A DNA stretch of 50,636 nt from Escherichia phage vB_EcoM_50EP. This document shows, piece by piece, positions 1 through 50,636 of the stretch. The notes below the pieces were generated by a model. That model was not told the origin of the DNA. It saw only the letters and a list, made by a program, of their open reading frames with translations, and searched no databases. The stretch is taken from sequence record OR472545.1. The stretch is one strand, 5' to 3'. Positions within the stretch are counted from its first letter, which is position 1; the number at the start of each line of letters is the position of its first letter. Made by a program: the position numbers and the translations under genes.

Positions 1-872
1 TATCCGGCGCTGGTCGTCGTGATGGCATTGGCTTGAAGTGTCCGATCGTAATCCACGACAAGGAATCAATTGAATCCGCCAAGCGTGGCGACGCCGCAGA
101 ATTGTCGGTTGGTTACAAGACCAATGACATTCACCGCGAAGGGTGGGGAAACGTCAATACTGGCGAGTATGTTTTCAAGGATGACGCGGAAGGTATGGAG
201 GCGCAATTCCCTAACGGAACTGTCATGACTGATGAATGGGAAGAGTTCGACGTACTGCAAACGAACATCATCCCAAACCACGTTGCCAAGGTAAAGCACG
301 GGCGTGCAGGTATTGCCAGATTAAACCTTGACGGCTCAGAAGAAATTAAATATGATGAGCATGTTCAATTAACCAATGAGGAAAGTAACATGACCGTAAA
401 AATCAAAATTGATTCCGCAGAAGTGGAAGTGTCCAAAGACGTAGCTGACCACATCGGCAAACTGCAAACCGCAGCAGAGCAAGCTGGTGCTAAAGTCGAT
501 GGCCTGCAAGCTGAGCGTGATGCGCTGAAAGCAAAGGTTGACGGCATTCCGGCTCAGATCGAAGCGGCTCTGGCGGAAGCAAAGGAAAAAGCTGACGCGC
601 TGGGCGCTGTTATCGCATTAGCTTCCGGAATGGGTATCAAGTGCGACGGCCTGGACGAGAAAGCTATCAAGCTGGCAGTCATTGACGAAGTTCTCGGCAT
701 TGACGCAAAAGAAAAATCCGACGCATACATTAATCAGTCTTATGAAATCGCACGCGATTCTGATAAGATGGCTGCTCAACGCATTAAAGTGCACGGCGAC
801 AAAGCTGATGGCGCTCAAGGCGGCAAAGATGATGACGCGATTCCTGATCCGCAGGCTCGCTTCCGTAAGTAA
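1..872 (+). CDS. prohead protease/scaffolding protein, C-terminal part (5' end lies at 50378..50636; frame continues across the window junction)
   Basis: ORF open from position 3 in the same phase as 50378..50636 when end is joined to start; Ala/Lys/Glu-rich coiled-coil-like C-terminal half typical of scaffold; sits between head morphogenesis and capsid genes. Confidence 0.45.
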   Translation, partial: SGAGRRDGIGLKCPIVIHDKESIESAKRGDAAELSVGYKTNDIHREGWGNVNTGEYVFKDDAEGMEAQFPNGTVMTDEWEEFDVLQTNIIPNHVAKVKHGRAGIARLNLDGSEEIKYDEHVQLTNEESNMTVKIKIDSAEVEVSKDVADHIGKLQTAAEQAGAKVDGLQAERDALKAKVDGIPAQIEAALAEAKEKADALGAVIALASGMGIKCDGLDEKAIKLAVIDEVLGIDAKEKSDAYINQSYEIARDSDKMAAQRIKVHGDKADGAQGGKDDDAIPDPQARFRK

Positions 873-925
873 TAAAATGGCGGTCGAAAGGCCGCTTAAT
901 CTCTAAGTGAAAAAGGAAAAATATC

Positions 926-1438
926 ATGGCACTAATCAAAGCATCTTATACGGTCAACCGTTCAAAGGCATATGCTGGTCAGCTGGCTGACACTTCTCTT
1001 TACAATGTCGACGGTGCTTGCGCTGCGGCTAAATCAGTTAAGGTTGGCGTTGTTGTTGCTCTTGACCCAACCGGAAAGGTAGTCGATGGTCACAAGGTAG
1101 TAACCGACACAATCTCGGCAGAAGCACCGAATCTGGTCGGCGTCGCCATCATGTCGCACGCATACTCTCCCGAAGGGGTTTATGATGAAGGCTCAGCAAT
1201 CAACGTACTGACCAACGGTCGCGCATGGGTACTATGTGCTAAAGACCTGCCGGAAGTTAACAAGGAGTTTAACAAGCAGGTTTTCCTGACAACCTCAGGC
1301 ACTGTGGCGGCAACTGGTATTGGCACCGCGTACACCACTACTGGCGAATGGTTGAAGACTGATGATGAGAACTTCGACATTATCAAAATCCAGGTTACTC
1401 AAGCTCAATTCCAGCTTCCGGCAAGTCCGGCAGCTTAA
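926..1438 (+). CDS. putative head decoration/structural protein
   Basis: 170-aa ORF between scaffold and major capsid genes, followed by strong terminator; position analogous to lambda D. Confidence 0.3.
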   Translation: MALIKASYTVNRSKAYAGQLADTSLYNVDGACAAAKSVKVGVVVALDPTGKVVDGHKVVTDTISAEAPNLVGVAIMSHAYSPEGVYDEGSAINVLTNGRAWVLCAKDLPEVNKEFNKQVFLTTSGTVAATGIGTAYTTTGEWLKTDDENFDIIKIQVTQAQFQLPASPAA

Positions 1439-1454
1439 TAGCTGAACCATAATA

Positions 1455-1479
1455 GGGAGCCGAAAGGCTCCTTTTTTAT
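1455..1479 (+). terminator. rho-independent terminator (GGGAGCCGAAAGGCTCC + T-run)
   Basis: GC hairpin followed by TTTTTT; same hairpin core recurs at 30143. Confidence 0.6.
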
Positions 1480-1516
1480 TGCCAGGAATAGCTCAAGCGC
1501 TTAACACAAAAAGCTG

Positions 1517-1548
1517 TTGACCGTTTAACAAAAAGTGCTATTATAGAG
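1517..1548 (+). promoter_or_regulatory. sigma70-like promoter (-35 TTGACC) with inverted copy of the 18-bp TAGCAC box between -35 and -10
   Basis: TTGACC at 1517-1522, box reverse complement at 1523-1540, TTATAGA after it; upstream of major capsid gene. Confidence 0.4.
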
Positions 1549-1591
1549 CCGTGAACTTAATCACGTCTTTCTAAACCAAAAGGAACAAATT

Positions 1592-2545
1592 ATGACTATG
1601 AAACTCGACTCTTTCGAACAGAACATGATCACTACTGGTATGCGCCAGCTTGGCGTTAGCGGCAACAAGGCCGACCAGCTTGGCATCTGGACCGTTAAAC
1701 AGATGACTCAGTTGCTTAAGCGTCAGTATGAAGCGGCTTACCCTGAAACTTCCGCTCTGGCTCTGTTCCCTGTCACTACTGAGATTAGCCCGACCGCTAA
1801 CCTGTTCGAATATCTCAAGTTTGACGGCGTGACCATGGCGAAGATTATCGCTGACTACACCGACGACCTGCCGACTGTTGACGCTACTCACAGTCTGGAA
1901 TCTGGTCGAGTTCACCGCCTCGGTAACGCGTGGCTGATTTCTATCGACGAGATCAAAACTGGTGCAGCGCTGGGTTCAAGTTTGTCAGATCGTAAAGCGA
2001 CTCTGGCGCGTGAAGGTCACGAAACACTTGTTAACCAGTTGGTTTTCAAAGGCTCCAAGCCTCACAAAATCATCTCTGTTTTCGACCATCCGAACATTAC
2101 CCGCGTAACCTCTGCCACTGGTGCATGGGCTGACGCAGAGAAAGCAAGCGAAGAACTGACCGACCTGATCGAGAAGATGGAAACCCTGACCAATGGTCAG
2201 CACAAGATCACCGACATCGTAATCCCGCCGTCTCAGCGTAAATTGCTCGCTAAGCGTATGCCGGAAACCACGATGAGCTATCTGGACTGGTTCAAGTCTC
2301 AGAACGGTGGCATCACCATCTCTTCCATCTCCGAACTGGAAGACATCGACGGCGCAGGCACTAAAGCTGTTCTGGCATATGAGAAAGACCCAATGAACAT
2401 GAGTATCGAGATTCCAGAATCTTTCAACATGCTCCCGATGCAGGCGAAGGATTTGCACTTTAAAGTTCCGTGCACCTCCAAGACCACTGGTCTGATCGTA
2501 TATCGCCCACTGACGATTATCATGCTGGTTGGCGTAGGTAAGTAA
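1592..2545 (+). CDS. major capsid protein
   Basis: 317-aa ORF with strong RBS and promoter, position after scaffold/decoration genes, followed by terminator. Confidence 0.6.
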   Translation: MTMKLDSFEQNMITTGMRQLGVSGNKADQLGIWTVKQMTQLLKRQYEAAYPETSALALFPVTTEISPTANLFEYLKFDGVTMAKIIADYTDDLPTVDATHSLESGRVHRLGNAWLISIDEIKTGAALGSSLSDRKATLAREGHETLVNQLVFKGSKPHKIISVFDHPNITRVTSATGAWADAEKASEELTDLIEKMETLTNGQHKITDIVIPPSQRKLLAKRMPETTMSYLDWFKSQNGGITISSISELEDIDGAGTKAVLAYEKDPMNMSIEIPESFNMLPMQAKDLHFKVPCTSKTTGLIVYRPLTIIMLVGVGK

Positions 2546-2550
2546 GGCAA

Positions 2551-2582
2551 AGCTCCTGATTAACGTCAGGGGCTTTTTTTAT
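2551..2582 (+). terminator. rho-independent terminator
   Basis: AGCTCCTGATTAACGTCAGGGGCT hairpin followed by T7. Confidence 0.6.
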
Positions 2583-2610
2583 TGACATGCAACATCAAAA
2601 CAATTACATT
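2583..2610 (+). promoter_or_regulatory. sigma70-like promoter (TTGACA-16bp-TACATT)
   Basis: consensus -35 TTGACA at 2583-2588, -10-like TACATT at 2605-2610. Confidence 0.4.
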
Positions 2611-2656
2611 GAACACCTAGGCAACACACTCGTTAAACTAATCAAAGGAAATAAAC

Positions 2657-2929
2657 ATGGCTAAGAAAAACGTCATTAAGAACATCGGCGCTTGCTTGGT
2701 TCGCATCGAAAAGCAAGACATGAAACCTGACGACACTCTGGAAGTAACAGAAGAACAAATCAAATCTCAGGCGTTAAAATACCTGTTCTTGCGCAAAGAC
2801 ATTGAGTTCGAAGATGATCCGAAGCGCACACGTGAGTACATCGCCGAAATCAAAAAGGCCGCGAAGGTTAAGCCGGAAAAAGAAGTAAAAGATATTGAAG
2901 ATCTTGAAACTGGCAAGGAATACAAATAA
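2657..2929 (+). CDS. hypothetical Lys/Glu-rich protein
   Basis: 90-aa ORF with RBS, flanked by terminators. Confidence 0.4.
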   Translation: MAKKNVIKNIGACLVRIEKQDMKPDDTLEVTEEQIKSQALKYLFLRKDIEFEDDPKRTREYIAEIKKAAKVKPEKEVKDIEDLETGKEYK

Positions 2930-2934
2930 CCTAT

Positions 2935-2962
2935 AGGGGCGCTGATGCGTCCCTTTTTTTTA
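2935..2962 (+). terminator. rho-independent terminator
   Basis: GGGGCGC-TGAT-GCGTCCC hairpin followed by T8. Confidence 0.6.
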
Positions 2963-2978
2963 ACATGAGGAAGCTACT

Positions 2979-3392
2979 ATGAATGAAGATCAGATTAAGG
3001 CGTTCGAATTTATGTGCCAGCTGGCCCCAGCATTACGAAAGGTTGATAGCGTCACCTTCCTAGCTTGGATGATGCTGGCTGAGTCATTCGTGTGCAAGAA
3101 CAAATTCGGCGCTGATTATTACAAAGCGCTGGCCCTGTATACCATGCACTTGATGTTTTTGGATGGTGCAATGAAGGGAGAGAATGAAAGTCTGGAGAAC
3201 TACTCACGGCGAGTAACGTCATTCTCCCTGAGCGGTGAATTTTCGACTGGCTACGGTTCTGTAACTCAGAACACTGATGGGCGTCAGGTTACACAAACCC
3301 CATGGGGCAAAATGTACGACGTTCTCAACAAGAAGAAAGGCGGCGGCTTCGGCCTTATCTCTGGTATTCGGGCGCGGGGGTGTGTGCGATGA
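2979..3392 (+). CDS. putative head-tail connector/adaptor protein
   Basis: 137-aa ORF in head-to-tail joining region; ATGA overlap with next gene. Confidence 0.3.
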   Translation: MNEDQIKAFEFMCQLAPALRKVDSVTFLAWMMLAESFVCKNKFGADYYKALALYTMHLMFLDGAMKGENESLENYSRRVTSFSLSGEFSTGYGSVTQNTDGRQVTQTPWGKMYDVLNKKKGGGFGLISGIRARGCVR

Positions 3393-3769
3393 TTGATTAT
3401 AACGAAGTCCAAAGGCTTACCGATCAGGGGATTAATGCCTTCTCTGGAAACGATGAGGTCGGATTCGACATCATCATCACTGGTGGCGGCGTCCAAATGG
3501 TTGACGGTGAAGAGGTGAAAGTGCCGGAGGTTCGAGGTAAAGTGTTCGGCGCTGTGAGAGCGATCAACTATCACATGATTGATGGCGAATCTATCAAGCT
3601 GGGAGACAAGCGTGCGTTCTTCTCTAACGTTACACCGATTGAGAATGGGATGATTATCATCCTTGAGGGCCAGCACTGGCGAGTCGTTGACAATCGACCA
3701 GTTAACCCGACTCAATCTCACGTTATCGCATACCGTCCGATCTTGCGTAAGGTGGCGGCACATGGCTAA
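3389..3769 (+). CDS. putative head-tail joining protein
   Basis: start ATG at 3389 overlaps upstream stop (ATGA); track ORF 3302 N-terminal extension rejected. Confidence 0.3.
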   Translation: MIDYNEVQRLTDQGINAFSGNDEVGFDIIITGGGVQMVDGEEVKVPEVRGKVFGAVRAINYHMIDGESIKLGDKRAFFSNVTPIENGMIIILEGQHWRVVDNRPVNPTQSHVIAYRPILRKVAAHG

Positions 3770-4205
3770 CTATATCGTCAGGAAATTCCATGGCGATATA
3801 GAGAAGTGGATTAAGCAGGTTAAATCGGGCCTTGATGACGTTATTCGTGAGTTCGTCAAGGCTGTACACGCCGATTTAGTTAAAGGCTCTCCAGTCGATA
3901 CAGGGCGATTTAGAGCTAACTGGCAGATAACCTATAACCACATCCCAATGTACGCGCTGAATGAGTATGACAAAACGGGTGACAAAACCATCGCCGCAGG
4001 TATACGAACAGCTAACGCATTGCCGTTAGGTCGTGGCGGCGCGGTAACTACCATCTATTTTTCTAACATGCTGATCTATGCAAATGCTCTGGAGTACGGA
4101 CATTCACAGCAAGCTCCCGCTGGCGTGCTTGGCCTGGTGGCTATCCGGTTGAGATCTTACATGGCAGAAGCAATTATTGAATCAAGGAATAAAAATGGTT
4201 TATGA
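3762..4205 (+). CDS. putative tail completion/minor tail protein
   Basis: internal ATG 3762 overlapping upstream stop; gene position. Confidence 0.3.
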   Translation: MANYIVRKFHGDIEKWIKQVKSGLDDVIREFVKAVHADLVKGSPVDTGRFRANWQITYNHIPMYALNEYDKTGDKTIAAGIRTANALPLGRGGAVTTIYFSNMLIYANALEYGHSQQAPAGVLGLVAIRLRSYMAEAIIESRNKNGL

Positions 4206-4596
4206 CGATTATGACCTGGCGGTCGCGGCGCGTAAGGCGCTACATGGTGAGTTCGGAAGTCGATTCCCTATCATGTATGAGAACGTAGCGTTCACTGAGC
4301 CTGACGATGGCTCTACGTGGTTGAAGTTTGATTACATTCCGGCAGAGAAGACGTACAAATCTTTGAGCCGGAAGTGTATCAGGATTCGTGGCCTTGTCCA
4401 AATTGGCATTGTTTTTTCGCCTGATACTGGCATGGATGACGCGCGCAAGCTCGCAAAAGAAATTGCTAATTTCTTCGAAGATGGTAAAATCCTTTCTGTA
4501 GGTTTTATTTTTGAAGGCGCGAGCCAAAAGCCCGTGCAGAAATCCCAAAGAGGCTGGTTAATTCCAATCCGCTTCACAGTACAATACGACGAATAA
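4195..4596 (+). CDS. putative tail terminator-like protein
   Basis: ATG 4195 with AAGGAA RBS; overlaps upstream stop; position just before major tail gene. Confidence 0.3.
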   Translation: MVYDDYDLAVAARKALHGEFGSRFPIMYENVAFTEPDDGSTWLKFDYIPAEKTYKSLSRKCIRIRGLVQIGIVFSPDTGMDDARKLAKEIANFFEDGKILSVGFIFEGASQKPVQKSQRGWLIPIRFTVQYDE

Positions 4597-4609
4597 AGGA
4601 GCATTAACT

Positions 4610-5281
4610 ATGGCACTTCCTAACGGTTCCCAAATCTTTATTGAGCAGACCCGATCCGCTACTGAAATTGACGCAAGCAAAGTAAGCAACGCGGATGATC
4701 CGGTAGCAACTGTTACATCGACTACTGGCATTGTGAAAGGCGATTACGTCCTGGTGCTGGAAAGCGTATGGGCTGCATTTAAAAACCGCGTAATGCGCGT
4801 AAAAGAAGTGGTTAGCGACACATCAATCACGCTTGAAGGCGACAAGAACACTTCCACGGCTGACCTTAACAAGTTCCCCGCTGGCGGAGCCTCCACCTTC
4901 GTTAAGATCGAAAGCTGGATTGAGATTCCATGCGTGAGCGACATCGCAAAATCTGGTGGCGAGCAGCAGTTCTATACCAAGCAGTGTCTTTCAGATGACC
5001 GTGAAAAGCAGATCCCGACCTTTAAATCTGCGACGTCCATCGCGTATACGTTCGACTTCGACTACTCCAACCCAATCACGCAGCTTCTGATTGGTTACGA
5101 CGAAGACGGCAAGACGCGCGCTATGCGAATGTTTGTACCGAAGGCAAGCTATCCGATCCGCACCTTCTCTGGTACGCCATCTTTCGATGACATCCCTAAC
5201 ACGGTGATGAACGAAGATGAAACGACCATCCTGACCATCTCGCTTGATGGCAAATACACGCACATGAAAGAATCTGAGTAA
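4610..5281 (+). CDS. major tail protein
   Basis: 223-aa ORF with AAGGAG RBS, directly upstream of the chaperone/frameshift pair and tape measure; terminator downstream. Confidence 0.5.
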   Translation: MALPNGSQIFIEQTRSATEIDASKVSNADDPVATVTSTTGIVKGDYVLVLESVWAAFKNRVMRVKEVVSDTSITLEGDKNTSTADLNKFPAGGASTFVKIESWIEIPCVSDIAKSGGEQQFYTKQCLSDDREKQIPTFKSATSIAYTFDFDYSNPITQLLIGYDEDGKTRAMRMFVPKASYPIRTFSGTPSFDDIPNTVMNEDETTILTISLDGKYTHMKESE

Positions 5282-5286
5282 TGCAA

Positions 5287-5308
5287 GGGGGCTATTGCCC
5301 CCTTTTTC
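5287..5308 (+). terminator. rho-independent terminator
   Basis: GGGGGC-TATT-GCCCCC hairpin + T-run. Confidence 0.6.
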
Positions 5309-5353
5309 TATTTGTGATTTAATATCACCAATTCAAACAAAGAGGAAAAAACC

Positions 5354-5671
5354 ATGAGCTTTAAAGTAACCCTATCTGAACGCCTGCCAGACTTCCCGCT
5401 TCCGGTTAAATTCGTATTGCCGAACGGCGTTGAAGCTTCGTTTTCATTCACTGTCAAGGCGCTAACGTCATCCGAACTTAACGCCACGCTGAAAAATGCA
5501 GAAAAACAGACTGGCGCTCAGTTTGTAAAATCCCTGGCTAGCGGGTGGGAACTTGAGGACGAGTTCAATGATGAAAACATCAATAAGCTTGTTGATAGTT
5601 ACCCTGCCGTTGTTGGTGGCCTGATCTCAACCTACACTCAAGCGCTGGCTGGCTACCGAGTAAAAAACTAA
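5354..5671 (+). CDS. tail assembly chaperone (lambda G-like)
   Basis: 105-aa ORF immediately upstream of tape measure, ends in slippery A_AAA_AAC. Confidence 0.55.
   Translation: MSFKVTLSERLPDFPLPVKFVLPNGVEASFSFTVKALTSSELNATLKNAEKQTGAQFVKSLASGWELEDEFNDENINKLVDSYPAVVGGLISTYTQALAGYRVKN
5662..5668 (+). other. programmed -1 ribosomal frameshift slippery heptamer A_AAA_AAC
   Basis: heptamer in zero frame two codons before the G-like stop; -1 frame stays open from 5644 to 5982. Confidence 0.5.
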
Positions 5672-5982
5672 AACGGGCGGTCGAGCTATTATTCAGGCGA
5701 GCGCCCACCGACTCAGAGCTTGAGGCATACGGATTAACCCGTGAAGACTACGACAACGAAGAGCCGGAGATATTGCAGTTCGACGAGGAAACATACCAGT
5801 CATGGGAAGTATTCACCGCGATGCAAACGCAATGGAGATCTGCCGGAGCCGGAGCCTACGGGCTTGATTATAATGTCTTGCCTATGCTATTTCGAATCTA
5901 TAAAATAGATTGTGAAGAAATGGCCTTAAATGATGTGCGTGTGATGGAAGCGGAAGCGCTTAAGCAGATGCACAAAAAATAA
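5668..5982 (+). CDS. T-like extension of tail assembly chaperone (G-T fusion via -1 frameshift)
   Basis: -1 frame relative to 5354..5671 has no stop between slip site and 5982; no independent ATG or RBS (track ORF begins with TTG). Confidence 0.45.
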   Translation, partial: LKRAVELLFRRAPTDSELEAYGLTREDYDNEEPEILQFDEETYQSWEVFTAMQTQWRSAGAGAYGLDYNVLPMLFRIYKIDCEEMALNDVRVMEAEALKQMHKK

Positions 5983-5983
5983 T

Positions 5984-6006
5984 AGCGCCTACGGGCGCTT
6001 TTTTCG
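5984..6006 (+). terminator. rho-independent terminator
   Basis: AGCGCC-TACG-GGCGCT + T6. Confidence 0.55.
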
Positions 6007-6018
6007 TATGGGGGTTTT

Positions 6019-8931
6019 ATGACAGATAAATTTGCAGGGCTATCGCTTGGGGTTGACGTATCCCAGGTTGATGCGGCGGTTAAATCTCTGGATGACTTAT
6101 CCAGGGCGAACAACACAGCCGGAAAGAGCTTTGACAATTTCATTGATGCTGAGCAAGTAGCAAAGCAGAAGATGAAAGAGTTCAACAACGAGGTTAAGCG
6201 CCAGAAGAAAGAATTTGCCGACGTAGAGAAAGCCATTGATCCTACAATCGGAAAAATGCGCCAGTTGCAGAAGGCGAGCGTTGACCTGGATAACCTCTGG
6301 AGTAAAGGCCTCGTTCCAGACGCCGAGTTCTTCAATCTGTCAAGCATGATTGAAACTCAGATCAATGCGCTTAACCGATCCAAGATGGCGCTGACCGAAG
6401 AAGGCCGTGCGGCTATGGCTAACTCAAAAGCCAAAGAGGCGGCAACAAAGGACGCTGACAGGTTCCTTAAATCACTGCAAGAACAAGCTAACGCTGCGAC
6501 AATGACCAAGACTGAGCTTCTCGAATTGAAGGCGGCACAGCTTGGCGTATCGACTCAGGCCGCACCTTTAATTGCAGCGATGAACAAGCAGACTGTAGCG
6601 ACAAATGCGGCTGGCCTTTCCGCTGGCGAGTACAAGAACGCGCTGCGCATCTTGCCAATGCAGATCACTGACGTTGTTACCTCCCTTGCTTCCGGTATGC
6701 CTGTATGGCTGGTTGCAATCCAGCAGGGCGGGCAGATCAAGGATTCGTTCGGCGGTGTTGGGAATACGTTTAAAGTTTTGCTTTCTTACCTTAATCCGGT
6801 AACGGTTGGTATGGGCGCTATGGGTATCGCACTTGCTGGCCTTGCTAAAGCTGGTTACGACTCCTACCGCTCCATCACAGATATGAAAAACGCCTTGATT
6901 GAGACTGGCGGATTTGCAGCGGCGAGCGCGGCGGACCTTGACCAGATCGCAAACAAAATTGCAGACACCAGCAACGCGACTATCGGATCTGTGCGAGAAA
7001 TTGCCACTGAGCTTGCAAAAAGCGGTAAGTACACTCAGGACCAAATCAGGAATATCACCCGCGCCACCGCTGAATGGTCAGCCGCAACGGGCCGAGCTAC
7101 GAGCGACATTATCAGTGACTTTGGCAAGATTGCAGATGATCCGGTGAAAGGGCTTGCGAAGCTGAATGAGCAATACAACTTCCTGGAGAAAGGCCAACTG
7201 ACCTATATCAACGGGATTGTTAAAACCAAGGGCGAAACCGAAGCCGTGACGGAGGCGACCAAGCTGTTTGCTGACACCATGGAAGAACGCATGAGCAAGA
7301 TTGCAGGTACTGCAACGCCGCTTGAGAAAATGTGGACCGACATTAAGAAATGGTCATCCGACGCCTGGGGGTGGGTTGGCGATCATACGCTTGGTGCTCT
7401 AAACCTCATAATTGACGTGGTTAGCGGTACGGTGATTCAGGTAAAAATGATTCTCGCCAAAGGTGACGAGTACATTTCTAACTTTATTGCCTCAGCAATC
7501 AAGGCAACGCAAAGCCTGCCTGGTATGAGTGATTTCGGTAAGGATATTCTCAACGAACAGCAGACTATCGTTAAGAACTCCAAAGACACCTATGACAGCC
7601 TCGCAAAAGATCTGGACGTGATTAACGCGCGAGTAGAAAAGGGCGAAATGGGTTACATCAACGCTCTCAAGAACCGACGCGATATGGAGAAGCAATACAG
7701 CAAGGAGACAAAGGAGGCTGTAGAGAAGGAAGCAAAAGCCATTGAAGAGCAGAACAGGAAGAAAACTAAGAGAAGCGGCGCAGTAACCAAGGGCGCTACG
7801 GAACAGCTTGATAAAGAACTTTACGTTCTCAAAGCTCAGCTTAAAGTTTTAGAAGATCACAAGTCGATTAACGACAAGATCTCAACACAGCGCCGTGCTT
7901 TGTGGGCTACAGAGGCTCAGATTTCAATCCTCCAGGATGCACAGAGTAAGCGCAAGCTGACCAACGAGGAAAAAGCATTGCTAGCCAGTCAGCAAAAGGT
8001 GCTTTCGTTAGCGAAGGAGAAAGCAGAGCTTGGTGATCAGATTGTTAAGCAGGAGCAGATCAACAAACTGAATGACGAATCAATGAAGTTCATCATGCAA
8101 ATTGACGCAGCGAGCAAAAGCCTTAACGCCACGCGCGCCATGGGTACACTTGAGGCAGAACGCCAGATTCAGCTTGAGAAGATCCGAGCGGATTACATGT
8201 CTAAGGGCGGCGGTCAGGATGATGAAGCTCTCAAGAAAATGATTGACAAGCAGAACGAGTATTACGCCAACGAGGATGAGAAGCGCGGAGACTGGCTTGC
8301 AGGCGCGCAACGTGCATTTGAAGACTACGGCGAAAGCGCAACGGATATGTACACCAACGTAGGCAACATCGCAGCTAACGCCCTGAACGGTTTGTCTGAC
8401 ATGATGACTGAGTTCTTGATGACGGGCCAGGCCAACTTTGCCGACTTTGCAAAGAGTATTATCAGCCAGATTATTAAGATGATCACGCAGATGGTAATCT
8501 TTAACTCACTGTCAGGTATGATGGGCGGTGGCAGCGGTAAGGGGTTCTCCTTCGCTAACTCAGGATGGTTCGCCACTGGCGGATATACCGGAGACGGCGG
8601 AAAGTATGAGCCAGCGGGCACAGTTCATAAAGGTGAATTTGTCATGACCAAGGAAGCTACCAAGCGAATTGGAGTCGATAACCTTTATCGAATGATGCGC
8701 GGTTATGCGAATGGTGGGATGGTTGGTGGAACTTCAAGCGGTGGCGGCGGTGGCGGCGCAATCATGGCTGGCGGAGTGACAATCGGAAGCATCCCTGTTA
8801 GCATCAATAACGGAAGCGATCCGAAGGGCATGGAGCAGGGCGTGAAAATGATTTTTAAGCAAATGATTCAGGAATCATGTTCCCAGGGTGGCGAAGTTTA
8901 CAATTACATCAACGGAAAAGCAGGAGCGTAA
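6019..8931 (+). CDS. tail tape measure protein
   Basis: 970 aa, coiled-coil-rich, Gly-rich C-terminus, located after G/GT pair. Confidence 0.8.
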
Positions 8932-8934
8932 TAA

Positions 8935-9282
8935 ATGGCCCTAGACGTTTTCAAGTGGTGCGTACAGGTTCAGGATGGTGGCGGTGTAATGACCGTCACC
9001 AACAATGACAGGCAGGTGCAGTTTGGTAATGGATTCCGCCAGGTTGCATCGTCTGGCTATAACACTGAGCGACGAGAGTACGCGATCAGTTATATCGGCA
9101 AGGACTGGAAAGAGGTGCGCGAATTTTTGCGATCGCACAGACTGAAAGCCTTTGCTTTTACCCCACCGGAGGACAAGATCGGCGTCTTCCTATTGAAGCC
9201 TGACACGCTGAATACTCAGCCAATCGGTCGTGGTCTTCTTGTCGTAAAATGCACCATTGTAGAAGCCTTCACAGCGGTGTAG
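8935..9282 (+). CDS. minor tail protein (lambda gpM-like)
   Basis: 115 aa directly after tape measure; conserved M-L-K-I-J order. Confidence 0.55.
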   Translation: MALDVFKWCVQVQDGGGVMTVTNNDRQVQFGNGFRQVASSGYNTERREYAISYIGKDWKEVREFLRSHRLKAFAFTPPEDKIGVFLLKPDTLNTQPIGRGLLVVKCTIVEAFTAV

Positions 9283-9287
9283 AATAA

Positions 9288-9310
9288 AGCCTCCTAACGG
9301 GGGCTTTTTT
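9288..9310 (+). terminator. rho-independent terminator
   Basis: AGCCTCC-TAAC-GGGGGCT + T6. Confidence 0.5.
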
Positions 9311-9325
9311 ATTGGAGGTAATCAC

Positions 9326-10072
9326 ATGACACCTAAATTTGAAAACGTATTGCAGGGGCTATTCCCTGGTGAGATCATGACGCTAATCGACGTTGACGGC
9401 ACGAAGTTCGGAGCAGACGTCTACCGGTTCCACAATGAGAACATCCAGTTTACGCCGGAGGAGATTCTCGCAGCCACGCAGCCAGGCGGTAGCCTTCAGC
9501 CAAAAACAATCACCTTTCAGGGGAATGAATATGGCGCTCGTCCTTTCGGCATATCAGGCATTGACCTAAACGGTAACGGAAAGGCAGGAAAACCACAGTT
9601 AACCTTATCCAACCTTGACAGCAGAGTATCGGCCCTTATCCGGTCCTACAACGGCATGATGCAGGCCAAGGTGACTATCTGGATAACCTCACGCGAAATG
9701 CTAGGCAGCACAGGTAACGTTGCGGCTGGTGACTTCCGAAAATACGTTTACTACGTTGAACGACCGAACTTTGTGGATCAGAACCTTGCGCGATTCGACC
9801 TGACATCACCATACGATATGGATGGCATTATGATCCCGCCGCGAGTTACTCAGAGTGTTTGCTTTTGGGCGCAGCGTGGATGGTATCGGAGCGGACGCGG
9901 TTGCGGTTATAATGGAGGCCGGATGTTTGACAAAGACAACAATCCAGTAACTGATCCATCACAGGACGTATGCGCAGGAACGGTAACTGCCTGCAAATTA
10001 CGATTTGGCGACAAAAATGAATTAGATTTCGGCGGCTGCGCGGTCGCATCACTTGACAGGAAAAACCAATGA
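9326..10072 (+). CDS. minor tail protein (lambda gpL-like) with C-terminal Cys cluster
   Basis: 248 aa; C-terminal cysteines (CFWAQ...CGYNGG...CAGTVTAC...GGC) as in gpL Fe-S region. Confidence 0.6.
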   Translation: MTPKFENVLQGLFPGEIMTLIDVDGTKFGADVYRFHNENIQFTPEEILAATQPGGSLQPKTITFQGNEYGARPFGISGIDLNGNGKAGKPQLTLSNLDSRVSALIRSYNGMMQAKVTIWITSREMLGSTGNVAAGDFRKYVYYVERPNFVDQNLARFDLTSPYDMDGIMIPPRVTQSVCFWAQRGWYRSGRGCGYNGGRMFDKDNNPVTDPSQDVCAGTVTACKLRFGDKNELDFGGCAVASLDRKNQ

Positions 10073-10794
10073 TTAACGGCAAAATCAAGATGGCAATCTT
10101 CGAACATGCAAAATCAGTTTACCCCAATGAATGTTGCGGGGTGGTTACTCAGAAAGGCCGAGTGCAAAAATACTGGCCTATTGACAACGTTCACTCAGAG
10201 CCGGAAAAAGGTTTTCAGCTTCATTCTGTACAGTACGCCTGCATTGAGGATGACGCCGAACTAACCACGATCGCCATCGTCCATAGTCACACTGGAGACG
10301 GGGCGACCACTTTACCAAGCGCACATGACCTATGCGTATTGAATGAGATGGAATTGCCATGGGTGATTGTAAGCCTGCCGGAAGGTGACATGAGAATTGT
10401 TCATCCTGAAGCCATGCCTCTGATTGGCCGCCCTTGGTCGCTTGGCTCTTTCGATTGCTGGGGGCTGGTTATGGCATGGCACAAAGAGCGCGGCGTAATC
10501 CTGAATGACTTCCGAAAGCCTTACGAGTGGTGGAAGCCTGAATATGGTGAGAATCTCTACCAGGACAACTACATCAAGGAGGGCTTTGTTGAAACCGGAA
10601 AGGATCCTGAGCCTGGCGATATGATCATCATGAAATTGCAAGCTGAGGTATGGAACCATGCGGGGATTTACCTTGGAAACAATCAACTCCTACATCACGG
10701 ATTTGGAAAGTTGTCAAAGACAGACATTTATTCAGGATGGTTCCAGGATCACACAGTAATGATATGTAGGCATAAGGAGTTAAGGAAATGTTAA
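10069..10794 (+). CDS. tail assembly protein K-like (MPN/JAMM + NlpC/P60)
   Basis: HSHTGDG JAMM-like motif; C-terminal Cys/His hydrolase-like half; ATGA overlap with L. Confidence 0.65.
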   Translation: MINGKIKMAIFEHAKSVYPNECCGVVTQKGRVQKYWPIDNVHSEPEKGFQLHSVQYACIEDDAELTTIAIVHSHTGDGATTLPSAHDLCVLNEMELPWVIVSLPEGDMRIVHPEAMPLIGRPWSLGSFDCWGLVMAWHKERGVILNDFRKPYEWWKPEYGENLYQDNYIKEGFVETGKDPEPGDMIIMKLQAEVWNHAGIYLGNNQLLHHGFGKLSKTDIYSGWFQDHTVMICRHKELRKC

Positions 10795-11381
10795 AAACAA
10801 TCAAGCTATCAGGTTCTCTCGGCCGTAGGTTCGGCGTCTTCCACAAATATGATGTTGACTCATACCCTGAAGCAATCCGAGCGCTGTCATCTCAGGTTGC
10901 AGGATTCAAGGAGTTCATGCAAAGCCAGATCGGATCTCGTATGCACTTCGCTGTGTTCGTTGATGGTAAGAACGTTGGGCCACATGATGAATCGGCATTC
11001 AGTTGCGCGAAAGAAGTTCGGATCATACCTATTCCAACAGGCTCAAAAAATGGAGGGATGTTCCAGATTGTTGTTGGCGCGGTGATGATGGTGGCGGCAT
11101 TCTACACTGGTGGCGCGTCACTGGCTCTTATGGGTACATTCGCAACGTCAGCATTTATGATGGGCGGCGCTATGGTCCTTGGCGGCGTGATGCAGATGAT
11201 TTCACCGCAGCAAGGCGGCTCAAAGATGGAGGTTCAGAGCAGCAAGAACAAGCCTTCATATGCGTTCGGTGGTGCAGTTAACACAACGGCAGCTGGAAAC
11301 CCGATCCCGGTCCCTTACGGGTATCGAACTGTTGGCGGAGCGACATTCTCAGCTTATTCAGTGGCGGAGGATATGTCATAA
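10788..11381 (+). CDS. tail assembly protein I-like
   Basis: 197 aa with Gly/Ala/Met-rich hydrophobic C-terminal half as in lambda gpI. Confidence 0.55.
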   Translation: MLKTIKLSGSLGRRFGVFHKYDVDSYPEAIRALSSQVAGFKEFMQSQIGSRMHFAVFVDGKNVGPHDESAFSCAKEVRIIPIPTGSKNGGMFQIVVGAVMMVAAFYTGGASLALMGTFATSAFMMGGAMVLGGVMQMISPQQGGSKMEVQSSKNKPSYAFGGAVNTTAAGNPIPVPYGYRTVGGATFSAYSVAEDMS

Positions 11382-11413
11382 TGAAAGATGAACATCCAGA
11401 CTTTTAAACATAA

Positions 11414-11437
11414 GCCCGCCTTGCGCGGGTTTTTTTA
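11414..11437 (+). terminator. rho-independent terminator
   Basis: CCCGC-CTTGC-GCGGG + T7. Confidence 0.55.
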
Positions 11438-11484
11438 CGCCTGTATAATGAATCTTCTATAAATCGCACGAAAGGCTAAACATC

Positions 11485-14400
11485 ATGATTAAAAATAATG
11501 TAGTGACGGGCCGAAAGGGTGGAGGCAGTAAGCCTCACACACCACAGGAGATGGAAGACAACCTGATCTCAATCAACAAGATTAAGGTTTTGCTCGCTGT
11601 CAGTGATGGTGAGGTTGATGAGAATTTCTCATTAAAGGACTTATATCTTAATGACGTTCCTGTGATTGCACCTTCAGGCGAAGTTAACTATGAAGGTATT
11701 AAGGCTGAGTTCCGCCCAGGCACGCAGACTCAGGATTACATCAAAGGATTCAACGACACGGCGGCTGAGTTCACTGTTGGTCGTGAATTGACGACTACGA
11801 CGCCTTACGTGATCTCAGTAACAAACAAGCAGCTTTCCGCCGTCCGCGTCAAGGTAATGATGCCTCGCGGCGTAAAGACGGAAGAAAACGGCGACATGGT
11901 CGGGGTTGTCGTCAATTGGGCTGTTGATATGGCTGTTGATGGCGGGAGCTATCAGGAAGTATTGTCTGACACAATAGACGGAAAGACAATTAGCGGGTAT
12001 GACAGGACTAGGCGCATTGACTTGCCGACATTTAATAGTCAAGTCCTTCTTCGGGTTCGTCGTATTACTCCTGATTCGAATAATGCAAGAGTTGTTGACG
12101 CGATCAACATTCAGTCATATGCGGAAGTTATTGACGCTAAATTCCGTTATCCTCTGACTGGTCTTGTTTACGTCGAGTTTAACAGCGATCTTTTCCCGCA
12201 GATCCCAAGCATTAGCACGAAAAAGAAATGGAAGATCATCAACGTTCCGAGCAACTACGACCCAGTGCTGAGAGAATACAGCGGCACATGGGATGGCAGC
12301 TTTAAAAAAGCGTGGTCAAATAACCCCGCGTGGGTGCTTTATGATTTGATTACCAATCAGAGATATGGACTCGACCAAAGAGAACTAGGGATCGCGGTCG
12401 ATAAGTGGTCGCTATATGATGCTGGTCAATACTGCGATCAGAAAGTTCCTGACGGTCACGGAGGTTTGGAGCCTCGCTACCTTTGCGACGTGGTAATCCA
12501 GTCTCAGGTTGAGGCTTACAATCTGGTTCGAGATATTTGCTCAATATTCCGAGGGATGAGCTTCTGGAACGGCGAGAGCCTTTCAATTGTCATCGACCGA
12601 CCGCGAGAGGCGTCTTATATTTTCACTAACGACAACGTCGTTGACGGCTCATTTGCCTATACGTTCGCAAGTGAAAAAAGCATGTACACGACTTGCAACG
12701 TCACATTTGACGATGAGCAAAACATGTACAGCCAGGATATTGAGGGCGTATTCGACCTTAACGCATCGTTACGGTTCGGGCACAACCCTACAAGCATCAC
12801 CGCGATCGGATGTACTCGACGAAGCGAGGCGAACCGACGAGGCCGCTGGGTTCTTAAAACAAACCTTCGCAGCACGACGGTGAGTTTTGCAACTGGCCTT
12901 GAGGGTATGATTCCGATGATTGGCGACGTAGTGGCTATCGCTGATAACTTTTGGTCAAGCAACCTGACGCTTTCATTATCAGGTCGTGTCATGGAAGTAT
13001 CTGGACTGCAAGTGTTCACTCACTTTAAAGTCGATGCTCGTGCTGGTGACTTTATTATCGTCAATAAGCCTGACGGTAATCCGGTTCGCCGTACTATTTC
13101 AAAGGTATCGGCAGACGGAAAGACGATTGAGCTTAATGTTGGTTTTGGTTTTGATGTTAAGCCCAACACTGTTTTCGCAATCGACAGAACTGACGTGGCT
13201 TTGCAGAAATACGTCGTAACTGGAATCACGAAGGGTGACGGTGATGATGAGTTCACATACAGCATCACGGCGGTTGAGTATGATCCCAATAAATACGACG
13301 AGATCGACTACGGAGTAAATATTGATGACCGACCAACCAGTATTGTAGATCCTGACAACATGCAGCCACCAAAAAACATTGTTGTTTCATCATACTCTCG
13401 AATTGTGCAGGGGATGAGCGTTGAGACAATGGTGATAGGGTGGGATAAAGTTCAGTACGCGAGCAAGTACGACGTGCAGTGGAGAAAGGATAACGGTAAC
13501 TGGATGAACGTACCGCGTACAGCAAGCTCAGAGGTTGAGGTTGAAGGGATTTATGCGGGTAATTATCACGTACGCGTAAGGAGCATATCAAGCGGTGGAA
13601 ACACGTCTCCATGGTCTGATGTTGTCAGCGTTGGGTTGACTGGTAAGATTGGGAAGCCAAATAAACCAACAGTCATAACCGCATCTGACGATCAGGTATT
13701 TGGGATCAGGGTTAAATGGGGATTCCCTGAAGGTTCTGGCGACACTGCCTACACTGAATTGCAGCAGATACCAGATAATGGTGCCGGAGGTCACACTGGT
13801 GAGGAGAATGCAAGTCTATTAACAATGATTCCTTACCCTCAGTACGAGTACTGGCACTCAACATTACCAGCAGGTTATGTAAACTGGTACAGGGCAAGAT
13901 TGGTAGACAGGATTGGTAACGCCTCTGACTGGTCTGACATTGTTCGCGGAATGGCAAGCGATGACGTTGAGTCCATCATTGGAGAAATAAAGGTTGATAT
14001 CGAGAATTCCGATGGGTTTAAGTACCTACAGCAGAACGCCATTGAGTCAAACGGAGCTATTCAGGCGCAGGCGGAATCAATTCTTGAAAACGCACTTGCA
14101 AACGATACTGACGTGCGACGAATGACCAAGGAGAACGGCAAGAGAAAAGCTGAATACGTTCAGGCAGTGAATCTTATTGCCGATGAAACTCAGGCTCGCG
14201 TAGAGGCTCTCACGGCCCTTAAAGCGCAGATAGATGATGAAGTTGTAGCATCGATTACAGAAGTTCAGACTGCATTAGCCACAGAGACAGAAGCAAGGAC
14301 TACAGCAGACACGGCTTTGAGCGCTCAACTTGGCGATACGCAGGCCGTGCTTAATGAAAAACTTGACTCTTGGGTAGATGCGGAATCTGCTGGCGCTCAG

Positions 14401-14868
14401 TACGGCGTTAAGTTAGGACTAAAATACAATGGGGTTGAGTATAGCGCAGGGATGAGCATGGAACTTGTTGGTAGTGGTGCTGGCGTTAAGAGTCAGTTCA
14501 TCTTTGACGCAAACAGATTCGCTATCAGTAATGGGATTGGATCTGGTTCCGGTCAGTGGGCATTGCCTTTTGTTGTTGAGAGCAATCAGGTGTTCATCCA
14601 GAGCGCTGTGATCAAGGACGGTTCAATCACGAACGCGAAGATTGGTAACAGGATCCAATCTAACAACTACGTTCAAGGAAGTCAGGGGTGGGCTATTGAT
14701 AAATCTGGTTTTGCTGAACTAAGTAATGCCACCGTTAGAGGAAGCCTTTACGCTAACAATGGTAACTTCGCGTTTAACGGAACAAGCAACACTGTTCAGA
14801 TTGACGGTAACGGAATCACTGTTAACCTGCCAGGTGGAGGAAGGGTTGTAGTTGGAGTATGGAGTTAA
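11485..14868 (+). CDS. central tail fibre / host specificity protein (lambda J-like)
   Basis: 1127 aa, follows I-like gene; fibronectin-like middle and Gly-rich C-terminus. Confidence 0.75.
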   Translation: MIKNNVVTGRKGGGSKPHTPQEMEDNLISINKIKVLLAVSDGEVDENFSLKDLYLNDVPVIAPSGEVNYEGIKAEFRPGTQTQDYIKGFNDTAAEFTVGRELTTTTPYVISVTNKQLSAVRVKVMMPRGVKTEENGDMVGVVVNWAVDMAVDGGSYQEVLSDTIDGKTISGYDRTRRIDLPTFNSQVLLRVRRITPDSNNARVVDAINIQSYAEVIDAKFRYPLTGLVYVEFNSDLFPQIPSISTKKKWKIINVPSNYDPVLREYSGTWDGSFKKAWSNNPAWVLYDLITNQRYGLDQRELGIAVDKWSLYDAGQYCDQKVPDGHGGLEPRYLCDVVIQSQVEAYNLVRDICSIFRGMSFWNGESLSIVIDRPREASYIFTNDNVVDGSFAYTFASEKSMYTTCNVTFDDEQNMYSQDIEGVFDLNASLRFGHNPTSITAIGCTRRSEANRRGRWVLKTNLRSTTVSFATGLEGMIPMIGDVVAIADNFWSSNLTLSLSGRVMEVSGLQVFTHFKVDARAGDFIIVNKPDGNPVRRTISKVSADGKTIELNVGFGFDVKPNTVFAIDRTDVALQKYVVTGITKGDGDDEFTYSITAVEYDPNKYDEIDYGVNIDDRPTSIVDPDNMQPPKNIVVSSYSRIVQGMSVETMVIGWDKVQYASKYDVQWRKDNGNWMNVPRTASSEVEVEGIYAGNYHVRVRSISSGGNTSPWSDVVSVGLTGKIGKPNKPTVITASDDQVFGIRVKWGFPEGSGDTAYTELQQIPDNGAGGHTGEENASLLTMIPYPQYEYWHSTLPAGYVNWYRARLVDRIGNASDWSDIVRGMASDDVESIIGEIKVDIENSDGFKYLQQNAIESNGAIQAQAESILENALANDTDVRRMTKENGKRKAEYVQAVNLIADETQARVEALTALKAQIDDEVVASITEVQTALATETEARTTADTALSAQLGDTQAVLNEKLDSWVDAESAGAQYGVKLGLKYNGVEYSAGMSMELVGSGAGVKSQFIFDANRFAISNGIGSGSGQWALPFVVESNQVFIQSAVIKDGSITNAKIGNRIQSNNYVQGSQGWAIDKSGFAELSNATVRGSLYANNGNFAFNGTSNTVQIDGNGITVNLPGGGRVVVGVWS

Positions 14869-14874
14869 AATATA

Positions 14875-14896
14875 GGCCCCTTCTGGGGCCTTTTTT
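14875..14896. terminator. bidirectional rho-independent terminator (GGCCCC-TTCT-GGGGCC flanked by A/T runs)
   Basis: perfect 6-bp GC stem between convergent genes. Confidence 0.6.
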
Positions 14897-15866
14897 AATA
14901 CATGTTTGGTATGTAAGGTAGCTGCATTGTGATGTTGGTGTTGAATGGGAACTGCGCGCCAGACTGCGTTGAGTAGTTACCATAAACACTTCCTTTATGT
15001 GCCCTAACCTGACCATTTGACATTGCAACGCCTTTGTATCGTAGGTTGTTGTACCCGCCAGTTACCTCAACCATTGCGCCGCATCTTAATATCGGGAAAA
15101 ACCCATTACCTATTGATTGGTATGAGTTAGACAGCTGAAGGAATCCGCTTAAGACAAAAGGCCTCTTCACGCTGGAAAACACTACCTGCCCAGCGGCGTT
15201 TGACATTGTTAAACCAGGTCCGGCGGTTGGTGCTGTATTGTTGAATATAACAAGATCGATAGTTACTGATGCTGAGACATTATCAATTCCTGTGTAGGTA
15301 TTGTTTCTACATAGTATTCTTGCCCCGTCAAACTCAAGGGTGACGTTTGGGTTATTCCACCTTCCGAATGGTATTCCAGTAACCGGAAGTGTATAGCTTC
15401 CATTAACCGTTACAGTTCCAACGTACTGAGCAGTAAGGAGCCTGCTGTTTGATGTTATGGCTGTGAAGTTTGTTGAGTCGCTAACGAATATACCCTCACT
15501 TCCAGGTGATGCGCCTAGAACCTCAAAGCCCTGCGCGCCAAATCCAATCAGGTGGCCTGGCGATCCGTTGAAGTTTCCTATACTTATCCTACCGGTTAAG
15601 TTATTAACCCTTGAGAATCCATTCATGAAATAAACCTCTGGTATGAAGTCGAAGTCATAAACGTCAACCGCCTTTGTGGGTAATATAAAGGCTGTAGAGC
15701 CTTGAGTCATTGTCAAGCTAAAGTCTCTAGCGCTGCTCGCAGAATCGAACGTAGAGCTGCTGCTAAGGCTACCCGTTACCGCCGGCGCCCTTAATCCAGC
15801 GGTTATCTCCATTCTTGGCCTTCCGTCATTAAGGTCTATTAAGATACCTTGAGGCATTATTTCCAC
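14895..15866 (-). CDS. hypothetical Gly/Ser/Thr/Asn-rich protein, possible receptor-binding/fibre accessory protein
   Basis: 323 aa, composition typical of fibre proteins; co-oriented and overlapping with upstream lipoprotein gene. Confidence 0.3.
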
Positions 15867-16087
15867 TCCTTTGTGCCGTGATCTTTAACTGATCCAGAGA
15901 AGTTCTTGATACCATCCCAGCGGATGTCAGTTTCACCTGAAGCTACAACCACACCGCCTTTCCATTTAGCAACACAAGAACCGTTAACTTCAGTCGCACA
16001 CCAGCCGTCAGGGCGCGGACCAGAAGAACATCCTACTGTCATGATTACTGCTGCTGCGATGATTGCTGATTTGATGAAGTTAGTCAT
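15857..16087 (-). CDS. lipoprotein, Cor-like superinfection exclusion candidate
   Basis: 76 aa; signal peptide with lipobox TVGC; located beside tail fibre genes as cor is in T1/phi80-like phages. Confidence 0.45.
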
Positions 16088-16127
16088 TTTCTAATCCTTA
16101 TTAAGCGTGTTTCGTTTCGATGGAGTA

Positions 16128-16171
16128 ACTATACATGCAACTAGCGCCCGAGTCTTTAGCTATTCGTGCTA
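16128..16171 (-). promoter_or_regulatory. TAGCAC-box promoter cassette (minus strand) upstream of lipoprotein gene
   Basis: rc reads TAGCACGAATAGCTAAAG ... TATAGT ... CATCGAAACGAAAC. Confidence 0.45.
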
Positions 16172-16225
16172 TTGTATACGCGTAACCGCTGTAACTCGGT
16201 GTATGCAATCTCGTCCGCGGAAAAT

Positions 16226-16340
16226 GATATACGCGCAGTTACGCCTAGTTACGCGATAGTTACATTAAAATATCTATATATATCAACCTTCTACTATAAT
16301 TATTATTATTATATATATTACTGTGTATATCGTGTAACCA
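16226..16340. repeat. AT-rich control-region core with AGTTACG iteron-like repeats and (ATT)n tract; homologous to 35789..35905
   Basis: three AGTTAC(G/A) repeats at about 10-bp phasing, TAAAATATC, ATTATTATTATTAT; about 100 bp alignable with second locus. Confidence 0.5.
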
Positions 16341-16604
16341 CTTCTATAGAGTATTCCGCTTATAAATTTCTAATATGTATATTCATACAGTATCTAATCA
16401 CGCATACACTAATGCACCATCCGCGAAAAGTGGTATACACGATATACACGCTGTTTACATCAAGCCATGGCTGGGCTGGACAGCCATTTTATGTAACTAA
16501 CGCCATTGCATACACGTGATTACAAATATCTACATGTAACCACTTGACTAACGCAACCAAGCGCGTATAGTTACCCACATCAACAACGAACGAGGATTAA
16601 AGAG

Positions 16605-17645
16605 ATGACTAAGCCACTGTTTCAATATTTCACTTCAGAAGAAATGAGCAACGATTTCTATCACAGCAAAAGTGAATGGACTGCTGAGTATGTGTCGGGT
16701 TCATCACTTAGTAAGATTCACAGCACTTGCCCTGCGGCGTGGAAGTTTGAAATGAACTCGACTACAAAGGCTCTTGTTTTCGGCACTCAGTCACACACCA
16801 ACTTTGAGAGCAAGGCGCTGTTTGAACGTCAGTATCGCCGAGCACCGAAAGAAAGCGAGATTGAAAACGTGATAACAAGCCAGGCGGCTTTGGCAACTAA
16901 GTTAAAATCATTTGGCCTGACTGGTACAAGCGGCAAGCAATATCCAGAGTTGATTAAAATGATGGTTGATTGTGGTGAAGACCTCAACGTCATGTGGCTG
17001 ATTGATATGATCGCACAGTGTCAGGCGCGGGCCGATGGCGTGGAACTTGTTAAGGCGGAAGACTACGACGCTTGCGTCAGTATGCGCCAGGTTCTTGAGA
17101 TGATTCCTGAACATAACGCCTGCATGAACAGTGAGACAGCATTTCGTGAGTATTCATTGTTCGGCGTAATTTGTGGCGTTAAAGTCAAGGTGCGACTTGA
17201 CCACGTTGACATTATTAAAGATCCAGAAGCAATCCGTCGCATGGGTTACGATCCTGACATTCATCCTGAAATTGTCGTCATCACTGATTACAAAACGACA
17301 ATGAGCGCTAACCCGACTGAGTTCCCGCGACTGGCATTCAATCATGGATACTATCTCAAGATGGCATTGCAGCGCGACTTGTTCGTTAAATGCTTTGAGG
17401 AAACAAGACCTGTGGTTGTTCGATTGCTGGCCCAGGAGAAGAAGGAGCCTTACTTGCCGATGGCGTACCGGATGAGTAGCGATCAGCTTAAGATTGGTCG
17501 TGCGCAGTACATGAGCGTGATACACACCTTCTCAATGTGCGAAGCCAACGACGTGTGGCCTTCATACAACAACGGAGAGCCGGAAATGGAGCTTGAGACG
17601 CCTGACTGGATCATGAAGCAGTTCAAGCATATCCTGGACGCATAG
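16605..17645 (+). CDS. PD-(D/E)XK recombination exonuclease (RecB/Cas4-like fold)
   Basis: RLDHVD ... ITDYKTT motif pattern; immediately upstream of ERF and SSB. Confidence 0.5.
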   Translation: MTKPLFQYFTSEEMSNDFYHSKSEWTAEYVSGSSLSKIHSTCPAAWKFEMNSTTKALVFGTQSHTNFESKALFERQYRRAPKESEIENVITSQAALATKLKSFGLTGTSGKQYPELIKMMVDCGEDLNVMWLIDMIAQCQARADGVELVKAEDYDACVSMRQVLEMIPEHNACMNSETAFREYSLFGVICGVKVKVRLDHVDIIKDPEAIRRMGYDPDIHPEIVVITDYKTTMSANPTEFPRLAFNHGYYLKMALQRDLFVKCFEETRPVVVRLLAQEKKEPYLPMAYRMSSDQLKIGRAQYMSVIHTFSMCEANDVWPSYNNGEPEMELETPDWIMKQFKHILDA

Positions 17646-17685
17646 CACTTTTTGCTAAACACGAACACGGTGATTTGCTATAATC
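17643..17685 (+). promoter_or_regulatory. TAGCAC-box promoter cassette
   Basis: TAGCACTTTTTGCTAAAC, 7-bp stem CGGTGAT/ATCACCG with TGCTATAAT in loop. Confidence 0.45.
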
Positions 17686-17721
17686 ACCGTAAATCAAACG
17701 AAGTAAACAAAGGTATATATA

Positions 17722-18378
17722 ATGCGTACATCAGAGAAGTTTTCGAATGTTTCAGCCGCTCTAATTGCAGCTAAAAAGCAGTTTGCCATAGCAAAAAAAT
17801 CAGGCTTTAACACTCACCTGAAAACCCATTACTCAAACTTAACGGACGTTTTGGAGGCCGTAGAGCCAGCGTTAAAAGAGCATGACCTTATGGTTATCCA
17901 GTCAAATCTGGACACGTCAACCGAAAAGGTAATGCACATTGAGACGCTCATCCTTCACAGTTCCGGCGAGTGGCTTGCGTTCCAGTACAACATGCCGATC
18001 GAGAAGATTAGCGCCCAGGCTTACGGATCAACAACTTCATACGGTCGCCGTTACGCATTATGCGCAGCGCTTGGAATCACTCAGAGCGATGACGACGCTG
18101 AAATCGCTAAGCGCACGGCAGCGGACTACAAAAAACTTATCACCAATTGTGAAAAGCTGGAAGACCTCCAGGTGATTTATAAGAGCGCTAAGGGTTCACT
18201 CGGAGCGGCGGAATGGAAGATTGCAGAGGACCACTTGCAGAAGCGCAAGGCTGAATTGAGTATTGGTAGCGCTCGCGGTTTCCAGCCAGCGAAAAAGGCA
18301 GATACGCAAAAGGTTGATGATAAGGTTGCCAATGCACCTTCCGAGCCTGTACAATCTGAATCCATCGAACAATTCTAA
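17722..18378 (+). CDS. erf: ERF-family single-strand annealing protein
   Basis: N-terminal region resembles ERF family; sits between exonuclease and SSB. Confidence 0.5.
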   Translation: MRTSEKFSNVSAALIAAKKQFAIAKKSGFNTHLKTHYSNLTDVLEAVEPALKEHDLMVIQSNLDTSTEKVMHIETLILHSSGEWLAFQYNMPIEKISAQAYGSTTSYGRRYALCAALGITQSDDDAEIAKRTAADYKKLITNCEKLEDLQVIYKSAKGSLGAAEWKIAEDHLQKRKAELSIGSARGFQPAKKADTQKVDDKVANAPSEPVQSESIEQF

Positions 18379-18416
18379 TTAACGGGGCTTCTGCCCCATC
18401 CAAAAAGGAAAATACA

Positions 18417-18875
18417 ATGCCACACGTAATCACTGGTCAGATCCGCAAAGCCCCATACACCAAAGAAGGCAGCAACAACAACGGTCGTTGGAAAATGTAC
18501 GCCGTTGAACTGTCAGAACGCATGAAGATTCGAAATCAAAATGGGGAGGATGAGACGGTTTACAGTAACTACCGCGCCACGTTCTTCGCAAAAGAAAACG
18601 TTATGCAGTGGTATGATGAAGCGTTCCAGGAAGGTAAGGTTGTATCAATTTCTGCCGACACGCTTCACCTGGCGTCACGCCAGGGTAATGACGGCACGGT
18701 GTATGTAACCGCCGAAATGATCCGGCCTCAGTTGCAATTCAGCCAGCGTGAACCAGCGCAGCATGGACAAGGTCAGCAACAACAACGCCAACAGGCTCAG
18801 CAACAGCAGCAACAACGCCAGCCTCAGCAGCAACCGAATCAATCAATGCAATTCGACGATGACATTCCTTTCTGA
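18417..18875 (+). CDS. ssb: single-stranded DNA-binding protein
   Basis: Gln-rich linker and canonical acidic C-terminal tip FDDDIPF. Confidence 0.75.
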   Translation: MPHVITGQIRKAPYTKEGSNNNGRWKMYAVELSERMKIRNQNGEDETVYSNYRATFFAKENVMQWYDEAFQEGKVVSISADTLHLASRQGNDGTVYVTAEMIRPQLQFSQREPAQHGQGQQQQRQQAQQQQQQRQPQQQPNQSMQFDDDIPF

Positions 18876-18883
18876 TAAAAGAT

Positions 18884-18908
18884 AAAGCCCCTTTCGGGGC
18901 TTTTTTAT
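18884..18908. terminator. bidirectional rho-independent terminator (AGCCCC-TTTC-GGGGCT)
   Basis: GC hairpin flanked by A-run and T-run between convergent genes. Confidence 0.6.
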
Positions 18909-21241
18909 ACCAGAACAGCTTGAAGTGATCCCGCGTTAGTGACGCTTATTTTATACCTCTTGGTTCCATCAGGTGTCCAAACGATAACGCCACCATTCGC
19001 CTTATCTATACTAACATCCTCAATAAATGGCGTGCTCATTGATGGGTTAATGTACCCGCTTGGCGCGTAGTTTGCTGCCTTCATGAAGCATCTGCATATA
19101 GGGAAAACACCACTGCTTGATGTTGTAATTCCATTAACAGATAGCACCATGTATGAAGCCGAGTTAGCCTCAATGTGACCAGTTATGAATGTATTAGCCT
19201 TTGTTGAATCTATAGATCTGTCAAAAATCACTGAATTAGACGCATTGTATATTCTTAACCTCAAGTTATATGAATTTGCCCATGTTAGTTCACCAAAAGT
19301 AAACCCAGCAAACCTAACGTTACTTGCCGAAGGGAAGTTAACTCTCAACTCAAAGCTGTCACCATTTGATAAAACTGGCGTTGTAGCTATATCACCAATC
19401 AGAGGTGAAAACATTCTTCCGGCGTTAGTAAGAGAAGACGACGATCCATTTACGGTAAGGGAAACTGTAGTAGGGTTCGTAAGTCTTCTTATTGAATACA
19501 GTAAGCAATCATCAGCAACAGCAATGTAGTGATTCGTTAATGGACTATGCGTATTCGCTGCAGTGTCCTCGGGTATGAAGTTCTGCGTTAGCGCACCTGG
19601 TTGTATTACCCTATTTTGCCCCTGAAACCTTTCAAACATCCACGTACCATATCTGTCGCAAGATCTGTTTGTCGACTCCGTGTTAAGACCAGTTACCTGA
19701 ACCACATTATCCCTGGGCTGCGAAAATCCAACAGAAGGATTAGCTAGCGTATTACTGGTGTAATCAAAAACTACAACAGGAACCTTAACTGTGTTAGGCA
19801 AGTCCCAGGCATGGAAATTAAAGGTATTTTGCCTTCCAGAGCAAAAAACGTACTGCTCGGTTATTCCTGGGTACCACTGAATATCAGTGTTTGTATAAGT
19901 GTTAGCTGAAATTTCAACTTTCAAGCTACCGTTAGGTGAAGCTCCTGGGTTCTCAATCCTAATGTTGTATTTGCATCTGTTTGTTGTTATCTCATTAAAC
20001 TTATTCGAGTTGTTCCAGATCGTGTAGCCGTCGTCACTGTAAGCAACTTGAGTTATTGCTTTTTCAAACCCCTCAATGAACACTCTGTCAACTTTGTTCT
20101 TCCAGCAATATTCATTGGACTTCTCCTGCGTCTTACCCTCACCCCAACTGCCAGCTAAAAGACAAAGCCCCCTTCCGGTCATCTTTGTAACGTCAGTAAC
20201 TATTCCGAATGAGTCGTTTGTATAATCAATCCAGCCATTTGTGATCCTGATATCTGAAACTATGTTGTCTATGCAACCTACTGTTCTTCCATTTCTTGGG
20301 GAGTAAAGTATAACTGCCGTGCTCGTATAGTTTGCAAGAGATGCTGAGCGCCTAACTTCCCCGTTACCTATCAGCTTACTCTCCCTTGACAGGTGAAAGC
20401 CGTCAACATCAGCCATTATTTCAACAAGCCCATCAAGTTGAACATAAACACCAATTGGTACGTGAATCGTTCTGTTTATCTGGTAGTTACCCTTGAACCA
20501 CGCTCTTTTCTTTGTTGAAACAGACATAGAAAGGCAAGCGTCAATTCTTTCATTGTCGTCACTACCCGAAAATTGTTCAGGGGTTAGATAAACTGAATCA
20601 TATACATCTGACTGGCCAATCCCAACATAAGTTGCACCAATAGCAGATGAAAGGTCGTTCTTTTTTACCAGATTGTCAGTGTTTAAAGAGGCAGCTGCAT
20701 CTGCCGCTTCCTGTGCGGACGCCGCCGCAGAGTTCTTGCTGATTTCAGCGGATGAGGCGCTTTGTGCGGCTGCATTCTTATCTTCGGTTACTTTGGCGGA
20801 GTCAATTGAAACCTGGGTTCCAATAGTGACAACATCACTATGCTGCGTATTAACCTGTGAAACCTTTGCGTCAAAGTCATTTGCATCGAAGTTGTTGAAA
20901 GCATCAACAGCATCGGCAACCTCTGTTTCGCGTGACTGATAGTAACGCAGAGTCTCTGCAACATCCTGAGCTAAACCCTGAACAGTAATCCCATCGTGAG
21001 CAAGGATTGCGTAACCAGTTCCGGCAGGAACGGTTTCAGAATTAGGGTTATAAACATTAATCTGCGTATCGCTGATAATTTCTGAGATGGTGTAAATCTG
21101 TACTGGTTCAGTTTTAAATACGATGGTTGCACCAACTCTGATCAGTGTAAGAGGCGCCTTCCATGTTGTCCCGACGCCATTCACCTCGCCATTCGCGGCT
21201 AGAGATGCTGTTCCTAAGTCATAAATTGCCATAATAATCAA
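18905..21241 (-). CDS. side tail fibre / tailspike protein
   Basis: 778 aa, Ser/Thr/Asn/Gly-rich with Ala/Ser-rich coiled segment near N-terminus; AT-rich codon usage. Confidence 0.6.
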   Translation of the reverse strand: MIIMAIYDLGTASLAANGEVNGVGTTWKAPLTLIRVGATIVFKTEPVQIYTISEIISDTQINVYNPNSETVPAGTGYAILAHDGITVQGLAQDVAETLRYYQSRETEVADAVDAFNNFDANDFDAKVSQVNTQHSDVVTIGTQVSIDSAKVTEDKNAAAQSASSAEISKNSAAASAQEAADAAASLNTDNLVKKNDLSSAIGATYVGIGQSDVYDSVYLTPEQFSGSDDNERIDACLSMSVSTKKRAWFKGNYQINRTIHVPIGVYVQLDGLVEIMADVDGFHLSRESKLIGNGEVRRSASLANYTSTAVILYSPRNGRTVGCIDNIVSDIRITNGWIDYTNDSFGIVTDVTKMTGRGLCLLAGSWGEGKTQEKSNEYCWKNKVDRVFIEGFEKAITQVAYSDDGYTIWNNSNKFNEITTNRCKYNIRIENPGASPNGSLKVEISANTYTNTDIQWYPGITEQYVFCSGRQNTFNFHAWDLPNTVKVPVVVFDYTSNTLANPSVGFSQPRDNVVQVTGLNTESTNRSCDRYGTWMFERFQGQNRVIQPGALTQNFIPEDTAANTHSPLTNHYIAVADDCLLYSIRRLTNPTTVSLTVNGSSSSLTNAGRMFSPLIGDIATTPVLSNGDSFELRVNFPSASNVRFAGFTFGELTWANSYNLRLRIYNASNSVIFDRSIDSTKANTFITGHIEANSASYMVLSVNGITTSSSGVFPICRCFMKAANYAPSGYINPSMSTPFIEDVSIDKANGGVIVWTPDGTKRYKISVTNAGSLQAVLV

Positions 21242-21257
21242 CTCCTATATTGTTTTT

Positions 21258-21275
21258 TAGCACTAATTGCTAAAG
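21258..21275. promoter_or_regulatory. TAGCAC box (TAGCACTAATTGCTAAAG) in leader of minus-strand tail fibre gene
   Basis: 18-bp box 17 bp upstream of ATG at 21241; TACAAT-like hexamer further upstream. Confidence 0.4.
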
Positions 21276-21293
21276 TGCATTGTATCACAACAA

Positions 21294-21320
21294 AGGAATA
21301 AAAAAACCCGCCGTAGCGGG
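21294..21320 (-). terminator. rho-independent terminator of primase gene
   Basis: on minus strand CCCGCTACGGCGGG + T7. Confidence 0.55.
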
Positions 21321-21326
21321 TAATTG

Positions 21327-22268
21327 TTATGAATACTTATCTATCAGATCCTGCGGTGTATATAGCTTTCTCTCAAGTCCCATTTTGAAGTTTCCGCCGT
21401 TCGGCACTACAACTTTTAAATCACGTTCATCTGCCATGTAAAGCGTTCGCAAATCATCAGCCGGACACGCTACGCGCAACTCCCGATCGCCACGATAACG
21501 ATAAGCAACAATCTCAAGATTCTCAGGGGAGAAAGTCACCCACACTTCCTGACTGGTTGCTATCTTCACTCGGTATCCATCAACAAGGTCGCTTGTCATA
21601 TATATAGCTGCATCAGCCTCGCCACTACCCAGCTTAACCACTGATCCGCGAGAATAATCACGCGCAAGGAAAGTGTATTCGCCATTATCATAAGCAAACA
21701 TGACGTTACACATATCCTCATCAATTCCGTCGGGGTGGACCATGTAGCACGGCAGTGCGTGTATTAGCTCTTCAGTGCCATTCTGACGCACTTTTACGCC
21801 AACATCATATGAATCTTCGGTTAGGCACTCATACACGCTTAAATCAGTGCTCTCGCGCTTCTCTGTGCGCTCCATTACGGCTACACACGACTCATGATCC
21901 GCCATCTTGCCAAGCCCTTTCTCCGGTACGCGTGACGCCCTGCGGTAAGCCTTGGCTTTGTAATCCTGCGGAACCTTACCAAGGAATCGACCAAGGATGT
22001 TAATCACTTCACTGTAAGGCTCACCAGTCAGTTTCATCATCCAGCCGACGCCTTTATCGTTACCACATCCGTTACAGATCGCGCCGCCGTCACCAGGGGA
22101 ATCCAGTTCATCAGTCCACCGGAATCGGTCCTTGCCGCCGCAGTAAGGGCATGGCTGGTGCTTCTTATTGAACACGCCGGACTGCAAGCCACAAATGGAT
22201 TGTAACGCTTCACGCCATAATCCCTTCATATACGGCAGCACTTCTTCTTTCTGGAACATCTCGTTCAC
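21327..22268 (-). CDS. putative DNA primase (zinc-finger containing)
   Basis: CPYCGG...C..CG Cys cluster near N-terminus; location in replication module beside helicase. Confidence 0.45.
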   Translation of the reverse strand: MNEMFQKEEVLPYMKGLWREALQSICGLQSGVFNKKHQPCPYCGGKDRFRWTDELDSPGDGGAICNGCGNDKGVGWMMKLTGEPYSEVINILGRFLGKVPQDYKAKAYRRASRVPEKGLGKMADHESCVAVMERTEKRESTDLSVYECLTEDSYDVGVKVRQNGTEELIHALPCYMVHPDGIDEDMCNVMFAYDNGEYTFLARDYSRGSVVKLGSGEADAAIYMTSDLVDGYRVKIATSQEVWVTFSPENLEIVAYRYRGDRELRVACPADDLRTLYMADERDLKVVVPNGGNFKMGLERKLYTPQDLIDKYS

Positions 22269-22278
22269 TGTGTTTACT

Positions 22279-22311
22279 CCAATAAAAAAGGTTGCACCAA
22301 TTATGGCACAA
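22279..22311 (-). terminator. rho-independent terminator after HTH gene
   Basis: on minus strand GGTTGTGCCA-TAAT-TGGTGCAACC + T-run. Confidence 0.55.
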
Positions 22312-22320
22312 CCTTGATTG

Positions 22321-22803
22321 TTATTCTTTAGCTTTCCGTGCTGCTTCGTTTGCTGCTTTAATTTTTCGCCATGAGCGACATTCAGGCTTAGTGGCTAGTT
22401 CAGCCTCGGTGACGACGCGCAGCATGTGACGCTTTTTGCAACGCAGCGTTAGCGGCTTGCCGTTCCCGTCGAATTGCAGATCAGGGCGGCAGAATGTAGC
22501 GCGGAACCCTTCGCCAGTTCGCTTATATCGGTTGTGCGCCAGTTGAGCGCCGCGCGCCGACATCATGCCGCGCTTAAACCATTCCTCAACTGCCTGTCGA
22601 GTAACTTTTAATTGCTTCGCCATGTTCGCCTTGCTGCCGTAGAACTCAAACACAATATCAAGTCGCGCTCTTAATCCGGCCTTTACTTCATCCTTGAGAA
22701 CATAGTAACCTGACGGTCGTTTGCGCTGCTTCTTATCTTCCGTGCGGATAGTTCCGTTGTTACCGTTAAGAGTACGCTTATCATTTGCATTCATTTTCAT
22801 CAC
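22321..22803 (-). CDS. basic HTH DNA-binding protein (candidate transcription regulator)
   Basis: segment KANMAKQLKVTRQAVEEWFKRG resembles helix-turn-helix; Lys/Arg-rich; divergent from helicase promoter. Confidence 0.4.
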   Translation of the reverse strand: MMKMNANDKRTLNGNNGTIRTEDKKQRKRPSGYYVLKDEVKAGLRARLDIVFEFYGSKANMAKQLKVTRQAVEEWFKRGMMSARGAQLAHNRYKRTGEGFRATFCRPDLQFDGNGKPLTLRCKKRHMLRVVTEAELATKPECRSWRKIKAANEAARKAKE

Positions 22804-22808
22804 CTCAA

Positions 22809-22851
22809 TAGCACTTTTTGTTAAACATTGGTTTCGATGGTTGTTATTATA
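22809..22851 (+). promoter_or_regulatory. TAGCAC-box promoter cassette upstream of helicase, 6 bp from divergent HTH gene start
   Basis: TAGCACTTTTTGTTAAAC ... TATTAT ... TCGAACGAAC. Confidence 0.45.
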
Positions 22852-22887
22852 ACGTCAATCGAACGAACATGAAAGGCATTTAATACT

Positions 22888-24990
22888 ATGGCTATACGCA
22901 TTAAATCCATTAAAAAACAGATAGAAGAACTTGGCCCGCAAAAGATTAAAGAGATTCAGGATAAATTCACATTTGGCGACATGGTTCCTTATGAGTATCA
23001 GTGCGTAATGTATGACGAGATCGGCAAGCGCATTGCTCGCTATAAGCATCCATTCATCGTTAAGGCGTCGGTGTCGGCAGGTAAAACAATCGGCTTTGCC
23101 ATGATCGCATCGCGCGTCAAAGAGATGGGCTTGTCGATGATGATTCTTGCACGCCAGGGCGACATTGTTGCTCAGGATAGTGAAGAGATCTCAAACTTCG
23201 GCGTTCCTAACTCAGTTTATTGCGCTGGCCTGAACACGAAATCAGCTTACTTTCCTATCGTTGTAGGTTCGGAAGGTTCTGTTGCAAATGGTCTGTTTAA
23301 GGCGCTTGGTGACTTTACACCCATGGTTCTTGGGATTGATGAGTGCCACCAGGTGGATTGGGAAGACCTTGCCGCCGCCATCGACAACGAAGAAACGATC
23401 GAGATGATGCTAACTGAAAAAGATGAGCGCGTATTTGTTGACTACCCGAAAAACAGCGAAGGTTATGTCAATGGATACCTTGACGGCGTAGAGGTTGGCG
23501 TCCAGGTGATGGATAAGCAATTGCTGATAAGCCGGAAGACTGGCGAGCCTGTTCTTGGAACAAAACGAAGCCAGTACACGATCATAATCACTGAATTGAT
23601 GCGCCGCTGCAAAGAGAAGAACGGGAAGGAATTACGCATCTTCGGCATGACTGGTTCGGAGTTCAGAGGAACAGCGCCAATTGTTGTCGATAACCCTAAG
23701 CTGCCAGGATTCTGGCGTGAGCAGGTTACTAACATCGACACCAGCTACCTGATTGAGTTCGGCTCTGTTGTTCCAACAATCTTCGGAAGTGTCGGTGACG
23801 CTGGATATGATCTGGATGAGTTTAAGGCGTCAAGTCAGGATGGAACGGCTGACTTTGGTCAGAAAGAAATGAAGGCGATGGAGAAGAAAATCCATGATAA
23901 CGCCAGCATGACCAAGCGAATAATGGGAATGGTAGTCGAAGAGGCGAAGAAGCGAAACGGTGTACTGATTACGTGTTCAGGCCAGCGCCATTGCAAAGAG
24001 GCGGCGAGCTATCTGCCACCTGACGCTACCTATGAGATCATCACGGAGAAGACGAACACCAAAAAACGACAAGCGATACTGGAGGCGGCGAACCGTGGCG
24101 AGATCAAATACATATTCCAGGTGGTAGCGCTAACCACTGGCGTTAACGTTCCGTTTTGGGATTTTTCGGTAATCCTGCGCAAGATCGGCTCACTTACCCT
24201 GCTAATACAGTTGCTTGGTCGAGGTATGCGATTGCTTAAGCCGTGGCAAAAAGCGATGGGAATGGTGAAAGAAGATCACCTGGTATGGGATTTCGCTGGC
24301 ACGATGGATGAGCTTGGTCAGCTTTACTTCGATCCGATTCTTGAAGAGGCTCAGTACCAGCGCCGCTTTGATGGTAAGAAAGAGCCGAAAAAATGTGAAC
24401 TGTGCGGAACCGAGAACAGCTTTTACGCCCGCCGTTGCATTCACAGAGACGAAAACGGCAATCGTTGTGAGTATTTCTGGAAATCTCGAATCTGTGAAGA
24501 CCAGATTGATGATCGCACTGGTGAGGTGATTGTTAAGGGATGTGGCGCTGAGAATGACGTAGTGGCGAGAATATGCCGTTGCTGTGATGTGAGCCTGAAA
24601 GATCCCAATGATAATCTGACTGGTAAGGCTTACACCAAAAACGACTGGTGCACAGTGAATGGTTTTGAAGTAACGCTGACACGCAATCAGACTGGTATTC
24701 TTTATCGTTACGATCTGACAGATTCAGTTGGAGTTAATTTCATCGCGTATGAAAAGTTCTTCCCGCAGTCAACGGCACAGGTATGTCACACGATATGGAA
24801 ACAGAAAGGGGTGCTGCCTCATGTGCATGACAGTAAGATCGCAAAGTTAATGGCAGCTTACAGAAGTGCTAAAATGATTTTAAACAACGCTCACCACATA
24901 GCGCATCCAGTGCGGGTAACTCACCGCAAGAATGCAAAAGGTGAGGACATCATTTCACGTAAGGATTTTGGATTGGACGGTAACTTATGA
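22888..24990 (+). CDS. SF2 DNA helicase
   Basis: Walker A ASVSAGKT, DECH box (GIDECHQ), C-terminal Cys-rich zinc-ribbon-like segment. Confidence 0.7.
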   Translation: MAIRIKSIKKQIEELGPQKIKEIQDKFTFGDMVPYEYQCVMYDEIGKRIARYKHPFIVKASVSAGKTIGFAMIASRVKEMGLSMMILARQGDIVAQDSEEISNFGVPNSVYCAGLNTKSAYFPIVVGSEGSVANGLFKALGDFTPMVLGIDECHQVDWEDLAAAIDNEETIEMMLTEKDERVFVDYPKNSEGYVNGYLDGVEVGVQVMDKQLLISRKTGEPVLGTKRSQYTIIITELMRRCKEKNGKELRIFGMTGSEFRGTAPIVVDNPKLPGFWREQVTNIDTSYLIEFGSVVPTIFGSVGDAGYDLDEFKASSQDGTADFGQKEMKAMEKKIHDNASMTKRIMGMVVEEAKKRNGVLITCSGQRHCKEAASYLPPDATYEIITEKTNTKKRQAILEAANRGEIKYIFQVVALTTGVNVPFWDFSVILRKIGSLTLLIQLLGRGMRLLKPWQKAMGMVKEDHLVWDFAGTMDELGQLYFDPILEEAQYQRRFDGKKEPKKCELCGTENSFYARRCIHRDENGNRCEYFWKSRICEDQIDDRTGEVIVKGCGAENDVVARICRCCDVSLKDPNDNLTGKAYTKNDWCTVNGFEVTLTRNQTGILYRYDLTDSVGVNFIAYEKFFPQSTAQVCHTIWKQKGVLPHVHDSKIAKLMAAYRSAKMILNNAHHIAHPVRVTHRKNAKGEDIISRKDFGLDGNL

Positions 24991-25415
24991 TTACAGATAA
25001 AGGCGACTACCTGGAATATTACACTCCAGACAAATCGGATACATGGACCGAAAGCAAACACCAGATCGATTGCGTGACCTGGACTAAAGTTAGGCATGGT
25101 GATTTGCTGTTCTGGCACGCCGTTAATGAGAACAAGAAGCACATCCACACGGCGCTAAAGGATGCTCAGAGCGGGTTATTGAAAGGGGTTAGTGATTTTG
25201 TATTCCTTTTAGGCCCGTTCGGTAAATATCCGTTCGGGGCCATAGAATTGAAGCGCGTCAATAAGAGCGGGAAAGGAAAGGCATCACCAGTCAGCAAGGA
25301 GCAGAAAGATTTCCTCCGGCGTGTCCGAGAGCGCGGCGGGTTTGCGGCGGTGGCATACGGGCAGGAGGAATACAAGAAAGCCGTTGCTGATATGCTGAAT
25401 AGCACGAATTGCTAA
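24987..25415 (+). CDS. VRR-NUC domain nuclease
   Basis: 142 aa; pattern D..FLLGPFG...AIELK ... KEQKDFL consistent with VRR-NUC. Confidence 0.45.
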   Translation: MITDKGDYLEYYTPDKSDTWTESKHQIDCVTWTKVRHGDLLFWHAVNENKKHIHTALKDAQSGLLKGVSDFVFLLGPFGKYPFGAIELKRVNKSGKGKASPVSKEQKDFLRRVRERGGFAAVAYGQEEYKKAVADMLNSTNC

Positions 25416-25442
25416 AGACGAATCGGCGGGGTGGTGTATTAT
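25400..25442 (+). promoter_or_regulatory. TAGCAC-box promoter cassette
   Basis: TAGCACGAATTGCTAAAG ... TATTAT ... CATCGAAACGAAGT; box overlaps upstream stop codon. Confidence 0.45.
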
Positions 25443-25481
25443 CACCTCATCGAAACGAAGTAACCAACCAAGGAAATCAAA

Positions 25482-25754
25482 ATGAAAAAGTCAATCATCG
25501 CTCTACTGGCAGTTGTGGCAATGGCAGGTTGTGCAGAAGATACCAAGTTTTACGATTGCGGTAAGGAATCATTCACAGTAACCAAGTCGCAGATTGTTTC
25601 AGACAAGGGCGTTGTTATTGAGCGTGAAGGCGATCACTATGAACTGCAAACTTTCTTGGGGAAGGCGGTTTACAACGTGACTGAAAGTCAGGTCAAAGTT
25701 AGCGTCGGCGGGTTCGTCGCTGTTAATAACTGCAAAGTTACCGAGGTTAAATAA
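25482..25754 (+). CDS. lipoprotein
   Basis: signal peptide + lipobox MAGC. Confidence 0.5.
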   Translation: MKKSIIALLAVVAMAGCAEDTKFYDCGKESFTVTKSQIVSDKGVVIEREGDHYELQTFLGKAVYNVTESQVKVSVGGFVAVNNCKVTEVK

Positions 25755-25755
25755 G

Positions 25756-26484
25756 ATGATCGACTCAAACGACAAGGATACTCATGACGCATTCGTTAGC
25801 TTTGAGCAGATCGAGCGTGAAAATTTTGTTACTAATGCGCTTGTTCCTGGCAATGGTCATTACCAAGCGGTTAAGCCAGACACCTTCTATCAGGTAACTG
25901 GAAACAGATACGCAGGAAGTAAGACGCCTGACGCAGTGCGTGACCTTTGGGCCACTGATCGAGAAGTGATCTCATGGATGGAGTCGCGTTATGGGAAGTA
26001 TGACATTGACGCCGCCGCCAGCGCTAACAATGCTGTTTGCGAAAAGTTCTATAGCGAACAAGTGAACTGCCTAAAAATCTGGTGGGGTAGCAATAAGCAC
26101 ATCTGGCTTAATCCGCCGTACTCACATCCAGATCCTTTCGTGAAGAAAGCGATTGAGCAAATGGAGCACAACAATCAGATTGATATGTTGCTTCCTGGTG
26201 ATAACTCTACGGCATGGTTTGCCGAGGCCCGTCGCAACGCGGCTGAAATCATCTGGATTGAGACTGACATCACAGAGATTGACAGTCAGGAATATTGCCG
26301 GACGGGGCGGTTGGCATTCATCTCTGGACTGACCGGAAAGCCTGTCGATGGCAACAATAAAGGTAGCGTGATTTTTGTCATGCGAAAACTGAAAGAAGGC
26401 GAGACGCAGAAAACGACATACGTTAGCGTTGCCGATATTTGTCCTGGCGTAAGCCGCAAGAAACCACGTAAACGGAGTGTTTAA
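25756..26484 (+). CDS. dam: DNA N6-adenine methyltransferase (phage Dam family)
   Basis: NPPY motif (WLNPPYSHPD); about 240 aa as in T1-type Dam. Confidence 0.65.
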   Translation: MIDSNDKDTHDAFVSFEQIERENFVTNALVPGNGHYQAVKPDTFYQVTGNRYAGSKTPDAVRDLWATDREVISWMESRYGKYDIDAAASANNAVCEKFYSEQVNCLKIWWGSNKHIWLNPPYSHPDPFVKKAIEQMEHNNQIDMLLPGDNSTAWFAEARRNAAEIIWIETDITEIDSQEYCRTGRLAFISGLTGKPVDGNNKGSVIFVMRKLKEGETQKTTYVSVADICPGVSRKKPRKRSV

Positions 26485-26485
26485 G

Positions 26486-26701
26486 ATGAGCGTAAAATCA
26501 AGTAATCAATTTCATTTATTTCGTGCGATCGTTTGCGATGAGTTAACGAGTTCAGGGTTCAAAGGTAACGCGTGGTTATTCTCAGGTGATCTTGATATGT
26601 CATTTGATGAGTTGAAAGATCAGTCAGTATCATCATGGCGCGCTGCAATACGGAAAGACCTTGAAGACTATATGCTTGCTTGCCCCGAAGATTTTGCGTA
26701 A
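26486..26701 (+). CDS. hypothetical protein
   Basis: ATG 26486 with GGAG RBS right after dam stop. Confidence 0.35.
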   Translation: MSVKSSNQFHLFRAIVCDELTSSGFKGNAWLFSGDLDMSFDELKDQSVSSWRAAIRKDLEDYMLACPEDFA

Positions 26702-26744
26702 TAGCACGAATTGCTAAACATACCCGCCGCCGCGCGGGTATACT
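26702..26744 (+). promoter_or_regulatory. TAGCAC-box promoter cassette
   Basis: TAGCACGAATTGCTAAAC ... GGTATACTTCTTTCATACC hairpin. Confidence 0.45.
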
Positions 26745-26774
26745 TCTTTCATACCAACGAGACGAGGAATCACC

Positions 26775-27008
26775 ATGAAGAAGCAACCTTTTAGCACTTA
26801 CAACCAGCAGGCATACCGTAAAAATATTTTACTGCCGCACCTGCTTCGCATGGCTAATGAGTGCGCAAGTGAAGCGCTGTCGCTTGGTAAGGACGGCGGT
26901 CTTGACGAAGTGATTGCCGTTACTTATCTCAAGGGCGCTTATGGTCACTTGCCGATCGCAGACTATCAAGCTATGTCAGGGAGCTTTGACATTTATGGTA
27001 ACTGTTGA
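26775..27008 (+). CDS. hypothetical protein
   Basis: ORF with RBS GAGGAA. Confidence 0.35.
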   Translation: MKKQPFSTYNQQAYRKNILLPHLLRMANECASEALSLGKDGGLDEVIAVTYLKGAYGHLPIADYQAMSGSFDIYGNC

Positions 27009-27240
27009 GGTAGGTCGTCAGGCTGTTTGGGATCACTGCAAGGAGGCAGGCATAAGTGATGATATTGCTCTTATAGCAAAGTATTTCGATATTAAAGATA
27101 TATGCGTCATTTTCAACGGAAAGATGACGTATATACACGAAAGGCCACGTAAGCTGATCAGGGTTCCGGCAAATCCGGTGAAGATTGACTACAAGGCCTG
27201 CATTCAAGCAACGAAAGACGCAGCGAGAAGATATAAATGA
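26995..27240 (+). CDS. hypothetical protein
   Basis: ATG 26995 overlapping upstream stop; track N-terminal extension rejected. Confidence 0.3.
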   Translation: MVTVEVGRQAVWDHCKEAGISDDIALIAKYFDIKDICVIFNGKMTYIHERPRKLIRVPANPVKIDYKACIQATKDAARRYK

Positions 27241-27488
27241 ACTTACCAGGCCTTGATTTTGACGCTGACAAATATCCGACTTGCAGCAACAACAATGAGA
27301 CGTTCGCGATCATCCCTTTCGCTGACTGGTTGCCTTCTGACTTCGAAGATGTGCCATGTTCGCGCGGTGGCGGCTATCGCCTGATGTATTTTAGCCCTTC
27401 AACTGGTATGATGGTTCCCAGCGAATCAGAGAATGCAGGTAAAGCGGTTGAACCAGATACTTTAACAACATGGCTGAAAAAGATTTGA
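27237..27488 (+). CDS. hypothetical protein
   Basis: ATGA overlap with upstream ORF. Confidence 0.35.
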   Translation: MNLPGLDFDADKYPTCSNNNETFAIIPFADWLPSDFEDVPCSRGGGYRLMYFSPSTGMMVPSESENAGKAVEPDTLTTWLKKI

Positions 27489-27571
27489 TGCTCTGCTTAA
27501 TTCCTGTATTATTACCGCCGCTAATTGGTTTTATTATCATCTACTTACTAACAAGATAAGGATTTACAAAA

Positions 27572-28714
27572 ATGGCTATTCAAAAAATAAGTGACGAACA
27601 ATTCATTGCTGAGCGCGAAGCTGGTAAGACACTGCGTCAAATAGCCCAAGAATACGGGATGAACATTCGAACCGTTGAGCAGCGCTCAAGCCGCCTGGCA
27701 AAGCGCGGTGAGTTCCACGGAAATAAACACGTAAGCGTACACGTACCAGAGGGTTTTCAGGTTAAAGGTACATCAACTATGATTCGCGCTGACGGTTCTG
27801 AGGTTGTGCGCTGGGTTAAGACCGATCAGGACAAGGAGAAGTTAGCCGCCATGATGAATGCTGCAATTGAAGCATTCTGTGATGAACTACCACGCGCGGC
27901 GGCTCAGCCTATCCTTGGCGAACCTCACTACGATGAAAATCTCCTGGCGCTCTATCCGGTATTCGATCTTCATATTGGCGCGATGGCACACAAGCATGAA
28001 TGCGGTGAGAACTACAGCACCGACATCTCAGAGAAAGTACTGAAAAACTTCTTTGATTATTCTGTCGGCGTATCTCCGAAGGCTAAGAAAGCAGTCCTGT
28101 TAATCGGCGGTGACTTCCTTCACTCTGATGGCCTGGACGCAGTAACGCCTGCAAGCGGTCACGTACTGGATCAGGATAGTCGATACGCCAAGCTAGTTCA
28201 CGTTGCAATCCGTTCCGTACGCCGCGCGGTGGCGCTAATGCTGGATAAGCACGAAGAAGTCGAAATCCAGATCATTGAGGGCAACCATGACCAGGCGGGT
28301 ATGATTTGGCTTCGCGCGGCAATGGCAGCATACTTTGAAGATGAGGCGCGCGTAACGGTTGATGTTTCACCTATGATTCTTCACCGTACTAAGTGGGGTA
28401 AAACATTGCTGGGATACACTCATGGTCACACCATGAAGAAAGCAGATACTCGACTGGCGGCAATGGCTACTGACTTCCGCGAAGAGTTCGGTACGAGCAA
28501 ATATATTTACACTCACTCGGGGCACTGGCATCACCAGACGATCACAGAAGGCACGCTTGGTATTGATGAGGTTCACGGTCAGTTGGGCGCGAAAGATGCC
28601 TATGCTGCGCGCGGCGGTTGGCGTTCATATCGCCAGGCGGCGGTAATTGTCTACTCCAAGGAGTTCGGCGAAGTAGGTCGCTTCGTTTACCGTCCTGAAA
28701 TGAGCGACATCTAA
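27572..28714 (+). CDS. calcineurin-like metallophosphoesterase with N-terminal HTH-like segment
   Basis: phosphoesterase motifs DLH, GGDFLHSD, GNHD, GHTH, GHWHH; N-terminal GKTLRQIAQEYGMNIRTV. Confidence 0.6.
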   Translation: MAIQKISDEQFIAEREAGKTLRQIAQEYGMNIRTVEQRSSRLAKRGEFHGNKHVSVHVPEGFQVKGTSTMIRADGSEVVRWVKTDQDKEKLAAMMNAAIEAFCDELPRAAAQPILGEPHYDENLLALYPVFDLHIGAMAHKHECGENYSTDISEKVLKNFFDYSVGVSPKAKKAVLLIGGDFLHSDGLDAVTPASGHVLDQDSRYAKLVHVAIRSVRRAVALMLDKHEEVEIQIIEGNHDQAGMIWLRAAMAAYFEDEARVTVDVSPMILHRTKWGKTLLGYTHGHTMKKADTRLAAMATDFREEFGTSKYIYTHSGHWHHQTITEGTLGIDEVHGQLGAKDAYAARGGWRSYRQAAVIVYSKEFGEVGRFVYRPEMSDI

Positions 28715-28757
28715 TAGCACGAATTGCCTAACACCATAGCGCCGGAAGGCGCTATAT
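28715..28757 (+). promoter_or_regulatory. TAGCAC-box promoter cassette
   Basis: TAGCACGAATTGCCTAAC ... GCGCCGGAAGGCGC hairpin ... TATATT. Confidence 0.4.
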
Positions 28758-28785
28758 TCATATCTCACTCACATAGGATTCAATC

Positions 28786-28959
28786 ATGGTTAAATTATTT
28801 TGCGTTAAGAACACATCTAAAACTCTGCCTTTCACTGTTAACAATCCGTACAGCGCCGAGTACCAGGGCGACGGGAACTACAAGATTTACGGCGACGATA
28901 TGACGTGGATTTTTGCGCCGATTGATGGTGCTTTGGTGGAATTCATTATAGAAGACTAA
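28786..28959 (+). CDS. small hypothetical protein (57 aa, below track threshold)
   Basis: ATG after cassette; ORF read manually. Confidence 0.3.
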   Translation: MVKLFCVKNTSKTLPFTVNNPYSAEYQGDGNYKIYGDDMTWIFAPIDGALVEFIIED

Positions 28960-29073
28960 GTTATAAAAAACATGAAGTTACAAAGAGGTGGCCTTTAAGG
29001 TCGCCTTTTTTCGTTTATGTCAAGGAGTAATATCTGGTATTATTTAAACAAATAAACTTGACGAGGCCGCAAC

Positions 29074-29289
29074 ATGAAACATTTCTATGACGCAGCCGCC
29101 TTATCCGGAAGCGGGGTAGCTATGGGTGGCGGTTTATCTGACAACACAATAATCGGAATTATCGGCTTAGTGGTAGCCGTGTGCTTTGGTATCTTTGGCG
29201 CATGGCTTCGCTGGCGTGATAGCCAGGCTCTACATCGTGCGCTGGAGGCTGGCGATATTCGGGAAGCCATGAAAATCAGGAGTAAATAA
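29074..29289 (+). CDS. holin (pinholin-like, two TMDs)
   Basis: 71 aa; Gly/Ala-rich weak TMD1 then strong TMD2, charged C-terminus; immediately upstream of endolysin. Confidence 0.5.
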   Translation: MKHFYDAAALSGSGVAMGGGLSDNTIIGIIGLVVAVCFGIFGAWLRWRDSQALHRALEAGDIREAMKIRSK

Positions 29290-29772
29290 ATGAGCATAAA
29301 GAATAAGGTTATTGGCTCCGCTGTTGCTGGGGCTTTGGCAATATCAGTTCCGTTTCTGAATGAATATGAGGGGGTTGAGTACAGGCCATACAAGGATGTT
29401 GCAGGGGTGTGGACGGTTTGCGCTGGTATCACTGGCTCAGATGTTGTTCTCGGTAAGGTTTACACTCAGCGAGAATGTGACGCCCTCCTTGTGAAGCATT
29501 TATCAATTCACCAAAAGGCCGTAGATTCTGCGCTAAAGGTGGATGTTCCCGTAAGTACCAGGGCAGCGCTATACTCTCTTAGCTTTAACATTGGCGCAAA
29601 TGCAATGAGAAAATCAACTGTTATCAGGCGCATGAATAGTGGCGACCTAAAGGGTGGGTGCAATGCATTCTCCATGTGGAATAAGATTACAGTTAACGGA
29701 AAGAAAGTGGTCAGCAAGGGCTTGGTTAACAGGCGCAACGGGGAGATTGAATTATGTTTAAAGGAATTGTGA
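29290..29772 (+). CDS. SAR endolysin (T4-lysozyme-type muramidase)
   Basis: N-terminal Gly/Ala-rich signal-anchor-release-like segment, E...D...T catalytic pattern. Confidence 0.65.
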   Translation: MSIKNKVIGSAVAGALAISVPFLNEYEGVEYRPYKDVAGVWTVCAGITGSDVVLGKVYTQRECDALLVKHLSIHQKAVDSALKVDVPVSTRAALYSLSFNIGANAMRKSTVIRRMNSGDLKGGCNAFSMWNKITVNGKKVVSKGLVNRRNGEIELCLKEL

Positions 29773-30140
29773 TTGCAGCGGTGATTATGCTTTCTGGTTG
29801 CTCTGCTACATCGGCTCTGACTGGTTTAATTGGCAGTAAGCCAGAAATTAGCGCGCAGGCTGGGGCCGAGAACGTGAAGCAAACGGTAGGCGTTACCGGA
29901 AAGGTGGATAAGTCAAACGACAACGACACCACTATCAAAGATTCAAAGGTAGGAAAGGTTGATACGTCAAACGGGAAGTCTGTCAGCACCTCAAGCATCA
30001 AGGCTGACACTATCATCGCTGATAAGATTGAGATCAGGAATGATGACTCTAAAGGTAATCTGATTTCCGGACTGGTATTCCTGTTCATCGGCATTGCGAT
30101 GATTGCTATTTCAATCTGGCTGGAACGACGCAAAAAATAA
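29754..30140 (+). CDS. unimolecular spanin
   Basis: N-terminal lipoprotein signal (LSGC) plus C-terminal TMD in one 128-aa protein, as in T1 gp11. Confidence 0.55.
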   Translation: MFKGIVIAAVIMLSGCSATSALTGLIGSKPEISAQAGAENVKQTVGVTGKVDKSNDNDTTIKDSKVGKVDTSNGKSVSTSSIKADTIIADKIEIRNDDSKGNLISGLVFLFIGIAMIAISIWLERRKK

Positions 30141-30142
30141 AA

Positions 30143-30167
30143 GGAGCCGAAAGGCTCCCTTTTTTTA
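30143..30167. terminator. bidirectional rho-independent terminator (GGAGCCGAAAGGCTCC + T8)
   Basis: same hairpin core as 1455; between convergent lysis and accessory operons. Confidence 0.6.
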
Positions 30168-30303
30168 TCCAAATCTTTGCACCAGCAGCAACAATTCTCC
30201 TTCATTGTTGCATAGAGTATGTTCATCACGTCGTCCGGCGCGCATGGATGAGTTAAGCATTGAAAGAAGGGCTTGGTTAAGCCCGTCCTCGCTAATCCCA
30301 TTC

Positions 30304-30678
30304 TCAGAACTGCATCTGATTATCGCGTCGATTACGACCTGGCTTTCCGAATAACTCTTCATCGCTCATCTTCTCTATGTTCATCATCTCCCATGTATAG
30401 CGATCGTTCTCACCGCCATAGCACCTGAAATGAAATTCAAATGGCCTTTTTTGCGCCCCTTTGGACCAGTACCAGTTGTTCACGCCGTCAAGGTATCCTT
30501 CGCCCATGCATCTTGCGATGAACTCCTTTGATGCTGATGATGCGAAGTAGCGAGGCGTAACTCCGGCAGCCTTCGCCAGTCGATCGCACTCCCTATGCTT
30601 GTATATGAATACCGCCAGGTGCTGACGGTTGAATTTTTCATAGCCTTCGCAAAAACGGTACAGATCCAGAAGAAACAT
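30304..30678 (-). CDS. hypothetical protein
   Basis: 124-aa ORF at end of minus-strand operon. Confidence 0.4.
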   Translation of the reverse strand: MFLLDLYRFCEGYEKFNRQHLAVFIYKHRECDRLAKAAGVTPRYFASSASKEFIARCMGEGYLDGVNNWYWSKGAQKRPFEFHFRCYGGENDRYTWEMMNIEKMSDEELFGKPGRNRRDNQMQF

Positions 30679-30681
30679 AAT

Positions 30682-32265
30682 TTACCCCAGCAGTCGCGGA
30701 TTAATGTAAATTTTATCACCAATCAGGCACGTATAGTTTTTCTCATCCAGCATAGGGATCAGATGGTCTTTGATGCGAGTCATTACACCAGCCTGGCCCT
30801 CGAATGGCTTAACCTTACGCGCCGCTTCATATAGGGATCGGACACCTACAACGCCTTTCCCGTTCTTGCCTTGCTTGATCAGGATGTCAATAAGCTTGTT
30901 CATCTCCGCATGGTCGCCAGCGTGACCAGCAGCGTTTGCAGATGACAGATAAGTTTTACTCAGTTCCTGGAACATAATTACAGCTTCTTGCATTGTATCA
31001 AGCTCAATCTCTCTGGACTTCTGCGGACTTCCGCCATTGGGATTAAACCAGTTACGCACAGTGTGAAGAACAGCCGCGATCCTGATAGCCTGCTTATCGA
31101 ACTTACCCAGCGCGCCGCGAAGCATTGTGTGTGAATACTTCCCGCCGTCCGCAAGGTGAGGTTCCATATCCTGACGCGCACGGTTGAGATATTTCATCGC
31201 CGACGTGCTCACTGTCAGGTTGACTTCGTGTTCGCTCATGATCTCATGGACCAGACGGAAGTAGTCCGCCTTGAGTCCTCCATCAATCGGCTCGTATGTT
31301 GATTCGCCTTTTTCGTCAACGAATACACGCTCGCCAAGGAATGACTTCTCACGCACAAGCAAGAAACGTTCTGACACACCGATACCACGCGCACCAGCAT
31401 TCATGATCGCGTTGATTGTTTCATCCTGTGCAATTACAGAGATGCAACCCATCGCAATAAAGCTCATGTTATTGTCTGCGTTCGCACGCGCGATAGATAC
31501 GTTACCAGCATCCCATGCTTTCAGCACAAGCTCGCTGTTCGTTTTCTTTGAGCCATCACCATAGGTCATGCCTAACAGTGAGTTTACGCTCGTCGCTTCA
31601 TCCGAGATCACAGAGAAGTTACCCTGGCGGTTGTTGATTCGCGCCAGACCTTCCGGCGTGGTGTCGGATACGGGGAATACGATGTCACAAAGGCGTTCCA
31701 GTTTTTCTTCCAGTTCTTCTTTTTCCTCAAACAGTGCCGCCATGTCGGACGGTGATTTTTCCTGCTTCATCTCCTTGGATAGAGCAGATAGTTTAGCCAT
31801 AATCTTCTTGCGGTCGCGCTTTCGGATCTCGTTGAGTCGTTCAGTCTCTGCGATCATCGGGGCCAGAGAAAGTGAGTTAATGGCTGATTTACCTGTCGAT
31901 GGTGGCTGACTGGTTACGACGTAAAGAGCGGTCGGCTGTTGTGTTCCGTGATACTCAACCGTAAATCGGCCCAGCATGGCGGCTGATATGCATCCGAGGA
32001 AATGCATGTAAGCGGACGACTCGGGGAACTGAACTGAACGAGCGGCATTGCTTGACAGCTTACCAACGACATCATAATCGTTACCAAGTGAGATAACCGG
32101 ATATTTGTCACCGCCTGAGTCAATTTCTGTTGGGGCTTTCCAGAATGATTGGCTCTGCCTGTATCCGTTCGCATTGATGGCAACGCGCAAAGGTGGCAGG
32201 TTATCGGCAGCGGCTACAGCCATTACCTGATCGATAGACAATTTATCTTCGTTAAAATCAAACAT
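30682..32265 (-). CDS. P-loop NTPase, unknown family (possible replication/primase-associated ATPase)
   Basis: Walker A-like PPSTGKS; 527 aa; N- and C-terminal ends shared with mini-paralog at 36693..37262. Confidence 0.5.
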   Translation of the reverse strand: MFDFNEDKLSIDQVMAVAAADNLPPLRVAINANGYRQSQSFWKAPTEIDSGGDKYPVISLGNDYDVVGKLSSNAARSVQFPESSAYMHFLGCISAAMLGRFTVEYHGTQQPTALYVVTSQPPSTGKSAINSLSLAPMIAETERLNEIRKRDRKKIMAKLSALSKEMKQEKSPSDMAALFEEKEELEEKLERLCDIVFPVSDTTPEGLARINNRQGNFSVISDEATSVNSLLGMTYGDGSKKTNSELVLKAWDAGNVSIARANADNNMSFIAMGCISVIAQDETINAIMNAGARGIGVSERFLLVREKSFLGERVFVDEKGESTYEPIDGGLKADYFRLVHEIMSEHEVNLTVSTSAMKYLNRARQDMEPHLADGGKYSHTMLRGALGKFDKQAIRIAAVLHTVRNWFNPNGGSPQKSREIELDTMQEAVIMFQELSKTYLSSANAAGHAGDHAEMNKLIDILIKQGKNGKGVVGVRSLYEAARKVKPFEGQAGVMTRIKDHLIPMLDEKNYTCLIGDKIYINPRLLG

Positions 32266-32297
32266 CTTATTCTCTCTCGTTGTTATCGATGGGTATA

Positions 32298-32341
32298 AAT
32301 ATACCCGCCGAAGCGGGTATTGTCATTAACAAAAAGTGCTA
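32298..32341 (-). promoter_or_regulatory. TAGCAC-box promoter cassette (minus)
   Basis: rc: TAGCACTTTTTGTTAATG ... CCCGCTTCGGCGGG hairpin ... TATATT. Confidence 0.4.
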
Positions 32342-32548
32342 TTTTTTGAAGTGCCCTGGCGCATAGCATTTTCCATCCTTCTTATGCAAAACCCACCCAG
32401 CAGATTTAAGTTGCCTTGCACAATCAGAAAAGTTCTCGCCAGCAGCGTCCGTATAGTGTGGCATAAAATAATGCCCATCATCATTTGACTCAGTTGAGCA
32501 CTTCTTGCAGTCGCAATAAACAGCGATGGAATAACCTGAAACAATCAT
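32339..32548 (-). CDS. small Cys-rich protein (possible zinc-binding)
   Basis: 69 aa with CDCKKC ... C ... C pattern. Confidence 0.35.
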   Translation of the reverse strand: MIVSGYSIAVYCDCKKCSTESNDDGHYFMPHYTDAAGENFSDCARQLKSAGWVLHKKDGKCYAPGHFKK

Positions 32549-32898
32549 TTGTAAGCCGCCTCAAACTTATACATCCCATAACCAACATCATATCCAACCT
32601 CATCATCACGAGTGAGTTGCCAGCCGTCGCCGTCATTGTCGTAGATGTAGCCGGCATTACGACCTAATCCAGCGTGCATGGAGATCTGATAGCGCTTTCC
32701 TTCAGTGAATGATTTCTTAAGTGGATTGCTGTGGTCAACTTTTGTACATAGCAGGGTTTTGGTCTTAATGTAGCGCCCCTTGACGTCCAGGTTAACCCAC
32801 TTGCCATCAACCTTGATTTGCTCTACCTCATCTTTCACGCGAGCTTTCAGCATGCGGTTATCTGATGTGACGAAGTTTTTGGTGATAGTGGTAGCCAT
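32545..32898 (-). CDS. hypothetical protein
   Basis: 117 aa, ATGA-coupled to downstream gene. Confidence 0.4.
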   Translation of the reverse strand: MATTITKNFVTSDNRMLKARVKDEVEQIKVDGKWVNLDVKGRYIKTKTLLCTKVDHSNPLKKSFTEGKRYQISMHAGLGRNAGYIYDNDGDGWQLTRDDEVGYDVGYGMYKFEAAYK

Positions 32899-32936
32899 GA
32901 TTATTTTCCTTTAGTGTGTTTCGTTTCGATGAGATG

Positions 32937-32979
32937 AATATACAGGAAAAGCCCCGAAGGGCTTTAGCAATTCGTGCTA
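32937..32979 (-). promoter_or_regulatory. TAGCAC-box promoter cassette (minus)
   Basis: rc: TAGCACGAATTGCTAAAG ... GCCCTTCGGGGC hairpin ... TATATT ... CATCGAAACGAAAC. Confidence 0.45.
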
Positions 32980-33489
32980 TCTTCCATGGTTTTCATGAAA
33001 ACCAAGCCTTGCATTGGCTGACATTCTCATGCATACAGCCTCAAACCAATCTTTTGACGTTCCGAGCTTTATATTTCTCCTTTTTCCACCATCCTTTATC
33101 TCAACCTGAGCCAGCCAAGTGTTTCTATCAGACCTCCACACAACGCCGCACACGCCGCTTTTGTTTAGTGGGCTTTTGCTGAAATTTCTACAATTTCCAG
33201 ATCTGGAAACAAGCCTGTGATTGCTGTCGGAATTGTCATCTCTTATGTGATTTATGTGATCAACCTCCATCCCCTCTGGTATCACGCCGTGCCTCATCTC
33301 CCAAATTATTCTATGATGAGGGTGGCATACTCCGTTAACCTCAGAATAAAGGTATCCATTCATTACATATCCTGCTAAATCGCCAGGTCTTATCTGATTA
33401 TTTCCTCTAATCCAAAAAAGCCTGTCATTCACTAGTTCAAAATGCTTTGTCCAGTCATTACTTATTGCTTTCATAAATCGCTCTCGCAA
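32977..33489 (-). mobile_element. HNH homing endonuclease with AP2-like DNA-binding domain
   Basis: HRIIWEMRHG ... VDHINHIRDDN ... N HNH pattern followed by GVCGVVW...W.A...GK AP2-like segment. Confidence 0.6.
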
Positions 33490-34126
33490 AACCTTCCGGT
33501 GTTAATGAGCGGAGTACCTTTGTCTTTGCAGACTTTCCGCCGCAGTATTTCCAGGCCCAGAAGAATCCAATGCTCTCAACTGGCTTTTTAATAGGTTCAA
33601 CAAATCCATTGCCACACCAAATGCAAGTCTTTTTATTGTAAGCATTACGAGTGGGCATTCTTGGGTGATAAACATCATCGTGATCAACGTAACCGCCATA
33701 ATCGCAAGGATTGAAATAGAAGTCAGGCTTACGCCACAGGCTTGACAGTTTGCCTACAGGATTCTCAACCATCCATGGGGCATTAAAGTGATTGCCGACT
33801 TCTTCGACTAACTTCGCGTTAGCCAGAGCATACGCCAGTTCATCTTCCCCGCGCTCATGCTGTGATCCAGACTGAGAGAACAGCGTGCAATCAGGAAAGC
33901 CGATAACCATTTGCGCCGGAGGCAGGCCGAGCAATTCACACTTATTGATGAAATCCTTGTCAATCCACATGTTGACGTAGTGGATGTTCTCATGCTTCAT
34001 CTTGATGTGATATTCGCCATGATTGCCGGAGTCCGCGTTGAAGCAGTAGACGGTGTGACCATCTTCCGCCCATGGGAGGCCAGCAATACCAGAACCGTCG
34101 AACAAGCAGTAAATTACCTTTTTCAT
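33458..34126 (-). CDS. putative DNA (cytosine-5) methyltransferase-like protein
   Basis: FDGSG (motif I-like), GFPDC..FSQSG (PC motif-like), ENPVG (ENV-like); short at 222 aa so uncertain. Confidence 0.4.
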   Translation of the reverse strand: MKKVIYCLFDGSGIAGLPWAEDGHTVYCFNADSGNHGEYHIKMKHENIHYVNMWIDKDFINKCELLGLPPAQMVIGFPDCTLFSQSGSQHERGEDELAYALANAKLVEEVGNHFNAPWMVENPVGKLSSLWRKPDFYFNPCDYGGYVDHDDVYHPRMPTRNAYNKKTCIWCGNGFVEPIKKPVESIGFFWAWKYCGGKSAKTKVLRSLTPEGFARAIYESNK

Positions 34127-34296
34127 TTCTTCTTTGCCTTCTCAATTGCTTTCTGTGTGATTTCAAAGCTGCTTTGTAGGTCGGATTCTGTTTTGCGGCT
34201 CATGTTTAGATCGCTTGCTGTAAGTCTATACCCTGGTCGCGAGATTCCCGCTACAACCTGCATATCACCACAATTCAAATCGGATGGCTTGAGCAT
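34123..34296 (-). CDS. small hypothetical protein (57 aa, below track threshold), translationally coupled to the methyltransferase-like gene
   Basis: manually translated; ATGA overlap at 34123-34126 and TAATG overlap at 34294-34298. Confidence 0.3.
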   Translation of the reverse strand: MLKPSDLNCGDMQVVAGISRPGYRLTASDLNMSRKTESDLQSSFEITQKAIEKAKKK

Positions 34297-34535
34297 TATT
34301 TCACCTCATCAAACGTTGCGATACCAGGGATAAACATTCCGACCTTCCAGCCTGCGATAGCAATCCAGCCAGAATCGTGCTTGTGCGGTCTCTCAGCGCC
34401 ATTAATCACCCATTCGTTCGGGATTGTCTTACCGTTAATGATTAGCGCCTCAGCGTCGTATACAGAGCCTTTTACGAACGGTGTCAAAACCTTCTTGTCG
34501 GTGCTGGTGATTACGTTAGTGCATTTTACTTTCAT
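34296..34535 (-). CDS. hypothetical protein
   Basis: 79-aa ORF in operon. Confidence 0.4.
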   Translation of the reverse strand: MKVKCTNVITSTDKKVLTPFVKGSVYDAEALIINGKTIPNEWVINGAERPHKHDSGWIAIAGWKVGMFIPGIATFDEVK

Positions 34536-34544
34536 GATCTCACC

Positions 34545-34760
34545 TTAGAACGGGATTCCGTCATCAAATTTTAAGCGGTAGTCGAAATCATCCCCGATCC
34601 CGTCTACTGACTGGTTGCTTTCGCTTTCCAGATCCATATCCATAACGCCCAATGCGTCATCGAGTTCGATGCATCCGTAAGCAACCTTGATCGCCCACTC
34701 TTCATTGAGTCCGGCTTCAAGTGCCGCGCGGTGGCGGCTCCAGAAATTATCTTGATGCAC
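34545..34760 (-). CDS. small acidic protein with SSB-like C-terminal tip (FDDGIPF)
   Basis: 71 aa; C-terminus DDFDYRLKFDDGIPF resembles SSB tail FDDDIPF of this phage's own SSB. Confidence 0.45.
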   Translation of the reverse strand: MHQDNFWSRHRAALEAGLNEEWAIKVAYGCIELDDALGVMDMDLESESNQSVDGIGDDFDYRLKFDDGIPF

Positions 34761-34762
34761 TG

Positions 34763-34987
34763 TTAGCTCCAGGAATTGATGTAAAGTGAGTTATCGTTTA
34801 ACAGGTTGACCATCTCAGCACGGGTAAGGCTACGGATGATTGATCCTGGATGAGTGCCAACAACGTAGCGGTCGAACTCACGGCGCGTAATGGTGATTTG
34901 GCTTACGCCTGCGGCGCGGTCCAGCTTGACGATTGCACGGCCTTTTGCTTCGATGTGTGCTACTACGTTCTGAGCTTTAACTGACAT
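34763..34987 (-). CDS. hypothetical protein
   Basis: 74-aa ORF after cassette. Confidence 0.4.
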   Translation of the reverse strand: MSVKAQNVVAHIEAKGRAIVKLDRAAGVSQITITRREFDRYVVGTHPGSIIRSLTRAEMVNLLNDNSLYINSWS

Positions 34988-35023
34988 TTTTACTTCCTCT
35001 TTGTGTACTTCGTTTCGATGAAA

Positions 35024-35068
35024 TGATTATGCCTCATTCCGTGAGGCTTCGTTTAGCAATTCGTGCTA
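35024..35068 (-). promoter_or_regulatory. TAGCAC-box promoter cassette (minus)
   Basis: rc: TAGCACGAATTGCTAAAC ... GCCTCACGGAATGAGGC hairpin ... CATCGAAACGAAGT. Confidence 0.45.
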
Positions 35069-35070
35069 TT

Positions 35071-35262
35071 TCAGAATTTAACTTTCTCGACTACCTGGAC
35101 CATCTCGTATCCAAGGCGGTAACTGTCACCAAGGATTAATCGGCCCATGAACTGATCTTGCGTGAAGCTCTCCTTGCCCATGGTCCGAAGCGCTCCGTGA
35201 TGGATGATGGTGTCGCCTACCTTCACGTCGTTCTTGTGCGTCAAAACAATTTCGTTAGCCAT
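35071..35262 (-). CDS. hypothetical protein
   Basis: 63-aa ORF. Confidence 0.35.
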   Translation of the reverse strand: MANEIVLTHKNDVKVGDTIIHHGALRTMGKESFTQDQFMGRLILGDSYRLGYEMVQVVEKVKF

Positions 35263-35275
35263 TATGCTGATCCCC

Positions 35276-35458
35276 TTACATGTGTTTCATGTAGAAAGCG
35301 ATTTCACGGATGTTGTCCTCTGGATGAGCCTTCACGACTACCGCGAACATCTTCTCAACCAGCGACTTGGTGCTCTCAGGGTTGTAACCTTCCTGGACCA
35401 GCATGGCGATAGTGTTTTCGATGGTAACTGGTGAGTTCTTGTTGATGCGCTTAGCCAT
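35276..35458 (-). CDS. hypothetical protein
   Basis: 60-aa ORF after cassette. Confidence 0.35.
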   Translation of the reverse strand: MAKRINKNSPVTIENTIAMLVQEGYNPESTKSLVEKMFAVVVKAHPEDNIREIAFYMKHM

Positions 35459-35494
35459 GATGATTTCCTTTAGTGCGTGCCGTTTCGATGAGGT

Positions 35495-35538
35495 AATAAT
35501 AGCTAATCACTCCTGATCGGTCATTAGCAAAAAGTGCT
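35495..35538 (-). promoter_or_regulatory. TAGCAC-box promoter cassette (minus)
   Basis: rc: TAGCACTTTTTGCTAATG ... TATTAT ... CATCGAAACGGCAC. Confidence 0.45.
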
Positions 35539-35552
35539 ATTCGTTCGATTTA

Positions 35553-35665
35553 TGGATTGTTGCAGCTATTGCAATGATTAACTTCACTATTGCACATATA
35601 GCAATATTGCATCCTTTGCAATGACGTTTTCGATTGTTGCGAATTGAGCAATGATTCATTGATGG
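35553..35665. repeat. cluster of at least 7 TTGCA(A/T) / GCAATGATT direct and inverted repeats
   Basis: ATTGTTGCAGCTATTGCAATGATTAACTTCACTATTGCACATATAGCAATATTGCATCCTTTGCAATGACG...TTGCGAATTGAGCAATGATTC. Confidence 0.5.
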
Positions 35666-35788
35666 GGGGAATGATGGGGTGAGATCTGATCCCCTGATCG
35701 CCTGGTAGGATTTTCCCGCCACACGTTTCTAGCGCATACGCGTTATGCATGTTATGCTCTGTAGACAAATCCATCCGGCGTGGAATCA

Positions 35789-35905
35789 GGTACGCATATA
35801 ACGCCTATTTACGCTATGGTTACAATAAAATATCCTTATATAACAACCCTTTATCTATATTATTATTATTATTATATATATATGTAGATAATGTAGATAA
35901 GGGAT
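35789..35905. repeat. AT-rich control-region core with GGTTACA motifs and (ATT)n tract; homologous to 16226..16340
   Basis: TTTACGCTATGGTTACAATAAAATATCC...ATTATTATTATTATTATATATATAT alignable with first locus. Confidence 0.5.
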
Positions 35906-36174
35906 ACGAGATATTGCGATAGTTTTCTATGATACATTCTGACACTTGTAAGAATGGGATGACATTGTAGGAATAAAAAGGCATATATGGGGCAATCCTC
36001 CGCGAAATTTGATGTACAAGCTGTACACAGTGGTTACATTGAGCTATATCTGGCCCGAGAGGTCGCAAAACGTAACTAAGTCGAACATTTGCATCAATAA
36101 CACTTGATAACATGTAACCACGCTGGTAATATTGCACCCATCTTAACGAAGACCACCAATCAGGAGTAACATCT

Positions 36175-36696
36175 ATGTCAAATCATAATCAACCCGTAAG
36201 CCTGGGCGATGTCGTCCGCTACATGGCGGAGCAGGCGCTCAAGTCCGAGAACCGCAGCTACCACGTTCCAATCCACCTGATAGCTCGCCAGATGTACGGC
36301 CTCACGGCTGATGATATGGGCAGAATCAATGCCGACGACCTTGAGGCTGGCGGTAAGTACAGCGTTGCAAAGCTGAAAGCCTCGTACGTCTCTAACACGG
36401 TTGCCAGGATGCCAGAGATTCAGGCGGCGAACGTTCGGGCCAAGCTGTCAATCAAGGATGGCGACTTCGGGGATGATGTAGATGTTCGATGTGCTTACAT
36501 CACCCTGGTTGATGGTGCGATCCAGACCGGAACACGACACAAGGGTGACGCGGAAAAGGAGGCGGTCATCGTTGAAAGGTTCAAGTCTCGGTTGCTCAAG
36601 ATCACACCGAACGTCATCGACCTGCAAGGTGAGCAGAAAGAAGGTGCGCTCATTGCCCTGGCTCGCTACCATGAAATGATCAAGGATACTAAATGA
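36175..36696 (+). CDS. hypothetical early protein
   Basis: 173-aa ORF, first gene after AT-rich region, RBS AGGAG. Confidence 0.45.
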   Translation: MSNHNQPVSLGDVVRYMAEQALKSENRSYHVPIHLIARQMYGLTADDMGRINADDLEAGGKYSVAKLKASYVSNTVARMPEIQAANVRAKLSIKDGDFGDDVDVRCAYITLVDGAIQTGTRHKGDAEKEAVIVERFKSRLLKITPNVIDLQGEQKEGALIALARYHEMIKDTK

Positions 36697-37262
36697 TGAG
36701 CATGTTTGATTTCAGTGAAGATAAACTAACAGATGAGCAGGTGATTGAAGTTGCCATGATTGATGGTCTACTTCCGCTGCGAGTTGCGATCAGTCATAAC
36801 GGATACCGACAGTCGTTCAAATACTGGTGCAGCGCGGAAGAGATGCTTCGTGTCAAGCTCGACAGAAAGCTCGCCGTCGTCACCCATAAGATACACGACC
36901 AGGCGAAAAGAGGTAAGGGAGTTGTAGGCATTCGATCAACATACGAGGCGATCAGGAAGTTGCATCCTTTCGTCGGGCGCAATGGTGTCATGAATGACCT
37001 GAATGATAACATTCTGCCAGCGCTCCAGGGCGCCGGAATAATTTGCGTTATTGGTGACAAGATATATGCTCACCCTGCATTGGTTGGTATGGATGGTCGC
37101 GACGTCTATAAGTGGTGCAACGCCTGGCGCGCTGTGGAGCGCCGCAAATCTCAGAGCAAATTGCAGTCCAGCTCAGATCTGATTCATGGCTATGATGCAG
37201 ATGAGGTCAGAAAGGCCATCCAGTTCTACCGGAAAGCGAAATCTCTCCTGAACGGTGAATAG
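36693..37262 (+). CDS. mini-paralog of the P-loop ATPase (N- and C-terminal segments only, ATPase core absent)
   Basis: MFDFSEDKLTDEQV...LPLRVAI..NGYRQS and KRGKGVVGIRSTYEA...GDKIYAHPALVG align to the ends of the 30682..32265 product. Confidence 0.45.
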   Translation: MMSMFDFSEDKLTDEQVIEVAMIDGLLPLRVAISHNGYRQSFKYWCSAEEMLRVKLDRKLAVVTHKIHDQAKRGKGVVGIRSTYEAIRKLHPFVGRNGVMNDLNDNILPALQGAGIICVIGDKIYAHPALVGMDGRDVYKWCNAWRAVERRKSQSKLQSSSDLIHGYDADEVRKAIQFYRKAKSLLNGE

Positions 37263-37302
37263 CACGAATTGCTAAACCAGTTCCGCAAGGACGCGGTATA
37301 TT
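37260..37302 (+). promoter_or_regulatory. TAGCAC-box promoter cassette
   Basis: TAGCACGAATTGCTAAAC ... CCGCAAGGACGCGG ... TATATT ... CATTGAAACGAAAT. Confidence 0.45.
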
Positions 37303-37333
37303 GAACTCATTGAAACGAAATAGGAACATCACC

Positions 37334-37564
37334 ATGAGCTACACGATCGCCACAATGCGCACATCCACCAGGGAGCAGCGAAAGAGCCGTAAGCAGGTTA
37401 TCACCAAGCGAATCGAACGTAATGCCATGAGATACATGACGGCTGAGCAGGCCGAGAGATTCATGCGCGCCATCAAGTCCGACCTTGTGGAATTGATGGA
37501 TATTGGAAGCGCCGCCGGATACCAGTCAGGCCGTAACGATGAGCGCAATAGCACGAATTGCTAA
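37334..37564 (+). CDS. hypothetical basic protein
   Basis: ATG 37334 with RBS AGGAAC; track N-terminal extension rejected. Confidence 0.35.
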   Translation: MSYTIATMRTSTREQRKSRKQVITKRIERNAMRYMTAEQAERFMRAIKSDLVELMDIGSAAGYQSGRNDERNSTNC

Positions 37565-37591
37565 ACAATAAATCGGGTAGTCAGCTATGAT
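37549..37591 (+). promoter_or_regulatory. TAGCAC-box promoter cassette
   Basis: TAGCACGAATTGCTAAAC ... TATGAT; box overlaps upstream stop. Confidence 0.4.
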
Positions 37592-37621
37592 TGCCCTATC
37601 AACAACGAAGAGGAAATGATT

Positions 37622-37828
37622 ATGGAAACTGTACGTATTGACGACGTTCACTTTGACCAAGCAGAGGTCAGCGTCACGATGGGAACCGCTCGTGGGCATG
37701 TTGTTAGCCTAGACTTTAATCCTGACGGCTACGCAGACTGTCAAACACTGATGCAATACTCACCTGATGCGGCCCGCAAATTAGCGGCGGCACTAATCCT
37801 GGCAGCAGAAGAGGCAGAAAATCAATGA
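37622..37828 (+). CDS. small protein, paralog family member A
   Basis: shares DFNPD...Y.P..AR.LAAAL..AAEE pattern with 37825 and 38603 ORFs. Confidence 0.4.
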   Translation: METVRIDDVHFDQAEVSVTMGTARGHVVSLDFNPDGYADCQTLMQYSPDAARKLAAALILAAEEAENQ

Positions 37829-38043
37829 GAGACATTCGAGTTAACTCATCATGGAATCAGGAAACGGAAATCTCAGTAATCAAGGTTCCGTTCGGAAAGA
37901 TGCGTAAGCGCGTGCACCTGGACCTTTCGCCGGATTCGCAAGTGGATGGCGCTGGCATGACATACACCGCAGAGCAGGCGCGCGAACTTGCTGCGGCACT
38001 CATCAAAGCGGCTGAGGAAGTGGAGGCGGAAGTCGATGAGTAA
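37825..38043 (+). CDS. small protein, paralog family member B
   Basis: LDLSPD...YTAEQARELAAALIKAAEE; ATGA-coupled to A. Confidence 0.4.
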   Translation: MRDIRVNSSWNQETEISVIKVPFGKMRKRVHLDLSPDSQVDGAGMTYTAEQARELAAALIKAAEEVEAEVDE

Positions 38044-38236
38044 ATTCAGGATCGCATTGATTGACACAACAACCGCCTTCGGTCATCCGGTCAAGTGGTA
38101 TGCCGTCCAAAAACGGGTGGCTTTGTTCTGGTGGGTTACGGTTGGGCACACCAGCCAGTTATCCCAGGCTCGCTACTGGCTGCATAAGTCCGGCGCACCG
38201 CATCGCAAAGAGAAAGTAGTGAGGATTATCGAATGA
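38036..38236 (+). CDS. hypothetical protein
   Basis: ATG 38036 overlapping upstream stop. Confidence 0.3.
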   Translation: MSKFRIALIDTTTAFGHPVKWYAVQKRVALFWWVTVGHTSQLSQARYWLHKSGAPHRKEKVVRIIE

Positions 38237-38523
38237 AGAAACTAATTTTATTAGCAGCACTGGCTCTGGCTGGATGTGATTTCGGAAGCACCCGCGTAGA
38301 TTCAGAGGCTCGGCAGAAGATGCCAGTGAATGTCAACGATCGCGTCCAGGTTGTGAAGATTCAGGAGTTCAGGGATGAACTGGCATATGAGAACGTCAGA
38401 GCGATATACGTCATCACCGATAAGGACACTGGTCAGGAATACATCGGCTTAAGCGGTGTCGGGATCGTGGAAGTTGGTCGCCATGGTTGCGGCAAGGGAT
38501 GCTCCAGAGAAGATGAGCGATAG
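38233..38523 (+). CDS. lipoprotein
   Basis: signal peptide with lipobox LAGC. Confidence 0.5.
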   Translation: MKKLILLAALALAGCDFGSTRVDSEARQKMPVNVNDRVQVVKIQEFRDELAYENVRAIYVITDKDTGQEYIGLSGVGIVEVGRHGCGKGCSREDER

Positions 38524-38563
38524 CACTTTTTGTTAAAAATGCCGTGAGTGCATTTGCTATAGT
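38521..38563 (+). promoter_or_regulatory. TAGCAC-box promoter cassette
   Basis: TAGCACTTTTTGTTAAAA, 8-bp stem TGAGTGCA/TGCACTCA with TTTGCTATAG loop, CATTGAAGTGAAAC. Confidence 0.5.
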
Positions 38564-38602
38564 GCACTCATTGAAGTGAAACAATCAACTAAGGGGTAAT
38601 TT

Positions 38603-38833
38603 ATGAGCACGACCGCCGTACGCATCGCTGACGACTCAGGCGAACAGGCCGAGGTAATGGTAAAGAAACTGCATAGCAGCGCCCATGGCTTCGCATTCAA
38701 GGTGTGCGTTGACTTCAATCCTGAAGAGTATGTTGACGCATCAAGTTACATGGCGTACACGCCAGACCAGGCGCGCCAGTTAGCGGCGTATCTGATGGAA
38801 GCTGCCAACCGCGCTGATAAGGGGGTTTTATGA
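38603..38833 (+). CDS. small protein, paralog family member C
   Basis: VDFNPEEY...YTPDQARQLAAYLMEAA. Confidence 0.4.
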   Translation: MSTTAVRIADDSGEQAEVMVKKLHSSAHGFAFKVCVDFNPEEYVDASSYMAYTPDQARQLAAYLMEAANRADKGVL

Positions 38834-39054
38834 TTAACGATTATGAAATTAAGAAAGAAAGCAAGATATTTAACGATTCAGATGGTGATTCTTGCTGCAT
38901 TTACACGAGAACTACGCTGGGAGTTGTAACCGTCGAGATGGTGATTGAACACGAATCAGGAGCGTTCCCCATGAGGGAGTCGACAACAGTCCGAGCAATG
39001 GGCGAGCACCTTATCAAAATGGCTGACTACATGGAGCGCCACAATGAACAATGA
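38830..39054 (+). CDS. hypothetical acidic protein
   Basis: 74-aa ORF, ATGA-coupled. Confidence 0.35.
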   Translation: MINDYEIKKESKIFNDSDGDSCCIYTRTTLGVVTVEMVIEHESGAFPMRESTTVRAMGEHLIKMADYMERHNEQ

Positions 39055-39259
39055 AGAAATGATTAAGATCCGCATTATCAAGTCACCTTACCACTGCGTT
39101 GACAAAAGCAAACTGCCAGTTGTGGCTATGGCCTTGCGATACGATGAGGGTGGAGAGGTTTTTTATAATGTTGACGCCGACTTCCTTCCTGCTATTGACA
39201 AGAAAGGAATTTCCCCTGGGTGCTGGCCTTTCAGAGAGGAAGAGGTTGAAGTGCTATGA
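39044..39259 (+). CDS. hypothetical protein
   Basis: 71-aa ORF overlapping neighbour. Confidence 0.35.
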   Translation: MNNEEMIKIRIIKSPYHCVDKSKLPVVAMALRYDEGGEVFYNVDADFLPAIDKKGISPGCWPFREEEVEVL

Positions 39260-39354
39260 AGTTCAAATTAGTTGACGTGCTGCAATTGCTGTGTGTTGGG
39301 TTATCCTGGGTGCTGTTGTTCCTGGTGATAATCCTCCTGGTTACTATCAAATAA
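39256..39354 (+). CDS. possible 32-aa hydrophobic membrane peptide (below track threshold)
   Basis: manually read ORF MKFKLVDVLQLLCVGLSWVLLFLVIILLVTIK; ATGA-coupled. Confidence 0.2.
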   Translation: MKFKLVDVLQLLCVGLSWVLLFLVIILLVTIK

Positions 39355-39360
39355 AGGTGA

Positions 39361-39609
39361 ATGAAAATGGTTTTCAATAAACAGACAATCTTTGATTTTA
39401 TGGACGACGTGAACAAGGCTATTCAGGAGTTTGCTGTTGCAATGGAAGCGGTAATCATTAGCTACTCAGTCGAATACGGAAGGATTGAGGTCCGGTACTA
39501 CCCTGCTAACGCCATAGCAGATGTGCATCCAGTGATGAGCATCTTGGTCGGTGATGCAAGTGAGCTTCGACGGATTACGTCTGGTGTGAGAAAGAGCACG
39601 AATTGCTAA
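39361..39609 (+). CDS. hypothetical protein
   Basis: 82-aa ORF. Confidence 0.35.
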   Translation: MKMVFNKQTIFDFMDDVNKAIQEFAVAMEAVIISYSVEYGRIEVRYYPANAIADVHPVMSILVGDASELRRITSGVRKSTNC

Positions 39610-39636
39610 AACGATATTCTCCCTGACTGGTATACT
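39594..39636 (+). promoter_or_regulatory. TAGCAC-box promoter cassette (GAGCAC variant)
   Basis: GAGCACGAATTGCTAAAA ... CTGACTGGTATACTTCTTTCATACC. Confidence 0.4.
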
Positions 39637-39664
39637 TCTTTCATACCAACAAGGGAGATACGAA

Positions 39665-39853
39665 ATGACTAACTACACCACGATTTACACTCACTGCGGC
39701 AAAGCGTTCACGGCACTGGCTGAGGATATTGAGTATCTGCCCTGGCACCAGGTATGGAAGATGCACAAGATTACTTCCACTGGAACGCAGGAGTGGTTCT
39801 TGAGAAAGATTTACGTGGCTGAGGTCATTCACCACAACGAAAAATTCGAATAG
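39665..39853 (+). CDS. hypothetical protein
   Basis: 62-aa ORF after cassette. Confidence 0.35.
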   Translation: MTNYTTIYTHCGKAFTALAEDIEYLPWHQVWKMHKITSTGTQEWFLRKIYVAEVIHHNEKFE

Positions 39854-39893
39854 CACTTTTTGTTAAACCTTCCGCAAGGCCATTTGATATAGT
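39851..39893 (+). promoter_or_regulatory. TAGCAC-box promoter cassette
   Basis: TAGCACTTTTTGTTAAAC, stem AAGGCCA/TGGCCTT with TTTGATATAG loop. Confidence 0.5.
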
Positions 39894-39933
39894 GGCCTTA
39901 TTGAAGCAAAGCAACCAATCAGAGGATTTGCAG

Positions 39934-40137
39934 ATGTTTACTGAAAAAGAGTTTGAGCAGTTTTTCCGCCTGGTCAATATGTCAGGCAGCGCGGACCAGA
40001 TGGATCGCATAAACAGCCGTCTTGAGATGCCAAAGTTCATCGAAGCGGTAGGCCGCAAGACGTGCGATAAGATGTGGCACTTAATTGAGCATTGCGGCGT
40101 AACACCAGCAACACTTAAATCGGAGCATATGAAATGA
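39934..40137 (+). CDS. hypothetical protein
   Basis: ATG 39934 with RBS AGAGGA. Confidence 0.35.
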   Translation: MFTEKEFEQFFRLVNMSGSADQMDRINSRLEMPKFIEAVGRKTCDKMWHLIEHCGVTPATLKSEHMK

Positions 40138-40523
40138 AAGTACGTTTACTTAACCCTAGCATCTATGCAGATCCTGAATACTTCAAGCTGCATCCGAAAG
40201 AGACTAGCCCTCGCGATCCTGGCTCTTACCCGATCGTTGTGGAAGGGTTTATTGTTGAGCCGATGGAGTTCGAGAAGAAATATGGAATTGAGTCTCCAAA
40301 TAACTCAATCAAGGTTGGCGGCGATGAACTGGATCGCGTATTCAAAAGCTATTTCAGTGACGGACGCCCGATGAACTCAATCTACGGTAGTGCTGCGGTT
40401 CTCGGTTGGTGGAATCATGAAGGCGAGCCGAAATCATGGGAGCCAGTAGGGCCGTTCGACTTCTGGAACAAATTAAAGGCATCACGCGAAATTGGTGAAA
40501 CAGTAGGGAAGGGTTACTTATGA
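40134..40523 (+). CDS. hypothetical protein
   Basis: 129-aa ORF. Confidence 0.4.
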   Translation: MKVRLLNPSIYADPEYFKLHPKETSPRDPGSYPIVVEGFIVEPMEFEKKYGIESPNNSIKVGGDELDRVFKSYFSDGRPMNSIYGSAAVLGWWNHEGEPKSWEPVGPFDFWNKLKASREIGETVGKGYL

Positions 40524-40708
40524 TTATTTATGATTATTTATGCATCGTGCTTTACATCCTTGGCGCACTTCCGGTTTACGCAATTGCAAAAGACGTTAGC
40601 AATAGTGATAACAAGTGGTACGACATGGTGATCGTTGCTGCTATCTGGCCCATTGCCATTGCGTTCGGAGCAATCAAAGGCATCTACCAAAAGTTGAAGG
40701 AGCAATAA
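40520..40708 (+). CDS. small membrane protein (2 predicted TMDs)
   Basis: two hydrophobic stretches; 5' end contains a 10-bp tandem duplication. Confidence 0.4.
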   Translation: MIIYDYLCIVLYILGALPVYAIAKDVSNSDNKWYDMVIVAAIWPIAIAFGAIKGIYQKLKEQ

Positions 40709-40710
40709 TC

Positions 40711-40929
40711 ATGCAAGTCTACACTAACAGTAAAGGCGTCGAATTTTGTGCAATCGGTGATGTGGTTCTGCGTACTGGCGGCGGATACGGGGTTATTAAC
40801 ATCTCAGGCATCACGCAGGATCAGTTGGTAAAGGGCATCCAGGCTGGCATCTTTACCTATCACTCATCACTGACGGCTAAGCAGTACGTCACACTTGAAA
40901 CTGCAATTCGCGCCGGATTCATCGAATAG
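40711..40929 (+). CDS. hypothetical protein
   Basis: ATG 40711 with RBS GAAGGAG. Confidence 0.35.
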   Translation: MQVYTNSKGVEFCAIGDVVLRTGGGYGVINISGITQDQLVKGIQAGIFTYHSSLTAKQYVTLETAIRAGFIE

Positions 40930-40969
40930 CACTTTTTGTTAAAACTTGCTCGGAGACATTAGCTATAGT
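40927..40969 (+). promoter_or_regulatory. TAGCAC-box promoter cassette
   Basis: TAGCACTTTTTGTTAAAA, stem GGAGACA/TGTCTCC with TTAGCTATAG loop. Confidence 0.5.
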
Positions 40970-41010
40970 GTCTCCTGTCAAGTGAACGCAAACCAACTGA
41001 GGAATCACAT

Positions 41011-41814
41011 ATGAACAGCATCAACCGTTATATCCCTGTGTCAGTGCCAACCAGCGTCAACATTCACGGCGTCGGAATGCAAGCCTGCGACGATGGAGCA
41101 TGGGTATCCTACGCAATGCATAAAAAAGAAATCGAGTCCTTACAGGCACGCTTAAAGGCCTTAGAATCGACTCAAAAACATCAAATTTCTGCACCGTCGA
41201 TTATCGCTGACCATGTTGAGCAGGCAATCAAAGAAGCTGTAGGTAAGCTGGTGCACGAAGCATGTGAGCAATTGCTCAAGGATTTGCCTAAGTACAATGG
41301 CGATCCGTGTCACAGCACTGTCGATGCATTCGTGAATGAGCTTGCGGCTGGCTCAGGGAAAACCGTCGTAGATGATGGCGTAAAGTTTGATTACCTGACG
41401 AAAGATGCCAAGTTCACTTTCGGTAGCAATTTCGGTGAAGGCAAGGCGCTTACCATGTCAACCGCGAAAATGGAGCCACGCAGCGGCGGTTACGATTATG
41501 GAAATCGTCACGTATGGGCGGTAGGTGAATGCGAATCTGCACGCGATCGCAAGGTGGCAGTTTGCTATTACGTTGGCGGGAATGGATTCGTAAATGGTGG
41601 AGAATATGAGTATGAAGAAGGAGAGTGCGAAACAGGTTCCAAACCGCGCGTTATTCACATCACGCAAGACGATTTCGTATCTGGATTAAAAGGTGACTAC
41701 CGCTGGAGAGCTATGAAGGTTGGTAATGTGATAAATGCTAATGGTGAGCTAGTTGACGCATACGCAACACTAAATATTAATGGCGGAGTAGTGGCTCAGT
41801 TCTATATCAAATAG
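41011..41814 (+). CDS. hypothetical protein with C-terminal Cys/Gly-rich region
   Basis: 267-aa ORF. Confidence 0.4.
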   Translation: MNSINRYIPVSVPTSVNIHGVGMQACDDGAWVSYAMHKKEIESLQARLKALESTQKHQISAPSIIADHVEQAIKEAVGKLVHEACEQLLKDLPKYNGDPCHSTVDAFVNELAAGSGKTVVDDGVKFDYLTKDAKFTFGSNFGEGKALTMSTAKMEPRSGGYDYGNRHVWAVGECESARDRKVAVCYYVGGNGFVNGGEYEYEEGECETGSKPRVIHITQDDFVSGLKGDYRWRAMKVGNVINANGELVDAYATLNINGGVVAQFYIK

Positions 41815-41854
41815 CACTTTTTGTTAAAAGGGGATTCATCCTGACTGGTATAAT
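41812..41854 (+). promoter_or_regulatory. TAGCAC-box promoter cassette
   Basis: TAGCACTTTTTGTTAAAA, stem GGGGATT/AATCCCC, CTGACTGGTATAAT. Confidence 0.5.
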
Positions 41855-41887
41855 CCCCACATCAACCACACGAAAGGAAGTTAACCA

Positions 41888-42340
41888 ATGAAAAGGATTG
41901 ATGAACTTGTAATTATTACATCATTAGAGACTGATGATTGCATAGATTGGACTTACGCAAAAACAAGAGATGGATACGGCCAGGTTAGATATCGTGGGGC
42001 AACCAGAAGGGCGCACAAGGTATCATACTGCATGTCAAATGGAATTGACTATGAGGATGTAAAAGGTGTTGTAATGCACTCATGCGATAATCCTTGTTGT
42101 GTAAACCCAAGACACCTAACAGTTGGCACTCAGCATGAAAATATTATTGATTGCGTCTCAAAGGGTAGATTTAGAAGTGTGGAGGGCATTAAGAATCCAA
42201 GGTCGATAGTGTCAAACTCTGACGCAGAGAAAATGCGCTCAATGAGGGAGATTGGAATGACTTATGGTGATATAGCGAAAAGCATGGGCGTTGGAAAATC
42301 AACGGCGTATAGAGTAATAACAACTGGATACTTATCATGA
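41888..42340 (+). mobile_element. HNH homing endonuclease with C-terminal HTH-like segment
   Basis: DGYGQV...HK..Y......V.HSCDNPCCVNPRHL..GT..EN pattern; markedly AT-rich relative to flanks. Confidence 0.55.
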
Positions 42341-42876
42341 ATCAGCTTTACACAATGATTAAACACCATATAGAAACATCATACAATAACAAGCCTGTTT
42401 ACTGTTTTGACTACGACGGCACGCTGTCGGACGGATCGCATCGCTTGCACAGGTTGCCGACAAAGGATTTGCACCTTACCGAGTCATGGTCTGAGTTCAA
42501 TAGATTGTCAATACATGATGAACCTATCGAATCAACCATTCAGGTGATGAATAGCCTGTTTGACTCAGGCGCGTTCATCATCATTCTAACAGGGCGTTCA
42601 GATGAGGTATGTGAGATTTCAACTCAATGGCTTCATGATGCTGGCGCAAAATATAACGTCATGGTAATGCGGCAGGCGAGAGACAATCGCAAAGACACTC
42701 TCATCAAAGAGGAGTTCTTGCGTTACATTGGCTTGCACCGCATCACCGCAGCGTGGGATGATAGCCCTAATGTTATCGCGCACTTCCGAAGCCTGCGAAT
42801 CACCACCTATCAAGTGTGTGACTATGGCGATAAGCTCCATGCCGGAGTAGGATCACACGGCGTGCATAATAAGTGA
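42337..42876 (+). CDS. HAD-superfamily phosphatase
   Basis: DxDGT motif (FDYDGTL) near N-terminus, ILTGRS motif II-like. Confidence 0.5.
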   Translation: MNQLYTMIKHHIETSYNNKPVYCFDYDGTLSDGSHRLHRLPTKDLHLTESWSEFNRLSIHDEPIESTIQVMNSLFDSGAFIIILTGRSDEVCEISTQWLHDAGAKYNVMVMRQARDNRKDTLIKEEFLRYIGLHRITAAWDDSPNVIAHFRSLRITTYQVCDYGDKLHAGVGSHGVHNK

Positions 42877-42996
42877 CGATATACGAACATATATTCAGCA
42901 GCAGGGGTATTGATATGCTCCTGCATTATGTAGACAAAAAATACGCAAACCTCATGCTTAAGACGCATGGTGGAAAAATAAAGAGGATTAAAGTAA

Positions 42997-43629
42997 ATGG
43001 CTAAAATTATCATTCTCAACGGTCCAGCTTCGGTTGGTAAAGACACGATCGGCAACGCGCTCGCAGCGGATTACAACTGCATCCCTACCAGCTTCAAGCG
43101 TCCGATGTTTGAGATTGCAGCATCAATCCTTGGTGCCAGGGCTTTCTCAAAGTTCATCACCGCATACGACGACCGCGATCAGAAAGAGCAGCCTCAGAGC
43201 TTTCTCGGTGGCAAGACCTGCCGTGAGTTCATGATCTGGATTAGCGAAACAGTGGTCAAGCCGCTTTTTGGCAATCAGCAGTTCGGCAAATTGATGAGCG
43301 AGCATATCCAACTGTGTGATCAAGGTTTCTGTTTTGTGTGTACTGATGGCGGCTTCCCTGATGAAGTGATCCAACTCCTTGAAGATGGTCACGATGTCAC
43401 CCTGGTTCGCCTGTTCATGGATGGCAAGACTTTCGATGGCGATAGCCGTGATTACATTCGTCTTAAGGAATTGTACTACCCTTATTACAAGAAATATAGC
43501 GAGCATGATGTGCATCTGGTGAATGGTGATATTTATGGCGGCGTCCTGGCGGTTGCTGAGGCTTGCGGTATTAGCTCACAAGTTCCAGAGGTTGATGTTT
43601 ACGAGTGGGAAGATGGATTACCATGGTAA
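42997..43629 (+). CDS. P-loop kinase (nucleotide or polynucleotide kinase-like)
   Basis: Walker A GPASVGKDT at residues 9-17; about 210 aa; adjacent to HAD phosphatase. Confidence 0.45.
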   Translation: MAKIIILNGPASVGKDTIGNALAADYNCIPTSFKRPMFEIAASILGARAFSKFITAYDDRDQKEQPQSFLGGKTCREFMIWISETVVKPLFGNQQFGKLMSEHIQLCDQGFCFVCTDGGFPDEVIQLLEDGHDVTLVRLFMDGKTFDGDSRDYIRLKELYYPYYKKYSEHDVHLVNGDIYGGVLAVAEACGISSQVPEVDVYEWEDGLPW

Positions 43630-43630
43630 A

Positions 43631-43673
43631 TAGCACGAATTGCTAAACCAGCTCCGGCGGGTTTTGTTATAGT
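43631..43673 (+). promoter_or_regulatory. TAGCAC-box promoter cassette
   Basis: TAGCACGAATTGCTAAAC ... TTGTTATAGT. Confidence 0.4.
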
Positions 43674-43702
43674 TAGCTCACACCAAACGAGAGGAAGGCA
43701 AG

Positions 43703-43861
43703 ATGATTACTATCAACCTGTCAGATAAGCAAGCCGCCACACTGAAACAGTTACTGGCCAGTCAGACTATGCAGTGCTCAGCCGATGAGTTCTCTGAGAT
43801 GGTCAAAGAGGTTCGCACTCAGATCAACAATCAGCAATTCGACGAAAACGAAGGGGAATAA
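43703..43861 (+). CDS. small hypothetical protein (52 aa, below track threshold)
   Basis: manually read ORF with RBS GAGGAAGG. Confidence 0.3.
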   Translation: MITINLSDKQAATLKQLLASQTMQCSADEFSEMVKEVRTQINNQQFDENEGE

Positions 43862-43863
43862 CC

Positions 43864-44262
43864 ATGAAATTACGTTGCGTTAAAATACATCCAGGGTTAG
43901 CGCCGCTGCTCGAAGATCACTTTCAGGTTGGTCATGTGTACGAAGCTAAACGCAGGCCAAACCGCCACCTCAACGTGGCTGATGTTATTGATGTGGATAA
44001 CGGCCTTACTTGGTACGCCATCCAGAAAGGCAGTAAGTTTAACCTGAATCTCGCAAGCGGCAAAGCAGTCACTTTCGCGGTAGTAAAAGGTCCGCGCCGC
44101 TTAGTAGTGACGGAAAAACGTGTAACTGGCGTCCTTAATGATAAGCGTAAGTTCCGCCGTATGTGTCGCCAGTATGGAAAGCTGCGATTCACCGAGCCTG
44201 GGATGTTCTGCTTCATCGCCTTTGCGGCAATGAAAAAGAATGCACGTAATCACCAGCGATAG
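43864..44262 (+). CDS. hypothetical basic protein
   Basis: 132-aa ORF. Confidence 0.4.
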   Translation: MKLRCVKIHPGLAPLLEDHFQVGHVYEAKRRPNRHLNVADVIDVDNGLTWYAIQKGSKFNLNLASGKAVTFAVVKGPRRLVVTEKRVTGVLNDKRKFRRMCRQYGKLRFTEPGMFCFIAFAAMKKNARNHQR

Positions 44263-44302
44263 CACTTTTTGTTAAAACTCAGAATCGGGGTGGCTGTATA
44301 GT
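44260..44302 (+). promoter_or_regulatory. TAGCAC-box promoter cassette
   Basis: TAGCACTTTTTGTTAAAA ... GGGGT...TGTATAGTTACCCC ... CATCGAAACGAACG. Confidence 0.5.
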
Positions 44303-44332
44303 TACCCCATCGAAACGAACGAGGAAGCAGAA

Positions 44333-44545
44333 ATGAAAATTGAAATTATCGACGTAGATTACCAGGTAGATACGGAAGTTCTCACACTGCGTGACTGTGG
44401 TTTCCAGGTTGGAGATGTAGTCGAGGTCTCTGGTTATTACCTTGATGGAGACCTTTCAATTCAGGCAATCCGTGAGACTGAGTTAGTGAATGTCGGCAAT
44501 GAAATCAGTATTAGCGAGCATGAATATAAGGTGATCGAAGAATGA
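44333..44545 (+). CDS. small acidic protein
   Basis: 70 aa, about 27% Asp+Glu. Confidence 0.35.
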   Translation: MKIEIIDVDYQVDTEVLTLRDCGFQVGDVVEVSGYYLDGDLSIQAIRETELVNVGNEISISEHEYKVIEE

Positions 44546-44736
44546 GCAAGGTGAAGATTAAGAGTGATGGAGCCGATCTTTATCTGCTCACCTCGCGAGC
44601 AAAGTATTACGGCGTGAAAGATGGTGATGAGCTTGACGTTATCACCGGATCTGTTGGTGGCACTATCACCGTTAGCAAGAAAGGCGGGTATCAGTTTATC
44701 TTACTGCCTGGCGAATACGAAGAGGTTAAACAATGA
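44542..44736 (+). CDS. hypothetical protein
   Basis: 64-aa ORF, ATGA-coupled. Confidence 0.35.
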   Translation: MSKVKIKSDGADLYLLTSRAKYYGVKDGDELDVITGSVGGTITVSKKGGYQFILLPGEYEEVKQ

Positions 44737-45059
44737 TTTACATTCACACTTACGGAGTCGGCAAATTTGGCAAAGAGATTCGCCGGACCGTTCACGAAAC
44801 GAAGGAATCAGCCGAAGCGGCACAGAAAGTTCTCGGCGGTGAGTTCAAGGCTTACCGCGAAGCGGAGGACTCGGTTGAATGCTGGCAGGTTGAGCACATG
44901 CGTAACGTTCTGGAAAGTGAGGTGTCAGAACTTATCGACAACATGACATGTCACGGCCCTGGCGGACCATGGGAAGAACCAGGCTCACCGGAATGGGATT
45001 GCGCCAAGGTTGACACAATGAACAAGATCAGCGAAATCATTGATGAGGTGCACGAATAA
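44733..45059 (+). CDS. hypothetical protein
   Basis: 108-aa ORF, ATGA-coupled. Confidence 0.4.
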   Translation: MIYIHTYGVGKFGKEIRRTVHETKESAEAAQKVLGGEFKAYREAEDSVECWQVEHMRNVLESEVSELIDNMTCHGPGGPWEEPGSPEWDCAKVDTMNKISEIIDEVHE

Positions 45060-45298
45060 TGTTTGGATTAACTGATCCGCAAATGAACGCAGTAAAGGCA
45101 AAGGCCAAGCAATTAAACGCAGCGTATGCCGATCTGAGCAAGAAAGATCGCAAAGATGATAAGCTGGTCGCATCAATTATTACCAAGCACCATGAGGCCG
45201 TGGCGACCATTATATCGCGTGACAAATTTGTGTGGATTGCTGGTTATCTTAAGGGGCTGGTTGGAAAACGTGAAAACGGAGATAGCATCTATGAGTAA
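45059..45298 (+). CDS. hypothetical protein
   Basis: 79-aa ORF. Confidence 0.35.
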   Translation: MFGLTDPQMNAVKAKAKQLNAAYADLSKKDRKDDKLVASIITKHHEAVATIISRDKFVWIAGYLKGLVGKRENGDSIYE

Positions 45299-45485
45299 GA
45301 TCAAGAAGGGTGACGTGATCAAGTGTATCGGCGCGCGCGGTTATGAGTTCTTTACTGGCTGCGAGTACACAGTGGAAAAAGTTGATTCCCAGGGATACGT
45401 TTACGTCTACAGTGACGAGGGGAACAAGGTCGCGATCGACTACCCTGTTTGCCCGACGTATGGAACTTTTAAAAAAGTTGATTGA
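45291..45485 (+). CDS. hypothetical protein
   Basis: ATG 45291 overlapping upstream stop; track N-terminal extension rejected. Confidence 0.3.
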   Translation: MSKIKKGDVIKCIGARGYEFFTGCEYTVEKVDSQGYVYVYSDEGNKVAIDYPVCPTYGTFKKVD

Positions 45486-45669
45486 CAGCCATCTCACTGA
45501 CTGGTATCTTTAATCTCGTAAACAGACGAGGCCACCAAGTGGTAACGAGCGGTTCGTAAGCCGCAAATTGAAATAGCGCATCGCCAAAAGCAAAGTGTAA
45601 GTCGCAAAAAATCGGGGCATTGTGAAAGCCCGCCGGACTCCGTAACCGGACCTAACAATGAGGTTTGAT

Positions 45670-45855
45670 ATGTTTGAGGTCAAGCTAACTATTTTGCTAA
45701 TGGGGCGCACATGCGCATCTTGTAAGCAAAACTTTGAAGCAAAGGTTGAGGCCAGTAGCGCCGAAGAGGCCGTTTCAAAGGTGAAGGAAATGATCGGAGT
45801 CGATACAACGACTCATAAATTTTTAGTTAATTATGTAAGGGGTATTTCATGCTGA
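45670..45855 (+). CDS. hypothetical Cys-containing small protein
   Basis: ATG 45670 preceded by GAGG. Confidence 0.3.
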   Translation: MFEVKLTILLMGRTCASCKQNFEAKVEASSAEEAVSKVKEMIGVDTTTHKFLVNYVRGISC

Positions 45856-46070
45856 CGTTTATTTATGGTTTTATTTTCGCTTCCGTCCTGATCATCTCGT
45901 TATCTTGCGCCTGGATTGCCAAGCTAATCAAGCGCGGGCAATTCGCTCAAGCGCGATACGATGAGAAGAAAAAGCAGTGGCGAGTATCCGGCAAGTTTAT
46001 CTCTGTGTTTAACGAGATTAACGACATTCGATCGGGGCGGAAGCCTGGGGCCATCAAATACGTTGACTGA
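45849..46070 (+). CDS. small membrane protein
   Basis: N-terminal TMD then basic tail. Confidence 0.35.
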   Translation: MLTFIYGFIFASVLIISLSCAWIAKLIKRGQFAQARYDEKKKQWRVSGKFISVFNEINDIRSGRKPGAIKYVD

Positions 46071-46077
46071 TTCATTT

Positions 46078-46103
46078 AAGCATCCTTCGGGGTGCTTTTT
46101 TTA
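46078..46103 (+). terminator. rho-independent terminator
   Basis: AAGCATCC-TTCG-GGGTGCTT + T7. Confidence 0.6.
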
Positions 46104-46109
46104 TGCCTG

Positions 46110-46125
46110 CAATCTGGTATAATTC
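46110..46125 (+). promoter_or_regulatory. extended -10 promoter (TGGTATAAT) for packaging genes
   Basis: CAATCTGGTATAATTC upstream of terminase small subunit. Confidence 0.35.
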
Positions 46126-46152
46126 ATTCCTATTCAACAAGGGGAAACAACT

Positions 46153-46689
46153 ATGAAAGACGAAAACTTCACCAGTCACGCGAACGAGAAGGTTCGAATC
46201 GGTAACTTCAAAGAGCTATACAATAAAAAGTATGGCGACATTGCCAACCTGAACCATCGTCACCCAATGACGCCTGAGACTGTATTCAACCTTGCGGTTA
46301 AATATTTCTCATGGGCCGAGGATCAGGCAATTAAGGCAATCGAAACGGCGAGCTTCCAGGGCGTTGTCACTGAGAACCTAGTGCACAAGCCGCGAGTGTT
46401 CACGCTCAACGGCTTCCAGCTTTATTGCGGCGTTACCTCCGGTGCGATCCAAAGCTGGCGCGCGTCGCCTGGATTCTCTGAGGTAATGGAGTTCATCGAC
46501 TCAGTAATTATTGAACAGAAATATCAGTTAGCTGCGTCCAACCTTATCAACGCAGGATTCGTAGGCAAAGACATTGGTATCGACAAGGCGGCAGAAGTGA
46601 ACGTGCAGAACAACGTATCTGCTGGCGCGGTGTCCGTGACTACTGATGAATTTAAAGAAGCCGTTAAGGATATTTTGGGGGAATTATGA
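46153..46689 (+). CDS. terminase small subunit
   Basis: 178-aa ORF immediately upstream of and overlapping the large terminase. Confidence 0.55.
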   Translation: MKDENFTSHANEKVRIGNFKELYNKKYGDIANLNHRHPMTPETVFNLAVKYFSWAEDQAIKAIETASFQGVVTENLVHKPRVFTLNGFQLYCGVTSGAIQSWRASPGFSEVMEFIDSVIIEQKYQLAASNLINAGFVGKDIGIDKAAEVNVQNNVSAGAVSVTTDEFKEAVKDILGEL

Positions 46690-48272
46690 TCCAGTGGGAA
46701 GATCTCGACCTTGCAAGAAAGCAGGCAATAAAGGCGCTCTCTGAGCAGTCATTCGAAAAGATGTTACGAATCTGGTTCCAGATCGGGCAGGCTCAGAAGT
46801 TCCAAAGCAACTGGCACTTCACTTACCTTTGCTGGAAGGTTGAGCAGATCATCAAAGGCGAGGCTCAGAACGTGATATTCAACATCACGCCAGGTTCCGG
46901 CAAAACTGAGATCTTCTCCATCCACATGCCAGTGTACGGGATGTTAAAGAGTCCGAAGGTTCGAAATTTGAACCTTTCGTTCTCTGACAGTCTGGTGAAG
47001 GATAACGGGATCAGGACGCGTGAGATTATCGGTTGCGATGAGTTCCAGGAGCTATGGCCTACCAAACTGGCTAAGGCGTCCGGTGGCGATATTACCGCAC
47101 TGAACGATAACGATAAGGCGTGGCTGACGTTAACATCACGTGCGATCGGCGGCCAGGTAACTGGTAAGCGTGGCGGGTACATGGAAGACCCCAGTAAACC
47201 CTGGAGCTTTACCGGAATGTTAACGCTTGATGACCCCGACAAACCGAAAGACATGTATTCGTCCGTTAAGCGCAAGGCGGCTCATACACTGCTAAAAAAC
47301 ACCGTGCGATCACGTCGTATGACTGACAGGACGCCATGCGTTGTTGTGCAGCAGCGACTGCACGTTAACGACTCGACGTGGTTCCTGATGAATGGCGGTA
47401 TGGGTGGCATGAAGTTTGAGCAGGTAATCATTCCGGCGCTGGTAACTGAGGAATACAGAGACACGCTTCCTGACTGGTTGAAAGAGGAATTTGATAAAGA
47501 CGTGCTATCGTCCCCGTCGGTAATGATTGACGGTGTTGAGCACTTCTCTTTCTGGCCTGCGAAGGAAAGCGCAGAAAGCCTACTGGCGTTGCGCGAAGCT
47601 GACCTGTACACCTTCGAGTCTCAGTATCAGCAGAAGCCCATTGCGCTTGGTGGCAATGCGTTTAAGTCGGACTGGTTCCAGTATTACGGCGACGGCGAGA
47701 AAGCCAATATGCCAAAACCGGATCGCTTCGAATACCTTTTTACCACTGCGGATACTGCGCAGAAGGCCGAGGAAATTCACGACTACAGCGTCTTTGTTTT
47801 GTGGGGCAAGTATAAGGATCGCGTATATTTCATCGACGGCATTCGCGGTAAGTGGGAAGCGCCGGACCTTGAGACGATGGCCCTTAACTTTTATGGCAAC
47901 TGCTTTAAGTGGGCGAAGGAGAACAAGACGTCATTACGCAAGGTTTACATTGAAGACAAGGCGAGCGGTACGGGCCTGATCCAGTCAATTAACAAGAAGC
48001 TCCCGATTGACATCACGCCAGTGCAGCGAGATACCGACAAGGTTACGCGTGCAATGGACGCAGCGCCAATCATGAAAGCAGGGCGAATCGTTTTTCCTGA
48101 ATCTCACCCAATGCTTACTGAAATGGAAGCGGAACTGGTAGGCTTCACCTTTGATGATAGCCATCCTCACGATGATATAGTGGATAACGTGGTTGATGCT
48201 GGAAACTTCGAAATGAACTTGCTTGATGATCCGGTAGCACGAATGAAACGATTAGCGGGAATGCGCAAATAA
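46686..48272 (+). CDS. terminase large subunit
   Basis: 528 aa; P-loop-like GSGKTE and C-terminal acidic nuclease-like region; followed by portal. Confidence 0.7.
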   Translation: MIQWEDLDLARKQAIKALSEQSFEKMLRIWFQIGQAQKFQSNWHFTYLCWKVEQIIKGEAQNVIFNITPGSGKTEIFSIHMPVYGMLKSPKVRNLNLSFSDSLVKDNGIRTREIIGCDEFQELWPTKLAKASGGDITALNDNDKAWLTLTSRAIGGQVTGKRGGYMEDPSKPWSFTGMLTLDDPDKPKDMYSSVKRKAAHTLLKNTVRSRRMTDRTPCVVVQQRLHVNDSTWFLMNGGMGGMKFEQVIIPALVTEEYRDTLPDWLKEEFDKDVLSSPSVMIDGVEHFSFWPAKESAESLLALREADLYTFESQYQQKPIALGGNAFKSDWFQYYGDGEKANMPKPDRFEYLFTTADTAQKAEEIHDYSVFVLWGKYKDRVYFIDGIRGKWEAPDLETMALNFYGNCFKWAKENKTSLRKVYIEDKASGTGLIQSINKKLPIDITPVQRDTDKVTRAMDAAPIMKAGRIVFPESHPMLTEMEAELVGFTFDDSHPHDDIVDNVVDAGNFEMNLLDDPVARMKRLAGMRK

Positions 48273-48280
48273 TGTATAAT

Positions 48281-48307
48281 GGCTAGGCTAACAACCTAGC
48301 CTTTTTT
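48281..48307 (+). terminator. rho-independent terminator
   Basis: GCTAGG-CTAACAA-CCTAGC + T6. Confidence 0.55.
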
Positions 48308-48323
48308 ATTGGGAGAAAAACAG

Positions 48324-49586
48324 ATGAGTAAAAAAAGCGTTAAGACCGACTCTTACAACAAGACGTTTAAGGGTGAAGGTACGGCAGGCGGCGCGCTTGC
48401 ATCGCTATACGATCAGATGTATGTGACGCAGTTTTACATTGATGATCCTATGGCTAAGAAAATTGTCGATGTTATTCCAGAGGAAATGGTTTTCCCTGGA
48501 TTCGGCCTGGACGGGGTGAAGGATGAGAAGGCGTTCAAATCTTTGTGGGATGGCATGAAGCTGAACAAGCAGATTGTCGAGGCGTTCTCATGGGAGCGGC
48601 TTTATGGTGGTTCCGCTATCGTTGCCGTCGTCCGTGACAACCGACTCCTGACATCACCAATCAAGGAAGGTGCGCAGCTTGAATCAATCCGAGTGTACGA
48701 GAAAGAGCAGATCCGCATCAAGGACCGCGAGAAGAACGCACGCAACCCTCGCTATGGTATGCCGAAGATTTACACCATTAACCCTGGCGGCAGCGTACCG
48801 GAATACGACGTACACTACACGCGAATCTATGTTAACGGCGGCGAGCGCGTACCTAACTCACTTCGCGCGCAGAATAACGATTGGGGCGCATCGGTGCTGA
48901 GTAAGGGCTTGATTGACGCCATCCTGGACTACAACTACTGTGAAGAACTGGCGACTCAGCTATTGCGCCGTAAGCAGCAAGGCGTATGGAAAGCAAAAGG
49001 ACTGGCTGATTTGTGCGACGATGACGAAGGGCGTTACGCGGCTCGACTGCGATTAGCTCAGGTTGATGACAATAGCGGCGTAGGCCGGACGATTGGCATT
49101 GATGCCACCGACGAAGAATACGACGTCCTTAACTCAGACATTGGCGGCGTTGATGCTTTCCTTGATAAGAAGATGGACCGCATCGTCAACTACTCGCAGA
49201 TTCATGAGATTATCCTCAAGAATAAGAACGTAGGCGGCGTGTCAGCGAGCCAGAACACAGCGCTTGAGACTTTCTATAAGATGATTGATCGCAAGCGTAA
49301 CGAGTATTACAGGCCTCTTCTGGAGTGGCTGGTTCCTATGATTATTCAGGAAGATGAATGGTCAATCCGCTTTGAGCCGTTATCAATGCCAAGCGAGAAA
49401 GAGCAGTCCGAGACGTTGAAGAATAACGTTGAGTCAATCTCAAAGCTGGTGGCGGATCAGGTCATTGACCGAGACGAAGCGCGTGATACACTTGAGGCGA
49501 TCGCAGACTTTATCAAGATTCAAGGCCCAGCGCCGGAGCTTGAAGAAATCGAACCAACTAACCCGCAGGTGAACAACGAGGAATAA
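48324..49586 (+). CDS. portal protein
   Basis: about 420 aa directly after terminase; track TTG start at 48309 replaced by ATG 48324 with RBS GGAGAAAAA. Confidence 0.6.
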   Translation: MSKKSVKTDSYNKTFKGEGTAGGALASLYDQMYVTQFYIDDPMAKKIVDVIPEEMVFPGFGLDGVKDEKAFKSLWDGMKLNKQIVEAFSWERLYGGSAIVAVVRDNRLLTSPIKEGAQLESIRVYEKEQIRIKDREKNARNPRYGMPKIYTINPGGSVPEYDVHYTRIYVNGGERVPNSLRAQNNDWGASVLSKGLIDAILDYNYCEELATQLLRRKQQGVWKAKGLADLCDDDEGRYAARLRLAQVDDNSGVGRTIGIDATDEEYDVLNSDIGGVDAFLDKKMDRIVNYSQIHEIILKNKNVGGVSASQNTALETFYKMIDRKRNEYYRPLLEWLVPMIIQEDEWSIRFEPLSMPSEKEQSETLKNNVESISKLVADQVIDRDEARDTLEAIADFIKIQGPAPELEEIEPTNPQVNNEE

Positions 49587-49588
49587 TC

Positions 49589-50368
49589 ATGAAGGTTAAC
49601 GGCATTGTAAATCAATGGAGTTACCCCGAAGCAAGCGAGCGGCAGCTTAGCCGCTCATTGTCAACCTTAGCAGGCGAGATGGCAAAGAAGGCCAGATCGC
49701 TTACTGGCGGGATGAGGTTCGACGCTTCGGACGAAGAAATCAATGACGCAGAAAGTGAGCTTGAGGAATACGCTGCCGTACTGATCGCGGCGATTGTTGC
49801 TACACTTCCTGCGATGGCCCTAACTATCTATAAGTTCAACTCAAAGCAATTTCTCAACGTGGCAAAGAAAGCAGGTGGCGGAAAGAATCAATCTGTAATA
49901 TTGCTTGGTGCGCTTGGGGCAAACGCCAATGAGTCGTGGTATAGAGAGAAGTCATCTCAATGGCGAGGTTCTGCTGAGGCGAGTATTCTAAAGTTAGCGA
50001 GAGACATCATCTCTGACTGGTCGCAAAACCTCCGAGTGGAAAACGTGCGCAATAAAACCAGTCAGCAGATTGATGAAGTTTTAAAGCAGCGCTACAAGGT
50101 GTATACTGGCTGGACCGTGAATCGCTCACGTGGAATCGTGTCCACATGGAACAGCGTACTGATGCGCCAGCGACTTGATGATGCTGGAGTAACTCACTAT
50201 TTCTGGCATGGTAAACTGGACGAGCGCGAGCGATTGCAGCACGTAAAATGGGAAGGTAAACGCATTGAGATCTCAGATGACCATCCGTTCCCTGGAGAGC
50301 CTTACGGTTGCAGATGCTGGGCCGTACCTGATTTCTCAACCAGCAAACAATCACAATTAATCACATAA
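49589..50368 (+). CDS. head morphogenesis protein (Mu F / SPP1 gp7-like)
   Basis: 259 aa after portal; C-terminal GEPYGCRCWAVPDF-type motif. Confidence 0.5.
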   Translation: MKVNGIVNQWSYPEASERQLSRSLSTLAGEMAKKARSLTGGMRFDASDEEINDAESELEEYAAVLIAAIVATLPAMALTIYKFNSKQFLNVAKKAGGGKNQSVILLGALGANANESWYREKSSQWRGSAEASILKLARDIISDWSQNLRVENVRNKTSQQIDEVLKQRYKVYTGWTVNRSRGIVSTWNSVLMRQRLDDAGVTHYFWHGKLDERERLQHVKWEGKRIEISDDHPFPGEPYGCRCWAVPDFSTSKQSQLIT

Positions 50369-50377
50369 GGGTAATAT

Positions 50378-50636
50378 ATGACCACTAAGCAACGATACGA
50401 TAGCGTGCAACTGAAAGCACGCTTTGACTCTAACGGATTCATGCATGATGAGCCAATCATTGCACGAATCGGTATTCAGGAATATATGCGTGCCGATGGA
50501 ACAATGCAGCGTGAGTTCCGACCAGCAAACGAAGTGTTCAAGGCCGAGGCGATGGAACTGTTTCGCGGTATGCCGATCGTAGAGGGCCACCAGGAAGTAA
50601 GCACAAGCAACGCGCGAAAGATTGTTGTCGGCTCAC
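50378..50636 (+). CDS. prohead protease/scaffolding protein, N-terminal part (continues at 1..872 across the window junction)
   Basis: ORF runs off the window end; phase matches open frame at positions 3..872. Confidence 0.45.
   Translation, partial: MTTKQRYDSVQLKARFDSNGFMHDEPIIARIGIQEYMRADGTMQREFRPANEVFKAEAMELFRGMPIVEGHQEVSTSNARKIVVGS

What the first reader, a model, noticed from the sequence alone, without database searches (positions are those of the whole stretch)
22321..22890. Divergent HTH-gene/helicase control region only 84 bp long with a TAGCAC box 6 bp from the HTH gene start
The basic HTH protein gene (minus strand, start at 22803) and the helicase gene (plus, 22888) diverge from an 84-bp region that contains a box cassette at 22809-22851. 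This is a classic autoregulatory layout, making the 160-aa HTH protein the best candidate for the box-binding regulator. Boxes also sit in operator-like positions at the major capsid promoter (1523-1540, between -35 TTGACC and the -10) and in the tail fibre leader (21258-21275), which suggests one factor coordinates early cassettes and structural genes.
Basis: inference. Interest (0 to 1): 0.6.

Follow-up and report, generated by a model that had tools for sequence, protein, structure and literature searches.

The report
T1-phage promoter box and regulator gene
The short gap between a small DNA-binding-protein gene and a helicase gene in this T1-like phage holds two overlapping back-to-back promoters and one copy of a 19-bp box found before about 20 other genes. 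The layout makes this protein a reasonable but unproven candidate for reading the box, whose function is a stated open question for T1-like phages.

Summary
The HTH gene most likely starts at ATG 22794, not GTG 22803. The gap is then 93 bp, and the box (22808-22826) lies 13 nt from the start codon.

The box is already published: it is the 21-nt repeat aaATAGCACnnnTTGnTAAAA of phages TLS and T1, function unknown. This window is a T1-like phage with 19 co-directional copies. Each lies 18-20 nt upstream of a -10 hexamer, with no -35 element.

The box is an imperfect dyad, TAGCA-N5-TGCTA, centred near -42. That is an activator position. At the capsid, tail-fibre and HTH-gene promoters it instead overlaps the core promoter or lies just downstream of the start site, which is a repressor position. 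Box, geometry and the divergent layout are conserved in 10 lineages, including a Vibrio phage.

The 157-aa protein has a confident Cro-type fold and its own box-free promoter and terminator. However, the exposed residues of its recognition helix are the most variable in the protein, while the box does not vary. No tool here tests binding.

I put this protein as the box reader at about 0.4. The rivals are a second conserved HTH protein (380 aa) and a host factor.

The parts
22321..22794 (-). Gene for a 157-aa basic protein with a Cro/YdaS-type HTH (orthologue of T1 ST23, 'transcriptional regulator'). It forms its own transcription unit.
22803..22806 (-). Ribosome-binding site GAGG of the HTH gene, 8 nt before ATG 22794 and 1 nt from the box.
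   Evidence: Read from the sequence. The equivalent CCTC/CACCT is conserved next to the box in 9 other lineages.
22808..22826 (+). Box ATAGCACTTTTTGTTAAAC, an imperfect dyad TAGCA-N5-TGTTA. It is centred near -42 of the helicase promoter and lies at about +13 to +32 of the HTH-gene promoter.
22845..22850 (+). -10 hexamer TATTAT of the helicase promoter (preceded by TG), 18 nt after the box.
22846..22851 (-). -10 hexamer TATAAT of the HTH-gene promoter. It overlaps the helicase -10 by 5 of 6 bp on the opposite strand.
   Evidence: the same 5-bp overlap is found in all 10 lineages. In T1 the promoter reads TTGAAT-17-TATAAT.
22870..22875 (-). Weak -35-like hexamer CTTTCA of the HTH-gene promoter (18-nt spacer).
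   Evidence: The match is 3 of 6 here and 4-5 of 6 in T1, L006 and L009.
22888..24990 (+). Helicase gene (700 aa, orthologue of T1 ST22), driven by the box-type promoter.
   Evidence: Pfam Helicase_C and ResIII; synteny.
22288..22315 (-). Intrinsic terminator ending the HTH transcript. Its loop carries the -10 (CATAAT, 22300-22305) of the primase promoter.
   Evidence: 12-pair stem followed by TTTTATT. T1 and ETEP102 annotate a terminator at the same place.
22326..22344 (-). Degenerate box GCAGCACGGAAAGCTAAAG inside the 3' end of the HTH gene, where it encodes AARKAK. It lies 20 nt upstream of CATAAT and so forms the primase promoter.
   Evidence: Read from the sequence. T1 has ATAGCATTTTTAGTTAAAA at the equivalent place, 19 nt before TAACAT.
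21327..22268 (-). Primase gene (zinc-ribbon primase, orthologue of T1 ST24).
   Evidence: Pfam Zn_Ribbon_Prim, E 2.1e-12.
1517..1544 (+). Major capsid promoter TTGACC-N16-TATTAT, with the box inverted in the spacer (1523-1541) and overlapping the -10. This is a repression geometry.
   Evidence: The arrangement is conserved in ESCO41, T1 and Vibrio phage Vc1.
21257..21287 (-). Tail-fibre promoter. The extended -10 TGATACAAT (21287-21279) is followed by a near-palindromic box (21275-21257) spanning about -3 to +16.
   Evidence: The same arrangement occurs in ESCO41, T1 and L010, is degenerate in Vc1 and L007, and is absent in L008 and L011.
16154..16172 (-). Box of a co-directional cassette (GAA class).
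17642..17660 (+). Box of a cassette (TTT class) upstream of the Erf-like gene. Its TAG is the stop codon of the exonuclease gene.
25399..25417 (+). Box of a cassette (GAA class).
26701..26719 (+). Box of a cassette (GAA class).
28714..28732 (+). Box of a cassette (GAA class, degenerate 3' half).
32324..32342 (-). Box of a cassette (TTT class) upstream of the DUF3987 helicase gene.
32962..32980 (-). Box of a cassette (GAA class).
35051..35069 (-). Box of a cassette (GAA class).
35522..35540 (-). Box of a cassette (TTT class).
37259..37277 (+). Box of a cassette (GAA class).
37548..37566 (+). Box of a cassette (GAA class).
38520..38538 (+). Box of a cassette (TTT class).
39593..39611 (+). Box of a cassette (GAA class).
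39850..39868 (+). Box of a cassette (TTT class).
40926..40944 (+). Box of a cassette (TTT class).
41811..41829 (+). Box of a cassette (TTT class).
43630..43648 (+). Box of a cassette (GAA class).
44259..44277 (+). Box of a cassette (TTT class).
27572..28714 (+). Rival box reader: a 380-aa protein (orthologue of T1 ST16) with an N-terminal three-helix HTH and a C-terminal domain carrying metallophosphoesterase-like motifs.
   Evidence: Pfam HTH_23, E 0.02, aa 13-43. The HTH is strongly conserved, with R33, E36 and R38 invariant. AlphaFold2 places helices at 8-16, 21-27 and 32-44. Foldseek gives weak, non-significant LuxR/DosR/sigma-4-like matches.

Best explanation
The 93-bp gap is a conserved two-way promoter switch.

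Shown from the sequence:
- The rightward helicase promoter is one of 19 'cassette' promoters in this phage. Each has a good -10 hexamer, no -35 element, and the 19-bp box ending 18-20 nt upstream of the -10. The dyad TAGCA-N5-TGCTA is therefore centred near -42.
- The leftward promoter of the HTH gene is an ordinary host sigma-70 promoter without a box. Its TATAAT overlaps the helicase -10 by 5 of 6 bp on the other strand, so RNA polymerase can occupy only one of the two at a time.
- The box lies at +13 to +32 of the HTH transcript, directly against the ribosome-binding site.

Inferred:
- The box is the operator of a dimeric, phage-encoded regulator.
- From -42 the regulator recruits RNA polymerase to the roughly 20 early and middle promoters that lack a -35 element.
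- It blocks the three promoters where the box overlaps the core or the start site: major capsid, tail fibre, and the HTH gene itself.
- The most likely reader is the 157-aa Cro-fold protein encoded here. It would be made first from its own box-free promoter, would then turn on the helicase and the other cassettes, and would limit its own synthesis.

For: - **Box frequency.** Ten copies with 3 or fewer mismatches against 0.02 expected.
- **Cassette geometry.** 19 co-directional cassettes have a box-to--10 spacing of 18-20 nt, most often 19. The same consensus and spacing hold for 69 cassettes from 9 lineages and for T1.
- **Dyad form.** The logo shows TAGCA / TGCTA arms around a centre that is always an A/T tract. 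This is the form of operators bound by Cro/cI-type dimers (plus general knowledge of the 434, P22 and lambda operators).
- **Box or -35, not both.** The boxless promoters at 16544, 36108 and the HTH gene have real -35 hexamers, while the cassettes have none.
- **Repression geometry.** It is conserved at the capsid promoter (window, ESCO41, T1, Vc1) and at the tail-fibre promoter (window, ESCO41, T1, L010).
- **Divergent region.** All 10 lineages have the same layout: a 5 of 6 bp overlap of the -10 hexamers, the box at +13 to +32, and the box 10-13 nt from the start codon.
- **Fold.** The protein has a Cro-type fold, is basic, and is annotated as the only core 'transcriptional regulator'.
- **Own transcription unit.** It has its own promoter and terminator.
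- **Co-occurrence.** Protein family and box occur together and only in T1-like genomes. This includes an outgroup in which only the HTH domain of the protein is kept.
Against: - No binding test is possible with these tools.
- The exposed positions of the presumed recognition helix (66, 67, 68, 70, 71, 73) are the most variable in the protein, at 2.6-3.7 bits among 42 representatives. In Vc1 the helix reads CCVRLTNAY where the window has TRQAVEEWF, yet the box is the same. Orthologous regulators that share an operator normally keep these residues.
- Co-occurrence does not discriminate, because both the protein and the box are core features of the family.
- Conservation of the box across Escherichia, Klebsiella, Salmonella and Vibrio phages fits an unchanging host partner equally well.
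- Whether the box activates or represses at -42 is inferred from position only.
Confidence: 0.4

Rival explanations
1. The box is read by a different phage protein. The best alternative is the N-terminal HTH of the 380-aa ST16-like protein (27572-28714). The Cro-fold protein would then do something else, for example bind a phage-specific site such as an origin or serve the neighbouring primase and helicase, which would explain its variable recognition helix.
For: - The ST16-like N-terminus is a three-helix HTH (Pfam HTH_23 E 0.02; a precomputed weak Sigma70_r4_2 hit on homologues; AlphaFold2 helices at 8-16, 21-27 and 32-44).
- Its third helix is nearly invariant, with R33, E36 and R38 kept in all lineages including Vc1 and the 43%-identical L011. 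That is what an invariant box would demand.
- Its best, though non-significant, fold matches are LuxR/TraR/DosR-type domains. From general knowledge, LuxR and TraR activate from about -42.5.
- Ten other conserved small proteins have no known fold and cannot be excluded.
Against: - The gene lies behind box-type promoters and several terminators, so as the activator it would need itself to be made. The Cro-fold gene has a box-free promoter.
- The protein is fused to a domain with metallophosphoesterase-like motifs, which points to a nuclease rather than a regulator (motifs read by eye; weak PdeM hit).
- Foldseek E-values are 0.4 or worse.
- Its family is much larger than the T1 group, with 3326 clusters, although the distant members were not inspected.
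- It has no positional link to a box of the kind the Cro-fold gene has.
Confidence: 0.2
2. The box is read by host machinery and no phage regulator is involved. It would be either a promoter element contacted by RNA polymerase itself (alpha subunit C-terminal domains on the central A/T tract and the TAAAA flank, or sigma region 4 on TTGNTA) or a site for a conserved host protein such as Lrp.
For: - The box does not vary across phages of Escherichia, Klebsiella, Salmonella and Vibrio, or in a distant outgroup, while every candidate phage protein diverges. The HTH protein falls to about 34% identity and the helicase to 41%.
- The authors of the TLS paper suggested UP-element-like function (PMC11447400).
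- The TTTTnnnAAA core resembles the UP-element consensus (from memory).
- The arms TAGCA / TGCTA fit the ends of the E. coli Lrp consensus yAGhAwATTwTdCTr, cited in PMC5554404, with 2-4 mismatches of 15.
Against: - The most conserved positions are G/C-containing (AGCAC, and the G of TTG), which is unlike UP elements.
- TTGNTA sits 22 bp from the -10, too far for sigma-70. This rests on the established 15-20 bp spacer range, not on a test here.
- The invariant C at position 6 of the core violates the Lrp consensus, and 88 windows in this phage match that loose consensus equally well.
- The inverted boxes inside the capsid promoter, and those just after the tail-fibre and HTH start sites, make no sense as recruitment elements.
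- A host factor would be titrated by about 20 sites per genome copy (inference).
Confidence: 0.2
3. The box acts mainly in RNA, as part of the 3' end of the upstream message together with the hairpin that follows it. It could be a processing, stability or antitermination signal in the manner of lambda nut sites.
For: - The box supplies the stop codon of the upstream gene in at least 13 of 19 cassettes.
- It is followed by a hairpin in 47 of 69 cassettes, with mean folding energy -7.9 against -3.7 kcal/mol for shuffles. The stems covary and many loops are stable tetraloops.
Against: - The fixed 18-20 nt distance from the box to a -10 hexamer is a DNA-level constraint. Hairpin stems and loops vary in length while the total does not.
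- The helicase/HTH copy has no upstream co-directional gene and no hairpin.
- The capsid and tail-fibre copies are inverted or palindromic and sit inside promoters.
Confidence: 0.07

Closest known systems
Intergenic 21-nt direct repeat of T1-like phages (aaATAGCACnnnTTGnTAAAA), described for TLS and noted in T1, Rtp and Rogue1 (PMC11447400)
   Same: It has the same sequence, the same copy number (about 20), the same orientation with transcription and the same distance to start codons. The window's boxes are members of this repeat family.
   Different: The paper leaves the function open, offering stoperator, enhancer site or UP element, and names no binding protein. Four features are not in the passages of that paper read here: the dyad form, the fixed -42 position, the repression-type copies, and the link to the ST23-like gene.
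Lambda cI at OR (PRM/PR): a phage HTH dimer that activates one promoter from about -42, represses the divergent one, and autoregulates
   Different: There is one box here rather than three cooperative operators. The phage is virulent, with no lysogeny module. The two -10 hexamers overlap directly. The recognition helix is not conserved. About 20 further targets are spread over the genome. The comparison with lambda rests on textbook knowledge, not on a test here.
Mu Mor and C, small dimeric HTH activators of middle and late promoters that bind a dyad centred near -43.5 at promoters lacking a -35 (from memory)
   Same: A small basic phage protein, a dyad just upstream of the -35 position, promoters with a good -10 and no -35, and a role in a temporal cascade.
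Phi29 protein p4, which activates the late A3 promoter and represses the early A2b/A2c promoters from shared sites (from memory)
   Same: One phage protein that gives opposite outcomes depending on where its site lies relative to the promoter, coordinating early and late genes.
   Different: P4 has a different fold and binds far upstream with the help of p6. Here the polarity would be reversed: early and middle genes on, structural genes off.
P22 Cro, Xfaso 1 Cro and YdaS-type all-alpha Cro proteins
   Different: The T1-family protein carries an invariant disordered N-terminal arm (DKRxxNGNNGTxRGxD) and a C-terminal extension (FDxNGKP...C) that Cro proteins lack. It is encoded between the primase and helicase genes of a virulent phage.

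Membership tests
T1/TLS intergenic 21-nt repeat (PMC11447400) | Consensus aaATAGCACnnnTTGnTAAAA | tested here: met
   Window consensus is ATAGCACnaaTTGcTAAAn. 25 sites have 2 or fewer mismatches to the core.
T1/TLS intergenic 21-nt repeat (PMC11447400) | Many copies per genome, intergenic, pointing in the direction of transcription, about 76 nt before start codons | tested here: met
   19 co-directional copies. The start codon follows 53-66 nt after the box end, which is 72-85 nt from the box start. Two further copies, at the capsid and tail-fibre promoters, depart from this rule.
Cro/cI-type HTH DNA-binding proteins | All-alpha HTH fold | tested here: met
Cro/cI-type HTH DNA-binding proteins | Sequence match above the curated family threshold | tested here: not met
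   Pfam YdaS_toxin scores 21.9 bits against a cut-off of 30, and P22_Cro 20.7 against 30.2. PDB profile E 0.011 to Xfaso 1 Cro.
Cro/cI-type HTH DNA-binding proteins | Dimer binding to a two-fold symmetric operator through helix 3 | not testable with these tools
   No multimer or protein-DNA modelling and no model coordinates are available. The box does have the expected 5-N5-5 dyad with an A/T centre.
Regulator-operator pair (this protein and the box) | Base-contacting residues conserved wherever the operator is conserved | tested here: not met
   Helix-3 positions 66, 67, 68, 70, 71 and 73 carry 2.6-3.7 bits of entropy, the highest in the protein. The box is invariant in the same lineages.
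Regulator-operator pair (this protein and the box) | Co-occurrence of protein and site across genomes | tested here: met
   Both are present in all 10 lineages and in outgroup L132, and both are confined to T1-like contigs. This does not discriminate, because both are core features.
Class II (about -41.5) activator-dependent promoters | Activator site centred near -41.5, overlapping or replacing the -35, with a good -10 and a poor or absent -35 | tested here: met
   With a spacing of 19 nt the dyad centre falls at -42. The -10 logo is T64 A69 T67 w r T68 of 69 cassettes. There is no TTGACA-like hexamer at 16-18 bp.
Class II (about -41.5) activator-dependent promoters | Dependence of transcription on the bound factor and its contact with RNA polymerase | not testable with these tools
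   This needs in vitro transcription or reporter assays.
Negatively autoregulated divergent regulator gene | Operator overlapping or downstream of the regulator's own promoter | tested here: met
   The box lies at +13 to +32 of the HTH promoter, and the -10 hexamers of the two promoters overlap by 5 of 6 bp in 10 lineages.
Sigma-54 promoters (TGGCAC-N5-TTGC) | GG at -24 and GC at -12 with fixed spacing | tested here: not met
   The box reads TAGCAC-N3-TTGC. The first G of the GG is an invariant A (68 of 69), and the spacing is 2 bp short. The sigma-54 consensus is from memory.
UP elements | A/T-rich sequence from -40 to -60 contacted by the alpha C-terminal domains, with no G/C-specific positions | tested here: inconclusive
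   The central A/T tract and the TAAAA flank fit. The best-conserved positions, AGCAC and the G of TTG, do not, and the element sits 8-9 bp closer to the -10 than the consensus UP element (the UP consensus is from memory).
Lrp binding sites (yAGhAwATTwTdCTr) | Match to the 15-bp consensus | tested here: inconclusive
   The boxes have 2-4 mismatches. 88 windows in this phage match with 3 or fewer. The invariant C at position 6 conflicts with the consensus.
Mycobacteriophage L5 stoperators | Asymmetric repressor sites scattered within transcribed regions of a temperate phage, acting on elongation | tested here: not met
The boxes sit at a fixed distance upstream of -10 hexamers. No integrase or repressor module is annotated in ESCO41, Vc1 or T1.

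The most novel reading that the evidence does not exclude
The invariant box is not read in the textbook way, and two readings remain open.

1. The Cro-fold protein recognises a 19-bp dyad through surfaces other than its hypervariable 'recognition' helix.
2. The box is a new kind of core promoter element, read by host RNA polymerase or a universal host factor. It would replace the -35 from a position 5 bp further upstream and act as a block when inverted.

Either reading would define a promoter class shared by more than 800 sequenced T1-like phages. In that class a stop codon, an operator, a terminator hairpin and a -10 are packed into about 50 bp.
Probability: 0.2. Interest if true: 0.75.

Novelty: new member of a known kind. 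Interest (0 to 1): 0.5.

Why it matters
T1 is one of the classic coliphages, and its relatives (Drexlerviridae) are common in phage collections. How they time gene expression is still unknown. The authors of the TLS genome paper list the function of this repeat among the open questions for the family.

This analysis turns that question into a short list of experiments:
- The box is a dyad at a fixed, activator-type position in about 20 promoters.
- It is at a repressor-type position in three others.
- There are two named candidate readers.

It would also be a handle for engineering these phages or for building compact synthetic promoter-terminator cassettes.

Tried and rejected
- **Antisense promoter reading.** I first read the reverse strand of the box, GTGCTAT, as an extended -10. 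Outside the capsid promoter the following hexamers are poor (TATTCG, TATCGC and similar) and point against the genes.
- **TTGNTA as the -35.** It lies 22 bp from the -10 in every cassette.
- **Sigma-54 promoter.** The sequence and the spacing are both wrong.
- **Second box upstream of the HTH promoter.** The window has ATAGTATTAAATGCCTTTC in register at 22871-22889, matching the box at 8 of 19 positions. The other nine lineages show nothing there, so it is probably chance.
Outgroup L132 lacks the arm but keeps the boxes.
- **Covariation between box and protein.** The box does not vary, so the test has no power.
- **Genomes with the box but without the protein.** Multi-copy hits in IMG/VR are all T1-like contigs.
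- **Distant relatives P0113 and P0116.** None were found in IMG/VR.
- **Literature.** Searches for T1-family transcript maps, or for any study of the ST23 protein, found nothing. The T1 genome paper is not held.
- **Other conserved small proteins.** Pfam and PHROG scans of ten of them, and Pfam scans of ten further mostly mid-sized proteins, gave no other regulator-like fold. The exceptions are the ST16-like N-terminus and the HTH of an HNH homing endonuclease, which is not a core gene.

Full report
**What the window is.** The region 21300-25000 is 97% identical to Escherichia phage TH21 and 93-96% identical to other T1-like phages. Gene order matches phage T1: tail fibre, primase (ST24), 'transcriptional regulator' (ST23), then the divergent helicase (ST22). 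The window is therefore a near-complete genome of a Drexlerviridae coliphage.

**Check of the observation.** The minus-strand ORF 22321..22803 and the helicase ORF 22888..24990 exist, and the box ATAGCACTTTTTGTTAAAC lies at 22808-22826. The 19-mer occurs 10 times with 3 or fewer mismatches against 0.02 expected. The capsid copy lies between TTGACC and TATTAT (1517-1544), and the tail-fibre copy is at 21257-21275.

One detail needs correcting. GAGG (22806-22803) overlaps the GTG at 22803 and is 8 nt from ATG 22794. Close homologues are 157 aa and align from that ATG. The gap is therefore 93 bp, and the box is 13 nt from the start codon with the ribosome-binding site between them.

**The box is already in the literature.** German, Kropinski, Misra and colleagues described a 21-nt direct repeat, aaATAGCACnnnTTGnTAAAA, at 21 places in phage TLS. 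It points in the direction of transcription, lies about 76 nt before start codons, and is also present in T1, Rtp and Rogue1. They left its function open (stoperator, enhancer site or UP element) and listed it among the open questions for T1-like phages (PMC11447400). The passages read name no binding protein, and 'transcriptional regulator' does not occur in the main text.

**Anatomy of the cassettes.** A scan with that consensus finds 19 co-directional copies in the window, of two sub-types: ATAGCAC-TTT-TTGTTAAAA and ATAGCAC-GAA-TTGCTAAAC.
- Every copy is followed after 18-20 nt (most often 19) by a good -10 hexamer such as TATAGT, TATAAT, TATATT or TATTAT, and after 53-66 nt by a start codon.
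- None has a -35 hexamer at 16-18 bp. The TTGNTA inside the box is 22 bp from the -10.
- The box contains an imperfect inverted repeat, TAGCA-N5-TGCTA, whose centre is always an A/T tract. With the usual numbering the dyad centre falls at -42.
- The few promoters in the window that do have a real -35 carry no upstream box. These are at 16544, 36108 and the HTH gene.

So box and -35 are alternatives, which suggests that the box brings RNA polymerase to the promoter. That last step is inference.

**Copies in a different position.**
- *Capsid promoter.* The box is inverted and fills the spacer, overlapping the -10. This exact arrangement is kept in ESCO41, T1 and Vibrio phage Vc1.
- *Tail-fibre promoter.* An extended -10 (TGATACAAT) is followed at once by a near-palindromic box covering about -3 to +16. 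T1, ESCO41 and contig L010 have the same arrangement. Two lineages have degenerate copies and two have none.

These are positions from which a bound protein would block transcription.

**The finding's own region.** I compared the gap in the window, T1, Vc1 and seven metagenomic lineages whose HTH proteins are 45-70% identical to the window's. All ten share one plan:
- HTH start codon, ribosome-binding site and box, with the box 10-13 nt from the start codon.
- An 18-19 nt spacer, then the helicase -10.
- A second -10 on the opposite strand, shifted by one base, so that the two hexamers share 5 of 6 bp.
- The leftward -10 is TATAAT in six lineages and TACAAT, TATACT, TATCAT or GATGAT in the rest.
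- In T1 the leftward promoter is TTGAAT-17-TATAAT.

The box therefore lies at -42 of the helicase promoter and at +13 to +32 of the HTH promoter. The two promoters cannot be occupied at the same time.

The HTH gene ends at a strong terminator (22315-22288). The loop of that terminator carries the -10 of the primase promoter, and the degenerate box of that promoter lies inside the last codons of the HTH gene. The HTH gene is thus a self-contained unit with a box-free promoter, as expected for a regulator made first and then held in check.

**The protein.**
- It matches phrog_2856, 'transcriptional regulator', at E 1.7e-82, and matches Pfam YdaS/P22_Cro below the cut-off.
- AlphaFold2 gives a confident model (pLDDT 85.8) with a disordered first 25 residues and helices at 35-52, 55-62, 66-75 and 80-93.
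- A sequence profile finds Xfaso 1 Cro at E 0.011.
- It is basic, with pI 10.4.
- The family is confined to T1-like genomes: 824 phage records, and 12 representatives below 1e-30 among 1.84 billion proteins.

Among 42 representatives sharing less than 75% identity, the exposed positions of helix 3 (66, 67, 68, 70, 71, 73) are the most variable in the whole protein, at 2.6-3.7 bits. The buried V69 and W72 and the following G76 are conserved. Vc1 has CCVRLTNAY where the window has TRQAVEEWF, yet the Vc1 boxes are the same. Regulators that share an operator normally keep these residues.

The invariant parts of the protein are an N-terminal arm (DKRxxNGNNGTxRGxD..R) and the segment GFRAxFCRPDLxFDxNGKP. 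A distant lineage (L132, a 49,980-bp contig with helicase 41% identical) encodes only the HTH domain (106 aa), in the same position between helicase and primase. It still has box cassettes with the same spacing.

Co-occurrence of box and protein is complete but uninformative, because both are core to the family. Multi-copy box hits in IMG/VR are all on T1-like contigs.

**Rival readers.**
- *The 380-aa ST16-like protein (27572-28714).* It has an N-terminal three-helix HTH whose third helix is almost invariant across all lineages. Its weak, non-significant fold matches are to LuxR/DosR/sigma-4-type domains. However, it is fused to a domain with metallophosphoesterase-like motifs and lies behind box-type promoters.
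- *A host factor.* This would explain why the box never changes across phages of four host genera. But the best-conserved positions are G/C-containing, the fit to the Lrp consensus is loose (2-4 mismatches, with 88 equally good sites in the window), and inverted boxes inside promoters make no sense for a recruitment element.
- *An RNA-level role.* The stop codons and hairpins suggest it, but the fixed distance to the -10 argues against it.

**Verdict.** The region is a conserved two-way promoter switch built around one copy of the family's known repeat. That part is well supported, at roughly 0.8. The box looks like the operator of a dimeric regulator that activates from -42 and represses by overlap. 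This is inferred from geometry and conservation, at roughly 0.6. The Cro-fold protein encoded here is the single most likely reader, but at about 0.4, because its recognition helix is not conserved.

The layout is an ordinary kind of phage circuit, comparable to lambda cI at PRM/PR, Mu Mor/C and phi29 p4. The value of the finding is that it offers a testable answer to a published open question.

Noticed in passing
window: all 19 cassettes, e.g. 38520-38523, 40926-40929, 41811-41814, 44259-44262: The box supplies the stop codon of the upstream gene in at least 13 of 19 cassettes: TAG at box positions 2-4 in ten, and TAA at positions 15-17 in three. Coding sequence, operator and the next promoter therefore overlap.
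   Followed up: yes
window: the 18-20 nt spacers between box and -10, e.g. 26720-26745, 28733-28758, 32280-32323, 38539-38565: The spacers usually hold a GC-rich hairpin with covarying stems, often with TTCG, GGAA or CTTC loops. The 3' arm or the loop overlaps the -10. Mean folding energy is -7.9 against -3.7 kcal/mol for shuffles in 69 cassettes. These are probably terminators or 3'-end stabilisers of the upstream message, embedded in the next promoter.
   Followed up: partly
window: about 7-20 nt after each cassette -10, e.g. 44308-44320; also 16580-16595 and 36140-36155: A conserved motif, CATCGAAACGAA (with variants ATTGAAGTGAAAC and CATCAACAACGAA), begins at about the predicted transcription start. 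It is also present at the box-free promoters at 16544 and 36108, and on both strands of the HTH/helicase gap. Its function is unknown.
   Followed up: no
window 35541-36175: A non-coding stretch of about 630 bp holds repeats of TTGCAATGA / CTATTGCA (35550-35660), (TAT)6, ATGTAGATA twice, and a box-free promoter TTGATA-17-TAATAT (about 36108-36136) that leads the rightward early genes. It corresponds to the non-coding left ends of the ESCO41 and T1 records, so it may hold the packaging site or the origin. The ORFs listed there are probably spurious.
   Followed up: partly
window 27572-28714: A core 380-aa protein (orthologue of T1 ST16, annotated 'DNA repair exonuclease') joins a highly conserved N-terminal HTH to a domain with metallophosphoesterase-like His/Asp motifs. 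Its DNA target is unknown.
   Followed up: partly
window 22720-22782 (residues 5-24 of the HTH protein): The predicted disordered N-terminal arm DKRTxNGNNGTxRGxDxxxR is the most conserved part of the protein, at less than 0.6 bits per position. It is missing in a distant lineage that keeps the HTH domain. It might contact a host or phage protein rather than DNA.
   Followed up: partly
L132:4692-4775 (outgroup contig): In the distant lineage, the box in the helicase/HTH gap has moved. ATAGCACTTCCGGCAATAG overlaps both -10 hexamers (CATAAT on one strand, TGCTATTAT on the other), as in the capsid promoter. There it would repress both genes rather than activate the helicase.
   Followed up: no
window 41888-42340 and 32977-33489: These are HNH homing-endonuclease genes. 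The first also has a resolvase-type HTH. Both are inserted among early genes and are absent or differently placed in relatives.
   Followed up: no
L134 (T1) 18831-18849: T1 has a further inverted TTT-class box just upstream of the tape-measure chaperone gene ST40, between a terminator and the start codon. The window has no box at the equivalent place, 5281-5354.
   Followed up: no

What the first reader, a model, noticed from the sequence alone, without database searches (positions are those of the whole stretch)
27572..28714. Metallophosphoesterase with an N-terminal HTH-like extension
All calcineurin-like phosphoesterase motifs are present (DLH, GGDFLHSD, GNHD, GHTH, GHWHH). The first roughly 45 residues (GKTLRQIAQEYGMNIRTVEQRSSRL) look like a helix-turn-helix, which is unusual for this fold. 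This could target the enzyme to DNA (Mre11/SbcD-like nuclease role) or couple phosphatase activity to regulation.
Basis: seen in the sequence. Interest (0 to 1): 0.45.

Follow-up and report, generated by a model that had tools for sequence, protein, structure and literature searches.

The report
Phage T1 gp16-type HTH-tethered metallophosphoesterase

Summary
The ORF at 27572..28714 (+, 380 aa) is real. It is the orthologue of coliphage T1 gp16/ST16 (66% identity) and a full-length member of PHROG 704, auto-named "DNA repair exonuclease". All five metallophosphoesterase (MPE) motifs are present and near-invariant across more than 4,600 family representatives.

A high-confidence AlphaFold model (pLDDT 92.6) shows four parts:
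- a three-helix HTH (aa 1-46)
- a flexible linker
- a family-specific β-hairpin plus helix (aa 62-105)
- an MPE core (aa 121-380)

The HTH is the family norm (123 of 147 representatives) and is never found detached from this gene. There is no capping domain and no Rad50/SbcC partner. Recurrent neighbours are a PNKP-type 3'-phosphatase, dNMP kinase, ligase or resolvase, and the lysis or terminase modules.

Best reading: a stand-alone, Rad50-independent DNA nuclease or phosphodiesterase that carries its own DNA-binding module. No experimental study was found.

The parts
27572..28714 (+). Complete CDS (380 aa plus stop): orthologue of phage T1 gp16/ST16 and member of PHROG 704
   Evidence: ORF list. 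PHROG 704 E 2.3e-152 over aa 4-378. 66% identity to T1 ST16 over the full length.
27558..27562 (+). Shine-Dalgarno-like AAGGA, 9 nt upstream of the ATG
   Evidence: Read directly from the sequence.
27572..27709 (+). N-terminal three-helix helix-turn-helix module (aa 1-46; helices 8-16, 21-27, 32-44). The presumed recognition helix IRTVEQRSSRLAKRG has net charge +4.
   Evidence: AF2 pLDDT about 95. Weak HTH_23/Sigma70_r4 hits in the window protein. Strong HTH hits at the same position in relatives. Profile hits to GerE and RhlR. 123 of 147 representatives share it.
27710..27754 (+). Linker (aa 47-61) between the HTH and the core; lower model confidence, with conserved G/P residues
   Evidence: pLDDT 69-80 in this block. 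G46, H49, G50, P59 and G61 are invariant in T1-like members.
27755..27886 (+). Family-specific β-hairpin (aa 62-86) plus long helix (aa 88-105), with conserved G75 and W81; part of the conserved core, retained in HTH-less relatives
   Evidence: Model. G75 and W81 are at least 92% conserved. Campylobacter, Vibrio and Flavobacterium phage matches begin at about aa 64-67.
27932..28711 (+). Metallophosphoesterase catalytic core (aa 121-380)
27965..27973 (+). MPE motif I, D132-L-H134
   Evidence: D132 and H134 invariant in 148 representatives.
28106..28129 (+). MPE motif II, GGDFLHSD (D181; H184 is the Mre11-type 'GDxxH' histidine)
   Evidence: G180 and D181 invariant; H184 at least 90% conserved.
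28130..28183 (+). Family-specific conserved loop after motif II (aa 187-204; T192, L199, D200, D202, R204); function unknown, candidate substrate-binding element
   Evidence: At least 90% conserved across the family. It was disordered in the shallow-alignment model and ordered in the deep one.
28280..28291 (+). MPE motif III, GNHD (N238, H239)
   Evidence: At least 90% conserved, and invariant in A3. The region around it gives the weak PdeM match.
28421..28429 (+). MPE motif IV, H284-G-H286
   Evidence: H284 invariant.
28520..28534 (+). MPE motif V, GHWHH (H318, H320)
   Evidence: At least 90% conserved.
28736..28755 (+). GC-rich 8-bp hairpin 22 nt after the stop codon, with no T-run; T1 has an annotated rho-independent terminator at the equivalent place
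   Evidence: RNA fold -15 kcal/mol, z -2.86. T1 annotation.
22809..22862 (+). Conserved sigma-70-type phage promoter heading the operon that contains the gene (helicase, VRR-NUC, Dam, small ORFs, HTH-MPE, SH3)
   Evidence: Motif ATAGCACTTTTTGTTAAA, about 17 nt, then an extended -10. 10 copies against 0.58 expected.
28982..29010 (+). Strong intrinsic-terminator-like hairpin between the SH3 gene and the holin; it closes the transcription unit that contains the HTH-MPE gene
   Evidence: 13-bp stem plus T-run. RNA fold -21.4 kcal/mol, z -4.35.

Best explanation
The gene encodes a two-module enzyme. A binuclear-metal phosphodiesterase of the nuclease branch of the MPE superfamily (closest to PolD-DP1, Mre11/SbcD and PdeM) is fused through a flexible linker to an N-terminal three-helix HTH of the sigma-70 region 4 / LuxR-GerE / Fis type.

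The most likely mechanism is as follows. The HTH anchors the protein on duplex DNA. This replaces the DNA-tethering roles that Rad50/SbcC plus the capping domain play for Mre11, or that DP2 plays for DP1. The Mn2+/Mg2+ active site (D132, H134, D181, N238, H239, H284, H318, H320, plus the Mre11-type H184) then hydrolyses DNA phosphodiester bonds at ends, nicks or single-stranded/branched regions.

In this phage the gene is transcribed from an early-type sigma-70 promoter, together with an SF2 helicase, a VRR-NUC nuclease and Dam. It probably serves phage DNA metabolism at the replication-to-packaging transition, in one or both of two ways: trimming or processing DNA ends and replication/recombination intermediates, or breaking down host DNA to feed nucleotide salvage.

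Shown here: the domain architecture, conservation of the catalytic residues, fold similarity, absence of a Rad50 partner and capping domain, and the gene neighbourhoods.

Inferred: DNA as the substrate, DNA binding by the HTH, and the biological role.
For: The motifs are invariant over a family of more than 4,600 representatives.

The AF2 model has pLDDT 92.6 and pTM 0.84, with a discrete HTH.

Profile-versus-PDB search recovers only nuclease MPEs: SbcD 0.13, Mre11 0.32, 'Nuclease MPE' 1.1, all sub-threshold. Among the 25 most-hit NCBIfam families, PdeM is the only MPE subfamily model (28 of 126 members, best 1.6e-5).

Motif II is GDFLH, resembling Mre11's GDLFH (sequence plus established knowledge of Mre11).

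The HTH is present in 123 of 147 representatives. It is duplicated in one (P0183), and in a sampled list from 1,529 phage records it always lies under this same gene.

Neighbours are DNA-metabolism genes:
- exonuclease, endonuclease VII, [MPE], PNKP phosphatase, dNMP kinase, ligase in PP99
- resolvase, ligase, [MPE] in Campylobacter phage F361
- [MPE], PNKP, dNMP kinase in a Yersinia phage, in 4 of 15 clades, and in Drexlerviridae lacking SH3 (PMC13164509)

Operon structure in the window.

Precedent: mycobacteriophage Gp48, a phage MPE with phosphodiesterase activity that damages host DNA (PMC12287305).
Against: No biochemical or genetic data exist for any family member (no paper found).

The structural preference for nucleases is modest, since generic phosphodiesterases follow closely (MJ0936 14.0, LpxH 13.4, Rv0805 12.5).

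All sequence links to characterised nuclease subfamilies are below significance or below membership cut-offs.

The phage already encodes RecE-like exonuclease VIII, Erf and SSB and a VRR-NUC nuclease, so a nuclease role is not obviously unfilled.

Gene context differs between phage groups and no neighbour is universal.

The position of the HTH relative to the active site could not be examined, because no coordinates or PAE were available.
Confidence: 0.55

Rival explanations
1. Nucleic-acid end-healing enzyme. The MPE domain would act as a 2',3'-cyclic phosphodiesterase or 3'-phosphoesterase that cleans damaged DNA or RNA (for example tRNA) ends. It would work with the neighbouring PNKP-type phosphatase and a ligase, as the MPE domain does in bacterial Pnkp. 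The HTH would hold it on nucleic acid.
Against: The structural match to PnkP is much weaker than to DP1, Mre11 and SbcD. T1-like phages already carry a dedicated HAD 3'-phosphatase, which has no kinase domain (window 42337..42876), and no ligase. The PNKP neighbour is present in only 4 of 15 clades.
Confidence: 0.15
2. Small-molecule nucleotide phosphodiesterase. The enzyme would either destroy cyclic (oligo)nucleotide immune signals or remodel dNTP/dNMP pools together with the HAD phosphatase and dNMP kinase. The HTH would serve for autoregulation or localisation.
For: The MPE superfamily includes cNMP phosphodiesterases with similar fold scores (Rv0805 12.5, GpdQ 12.2). HAD phosphatase and dNMP kinase are recurrent neighbours. 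A defence system pairs a calcineurin-like MPE with a HAD phosphatase to act on dNTPs (bioRxiv 10.64898/2026.01.15.699771). One locus has an Acb2/Tad1-like sponge three genes downstream.
Against: A conserved DNA-binding module is hard to explain for a soluble-nucleotide enzyme. The family has no PADLOC hit and no anti-defence literature. The nearest structural and sequence relatives are nucleases.
Confidence: 0.12
3. DNA-bound regulator of the early-to-late switch. The sigma-70 region 4-like HTH would bind a phage DNA site or RNA polymerase and control lysis or packaging gene expression. The MPE domain would act as a sensor or accessory.
For: The position is strikingly constant, at the boundary between the early/nin-like region and the lysis and/or terminase genes. 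This holds in T1-like, Rhodobacter, Vibrio, Yersinia, lambdoid and P22-like phages, which is the slot occupied by Q in lambda. In the window a strong terminator precedes the holin. HTH hits include sigma-70 region 4.
Against: Every catalytic residue is under strong purifying selection, as expected of an active enzyme. L090 has its own Q antiterminator upstream. No repeated operator-like motif flanks the gene; the repeated intergenic motifs are ordinary promoters located elsewhere. In PP99 and the Campylobacter phage the gene sits among DNA-metabolism genes. The Campylobacter homologue lacks the HTH altogether.
Confidence: 0.06
4. Ser/Thr (or Tyr) protein phosphatase like lambda PP (NinI), as some GenBank records annotate orthologues.
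For: Same superfamily. Some records call orthologues 'putative serine/threonine protein phosphatase'. Lambda NinI occupies a similar genome slot (established knowledge).
Confidence: 0.03

Closest known systems
Archaeal PolD small subunit DP1 (Mre11-like 3'-5' proofreading exonuclease; PDB 5ihe)
   Different: Only 13% identity. There is no DP2 catalytic partner, and T1-like phages encode no DNA polymerase at all. Instead of a full OB fold there is only a β-hairpin plus a helix. The N-terminal domain here is a classic DNA-binding HTH.
Mre11 / SbcD nucleases (with Rad50 / SbcC)
   Different: No capping domain or Rad50-binding helices, since the protein ends with the MPE core. No Rad50/SbcC-like gene in the window or next to any homologue examined. 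SbcD and Mre11 models are not among the 25 most-hit NCBIfam families. It has an N-terminal HTH instead.
PdeM / Pseudomonas putida 'Nuclease MPE' (ligase-associated Mn2+-dependent ssDNA endonuclease; TIGR04123; PDB 6nvo)
   Same: Among the 25 most-hit NCBIfam families, it is the only MPE subfamily model (28 of 126 members, best E 1.6e-5; window protein E 0.0012). It is a stand-alone, Rad50-independent MPE nuclease. Ligase is adjacent in some phages.
Mycobacteriophage A10ZJ24 Gp48 (cluster A phage MPE; PMC12287305)
   Same: A phage-encoded MPE with demonstrated phosphodiesterase activity that disrupts host genomic DNA and counters defence. It is a functional precedent for a phage MPE acting on DNA without Rad50.
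   Different: Motif I lies at D10, so there is no N-terminal HTH or hairpin extension. No relationship beyond the superfamily level was shown. It comes from a different host and phage lineage.
Lambda NinI (lambda protein phosphatase)
   Same: An MPE-superfamily gene located at the distal end of the early 'nin' region, just before the late genes. This is the slot the HTH-MPE occupies in lambdoid and P22-like contigs (lambda gene order from established knowledge).
   Different: The PPP-type motifs (GDxVDRG, GNHE) are absent here and there is no HTH. Both genes co-occur in L092.

Membership tests
PHROG 704 ('DNA repair exonuclease') / T1 gp16 orthologous group | Full-length, high-scoring match to the family profile | tested here: met
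   E 2.3e-152, aa 4-378 against profile positions 2-389 of 390. 66% identity to T1 ST16. Syntenic position upstream of SH3, holin, endolysin and spanin (PMC13164509).
Metallophosphoesterase (calcineurin-like) superfamily | Five motifs: DxH / GD / GNH(D/E) / H / GHxH | tested here: met
   D132-x-H134, G180-D181, G237-N-H-D240, H284 and G317-H-x-H320 are all present and invariant or at least 90% conserved in 148 representatives.
Metallophosphoesterase (calcineurin-like) superfamily | Four-layer alpha/beta sandwich fold | tested here: met
Metallophosphoesterase (calcineurin-like) superfamily | Pfam PF00149/PF12850 score above the gathering threshold | tested here: inconclusive
   The window protein gives no hit at E of 1 or below. 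29 of 126 relatives hit Metallophos (best 2.7e-5), and a few exceed the 21.5-bit cut-off. The family is too divergent for the Pfam model.
Mre11/SbcD nuclease family | Capping domain and Rad50-binding region C-terminal to the nuclease domain | tested here: not met
   The model shows the MPE core running to the C-terminus (aa 121-380) with no additional domain.
Mre11/SbcD nuclease family | Rad50/SbcC ATPase partner encoded alongside | tested here: not met
   None in the window's close relative or in T1, nor in 14 further neighbourhoods.
Mre11/SbcD nuclease family | Match to subfamily sequence models | tested here: not met
   SbcD and Mre11 models are not among the 25 NCBIfam families most hit by 126 members. 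Profile-versus-PDB E values of 0.13-0.6 are not significant.
PolD DP1 / B-subunit family | Phosphodiesterase domain similarity | tested here: met
PolD DP1 / B-subunit family | OB-fold domain and association with a polymerase catalytic subunit (DP2) | tested here: not met
   Only a β-hairpin plus a helix precede the core. No polymerase gene occurs in T1-like genomes.
PdeM (TIGR04123) ligase-associated endonuclease | Score above the curated cut-off (150 bits) and an Lhr-ligase operon | tested here: not met
   18.3 bits for the window protein. 28 of 126 relatives hit it weakly. There is no Lhr or ligase in the window.
PPP protein phosphatases (lambda PP / NinI type) | Motifs GDxVDRG and GNHE | tested here: not met
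Tri-helical HTH DNA-binding domains (sigma-70 region 4 / LuxR-GerE / Fis-type) | Three-helix bundle with helix-turn-helix geometry and a match to HTH sequence models | tested here: met
   Helices 8-16, 21-27 and 32-44 at pLDDT about 95. The window's own hits are sub-threshold, but homologous segments in relatives hit Sigma70_r4_2 at 1.5e-9, GerE at 2.4e-8 and HTH_8 at 3.2e-8, which is above its cut-off. The profile hits GerE and RhlR in the PDB.
Tri-helical HTH DNA-binding domains (sigma-70 region 4 / LuxR-GerE / Fis-type) | Actual DNA binding | not testable with these tools
   Requires EMSA or DAP-seq. Only the positive charge of the recognition helix (+4) can be read from the sequence.

The most novel reading that the evidence does not exclude
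The HTH makes this a site- or structure-directed, Rad50-independent Mre11/DP1-like nuclease that acts at the replication-to-packaging/lysis transition. This would fit its near-constant genome position between the early region and the lysis or terminase genes in unrelated phages. For example, it might prepare concatemer ends or branches for terminase. Alternatively, it might be the long-unassigned host-chromosome-degradation function of T1 (classical genetics, recalled from memory and not checked here). Either would define a new functional class of phage DNA-processing enzyme present in more than 2,000 sequenced phages.
Probability: 0.12. Interest if true: 0.65.

Novelty: new member of a known kind. 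Interest (0 to 1): 0.3.

Why it matters
The family is one of the most widespread uncharacterised enzymes of tailed phages. It occurs in about 4% of GenBank phage records, and in 508 of 522 Drexlerviridae as part of a persistent gene module. These include many therapeutic candidate phages against E. coli, Klebsiella, Salmonella and Shigella.

Its label 'DNA repair exonuclease' rests only on remote homology. Showing what it cuts would replace a guessed name in thousands of genomes. It would also tell us whether an HTH can substitute for Rad50/SbcC in directing an Mre11-like active site, and could explain host-DNA breakdown or DNA-end processing in T1-like phages.

For this window specifically, the gene is an ordinary, expected core gene.

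Tried and rejected
- **Single-sequence searches were uninformative.** Pfam gave no Metallophos hit, phmmer against the PDB gave nothing, and PADLOC gave nothing. Family-level profiles were needed.
- **Some searches could not run.** The search for related loci with alignment A3 on viral contigs failed for lack of a conserved stretch, as did A4 and A5 on bacterial genomes. Distribution in bacterial chromosomes was therefore not surveyed. The afdb50 fold library was unavailable.
- **Literature searches for experimental work found nothing relevant**.
- **A direct role in lysis was rejected.** It was suggested by adjacency to holin and endolysin. However, a strong terminator separates the gene from the holin, and the gene shares an early-type promoter with DNA-metabolism genes. 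In other phages it abuts terminase or PNKP genes instead.
- **A Rad50/SbcC-like partner was sought in every neighbourhood and not found.**
- **No operator-like repeat lies near the gene.** The two repeated intergenic motifs are promoter and leader elements elsewhere in the genome.
- **An apparent 225-nt insertion in the HTH-coding part of phage XT34 is an assembly gap.** It proved to be a run of Ns with duplicated flanks.
- **The protein-phosphatase annotation was rejected on motif grounds.**
Full report
**What is there.** The window is a T1-like siphophage genome (Drexlerviridae, Nouzillyvirus-like). The queried segment is 94-96% identical in nucleotides to Escherichia phages BUCT-XGG-1, CJ19, P817 and PH1062. 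ORF 27572..28714 (+) encodes 380 aa, with an AAGGA ribosome-binding site 9 nt upstream. No competing ORF of note lies on either strand. It is the orthologue of phage T1 ST16/gp16, at 66% identity over the full length. It matches PHROG 704 ('DNA repair exonuclease') end to end, with E 2.3e-152.

**Check of the observation.** All quoted motifs are present: D132-L-H134, GGDFLHSD (179-186), GNHD (237-240) and GHWHH (317-321).
- Pfam gives no Metallophos hit at E of 1 or below, and only weak HTH hits (HTH_23 E 0.02, aa 13-43).
- phmmer against the PDB gives nothing.

The family evidence is decisive. An exhaustive search finds 4,601 representatives at 50% clustering. Among 148 of them that share about 30-40% identity with the query, D132, H134, G180, D181 and H284 are invariant. 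H184, N238, H239, H318 and H320 are at least 90% conserved. Twenty-nine of 126 members hit Pfam Metallophos on their own.

**Structure.** A first model from 30 close homologues was mediocre (pLDDT 72). With 148 diverse sequences the model reaches pLDDT 92.6 and pTM 0.84. It shows:
- a three-helix unit (helices 8-16, 21-27, 32-44; pLDDT about 95)
- a lower-confidence linker (aa 47-61)
- a β-hairpin (62-86) plus a long helix (88-105)
- a variable linker
- an α/β core from aa 121 to the C-terminus

**The N-terminal segment is a genuine HTH and is ancestral to the family.** Homologous N-termini in relatives hit Sigma70_r4_2 (1.5e-9), GerE (2.4e-8), HTH_8/Fis (2.6e-7), HTH_1, HTH_50 and HTH_23. In a P22-like contig the HTH_8 hit exceeds Pfam's cut-off (3.2e-8). 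The family profile's best PDB sequence hits for this region are GerE and RhlR.

An iterative HMM seeded on the T1-like N-termini recovers 123 of the 147 representatives that have an N-terminal region. Only three short, probably truncated, sequences lack one. One member carries two tandem HTHs. The Campylobacter Fletchervirus homologue (317 aa) lacks the HTH but keeps the hairpin.

The 63 N-terminal residues alone find 1,529 phage records, and in every listed case the match lies under this same gene. The hairpin-helix element (G75 and W81, at least 92% conserved) belongs to the catalytic core family, whereas the HTH is a separable module. That condition is not met.

**Which kind of MPE?** Sequence evidence is weak but points one way. 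With the family profile, the only MPEs retrieved from PDB sequences are T. maritima SbcD/Mre11 (E 0.13-0.6) and P. putida 'Nuclease MPE' (E 1.1). Among the 25 NCBIfam families most hit by 126 members, the only MPE subfamily model is PdeM, the ligase-associated DNA-damage-response endonuclease. It is hit by 28 members (best 1.6e-5), far below its 150-bit cut-off. Motif II (GDFLH) resembles Mre11's GDLFH and not the PPP phosphatases' GDxVDRG, and motif III is GNHD, not GNHE.

The protein is nevertheless not an Mre11/SbcD family member. It has no capping domain, and no Rad50/SbcC gene is present in the phage or next to any homologue examined.

**Surroundings in the window.** A conserved promoter family occurs 10 times against 0.58 expected by chance. 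Its form is ATAGCACTTTTTGTTAAA, about 17 nt, then an extended -10. The copy at 22812 heads a co-directional gene string:
1. SF2 helicase (22888-24990)
2. VRR-NUC nuclease (24987-25415)
3. Dam methylase (25756-26484)
4. several small ORFs, including a 29-aa hydrophobic peptide (27470-27559)
5. the HTH-MPE
6. the SH3/DUF7244 gene (28786-28959)

A strong terminator-like hairpin at 28982-29010 (13-bp stem plus T-run; -21.4 kcal/mol, z -4.35) separates this unit from holin, endolysin and spanin. In T1, terminators are annotated directly after ST16.

The gene therefore belongs, transcriptionally, with DNA-metabolism genes and not with the lysis genes. This holds despite the conserved 'exonuclease-(SH3)-holin-endolysin-spanin' order in 508 of 522 Drexlerviridae (PMC13164509). 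The phage also has a separate exonuclease VIII/Erf/SSB recombination module.

**Neighbourhoods elsewhere.** The family occurs in 2,068 of 50,697 phage records. These include Drexlerviridae, Guernseyvirinae (including Kagunavirus), Casjensviridae, T7-like Gajwadongvirus, and Klebsiella, Yersinia, Vibrio, Campylobacter, Flavobacterium and Roseobacter phages. It also occurs in many temperate lambdoid or P22-like metagenomic contigs. No neighbour is universal (15 clades analysed). Two themes recur.

- **Nucleic-acid-metabolism neighbours.** A HAD PNKP-type 3'-phosphatase sits at +1 and dNMP kinase at +2 in 4 clades, in a Yersinia phage, and in Drexlerviridae lacking SH3. PP99 has exonuclease, endonuclease VII, [MPE], PNKP, dNMP kinase and ligase. 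Campylobacter F361 has resolvase, ligase and [MPE] (PMC13164509). The window's own 'polynucleotide kinase' (42337-42876) is only the HAD phosphatase domain.
- **A constant boundary position.** The gene lies at the junction of the early/nin-like region and the lysis and/or terminase-portal genes. In L095 it lies immediately before P22-type TerS. In L090 it lies between the spanin and TerS, downstream of a Q antiterminator.

**Mechanism proposed.** The best-supported reading is a stand-alone DNA phosphodiesterase (nuclease). Its binuclear metal site is Mre11/DP1/PdeM-like, and its own HTH supplies DNA binding in place of Rad50/SbcC, the capping domain or DP2. It probably processes DNA ends or intermediates, or degrades host DNA for nucleotide salvage. 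That would be consistent with the 3'-phosphatase and dNMP-kinase neighbours. A phage MPE that damages host DNA has an experimental precedent in mycobacteriophage Gp48. That protein lacks the HTH and is not shown to be a close relative (PMC12287305).

What is shown: the architecture, conservation, fold ranking, lack of a partner, and operon structure. What is inferred: the substrate, HTH-DNA binding and the biological role.

Rivals, in descending order of likelihood:
1. an end-healing phosphoesterase working with PNKP and ligase
2. a small-molecule nucleotide phosphodiesterase (compare the MPE+HAD defence module of bioRxiv 10.64898/2026.01.15.699771)
3. a late-switch regulator exploiting the sigma-70 region 4-like HTH
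4. a lambda-PP-like protein phosphatase (disfavoured by its motifs)

**Comparison with the known, and novelty.** The gene works most like DP1, Mre11/SbcD or PdeM, but it fails the membership tests for each of those families. It is a bona fide member of PHROG 704 and the T1 gp16 group, a catalogued but experimentally untouched family. No paper characterising any member was found.

GenBank labels are inconsistent. They include hypothetical protein, DNA repair exonuclease, phosphoesterase, Ser/Thr phosphatase, oxidoreductase, 'sigma-70 region 4 domain-containing' and 'winged HTH domain-containing'. Pipelines therefore already see both domains.

For this window the finding is an ordinary, expected core gene: a new member of a known kind. 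The family-level question of what an HTH-tethered, Rad50-less Mre11-like enzyme does at the early-late boundary of thousands of phages is open and readily testable. That justifies a modest interest score of about 0.3.

**Dead ends.** See 'tried and rejected'. In particular, the apparent insertion in phage XT34 is an assembly gap. Bacterial-genome and AFDB surveys could not be run.

Noticed in passing
window, + strand starts 17646, 22812, 38524, 39854, 40930, 41815, 44263; - strand 1524-1537, 32325-32338, 35523-35536: A conserved sigma-70-type promoter family: ATAGCACTTTTTG(T/C)TAA(A/T), about 17 nt, then (TG)nTATAAT/TATAGT. It has 10 copies against 0.58 expected by chance, mostly co-oriented with the downstream early or DNA-metabolism genes.
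   Followed up: partly
window 16111, 22828, 25448, 32920, 35009, 37308, 44308 (12-mers): A second repeated motif, TTCGTTTCGATG / CATCGAAACGAA, with 7 copies against 0.48 expected. In several cases it lies just downstream of the -10 of the promoters above, in the leader region. Its function is unknown.
   Followed up: partly
window 28982-29010: A strong intrinsic-terminator-like hairpin (13-bp stem, T-run; -21.4 kcal/mol, z -4.35) lies between the SH3/DUF7244 gene and the holin. The lysis cassette must therefore be expressed by read-through or from its own unrecognised promoter.
   Followed up: partly
window 27470-27559 (+): A 29-aa ORF, MAEKDLMLCLIPVLLPPLIGFIIIYLLTR, encoding a single hydrophobic helix. 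It lies immediately upstream of the HTH-MPE gene and overlaps the end of the preceding ORF. It is annotated as a hypothetical protein in PH1062.
   Followed up: no
window 42337-42876 (+): The gene annotated 'polynucleotide kinase' in relatives and in T1 contains only the HAD phosphatase domain of PNKP (PF25109, E 1e-15). It has no kinase domain, so it is probably a stand-alone DNA/RNA 3'-phosphatase.
   Followed up: partly
window 28786-28959 (+): A 57-aa stand-alone SH3-like protein (DUF7244, E 5.6e-30) lies between the HTH-MPE gene and the terminator and holin. PMC13164509 proposes it as a lysis-module component, yet here it sits on the MPE side of the terminator.
   Followed up: partly
window 41888-42340 (+): A 150-aa ORF combines an HNH endonuclease motif with a C-terminal resolvase-type HTH_7. 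It is a likely homing endonuclease directly upstream of the 3'-phosphatase gene.
   Followed up: no
loci L089-L095 (metagenomic and genomic contigs), L004, L003, L008: Across unrelated phages the HTH-MPE gene keeps the same slot, at the end of the early/nin-like region and directly before the lysis and/or TerS-TerL-portal genes. In several of these contigs no Q-like late regulator is recognised by Pfam.
   Followed up: partly
L097 (phage XT34, OR767160.1 42187-44153): The GenBank record has a run of Ns flanked by a duplicated copy of the 5' part of the gene. This assembly junction mimics an insertion in the HTH-coding region.
   Followed up: yes
L093 9565-9927: An Acb2/Tad1-hairpin-family (anti-CBASS/Thoeris sponge-like) gene lies three genes downstream of the HTH-MPE gene in one temperate-phage contig.
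   Followed up: no

What the first reader, a model, noticed from the sequence alone, without database searches (positions are those of the whole stretch)
30304..35458. Minus-strand accessory block of at least 13 genes between a bidirectional terminator and an AT-rich control region
This block is inverted relative to the flanking lysis and early modules and is organised as small operons, each started by a box cassette. It combines a P-loop ATPase, a Cys-rich small protein, an HNH-AP2 endonuclease, a methyltransferase-like protein, the SSB-tail-like protein and several unknown small ORFs. The mix of nuclease, methylase and small acidic proteins is typical of accessory and anti-defence loci. Functions are largely unassigned.
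Basis: inference. Interest (0 to 1): 0.6.

Follow-up and report, generated by a model that had tools for sequence, protein, structure and literature searches.

The report
Leftward early gene arm of T1-like phage
This is the well-conserved leftward non-structural gene arm of a T1-like coliphage (equivalent to phage T1 genes 1-10): a replication-helicase core with a changeable set of small accessory genes, so it is real but ordinary rather than a new anti-defence island.

Summary
Window 30165-35458 carries 13 tightly packed minus-strand genes (95% coding). They lie between a bidirectional terminator (30139-30162) and a 716-bp non-coding region with a 21-23% GC trough. Four copies of a genome-wide promoter box divide them into four operons.

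The window is a Drexlerviridae genome closest to ESCO41 and TH21, and the block is the counterpart of phage T1 genes ST1-ST10.

- **Conserved 3' half.** It holds a DUF3987 (MCM-like, SF6) helicase found in 924 phage records, a winged-helix protein (g124, 832 records) and g117 (821 records).
- **g117.** Its family is already known as the trigger of the Mokosh type I defence in phage SECphi27, and it is dispensable there.
- **Variable 5' half.** It holds a minimal 222-aa C5-cytosine methyltransferase (fold confirmed), an inserted HNH homing endonuclease, a small protein ending in an SSB-like ...DDGIPF tail, and small genes shared with unrelated phages.
- **Anti-defence.** No gene is a known anti-defence protein.

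The box repeat is already published for phage TLS.

Verdict: already known architecture, low to moderate interest. The SSB-tail protein is the best lead.

The parts
30139..30162 (.). Bidirectional intrinsic terminator shared by the lysis operon (+) and the block (-)
   Evidence: GC hairpin with a T-run on both strands. T1 has an annotated terminator at the equivalent place, 43966-43988.
30165..30362 (-). g65, 65 aa, acidic (pI 4.9), phrog_9539; the 13th gene, overlapping g124 by 59 nt
   Evidence: PHROG E 2.6e-33. Only this frame finds T1 and TLS-like relatives. Annotated in ESCO41 as gp29.
30304..30678 (-). g124, 124 aa, winged-helix-like protein immediately downstream of the helicase (3-nt gap); homologue of T1 ST10
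30682..32265 (-). DUF3987 (SF6, MCM-like) helicase, 527 aa; deviant Walker A QPPSTGKS and Walker B VISDE; homologue of T1 ST9
   Evidence: Pfam PF13148, 134.8 bits against a cut-off of 27. phrog_2373. Found in 924 records. Function from PMC4889955 and PMC11724360.
32298..32343 (-). Promoter cassette P4: box 32343-32326, hairpin ATACCCGC-TTCG-GCGGGTAT, -10 TATATT 32303-32298
32339..32548 (-). cys69, 69 aa, 5 Cys (CxCxxC...C...C), phrog_926; present only sporadically in relatives
   Evidence: Present in ESCO41 and one Rogue1-like locus (96% identity) but absent from most loci.
32545..32898 (-). g117, 117 aa, phrog_2684; conserved C-terminal domain (residues 42-116). Homologue of T1 ST7 and of the SECphi27 128-aa Mokosh type I trigger.
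   Evidence: Found in 821 records, 318 of them full-length. BLASTP 55% over 75 aa, E 8e-25, to the SECphi27 protein, which sits in the same position. Escaper mutations E7fs, C102*, Y109C.
32937..32981 (-). Promoter cassette P3: box 32981-32964, terminator-like hairpin GCCCCTTCGGGGC followed by TTTT, -10 TATATT 32942-32937
32977..33489 (-). HNH homing endonuclease (HNH_3 plus a weak AP2-like C-terminus); likely start is the ATG at 33474. It is a 478-bp insertion (32981-33458) relative to ESCO41.
   Evidence: Pfam HNH_3 4.9e-13 and AP2 0.095. phrog_99. Insertion boundaries from blastn.
33458..34126 (-). Minimal (222 aa) C5-cytosine DNA methyltransferase-like protein, phrog_757
   Evidence: No Pfam, NCBIfam or PDB sequence hit. 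AF2 pLDDT 86. Top Foldseek hits are all C5-methyltransferases: DNMT3B 1.7e-7, 3g7u 1.5e-6, M.HaeIII 4.9e-6. Invariant DGSG (after a near-invariant Phe), FPxC, ENP and GxGF (GNGF in the window).
34123..34296 (-). g57, 57 aa, phrog_4548, fast-evolving small protein
34296..34535 (-). g79, 79 aa, phrog_4448, function unknown; unusually well conserved (86-95% identity to Rtp- and Rogue1-like phages)
34545..34760 (-). g71, 71 aa, acidic (pI 4.1): N-terminal helical domain, DALGxMDMDxES motif, C-terminal ...FDDGIPF (SSB-tail-like); homologue of T1 ST6
   Evidence: phrog_9085. Family alignment and C-termini. Found in 439 phage records.
34763..34987 (-). g74, 74 aa, basic (pI 10.1), phrog_4344; directly upstream of its g71 homologue in every relative examined that has one; homologue of T1 ST5
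35026..35070 (-). Promoter cassette P2: box 35070-35053, hairpin GCCTCA-CGGAA-TGAGGC, -10 CATAAT 35031-35026
35071..35262 (-). g63, 63 aa, phrog_3623; a promiscuous small gene also found in Dhillonvirus, Felixounavirus and T-even-like phages
35276..35458 (-). g60, 60 aa, DUF7421 / phrog_7717; more than 90% identical only in TH21 and one other record, otherwise about 44% identical to RB49-like T-even phage genes
35496..35541 (-). Promoter cassette P1: box 35541-35524, -10 TATTAT 35501-35496
35459..36174 (.). Non-coding divergent control region. It contains P1 (leftward), a consensus-like rightward promoter (TTGATA-17-TAATAT, 36104-36132), TTGCA-type repeats (35555-35660) and an AT trough (35800-35950).
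   Evidence: It is 70-89% identical at DNA level to distant genera. The ESCO41 record is linearised at 35559/35560.

Best explanation
The block is the leftward arm of the divergent non-structural region of a T1-like (Drexlerviridae) phage, the counterpart of T1 genes 1-10.

**Transcription (inferred).** Host sigma-70 RNA polymerase reads it from four promoters. Each has the family-wide element ATAGCAC-N4-TTGnTAA at a fixed 20-22 nt upstream of a -10 hexamer. GC hairpins embedded in cassettes P2-P4 probably stop or attenuate the preceding unit. The last unit ends at a terminator shared with the convergent lysis operon.

**Conserved promoter-distal operon (P4).** It supplies the phage's DUF3987/SF6 helicase together with a winged-helix partner (g124) and g65. 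This is a replication function.

**Upstream operons.** They carry non-essential, exchangeable early genes:
- g117, whose family triggers the Mokosh type I defence;
- an orphan minimal C5-cytosine methyltransferase, probably protecting phage DNA from some restriction enzymes;
- a selfish HNH homing endonuclease;
- a g74-g71 pair in which g71 displays an SSB-like C-terminal tail;
- small genes that move between phages.

**Shown and inferred.** Shown here: gene content, order, conservation pattern, promoter-box geometry, and the folds of two products. Inferred: timing, promoter activity, helicase role, methylation and the function of the tail.
For: **Identity with T1 ST1-ST10 and ESCO41 gp20-gp29.**

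**Backbone and variable genes.** Presence/absence matrix, indel boundaries that coincide with promoter cassettes, and database-wide counts of 924, 832, 821, 439, 167 and 414 records.

**Promoter boxes.** 22 copies against 0.41 expected. The gap to the -10 is 20-22 nt in 19 of 21 copies, and 15 of those 19 have hairpins of -7.8 kcal/mol or stronger. [quoted passage not shown]

**Helicase.** Pfam 134.8 bits; literature.

**Methyltransferase fold.**

**g124 winged helix.**

**g117 as Mokosh trigger, and dispensable.**

**HNH mobility.**, and PMC13164509.
Against: **No expression data.** No transcript or timing data exist for this phage, so 'early' is inferred from position and from the T1 and TLS literature.

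**Promoter anatomy is unusual.** The boxes lack a good -35 hexamer at 17 bp. The box could instead be an operator or activator site, and the TLS authors left its function open.

**Helicase role is indirect.** The phage also encodes a second, SNF2-type helicase elsewhere, so which one is the replicative helicase is not established.

**g124 fold match is generic.** Foldseek E was above 0.2.

**Methyltransferase doubts.** Activity is untested, and BASEL phenotyping found no simple link between Drexlerviridae methyltransferases and restriction resistance (PMC8594841).
Confidence: 0.8

Rival explanations
1. One reading: the whole block is an accessory, anti-defence island whose products mainly neutralise host immunity (restriction, abortive infection).
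For: - The 5' half varies between relatives.
- An orphan C5-methyltransferase is present.
- g71 carries an SSB-like tail that could act as a decoy.
- g60 and g63 are shared with unrelated phage families, as morons are.
- The g117 family interacts with a defence system and is dispensable.
Against: - The largest and most conserved genes (DUF3987 helicase, g124) are a replication-type function present in more than 830 genomes.
- No known anti-defence family was recognised.
- DefenseFinder found none in a T1-like genome (PMC13164509).
- g117 is a trigger, not an inhibitor.
- The HNH gene is selfish DNA, not defence-related.
Confidence: 0.2
2. The whole block is a dedicated replication-initiation module. 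The helicase, the winged-helix g124, g117, and g74/g71 (recruiting host SSB partners) all act at an origin located in the adjacent AT-rich region.
For: - The helicase and a winged-helix protein sit next to each other.
- The adjacent non-coding DNA has a 21-23% GC trough and repeats. It is conserved at 70-89% DNA identity across genera.
- A helicase N- plus C-terminal paralogue (p189) is encoded on the other side.
- g71 has an SSB-like tail.
Against: - g117 tolerates frameshift and nonsense mutations in SECphi27.
- g74 and g71 are absent from Rtp- and Rogue1-like phages, which keep the helicase.
- The methyltransferase, HNH, g60 and g63 have no replication role.
- The origin of T1-like phages is unmapped, and the TLS authors found no iterons.
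- The AT-rich region is also where relatives' records start, which is consistent with a packaging (pac) role instead.
Confidence: 0.15
3. The small ORFs are chance reading frames, and the block contains only three or four real genes.
For: Several ORFs are below 80 aa and have no Pfam domain.
Against: - Every ORF matches a PHROG family at E 4.6e-10 or better.
- Homologues are detected at protein level in relatives whose DNA has diverged.
- The block shows 95% coding density, Shine-Dalgarno sequences and start/stop overlaps.
Confidence: 0.01

Closest known systems
Phage T1 genes ST1-ST10 (NC_005833, 43999-48674, minus strand) and ESCO41 gp20-gp29
   Same: - Same position, between the spanin terminator and the genome-end / divergent region.
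- Same orientation.
- Same order: g74, g71, ..., g117, helicase, g124, g65.
- An HNH gene lies inside the block.
   Different: - T1 lacks the C5-methyltransferase, g79, g57, cys69, g60 and g63, and has other small genes (ST1-ST4) instead.
- Its HNH gene sits between ST7 and the helicase.
- ESCO41 lacks the HNH gene at this site and has a different P1 operon.
DUF3987 / SF6 (MCM-like) helicases, e.g. AgaPH (PriCT-DUF3987) and phage N4 dns
   Same: - Pfam DUF3987 across residues 81-430.
[quoted passage not shown]
- A separate C-terminal domain of about 60 aa, as described for the family's winged helix.
   Different: - No PriCT domain and no fused primase.
- The phage's primase is encoded about 9 kb away on the same strand.
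- Activity is untested here.
C5-cytosine DNA methyltransferases (M.HaeIII, Dcm, DNMT3 catalytic domain, CP-933R 3g7u)
   Same: - Rossmann-type fold matched at Foldseek E 1e-7 to 1e-5.
- Motif I FDGSG, a catalytic-loop Cys, and motif X GNGF.
   Different: - Only 222 aa, with almost no target-recognition domain.
- P-x-C instead of PC, and ENP instead of ENV.
- Not recognised by Pfam PF00145, NCBIfam or PDB sequence profiles.
SECphi27 128-aa protein, trigger of Mokosh type I (Stokar-Avihail et al., bioRxiv 10.1101/2022.08.27.505566)
   Same: 55% identity over the C-terminal 75 residues, and the same genomic position between the methyltransferase and the helicase.
   Different: The N-terminal 40 residues are unrelated. 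Whether the window's protein triggers Mokosh is untested.
E. coli SSB C-terminal tip (MDFDDDIPF) and the phage's own SSB (18360-18872, ends DDDIPF)
   Same: g71 ends ...KFDDGIPF, after an acidic linker.
   Different: - g71 has no OB fold and is not an SSB.
- In other genera the tail follows a Cys4 knuckle (CxC..CxxC-[IF]PF) or ends IPW or IPFW.
TLS 21-nt direct repeat aaATAGCACnnnTTGnTAAAA (PMC11447400)
   Same: Same sequence, same orientation with respect to transcription, similar copy number (21 against 22), same intergenic placement.
   Different: Added here: a fixed 20-22 nt distance to a -10 hexamer, and an embedded hairpin of non-conserved sequence.

Membership tests
Drexlerviridae leftward early arm (T1 genes 1-10 type) | Minus-strand block between the lysis-operon terminator and the divergent, genome-end region | tested here: met
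Drexlerviridae leftward early arm (T1 genes 1-10 type) | Syntenic core: g117-like, DUF3987 helicase, g124-like | tested here: met
   tblastn order in T1, TLS, Rtp, Rogue1-like, Sd1, Webervirus and SECphi27
Drexlerviridae leftward early arm (T1 genes 1-10 type) | ATAGCAC...TTGnTAA repeats upstream of operons, in the direction of transcription | tested here: met
DUF3987 / SF6 replicative helicase | Pfam PF13148 above the gathering score | tested here: met
   134.8 bits against 27
DUF3987 / SF6 replicative helicase | [quoted passage not shown] | tested here: met
   QPPSTGKS and VISDE, read in the translation; the first position of Walker A is deviant
DUF3987 / SF6 replicative helicase | ATP-dependent 5'-3' unwinding and an essential role in replication | not testable with these tools
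   Shown only for AgaPH (PMC11724360)
C5-cytosine DNA methyltransferase | Class I methyltransferase fold closest to C5-methyltransferases | tested here: met
   The top 21 Foldseek PDB hits are all C5-methyltransferases, E 1.7e-7 to 7e-5, TM about 0.5
C5-cytosine DNA methyltransferase | Catalytic motifs I (FxGxG), IV (PC), VI (ENV) | tested here: inconclusive
   FDGSG is present. Motif IV is F-P-x-C and motif VI is E-N-P; both are invariant across 33 sequences but deviate from the canonical forms.
C5-cytosine DNA methyltransferase | Match to the curated family profile (Pfam PF00145 or NCBIfam) | tested here: not met
   No hit even at E up to 10. One of 120 listed relatives has a precomputed PF00145 hit.
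C5-cytosine DNA methyltransferase | 5mC formation at a defined DNA motif | not testable with these tools
   -
HNH homing endonuclease | HNH catalytic domain | tested here: met
   HNH_3, 48.9 bits against 24.8
HNH homing endonuclease | Presence/absence polymorphism at the site among close relatives | tested here: met
   A 478-bp insertion relative to ESCO41, whose flanks are 89-94% identical. HNH genes sit at other positions in T1, ETEP102 and mar001J1.
   AP2 13.5 bits against a cut-off of 33.3, E 0.095
SSB C-terminal-tip mimic | Acidic stretch ending in I-P-F at the extreme C-terminus | tested here: met
   ...DDFDYRLKFDDGIPF
SSB C-terminal-tip mimic | Tail conserved across the family | tested here: inconclusive
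   10 of the 11 full-length sequences from the representative search end in hydrophobic-P-F/W or IPFW. All 14 aligned sequences keep I-P, then F, or W in T1; further genera end FPF or IPFW. The acidic part is present only in a subset; others have a Cys4 knuckle.
SSB C-terminal-tip mimic | Binding to host SSB-interacting proteins | not testable with these tools
   -
Anti-defence locus | At least one product belonging to a characterised anti-defence family | tested here: not met
   No such annotation in Pfam, PHROG, NCBIfam or PADLOC. No dedicated anti-defence library was available. DefenseFinder was negative for a T1-like genome (PMC13164509).
Anti-defence locus | Gene content variable among close relatives | tested here: met
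   True for the 5' half only
Mokosh type I trigger family (SECphi27 128-aa protein) | Sequence and positional homology to the experimentally defined trigger | tested here: met
   55% over 75 aa, E 8e-25, same neighbours

The most novel reading that the evidence does not exclude
The conserved g74-g71 pair may be a new kind of small phage effector. g71 (71 aa, not an SSB) would use an SSB-like C-terminal tip (...DDGIPF; hydrophobic-P-F/W conserved across genera) to dock into the SSB-tail pockets of host proteins such as Exo I, RecQ, PriA or the Pol III chi subunit. It would act either as a decoy that disables host DNA repair or defence, or as an adaptor that brings host replication factors to the phage helicase encoded in the same arm.
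Probability: 0.25. Interest if true: 0.6.

Novelty: already known. Interest (0 to 1): 0.27.

Why it matters
The block itself adds nothing new to phage biology. It is the standard leftward arm of T1-like phages, annotated (mostly as hypothetical proteins) in hundreds of genomes, and its promoter-box repeat is already published.

Its value is as a tidy map of which genes are backbone and which are exchangeable, and as a source of cheap, testable leads:
- A 222-aa C5-methyltransferase family that curated profiles miss, although it occurs in about 1,500 phage records.
- A family-wide Mokosh type I trigger, which predicts that most Drexlerviridae are sensed by that defence system.
- A small protein with an SSB-like tail, which may connect the phage to the host SSB interactome.
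- A promoter architecture (box at a fixed distance from the -10, with an embedded hairpin) whose mechanism is still open.

Tried and rejected
**Sequence searches that found nothing useful.**
- PDB sequence searches of the methyltransferase (single sequence and profile), helicase, g124 profile, g79, g117 and g74.
- NCBIfam.
- PADLOC gave only homing-endonuclease models.
- Rfam gathering scan of the whole window: no match.
- Pfam at E up to 10 for the small proteins gave only noise.

**Literature.**
- Searching the box sequence as a word returned unrelated papers.
- The Rtp genome paper is not held.
- A search for published SSB-tail mimics found nothing relevant.
- Papers on Klebsiella anti-defence genes and on Zorya/Druantia/ARMADA had no bearing on these genes.

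**Ideas considered and rejected.**
- The cassette TTGCTA as the -35 hexamer: the spacing of 21-22 nt is too long.
- A MotA-box-like element: it is at the wrong distance.
- The 74-aa and 105-aa ORFs in 35550-36137 as genes: they have no family support.
- A 'cytidine deaminase' reported for T1-like phages as a member of this block: it could not be placed here, and no product shows the motifs.

Full report
**What the window is.** A megablast search of the block finds 179 phage records. The best are Escherichia phages TH21, ESCO41 (genus Nouzillyvirus, Drexlerviridae) and XT34, at 93-95% identity over about 81% of the block. The window is therefore a whole T1-like genome. In ESCO41 the same genes are gp20-gp29, and in phage T1 they are ST1-ST10. 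In all three they lie on the minus strand between the spanin terminator and the end of the record.

**Checking the observation.**
- *ORFs.* Twelve minus-strand ORFs lie inside 30304-35458, and each matches a PHROG family at E 4.6e-10 or better.
Of the six frames of that stretch, only the g65 frame detects T1 and TLS-like relatives (E 1e-8 to 1e-24). It is a real gene. T1 has an unannotated homologue at 44169-43999.
- *Packing.* The span 30165-35458 is 95% coding, with Shine-Dalgarno sequences and 2-13 nt gaps or start/stop overlaps inside operons. GC skew is negative only across the block.
- *Terminator.* The hairpin at 30139-30162 scores as a terminator on both strands.
- *Box cassette.* AATAGCAC-N4-TGCTAA occurs 22 times in the window against 0.41 expected. 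Four copies sit on the minus strand at 35541, 35070, 32981 and 32343, exactly in the four intergenic gaps longer than 70 nt.
- *Control region.* 35459-36174 is non-coding by family evidence. GC falls to 21-23% at 35800-35950.

**Operon structure.**
- In 19 of 21 box copies the box ends 20-22 nt upstream of a -10-like hexamer. That places the box centre near -42, too far upstream for its TTGCTA to act as a -35 hexamer.
- Fifteen of those 19 copies have a hairpin of -7.8 kcal/mol or stronger, of non-conserved sequence, between the box and the -10 or flanking the -10. In cassettes P2-P4 the hairpins look like terminators for the preceding unit (GCCCCTTCGGGGC-TTTT; ATACCCGC-TTCG-GCGGGTAT-ATTT).
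- The repeat itself is not new. [quoted passage not shown] The authors also saw it in T1, Rtp and Rogue1 and left its function open (stoperator, enhancer site or UP element) (PMC11447400).
- In this window the boxes are confined to the non-structural half of the genome. The block is therefore probably co-regulated with the recombination, replication and lysis genes.

**What the genes are.**
- *P4 operon: helicase.* The 527-aa protein is a DUF3987 protein (Pfam 134.8 bits against 27) with Walker A and B motifs. The family was predicted to be SF6 (MCM-like) replicative helicases with a C-terminal winged helix (PMC4889955). A PriCT-DUF3987 protein has since been shown to be a 5'-3' helicase that binds its primase (PMC11724360).
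- *P3 operon.* g117 has a conserved C-terminal domain. cys69 has five cysteines.
- *P2 operon.* It carries g74, g71, g79, g57, the 222-aa methyltransferase-like protein and the HNH endonuclease.
- *The methyltransferase-like protein.* It has no Pfam, NCBIfam or PDB sequence match, even with a 33-sequence profile. Its model (pLDDT 86) hits only C5-DNA methyltransferases at the top of the Foldseek list: DNMT3B 1.7e-7, prophage CP-933R 3g7u 1.5e-6, M.HaeIII 4.9e-6, DNMT1 and DNMT2. The family keeps an invariant DGSG after a near-invariant Phe, F-P-x-C, E-N-P and GxGF (GNGF in the window). It is a minimal C5-methyltransferase with almost no target-recognition domain.
- *The HNH gene.* It has HNH_3 at 4.9e-13 and a weak AP2-like tail.
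- *P1 operon.* It carries g60 (DUF7421) and g63.

**Which genes are backbone and which vary.**
- *Order.* Across 28 related metagenome-derived loci plus T1, ETEP102, a Webervirus, a Warwickvirus and SECphi27, the order is collinear: (variable small genes), g74, g71, (g79, g57, methyltransferase, HNH), g117, (cys69), helicase, g124, (g65).
- *Backbone.* In the 50,697-record phage collection the helicase is in 924 records, g124 in 832 and g117 in 821.
- *g71.* It is in 439 records.
- *Methyltransferase.* The family is in 1,488 records, including rV5-like and other unrelated phages. It is in only 13 of 26 local loci with a full-length helicase.
- *g60 and g63.* They are absent from all the local loci. 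g60 is above 90% identical only in TH21 and one other record, and g63 only in XT34 and one other. Their next relatives are in RB49-like T-even phages, Dhillonvirus and Felixounavirus. In SECphi27 they sit on the opposite, rightward arm.
- *Indels against ESCO41.* Window 32981-33458 (the HNH gene) is an insertion that ends exactly at the P3 box. The P1 operon is replaced between the P1 and P2 cassettes. The repeated cassettes therefore coincide with the mosaic boundaries.

**A literature link not visible from annotation.** Stokar-Avihail et al. isolated SECphi27 mutants that escape Mokosh type I. All carried changes (E7fs, C102*, Y109C) in a '128-aa protein of unknown function', and expressing that protein was toxic only in cells with Mokosh (bioRxiv 10.1101/2022.08.27.505566). 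That ORF lies at SECphi27 7015-6629, between the methyltransferase and helicase homologues. It is 55% identical to g117 over 75 residues (E 8e-25). The g117 family is therefore a known defence trigger, and it is dispensable for plaque formation.

**The SSB-tail protein.**
- g71 ends ...KFDDGIPF. The phage's own SSB (18360-18872) ends DDDIPF.
- Across genera the family keeps a 48-residue N-terminal domain, a DALGxMDMDxES motif and a terminal hydrophobic-P-F/W.
- The segment before the tail is acidic in some members (this window, T1, others) and a CxC..CxxC knuckle in others (TLS, Webervirus, Warwickvirus).
- An exhaustive HMMER search finds only 17 clusters at 50% identity.
- In every relative examined that has a g71 homologue, g74 sits directly upstream of it.
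- The tail resemblance is real for this phage. The inference that it binds host SSB partners is untested.

**Verdict on the interpretation.** However, it is not an anti-defence island. Its conserved half is a replication-type module. No product belongs to a known anti-defence family (PMC13164509). The HNH gene is selfish DNA. The one experimentally characterised family is a trigger rather than an inhibitor. Drexlerviridae methyltransferases have been proposed to counter restriction, but BASEL phenotyping found no simple correlation (PMC8594841).

**Novelty and score.** The architecture, the box repeat and most annotations are already public, so I rate it 'already known' with interest 0.27. The residual interest lies in g71, in the minimal methyltransferase family that curated profiles miss, and in the unresolved promoter-box mechanism.

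Noticed in passing
window 36693-37262 (+): A 189-aa protein (phrog_7327) is a 'mini-helicase'. Residues 4-51 match helicase residues 1-48 (58% identity) and residues 70-132 match helicase 465-527 (54%). The whole ATPase core is missing. It is encoded on the opposite arm of the control region and is conserved in relatives. It could compete or cooperate with the helicase at its DNA or protein partners.
   Followed up: partly
22 sites genome-wide, e.g. 17641, 25398, 38519, 39849, 40925, 44258 (+) and 35541, 35070, 32981, 32343 (-): The published T1/TLS box repeat sits at a fixed 20-22 nt from a -10 hexamer in 19 of 21 copies and contains the dyad TAGCA-N5-TGCTA. Fifteen of those 19 copies have a hairpin of -7.8 kcal/mol or stronger whose sequence differs from copy to copy; it lies before the -10 or brackets it. 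About half have an extended -10 (TGn), and none has a good -35. Copies are almost absent from the structural-gene half of the genome. The mechanism is unexplained.
   Followed up: partly
window 35480-35990: This non-coding DNA is 70-89% identical to Rtp-, Rogue1- and Sd1-like genera, whose neighbouring proteins are only 50-70% identical. It holds about eight TTGCA-type repeats (35555-35660), a palindrome (35589-35622), a (TAA)n/(TA)n run at 21-23% GC and a TGTAGATAA doublet. The ESCO41 record is linearised at 35559/35560. It is a candidate packaging (pac) site or replication origin.
   Followed up: partly
window 33458-34126 (-) and relatives: The roughly 220-aa C5-methyltransferase-like family is large: 904 clusters at 90% identity and 1,488 phage records, also in rV5-like and other phages and in enterobacterial chromosomes. 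It escapes Pfam PF00145 and NCBIfam. It would be among the smallest C5-methyltransferases if active.
   Followed up: partly
L034 (SECphi27) 12574-12957 (+) compared with window 35071-35458 (-): The g60-g63 gene pair lies on the rightward early arm in SECphi27 but heads the leftward arm in this window. The pair moves as a unit between the two divergent arms.
   Followed up: no
window 34296-34535 (-): g79 is 86-95% identical to its homologues in Rtp- and Rogue1-like phages, where g124 is only 50-70% identical and g117 56-88%. This points either to recent horizontal exchange or to unusually strong constraint on an unknown 79-aa protein.
   Followed up: no
L002 (phage T1, NC_005833) 43999-44169 (-): The T1 reference record has an unannotated homologue of g65 (39% identity over 57 aa) between ST10 and the terminator.
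   Followed up: yes
window 36104-36132 (+): The rightward arm starts with a near-consensus sigma-70 promoter (TTGATA-17-TAATAT with an upstream TG) that has no box, unlike the promoters that follow it. It may be the immediate-early promoter.
   Followed up: no

Follow-up and report, generated by a model that had tools for sequence, protein, structure and literature searches.

A putative miniature cytosine-C5 DNA methyltransferase gene and a candidate HNH-AP2 homing endonuclease gene are probably independent elements in Escherichia phage vB_EcoM_50EP

Phage K42, a KarlJaspers-like member of the Drexlerviridae, carries a short Dcm protein that is the reported trigger of retron Ec86/Eco1. Mutations in its 711-bp dcm gene were found in all of the phages that escaped the retron (4/4; bioRxiv 10.1101/2023.08.16.553469; Wang et al., Cell Rep 2024, 43:114857). 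Expression of K42 Dcm by itself was toxic only to cells carrying the retron and raised the amount of 5-methylcytosine (5mC) on msDNA, as determined by LC-MS, while a C82A/E128A/K175A/K176A mutant was inert (bioRxiv 10.1101/2023.08.16.553469). The authors regarded the Lys-Lys pair as substrate-binding and assumed that K42 Dcm has the CCWGG specificity of the host enzyme, which they probed solely with msDNA mutants in a dcm+ host (bioRxiv 10.1101/2023.08.16.553469). For these methyltransferase genes, the BASEL study reported no simple link with resistance to restriction. A second kind of element relevant to the locus described here has been called the “free-standing HNH-AP2 homing endonuclease” gene in T4-related and Xanthomonas phages (PMC2993671, PMC2248197). 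Among HNH homing enzymes of phages, I-HmuI serves as the structural archetype.

The window we analyzed, 50,636 nucleotides in length, corresponds to the whole genome of Escherichia phage vB_EcoM_50EP (50EP; OR472545.1), a T1-like phage of the Drexlerviridae that is most closely related to ESCO41 and CJ19 (genus Nouzillyvirus; ~93% identity). Its minus strand contains a tightly packed chain of ORFs, which we confirmed, consisting of a 79-aa ORF (34535..34296), a 57-aa ORF of unknown function (34123..34296; phrog_4548, E 3.8e-13), a 222-aa ORF (33458..34126), and an HNH gene (32977..33474). With a probability of roughly 0.8, we consider the last two to be independent elements, the first a stand-alone miniature C5 methylase and the second a selfish HNH homing-endonuclease gene. 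Both elements fit known kinds, and nothing at the locus overturns current understanding; its modest interest lies in how a 222-aa enzyme lacking a recognition domain would pick its sites, and in what protection the phage would gain.

The 222-aa protein matches the PHROGs family phrog_757, “DNA methyltransferase”, over its entire length (residues 1-222, E 6.6e-78). An earlier note on this DNA, made from the sequence alone, had called the protein methyltransferase-like and had named placement in a non-methyltransferase family by profile search as the outcome that would speak against this assignment; the search led to a methyltransferase family, and the fold of the protein and its conservation of the residues mutated in K42 Dcm (both described below) point the same way. 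No match was found among Pfam or NCBIfam models, and searches of the PDB with phmmer and with a family profile returned chance matches only (E about 1). The gathering threshold of PF00145, the family of canonical C5 methyltransferases, is not reached by the 222-aa protein itself; 8 of 33 relatives reach this model at E <= 1, over motifs I-IV, the best with 27.3 bits (cut-off 22). Homologues form 904 clusters at 90% identity, nearly all of them 215-245 aa in length; at 50% identity, the representative clusters number 1,824. Members occur in 1,488 phage records, many with the annotation “Dcm-like C5 cytosine methyltransferase”, and the phages that carry them include Drexlerviridae, several siphophages of the BASEL collection, 130-150-kb E. 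coli myophages (e.g. AlexBoehm), and RB49-like phages. Gene order upstream of the DUF3987 helicase gene is conserved among carriers, and the methylases of ESCO41 and CJ19 are 96-98% identical to the 222-aa protein. The gene therefore belongs firmly to a family of miniature cytosine-C5 DNA methyltransferases that has been described before in phages, and a corresponding activity is predicted for its product by homology. We suggest that it be annotated as a Dcm-like C5 cytosine methyltransferase gene, separate from the HNH gene, which would be annotated as a mobile element; the closest records, KY619305 and CJ19, still label the methylase gene “hypothetical protein”. Since the genome also encodes a T1-type Dam (N6-adenine) methyltransferase (25756..26484, plus strand; PF05869, E 3.7e-60, with an NPPY motif), the earlier proposal of a second DNA-modification activity beside Dam holds to the extent that homology predicts it.

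The motifs that the earlier note had picked out, FDGSG, FPDC and ENP, proved to be true C5-methyltransferase motifs I, IV and VI at the positions originally assigned to them. Motif I (FDGSG, residues 9-13) immediately follows a predicted strand (residues 4-8); its DGSG is invariant in an alignment of 33 members, and in a broader alignment of 44 sequences the consensus is FDxTG and the motif is not among the invariant residues. Motif IV (FPDCTLFSQSG, residues 77-87) contains the catalytic Cys80, which, together with Gly87, is invariant in the 44 sequences, and the residue preceding this Cys is Asp in the 222-aa protein and Pro or Ser in other members. In an hhalign comparison of the family with E. 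coli Dcm, GFPDCTLFSQSG of motif IV aligned with GFPCQPFSLAG of Dcm; motif IV was the only part aligned, at 1.7% probability, and motifs VIII-X were not mappable by sequence. The ENP of motif VI (E121-N122-P123) is invariant in the 44 sequences and lies at the end of a predicted strand (residues 118-123). The canonical QxRxR of motif VIII is absent, and a predicted strand at residues 167-172 is preceded by Y163-x-K165-K166-T167 (YNKKT), in which Y163, K165 and T167 are invariant across the alignment of 44, making YNKKT, with Lys165/166, a candidate equivalent of motif VIII. In all, the residues invariant among these 44 members, which are 27-48% identical, are Cys80, Gly87, Glu121, Asn122, Pro123, Pro140, Tyr163, Lys165, Thr167, Trp170, Pro178 and Gly212.

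The 222-aa protein has the fold of a C5-methyltransferase catalytic domain, and its best structural matches are DNA enzymes. It differs from canonical bacterial C5 methyltransferases of the PF00145 family in being shorter by ~100 aa or more (E. coli Dcm has 472 aa, M.HhaI 327 aa and M.HaeIII 328 aa) and in lacking QxRxR, a recognizable GN..P motif X, and the separate small domain, or target-recognition domain, that would lie between motifs VIII and IX. Beyond the position of motif VIII the protein has only 55 residues, the solved bacterial enzymes being 320-388 aa in length, and C-terminal motifs IX and X were not recovered in this segment. To our knowledge, the Dcm-like family is among the shortest of C5 DNA methyltransferases. 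The segment after motif VIII is nevertheless strongly conserved (W170, G174, P178, R206, S207, T209, P210), as might be expected if this tail were a compact, built-in recognition element with a single specificity throughout the family. The catalytic domains of DNMT3A and DNMT3B are 12-18% identical to the 222-aa protein, and we claim no evolutionary link beyond the common superfamily; these eukaryotic enzymes are CpG-specific and form oligomers with regulatory domains.

For comparison with K42 Dcm we used a stand-in, the 236-aa (711-bp) gene product of the Warwickvirus swan01/FritzSarasin type, and we infer that it belongs to the same family as K42 Dcm, as the two agree in gene length, in residue numbering and in phage group. 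The 711-bp swan01 gene is 98.9% identical in DNA sequence to that of BASEL phage FritzSarasin, and its product, read from the MYKG start, has Cys82, Glu128, Lys175 and Lys176, exactly as numbered in K42. Over its full length it is ~45% identical to the 222-aa protein, in which the four residues implicated in K42 function are present as C80, E121, K165 and K166. The two proteins are thus alike in belonging to the short family phrog_757, in being encoded upstream of the DUF3987 helicase gene, and in having motif I, the catalytic Cys, the Glu of ENP and the Lys-Lys pair; they differ in length, the 50EP protein having 14 aa fewer, and in motif IV, which reads FPDC in 50EP and FPPC in the Warwickvirus-type protein. 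By analogy with this ~45%-identical relative, the 222-aa protein may be expected to form 5mC and to trigger the retron. Because its gene family is the reported trigger of Ec86/Eco1, 50EP is predicted to be sensitive to this retron, with loss of the gene as a predicted escape route.

We propose that the 222-aa enzyme would act as a catalytic domain alone, dependent on S-adenosylmethionine. Motif I would bind the cofactor, Cys80 of FPDC would attack a flipped-out cytosine at C6, Glu121 of ENP would protonate N3, and a compact, highly conserved stretch of ~30 residues after Lys165/166 would take the place of the usual large target-recognition domain. Expressed from an early operon, directly upstream of the DUF3987 helicase gene, the enzyme would methylate phage DNA, with host DNA and retron msDNA as incidental substrates. 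Methylation would most likely shield a fixed short motif from restriction, and in hosts carrying retron Ec86/Eco1 the same activity would betray the phage.

A protein with a C5-methyltransferase fold might alternatively do something else: it could methylate RNA or tRNA at m5C like DNMT2, use another cofactor, as do carboxymethyl-transferring relatives, or merely bind DNA or S-adenosylmethionine without catalysis. We regard this as improbable for the 222-aa protein, as its best structural matches are DNA enzymes and as the K42 homologue produces 5-methylcytosine in DNA, detected by LC-MS, in a manner dependent on its conserved Cys, Glu and Lys residues (bioRxiv 10.1101/2023.08.16.553469), which are invariant across the family.

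The HNH gene, which lies downstream of the methylase gene, begins with an ATG at 33474 that is preceded by GAGAG with a 6-nt spacer. The resulting 165-aa product is 100% identical to the GenBank annotation for vB_EcoM_50EP. The overlap with the methylase gene that had been noticed earlier is real, and with this start it amounts to 17 nt; the previous figure of 32 nt rests on a mechanical TTG start at 33489, which would give a product of 170 aa. The HNH-AP2 architecture was borne out as well, the HNH domain by Pfam (PF13392, 49 bits against a cut-off of 24.8) and the AP2 part, whose sequence score stays under the Pfam threshold (13.5 against 33.3 bits), by a fold that matches I-HmuI plus AP2. 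In having an AP2-type DNA-binding domain after an HNH_3 catalytic domain, the 50EP protein resembles the products of other free-standing HNH-AP2 genes of phages, and it differs from I-HmuI, which is encoded within an intron and binds DNA through a different C-terminal part.

Comparison with the closest relatives of 50EP, ESCO41 and CJ19, both of which lack the HNH gene, delimits an inserted segment of ~481 nt that separates the methylase stop codon from the operon terminator (32977..33457, minus strand, by alignment with ESCO41). In CJ19 and ESCO41 the junction reads ...AAATAG followed by CAC(T)AATTGCTAAAGCCC, and in 50EP it reads ...AAGTAA followed by TGACTGG...GATAG and then CACGAATTGCTAAAGCCC; that is, CAC(T)AATTGCTAAAGCCCTTCGGGGCTTTT comes directly after the methylase stop codon in the two relatives, and ~481 nt lie in between in 50EP. 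The HNH-less junction of CJ19 contains ...GCTCGCGCACTATATGAAAGTAACAAATAGCACTAATTGC.... The insert is single-copy, and its GC content is 42.4%, compared with 47.4% for the genome. The 3’ end of the methylase gene differs as well: of the 28 differences between CJ19 and 50EP in this 669-nt gene, 10 fall within the last 34 nt (33458..33491, minus strand; hypergeometric P = 2e-7), as do 11 of the 74 differences between ESCO41 and 50EP (P = 5e-4). Changes in this recoded tract are mostly synonymous, the sole amino acid change being I217L, and the tract holds both the ATG start codon of the HNH gene and its Shine-Dalgarno-like GAGAG. We read it as a probable co-conversion tract, or a target-site immunity change, from a homing event.

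The hairpin that follows the insert, AAAGCCC-TTCG-GGGCTTT with a T run after it (32947..32965, minus strand), is present in the RNA fold of a 51-nt stretch with an MFE of -14.9 kcal/mol (z = -1.9); a terminator consensus scan did not flag it, its T-tail rule being unmet. The same hairpin is located directly 3’ of the methylase stop codon in the HNH-less relatives, and in 50EP it is followed by a 117-aa ORF. Its RNA fold and conservation suggest that it is likely an intrinsic terminator that ends the early operon.

The recoded flank and the lower GC content point to a recent insertion, and, with its intergenic position and presence/absence polymorphism, the recoded flank is a feature that the 50EP gene shares with other free-standing HNH-AP2 genes of phages. 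The HNH gene would thus appear to be a free-standing homing endonuclease gene that recently landed between a gene and its terminator, homing itself being what these features suggest. In the course of events that we envisage, the HNH-AP2 gene would have inserted itself after the methylase stop codon and ahead of the operon terminator, bringing its own ribosome-binding site and start codon within a recoded version of the final 34 nt of the methylase gene, and it would be co-transcribed with the methylase gene while being functionally unrelated to it. Among 50,697 phage records, a donor of the insertion was not found, and the region of the HNH motif alone gave matches (75-83%).

The earlier note had also raised the possibility of a nuclease/methylase pair. 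In such a case the HNH and methylase proteins would form a functional unit, either a pair resembling a restriction-modification or addiction system or a nuclease that is guided or checked by the methylation mark. The two genes do have 17 nt in common, are transcribed together and end at a single terminator, and a representative-cluster search yielded one Dcm-like fragment that is apparently fused to an HNH_2 domain. Co-inheritance of the kind seen in restriction-modification systems is not observed, however: the methylase gene occurs without the HNH gene in ESCO41 and CJ19, whose methylases are 96-98% identical to that of 50EP, and none of 12 other Dcm-like loci (0/12) has an insertion at the methylase 3’ site. 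Conversely, relatives of the HNH gene, the nearest of which is 44% identical, have no adjoining methylase gene and are found at other loci, some flanked by helicase and VRR_NUC genes and others close to lysis genes. Whereas 1,488 phage records contain a member of the methylase family, no relative of the HNH protein exceeds 44% identity, and the homing-type recoded flank and low GC content indicate that the HNH gene was inserted recently. Together, these observations speak against the pairing proposal and leave a functional unit highly improbable, and we retain the interpretation of two independent elements.

The short ORF upstream of the methylase gene was also considered as a possible partner, since translational coupling between the two had been proposed. 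The ATGA junction on which that proposal was based is present in the sequence (...AAG AAA TGA ends the 57-aa ORF and ATG AAA AAG starts the 222-aa ORF), and a 4-nt overlap is kept in each of three related phages, ESCO41, CJ19 and ETEP102. Coupling is therefore plausible, but the next junction upstream overlaps likewise (TAATG at 34296), indicating that tight chaining is the norm in this operon and not peculiar to this pair of ORFs; coupling has no demonstrable functional meaning here, given that the centre of the 57-aa ORF is not conserved and that the K42 enzyme is reported to work alone. Protein and DNA alignments with ESCO41, CJ19 and ETEP102 showed that the first 8 and the last ~19 residues of the 57-aa ORF are common to its 52-aa orthologues and that the central ~90 nt are replaced. 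A frameshift was rejected as the source of the divergent centre, as ~90 nt of the DNA itself are replaced. By tblastn, the 57-aa ORF found ESCO41 alone at E <= 1e-3.

M.AquI is a split methyltransferase whose recognition subunit is encoded separately. That the 222-aa protein is likewise the catalytic subunit of a split enzyme, with the recognition subunit encoded elsewhere, possibly by the 57-aa ORF, is very unlikely, because K42 Dcm expressed by itself from a plasmid reportedly sufficed to form 5mC and to activate the retron (bioRxiv 10.1101/2023.08.16.553469), because the 57-aa ORF has its centre replaced in comparisons of phages that otherwise share 93% identity, because the ORF upstream of the swan01 methylase gene is unrelated to the 57-aa ORF (22% identity), and because the segment after motif VIII is highly conserved, as expected of a built-in recognition element; we accordingly rejected the 57-aa ORF as a methylase subunit.

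As a side observation on site avoidance in genomes with and without the methylase gene, we compared observed site counts with those expected from a maximal-order Markov model. In 50EP, the observed/expected counts were 1/24 for CCSGG, 128/139 for CCWGG and 231/295 for GATC. The corresponding counts were 10/22, 112/129 and 177/267 in ESCO41 and 3/22, 132/123 and 304/305 in swan01, which also carry the gene, and 65/45, 83/100 and 235/300 in T1 and 20/15, 78/104 and 49/208 in AHP42, from which it is absent. We also grouped 28 loci retrieved via the adjacent helicase gene. CCSGG was observed 9 times against 70.0 expected in the 12 loci with a Dcm-like gene and 74 times against 92.0 in the 16 loci without one; the counts for CCWGG were 455/391.6 and 396/444.9, respectively, and those for GATC were 973/1027 and 373/1071. 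GATC served as a positive control, being depleted in loci that show no Dam gene and retained where Dam is common. As the 28 loci represent only three or four lineages, the association between CCSGG and the gene does not constitute independent evidence, and Sd1 carries the methylase gene without a purge of CCSGG (5 observed, 5.3 expected).

The pattern of CCSGG and CCWGG counts is compatible with an enzyme that covers CCWGG and not CCSGG, a causal link being unproven, and a methylase of broad specificity is made less likely by the fact that many 6-bp palindromes are depleted. We consider it possible, if rather doubtful, that the true target is not just the CCWGG assumed in the literature and that loss of CCSGG is a footprint of the activity. 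McrA prefers Y-5mC-G-R, and the enzyme, given its very small recognition element, may methylate CCNGG, in which case the resulting Cm5CGG at CCSGG would be attacked by McrA-type nucleases and the sites would be purged. Alternatively, methylation of CCWGG only, combined with avoidance of CCSGG, may provide immunity to the entire family of enterobacterial restriction enzymes that cut CCWGG, CCSGG or CCNGG. Either version, if true, would make the Dcm-like family a tractable model for the reading of sequence without a recognition domain. As an observation in its own right, CCSGG is nearly missing from carriers of the Dcm-like gene and is the most under-represented palindromic word in the 50EP genome. 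CCWGG is not depleted in the carrier genomes, and this is the sole indirect pointer to CCWGG specificity.

Loci in which no Dam gene was seen show an approximately three-fold depletion of GATC, with observed/expected counts (expected values being derived from a maximal-order Markov model) of 49/208 in AHP42 and 373/1071 in the pooled 16 loci among L015-L040 that lack the Dcm-like gene. GATC was retained in carriers of Dam (973/1027 for a pooled group in which Dam is common). The relationship between GATC and Dam is a clean case of methylase presence versus site avoidance, and it served as the positive control for the site-avoidance method.

We compared CCSGG (CCCGG/CCGGG) across the whole window, swan01, ESCO41, T1, AHP42 and the 28 loci fetched via the adjacent helicase gene (L013-L040), which represent only a few lineages. 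This motif is nearly missing from genomes that contain the Dcm-like gene, with observed/expected counts of 1/24 in the window, 10/22 in ESCO41, 3/22 in swan01 and 9/70 in the 12 loci that carry the gene. Genomes and loci lacking the gene show no such depletion (65/45 in T1, 20/15 in AHP42 and 74/92 in the remaining 16 loci). Depletion of CCWGG was found in none of these genomes or loci. Because the loci belong to few lineages, the association between CCSGG scarcity and the Dcm-like gene may be phylogenetic.

Shigella phage Sd1 (L025, IMGVR_UViG_2974508417) is an exception to this pattern. It carries a Dcm-like gene 84% identical to that of the window, yet shows no shortage of CCSGG (5/5.3). 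Its GATC sites are far scarcer than expected (9/63), and within the Sd1 locus no Dam gene was seen. The Sd1 Dcm-like gene may have been gained recently, in a Rogunavirus-like background.

Phage vB_EcoM_50EP relies heavily on restriction-site avoidance. Numerous 6-bp palindromes are strongly under-represented across the whole window, including CTGCAG (1/11), CCGCGG (1/9), TCCGGA (3/24), AAGCTT (3/24), GGCGCC (3/16), GAATTC (2/9), GATATC (3/13) and RCCGGY (4/26).

In P0227, a 348-aa family representative, an HNH_2 domain comes after a partial Dcm-like N-terminal region, and in phage L-h 1M (NC_073086.1, 44050-44739) the region matching the Dcm-like protein carries the annotation 'putative HNH endonuclease'. 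One possibility is that HNH genes land repeatedly in or beside the Dcm-like methylase gene; alternatively, both cases may reflect annotation errors or fusions. A Dcm-like gene was not found in T1 by tblastn. In T1 the HNH endonuclease gene ST8 (46085-46624) immediately precedes ST9, the orthologue of the helicase gene, so it would seem that HNH genes land repeatedly in this early-operon region of T1-like phages.

The orthologous gene in the window (30682-32265, minus strand), downstream of the operon containing the Dcm-like gene, encodes a 527-aa protein whose sole Pfam match is DUF3987 (E 5.6e-39), and related records label it 'DNA helicase'. It adjoins the Dcm-like gene as a conserved anchor across Drexlerviridae subfamilies.

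Within the middle of the 57-aa ORF upstream of the Dcm-like gene (34150-34270), a stretch of ~90 nt has been exchanged for sequence unrelated to that of ESCO41, CJ19 and ETEP102. The two ends of the ORF are conserved with respect to these relatives, as are its overlaps with the adjoining genes, and judged from this alignment its centre looks like a small intragenic mosaic cassette.

What the first reader, a model, noticed from the sequence alone, without database searches (positions are those of the whole stretch)
34545..34760. Small acidic protein ending in an SSB-like C-terminal tip (FDDGIPF)
The phage SSB (18417..18875) ends in QFDDDIPF, the conserved tip through which bacterial SSBs recruit partner proteins (established for E. 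coli SSB). The 71-aa ORF on the minus strand ends in DDFDYRLKFDDGIPF but is too short for an OB fold. It could mimic the SSB tail to compete for or hijack host SSB-interacting proteins such as RecQ, ExoI or PriA, a plausible anti-defence or replication takeover function.
Basis: partly seen in the sequence, partly recalled or inferred. Interest (0 to 1): 0.65.

Follow-up and report, generated by a model that had tools for sequence, protein, structure and literature searches.

The report
Small phage protein carrying SSB-like tail
A 71-residue, very acidic early protein of a T1-like coliphage ends in nearly the same seven residues that SSB uses to recruit DNA-repair and replication enzymes. That ending is kept across hundreds of related phages, so it is probably a docking tag; its partner is still unknown.

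Summary
ORF 34545..34760 (-) encodes a 71-aa protein (net charge -12) ending FDDGIPF. The phage SSB (18417..18875) ends FDDDIPF.

The ORF belongs to an uncharacterised phage-only family (phrog_9085/9323; T1 ST6). About 500 of about 900 T1-like phage records carry it, in the early operon leading to the DUF3987 helicase.

The protein has a roughly 47-aa three-helix domain and then a disordered tail. Linkers are unalignable, either acidic or CxC..CxxC. Even so, about 92 of 94 short members end in hydrophobic-Pro-Phe/Trp. Pro70 is invariant in a 48-sequence alignment, and the tip codons differ between phages.

What the tip does remains inferred.

The best reading is a two-module adaptor or inhibitor whose tip plugs into pockets that receive the SSB tail. 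Caveats:
- Some members have basic or Cys residues before the tip.
- Some members end IPFW.
- Each phage's SSB keeps an SSB-type acidic IPF tip while the small protein's tip varies.

Similar tails also sit on this phage's dNMP kinase (EWEDGLPW) and on an unrelated Sd1 protein. This suggests a portable address tag. No published precedent was found.

The parts
34545..34760 (-). Whole ORF, 71 aa plus stop; member of phrog_9085/phrog_9323; orthologue of phage T1 ST6 (YP_003939.1)
34620..34760 (-). N-terminal domain, residues 1-47. Predicted three helices. Conserved core AGLN..W..KVA.....L..ALG.MDMD.ES. Net charge -8.
   Evidence: AF2 helices 6-15, 20-27, 33-46 with pLDDT 73-79 (similar). Invariant or near-invariant A13, G17, L18, V26, A27, L33, A36, L37, G38, M40, E45. 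The same module occurs in longer phage proteins without the tip.
34569..34619 (-). Variable, predicted disordered acidic linker, residues 48-64 (SNQSVDGIGDDFDYRLK)
   Evidence: pLDDT 45-55. Not alignable between subfamilies; replaced by a CxC..CxxC module in many homologues.
34548..34568 (-). C-terminal tip FDDGIPF, residues 65-71; SSB-Ct-like docking motif
   Evidence: 6 of 7 identical to FDDDIPF of the phage SSB and of E. coli SSB (PMC10143822). Family-wide x-P-[FW] end. Codons differ from those of the SSB tip at 6 of 7 positions.
34767..34770 (-). GGAG ribosome-binding site, 6 nt before the GTG start. The upstream gene's stop (34763-34765) lies 2 nt from the start, so translational coupling is likely.
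   Evidence: read directly
18417..18875 (+). Phage SSB (phrog_44), the comparator. Its tip FDDDIPF lies at 18852-18872.
42997..43629 (+). dNMP-kinase-like protein (phrog_139) with a roughly 20-aa C-terminal extension ending YEWEDGLPW. This is the third acidic plus hydrophobic-Pro-aromatic C-terminus in this genome.

Best explanation
The ORF encodes an early, cytoplasmic, strongly acidic two-module protein. A small helical N-terminal domain is joined by a disordered linker to a C-terminal short linear motif (FDDGIPF-COOH) that copies the SSB C-terminal tip. The tip most likely inserts into the hydrophobic and basic pockets that normally receive the SSB tail. Such pockets occur on host genome-maintenance proteins (chi of Pol III, DnaG, PriA, RecQ, ExoI, RecO and others) and possibly on phage proteins that also read SSB tails, such as the SSAP. 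The N-terminal domain would supply a second, specific contact. The protein would then act either as an adaptor that tethers its N-domain partner to an SSB-tail receptor, or as a bipartite inhibitor of one such receptor. Competition with SSB would be a by-product. I lean to recruitment or adaptor function, because the same kind of tail is attached to an enzyme in this phage. Shown here: the motif, its position, its conservation under synonymous change, the modular architecture, and the early-operon context. Inferred: that the motif binds SSB-tail pockets, the identity of the partner, and the consequence.
For: The tip matches the SSB tip at 6 of 7 residues, including the Phe172-equivalent (PMC10143822 states that IPF is the part seen bound in the ExoI and RecO crystals and is required for function). 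About 92 of 94 short members end x-P-[FW]. Of 23 full-length short representatives at 50% identity clustering, 22 do so. One close relative ends DDDIPF and others end DEIPF or NEIPF. FDDEIPF is a natural SSB tip (PMC13490951). Pro70 is invariant in 48 sequences while the linker is unalignable. Tip codons vary between phages (ATT/ATA/ATC, CCC/CCG/CCA/CCT, TTC/TTT). The tip is not a recent DNA copy of the SSB 3' end. The tail is predicted disordered, as SSB tails are. The N-domain is an independent module that also occurs with other C-terminal modules. The gene sits in the early operon with the DNA methyltransferase and the DUF3987 helicase, and keeps that position even in the most distant member. 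The T1, Sd1 and Opt-817 records annotate no DNA polymerase, so these phages must engage the host replisome; this last step is inference. Portable tails of the same type occur on the dNMP kinase and on Sd1 gp60. Precedent: the T7 gp4 tail (DTDF) binds T7 DNA polymerase as the gp2.5 SSB tail does (PMC12339929).
Against: Many members lack the acidic run before the tip: five residues with mean charge +1 in the FPF group, and a CxxC directly before IPF. Seven of 94 members end IPFW or VPFL, which would move the terminal carboxylate that SSB-tail pockets are understood to recognise (own knowledge). Eleven end in Trp, which I do not know from natural SSB tips. In all five genomes examined the phage SSB keeps an SSB-type acidic IPF tip (FDDDIPF in four, FEDDIPF in Sd1), while the small protein's tip differs between phages of the same host species. 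That fits a partner that varies between phages at least as well as it fits a conserved host pocket. The gene is absent from some T1-like phages such as Sd1, so it is accessory.
Confidence: 0.45

Rival explanations
1. The x-Pro-Phe/Trp tip is a docking tag for a phage-encoded hub that is not an SSB-tail pocket of the host. Candidates are the DUF3987 helicase, the primase, the Erf-like SSAP or the exonuclease. The resemblance to SSB-Ct in the window's lineage would then be partial convergence.
For: The tip varies (IPF, IPW, FPF, IPFW) among phages that infect the same host species, while each phage's SSB keeps an SSB-type acidic IPF tip. Trp-ended tails (EDGLPW, ADDIPW) occur on other phage proteins: the dNMP kinase and Sd1 gp60. 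Phage SSAPs are known to read SSB C-termini (PMC13490951).
Against: The window's version matches the SSB tip at 6 of 7 residues, and relatives end DDDIPF or DEIPF. No co-varying phage partner was identified. The adjacent genes differ between phages.
Confidence: 0.2
2. The acidic tail binds the DNA-binding cleft of an SSB (host or phage), as SSB tails themselves can do in cis. The protein would thereby modulate SSB loading or unloading on ssDNA.
For: Net charge is -12 and pI 4.05. The tail is acidic and ends in an aromatic residue, like T7 gp2.5, whose tail was modelled starting in its own DNA-binding groove (PMC12339929). The phage encodes its own divergent SSB.
Against: The acidic character of the tail is not conserved across the family (Cys-rich and basic variants), whereas the Pro-aromatic end is. 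Nothing links the N-domain to SSB.
Confidence: 0.1
3. It is a small acidic DNA-mimic or anti-restriction/anti-nuclease early protein of the Ocr / gp5.9 type. The C-terminal motif would serve something incidental, such as stability.
For: It is very acidic and small, and lies in an early operon next to a DNA methyltransferase. gp5.9 is a precedent for a small acidic phage inhibitor of RecBCD (PMC9836394, listed).
Against: This does not explain why the last three residues are the most conserved part outside the helical core. There is no sequence or fold similarity to any known mimic.
Confidence: 0.1

Closest known systems
C-terminal tip of bacterial SSB (SSB-Ct, DFDDDIPF), which docks SSB-interacting proteins
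   Same: Extreme C-terminal position. F-D-D-x-I-P-F sequence (6 of 7). Preceded by a disordered, acidic segment. Pro and the terminal aromatic residue are the conserved core.
   Different: The carrier has no OB fold and no sign of ssDNA binding or tetramerisation. Across the family the acidic run is dispensable, Trp can replace Phe, and an extra residue can follow Phe.
Acidic C-terminal tail of the T7 gp4 helicase-primase, which resembles the tail of T7 SSB gp2.5 and binds T7 DNA polymerase (DTDF peptide in PDB 6P7E, as cited in PMC12339929)
   Same: A non-SSB phage protein carries an SSB-like acidic tail ending in an aromatic residue and uses it as a docking element.
   Different: In T7 the receptor is the phage's own polymerase and the carrier is a large enzyme. 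Here the carrier is a 71-aa protein with no recognisable activity, and the motif copies the host-type SSB tip.
phrog_9085 / phrog_9323 (phage T1 ST6, YP_003939.1), function unknown
   Same: Full-length HMM match (6e-36). Same position in the early operon.
   Different: No difference in kind. T1's own copy ends DDYIPW rather than DDGIPF.
Small acidic phage inhibitors of host DNA enzymes (T7 gp5.9, Ocr)
   Same: Size, charge and early expression.
   Different: No homology or fold match. Those proteins act as folded DNA mimics, not through a C-terminal linear motif.

Membership tests
phrog_9085 / phrog_9323 (T1 ST6-like small early proteins) | Significant full-length match to the family HMM | tested here: met
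   phrog_9085 E=6e-36 over residues 1-71; phrog_9323 E=6e-23 over residues 1-48. 56% identity to T1 ST6 over 71 aa.
phrog_9085 / phrog_9323 (T1 ST6-like small early proteins) | Location in the early operon upstream of the DNA methyltransferase and DUF3987 helicase of T1-like phages | tested here: met
Single-stranded DNA-binding protein (OB-fold SSB) | OB-fold ssDNA-binding domain | tested here: not met
   71 aa. No Pfam, NCBIfam or PDB-sequence hit. AF2 predicts only three helices.
Single-stranded DNA-binding protein (OB-fold SSB) | Acidic C-terminal tip ending IPF | tested here: met
   FDDGIPF versus FDDDIPF
SSB-Ct-type docking motif (functional class, not a homology family) | Motif at the extreme C-terminus with a free carboxylate on the aromatic residue | tested here: met
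   Met in the window protein and in most members. Seven of 94 members end IPFW or VPFL instead.
SSB-Ct-type docking motif (functional class, not a homology family) | [IL]-P-F core | tested here: met
   IPF in the window and in 65 of 94 members; otherwise IPW, FPF, LPF, VPF, EPF, TPF and one ISF.
SSB-Ct-type docking motif (functional class, not a homology family) | Acidic residues immediately upstream | tested here: inconclusive
   Met in the window (DDFDYRLKFDDG). Not met in the Cys-rich or basic subfamilies (CKRCFPF, CRECIPFW).
SSB-Ct-type docking motif (functional class, not a homology family) | Lies in an intrinsically disordered segment | tested here: met
   pLDDT about 45-60 and no secondary structure after residue 47 in two AF2 runs. 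This is a prediction only.
SSB-Ct-type docking motif (functional class, not a homology family) | Binds the SSB-tail pocket of an SSB-interacting protein | not testable with these tools
   No complex prediction or binding assay was available.
DNA-mimic anti-restriction / anti-nuclease proteins (Ocr, ArdA, gp5.9) | Sequence or fold similarity to a known mimic | tested here: not met

The most novel reading that the evidence does not exclude
T1-like phages use SSB-tail-like C-termini (acidic, then hydrophobic-Pro-Phe/Trp-COOH) as a portable address label. The label sits on a dedicated small adaptor protein (this ORF), on a dNMP kinase and on other proteins. It plugs phage factors into the host SSB-interactome or replisome hub that the phage, which has no polymerase of its own, must take over. 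If so, linear-motif mimicry of the SSB tail is a general viral strategy rather than a property of SSBs.
Probability: 0.3. Interest if true: 0.8.

Novelty: new variant of a known kind. Interest (0 to 1): 0.62.

Why it matters
The SSB tail is the central docking signal of bacterial genome maintenance and is a drug target. A natural, widespread phage protein that carries this signal without being an SSB would show how a virus taps or blocks that hub. It would provide a ready-made probe or inhibitor scaffold. It would also assign a testable function to a family present in hundreds of therapeutic-candidate T1-like phages. The portable tails on a dNMP kinase hint at replisome-coupled nucleotide supply, analogous to the T4 dNTP-synthetase complex.

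Tried and rejected
Fold and homology searches for the N-domain gave nothing:
- Pfam and NCBIfam.
- A PDB profile search.
- Foldseek against PDB, best E=4.2.

A deeper 48-sequence alignment did not improve the AF2 model.

Test: does the small protein's tip co-vary with the phage SSB tip? It does not. The SSB tip is FDDDIPF in four genomes and FEDDIPF in Sd1.

Test: was the tip copied recently from the SSB gene? Rejected, because 6 of 7 codons differ.

Searches for bacterial or prophage homologues failed:
- The search for related loci on genome contigs would not run with the alignments and found nothing with P0072.
- A degenerate ALGDMDMD DNA pattern gave 86 hits, all unrelated. Most look like the antisense frame of another conserved gene.

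IMG/VR gave only 3 related loci. A scan for the WEDGLPW tail found only Sd1 itself plus one chance match.

Two long repeat proteins from the representative search (P0046, P0054) are spurious low-complexity hits.

Literature searches found no paper describing a non-SSB small phage protein with an SSB-Ct tip. The library covers open-access papers only.

Motifs considered from memory and rejected on the sequence pattern:
- The beta-clamp-binding motif (no Q, no L-x-L-F).
- The FtsZ C-terminal peptide DIPAFL (different spacing).
- An OMP or DegS-type C-terminal aromatic signal (no signal peptide, acidic cytoplasmic protein).

Full report
**1. The observation**

The window is a T1-like (Drexlerviridae) coliphage genome. 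It is 93-96% identical over this region to phages TH21, CJ19 and XT34.

ORF 34545..34760 on the minus strand starts with GTG and encodes 71 aa ending ...DDFDYRLKFDDGIPF. A GGAG lies 6 nt upstream of the start, and the stop codon of the preceding gene lies 2 nt upstream. The ORF at 18417..18875 (+) matches the SSB family phrog_44 and ends QFDDDIPF.

The last seven residues of the small protein match FDDDIPF at 6 of 7 positions. E. coli SSB ends DFDDDIPF (PMC10143822). From the window's own amino-acid composition, 4e-4 ORFs ending D[DGE]IPF are expected among 573 stop-to-stop segments.

**2. The family**

There is no Pfam or NCBIfam match. The protein matches phrog_9085 over its full length (6e-36) and phrog_9323 over residues 1-48. 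Both are of unknown function.

tblastn finds it in 457 phage records, including phage T1 itself (ST6, YP_003939.1). A Klebsiella-phage member used as query finds 501 records. About 900 records carry the T1-type DUF3987 helicase. The gene is therefore common but accessory. Shigella phage Sd1 lacks it.

In every context examined the gene lies in the early operon that runs through a DNA methyltransferase and HNH genes to the DUF3987 helicase. In the most distant tip-bearing member (P0070) it is the first gene of that operon. No homologue was found in bacterial genomes.

**3. Architecture**

The protein has net charge -12 and pI 4.05, and the family median pI is the same. The conserved core is AGLN..W..KVA.....L..ALG.MDMD.ES.

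This N-domain also occurs in longer phage proteins that lack the tip. One set is phrog_4823 proteins on myovirus-like contigs. Another is fusions to a Zn-ribbon module, phrog_3786. It therefore behaves as an independent module.

**4. Conservation of the tip**

I collected 105 proteins from three searches. Of the 94 short members, about 92 end in x-Pro-Phe/Trp:

| C-terminal end | Members |
|---|---|
| IPF | 65 |
| IPW | 11 |
| IPFW | 6 |
| FPF | 5 |
| LPF | 2 |
| VPF, EPF, TPF, VPFL | 1 each |
| ISF (no Pro) | 1 |

- Among 23 full-length short representatives of clusters at 50% identity, 22 keep the Pro-aromatic end.
- In a 48-sequence alignment with 36% mean column identity, Pro70 is one of only five invariant columns.
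- The linker between domain and tip cannot be aligned between subfamilies. It is either acidic or a CxC-x5-6-CxxC module placed directly before the tip.
- Tip codons differ between phages: ATT/ATA/ATC, CCC/CCG/CCA/CCT, TTC/TTT. Selection therefore acts on the amino acids.
- In the window, 6 of the 7 tip codons differ from those of the SSB tip. The resemblance is not a recent DNA copy.
- One close relative ends LDDDIPF, and others end DEIPF or NEIPF. FDDEIPF is a natural SSB tip in other bacteria (PMC13490951).

**5. What fits SSB-tail mimicry and what does not**

Points that fit:
- The C-terminal position.
- The IPF core, which is the part seen bound in the ExoI and RecO crystals and is required for SSB function (PMC10143822).
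- The upstream Phe and Asp residues in the window's lineage.
- The disordered context.
- T1, Sd1 and Opt-817 annotate no DNA polymerase. These phages must therefore engage host replication proteins (inference).

Points that do not fit a simple decoy:
- The five residues before the tip have mean charge +1 in the FPF group and often include two Cys.
- IPFW and VPFL ends shift the terminal carboxylate.
- Trp replaces Phe in T1 and others.
- In the five genomes examined the SSB tip is FDDDIPF in four and FEDDIPF in Sd1, while the small protein's tip differs between phages of the same host. A receptor that varies between phages is therefore a serious alternative. Phage SSAPs are already known to read SSB tails (PMC13490951).

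**6. Portable tails**

The same scan showed a third such terminus in the window. The dNMP-kinase-like protein (42997..43629, phrog_139) ends VYEWEDGLPW.

The tail is a roughly 20-aa extension. It is absent from the T1 and Opt-817 homologues and present in about 20 relatives. In P817 and TH27 it reads DEWADDIPW and DDDWADDIPW.

An unrelated 111-aa protein of phage Sd1 (gp60) ends TYEWEDGLPW. Its homologue in another contig has no tail.

At least four unrelated proteins of T1-like phages therefore carry acidic hydrophobic-Pro-aromatic C-termini. A tail on an enzyme argues for targeting rather than inhibition. This is why I lean to an adaptor or recruitment role for the small protein.

T7 offers a precedent. 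The gp4 helicase-primase tail (DTDF) binds T7 DNA polymerase, and the tail of the SSB gp2.5, which also ends in Phe, does the same (PMC12339929).

**7. Verdict**

The finding is real and the key conservation test is passed. The mechanism is inferred: docking into SSB-tail receptors, with an independent N-domain giving a second contact. I give this 0.45 confidence. The rivals are:
- a phage-specific receptor (0.2);
- modulation of SSB itself (0.1);
- an acidic DNA-mimic role (0.1).

I found no paper describing such a protein. The library covers open-access literature only. I rate it a new variant of a known kind: linear-motif use of the SSB tail on a non-SSB carrier.

Noticed in passing
window 42997..43629 (+): The dNMP-kinase-like protein (phrog_139, P-loop GPASVGKDT) carries a roughly 20-aa C-terminal extension ending YEWEDGLPW. 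Homologues in P817 and TH27 end ADDIPW. The T1 and Opt-817 homologues (190 aa) have no tail.
   Followed up: partly
L019:601-936 / L022 40957..41292 (Shigella phage Sd1 gp60, ATE86126.1): An unrelated 111-aa protein (C-terminal part of phrog_2452 / 'ATPase' phrog_17613) ends TYEWEDGLPW. This is the same nine-residue tail as on the window's kinase. Sd1 lacks the ST6-like gene, and its SSB ends FEDDIPF.
   Followed up: partly
window 34620..34652 (-), residues 37-47 (LGVMDMDLESE): ALG(D)MDMD.ES, at the end of helix 3, is the most conserved stretch of the whole family. It is kept even in long relatives that lack the tip. It may be a second acidic interaction motif and is unexplained.
   Followed up: no
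homologues P0039-P0049, L005, L006, L008 and others: Many family members have a CxC-x5-6-CxxC module, a likely zinc knuckle, immediately before the Pro-aromatic end in place of the acidic linker. Webervirus and Yersinia-phage members end IPFW.
   Followed up: partly
P0063, P0066, P0077 (L011, L012); P0071, P0072 (L010): The N-domain occurs inside 160-310-aa phage proteins without the tip. One group is phrog_4823 proteins next to baseplate genes on myovirus-like contigs. The other is fusions to a Zn-ribbon module (phrog_3786; precomputed Pfam hit Phage_Mu_gp6).
   Followed up: partly
window 34763..34987 (-): The upstream 74-aa gene (phrog_4344, T1 ST5-like) stops 2 nt before the GTG of the small protein, so translational coupling is likely. 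This neighbour is not conserved in all phages.
   Followed up: no
window 32977..33489 (-) and 33458..34126 (-): An HNH endonuclease ORF (PF13392) overlaps the 3' end of the DNA methyltransferase gene by about 30 nt within the early operon. In the phages examined, HNH genes occupy different positions in this operon.
   Followed up: no
window 18417..18875 (+): The phage SSB has no Pfam SSB hit. It is recognised only by phrog_44 and by weak NCBIfam matches over its Gln-rich linker and tip. It is a divergent SSB with a perfectly host-like tip.
   Followed up: no
window 35276..35458 (-): A 60-aa early ORF matches Pfam DUF7421 (7.7e-10) and phrog_7717. Its function is unknown.
   Followed up: no
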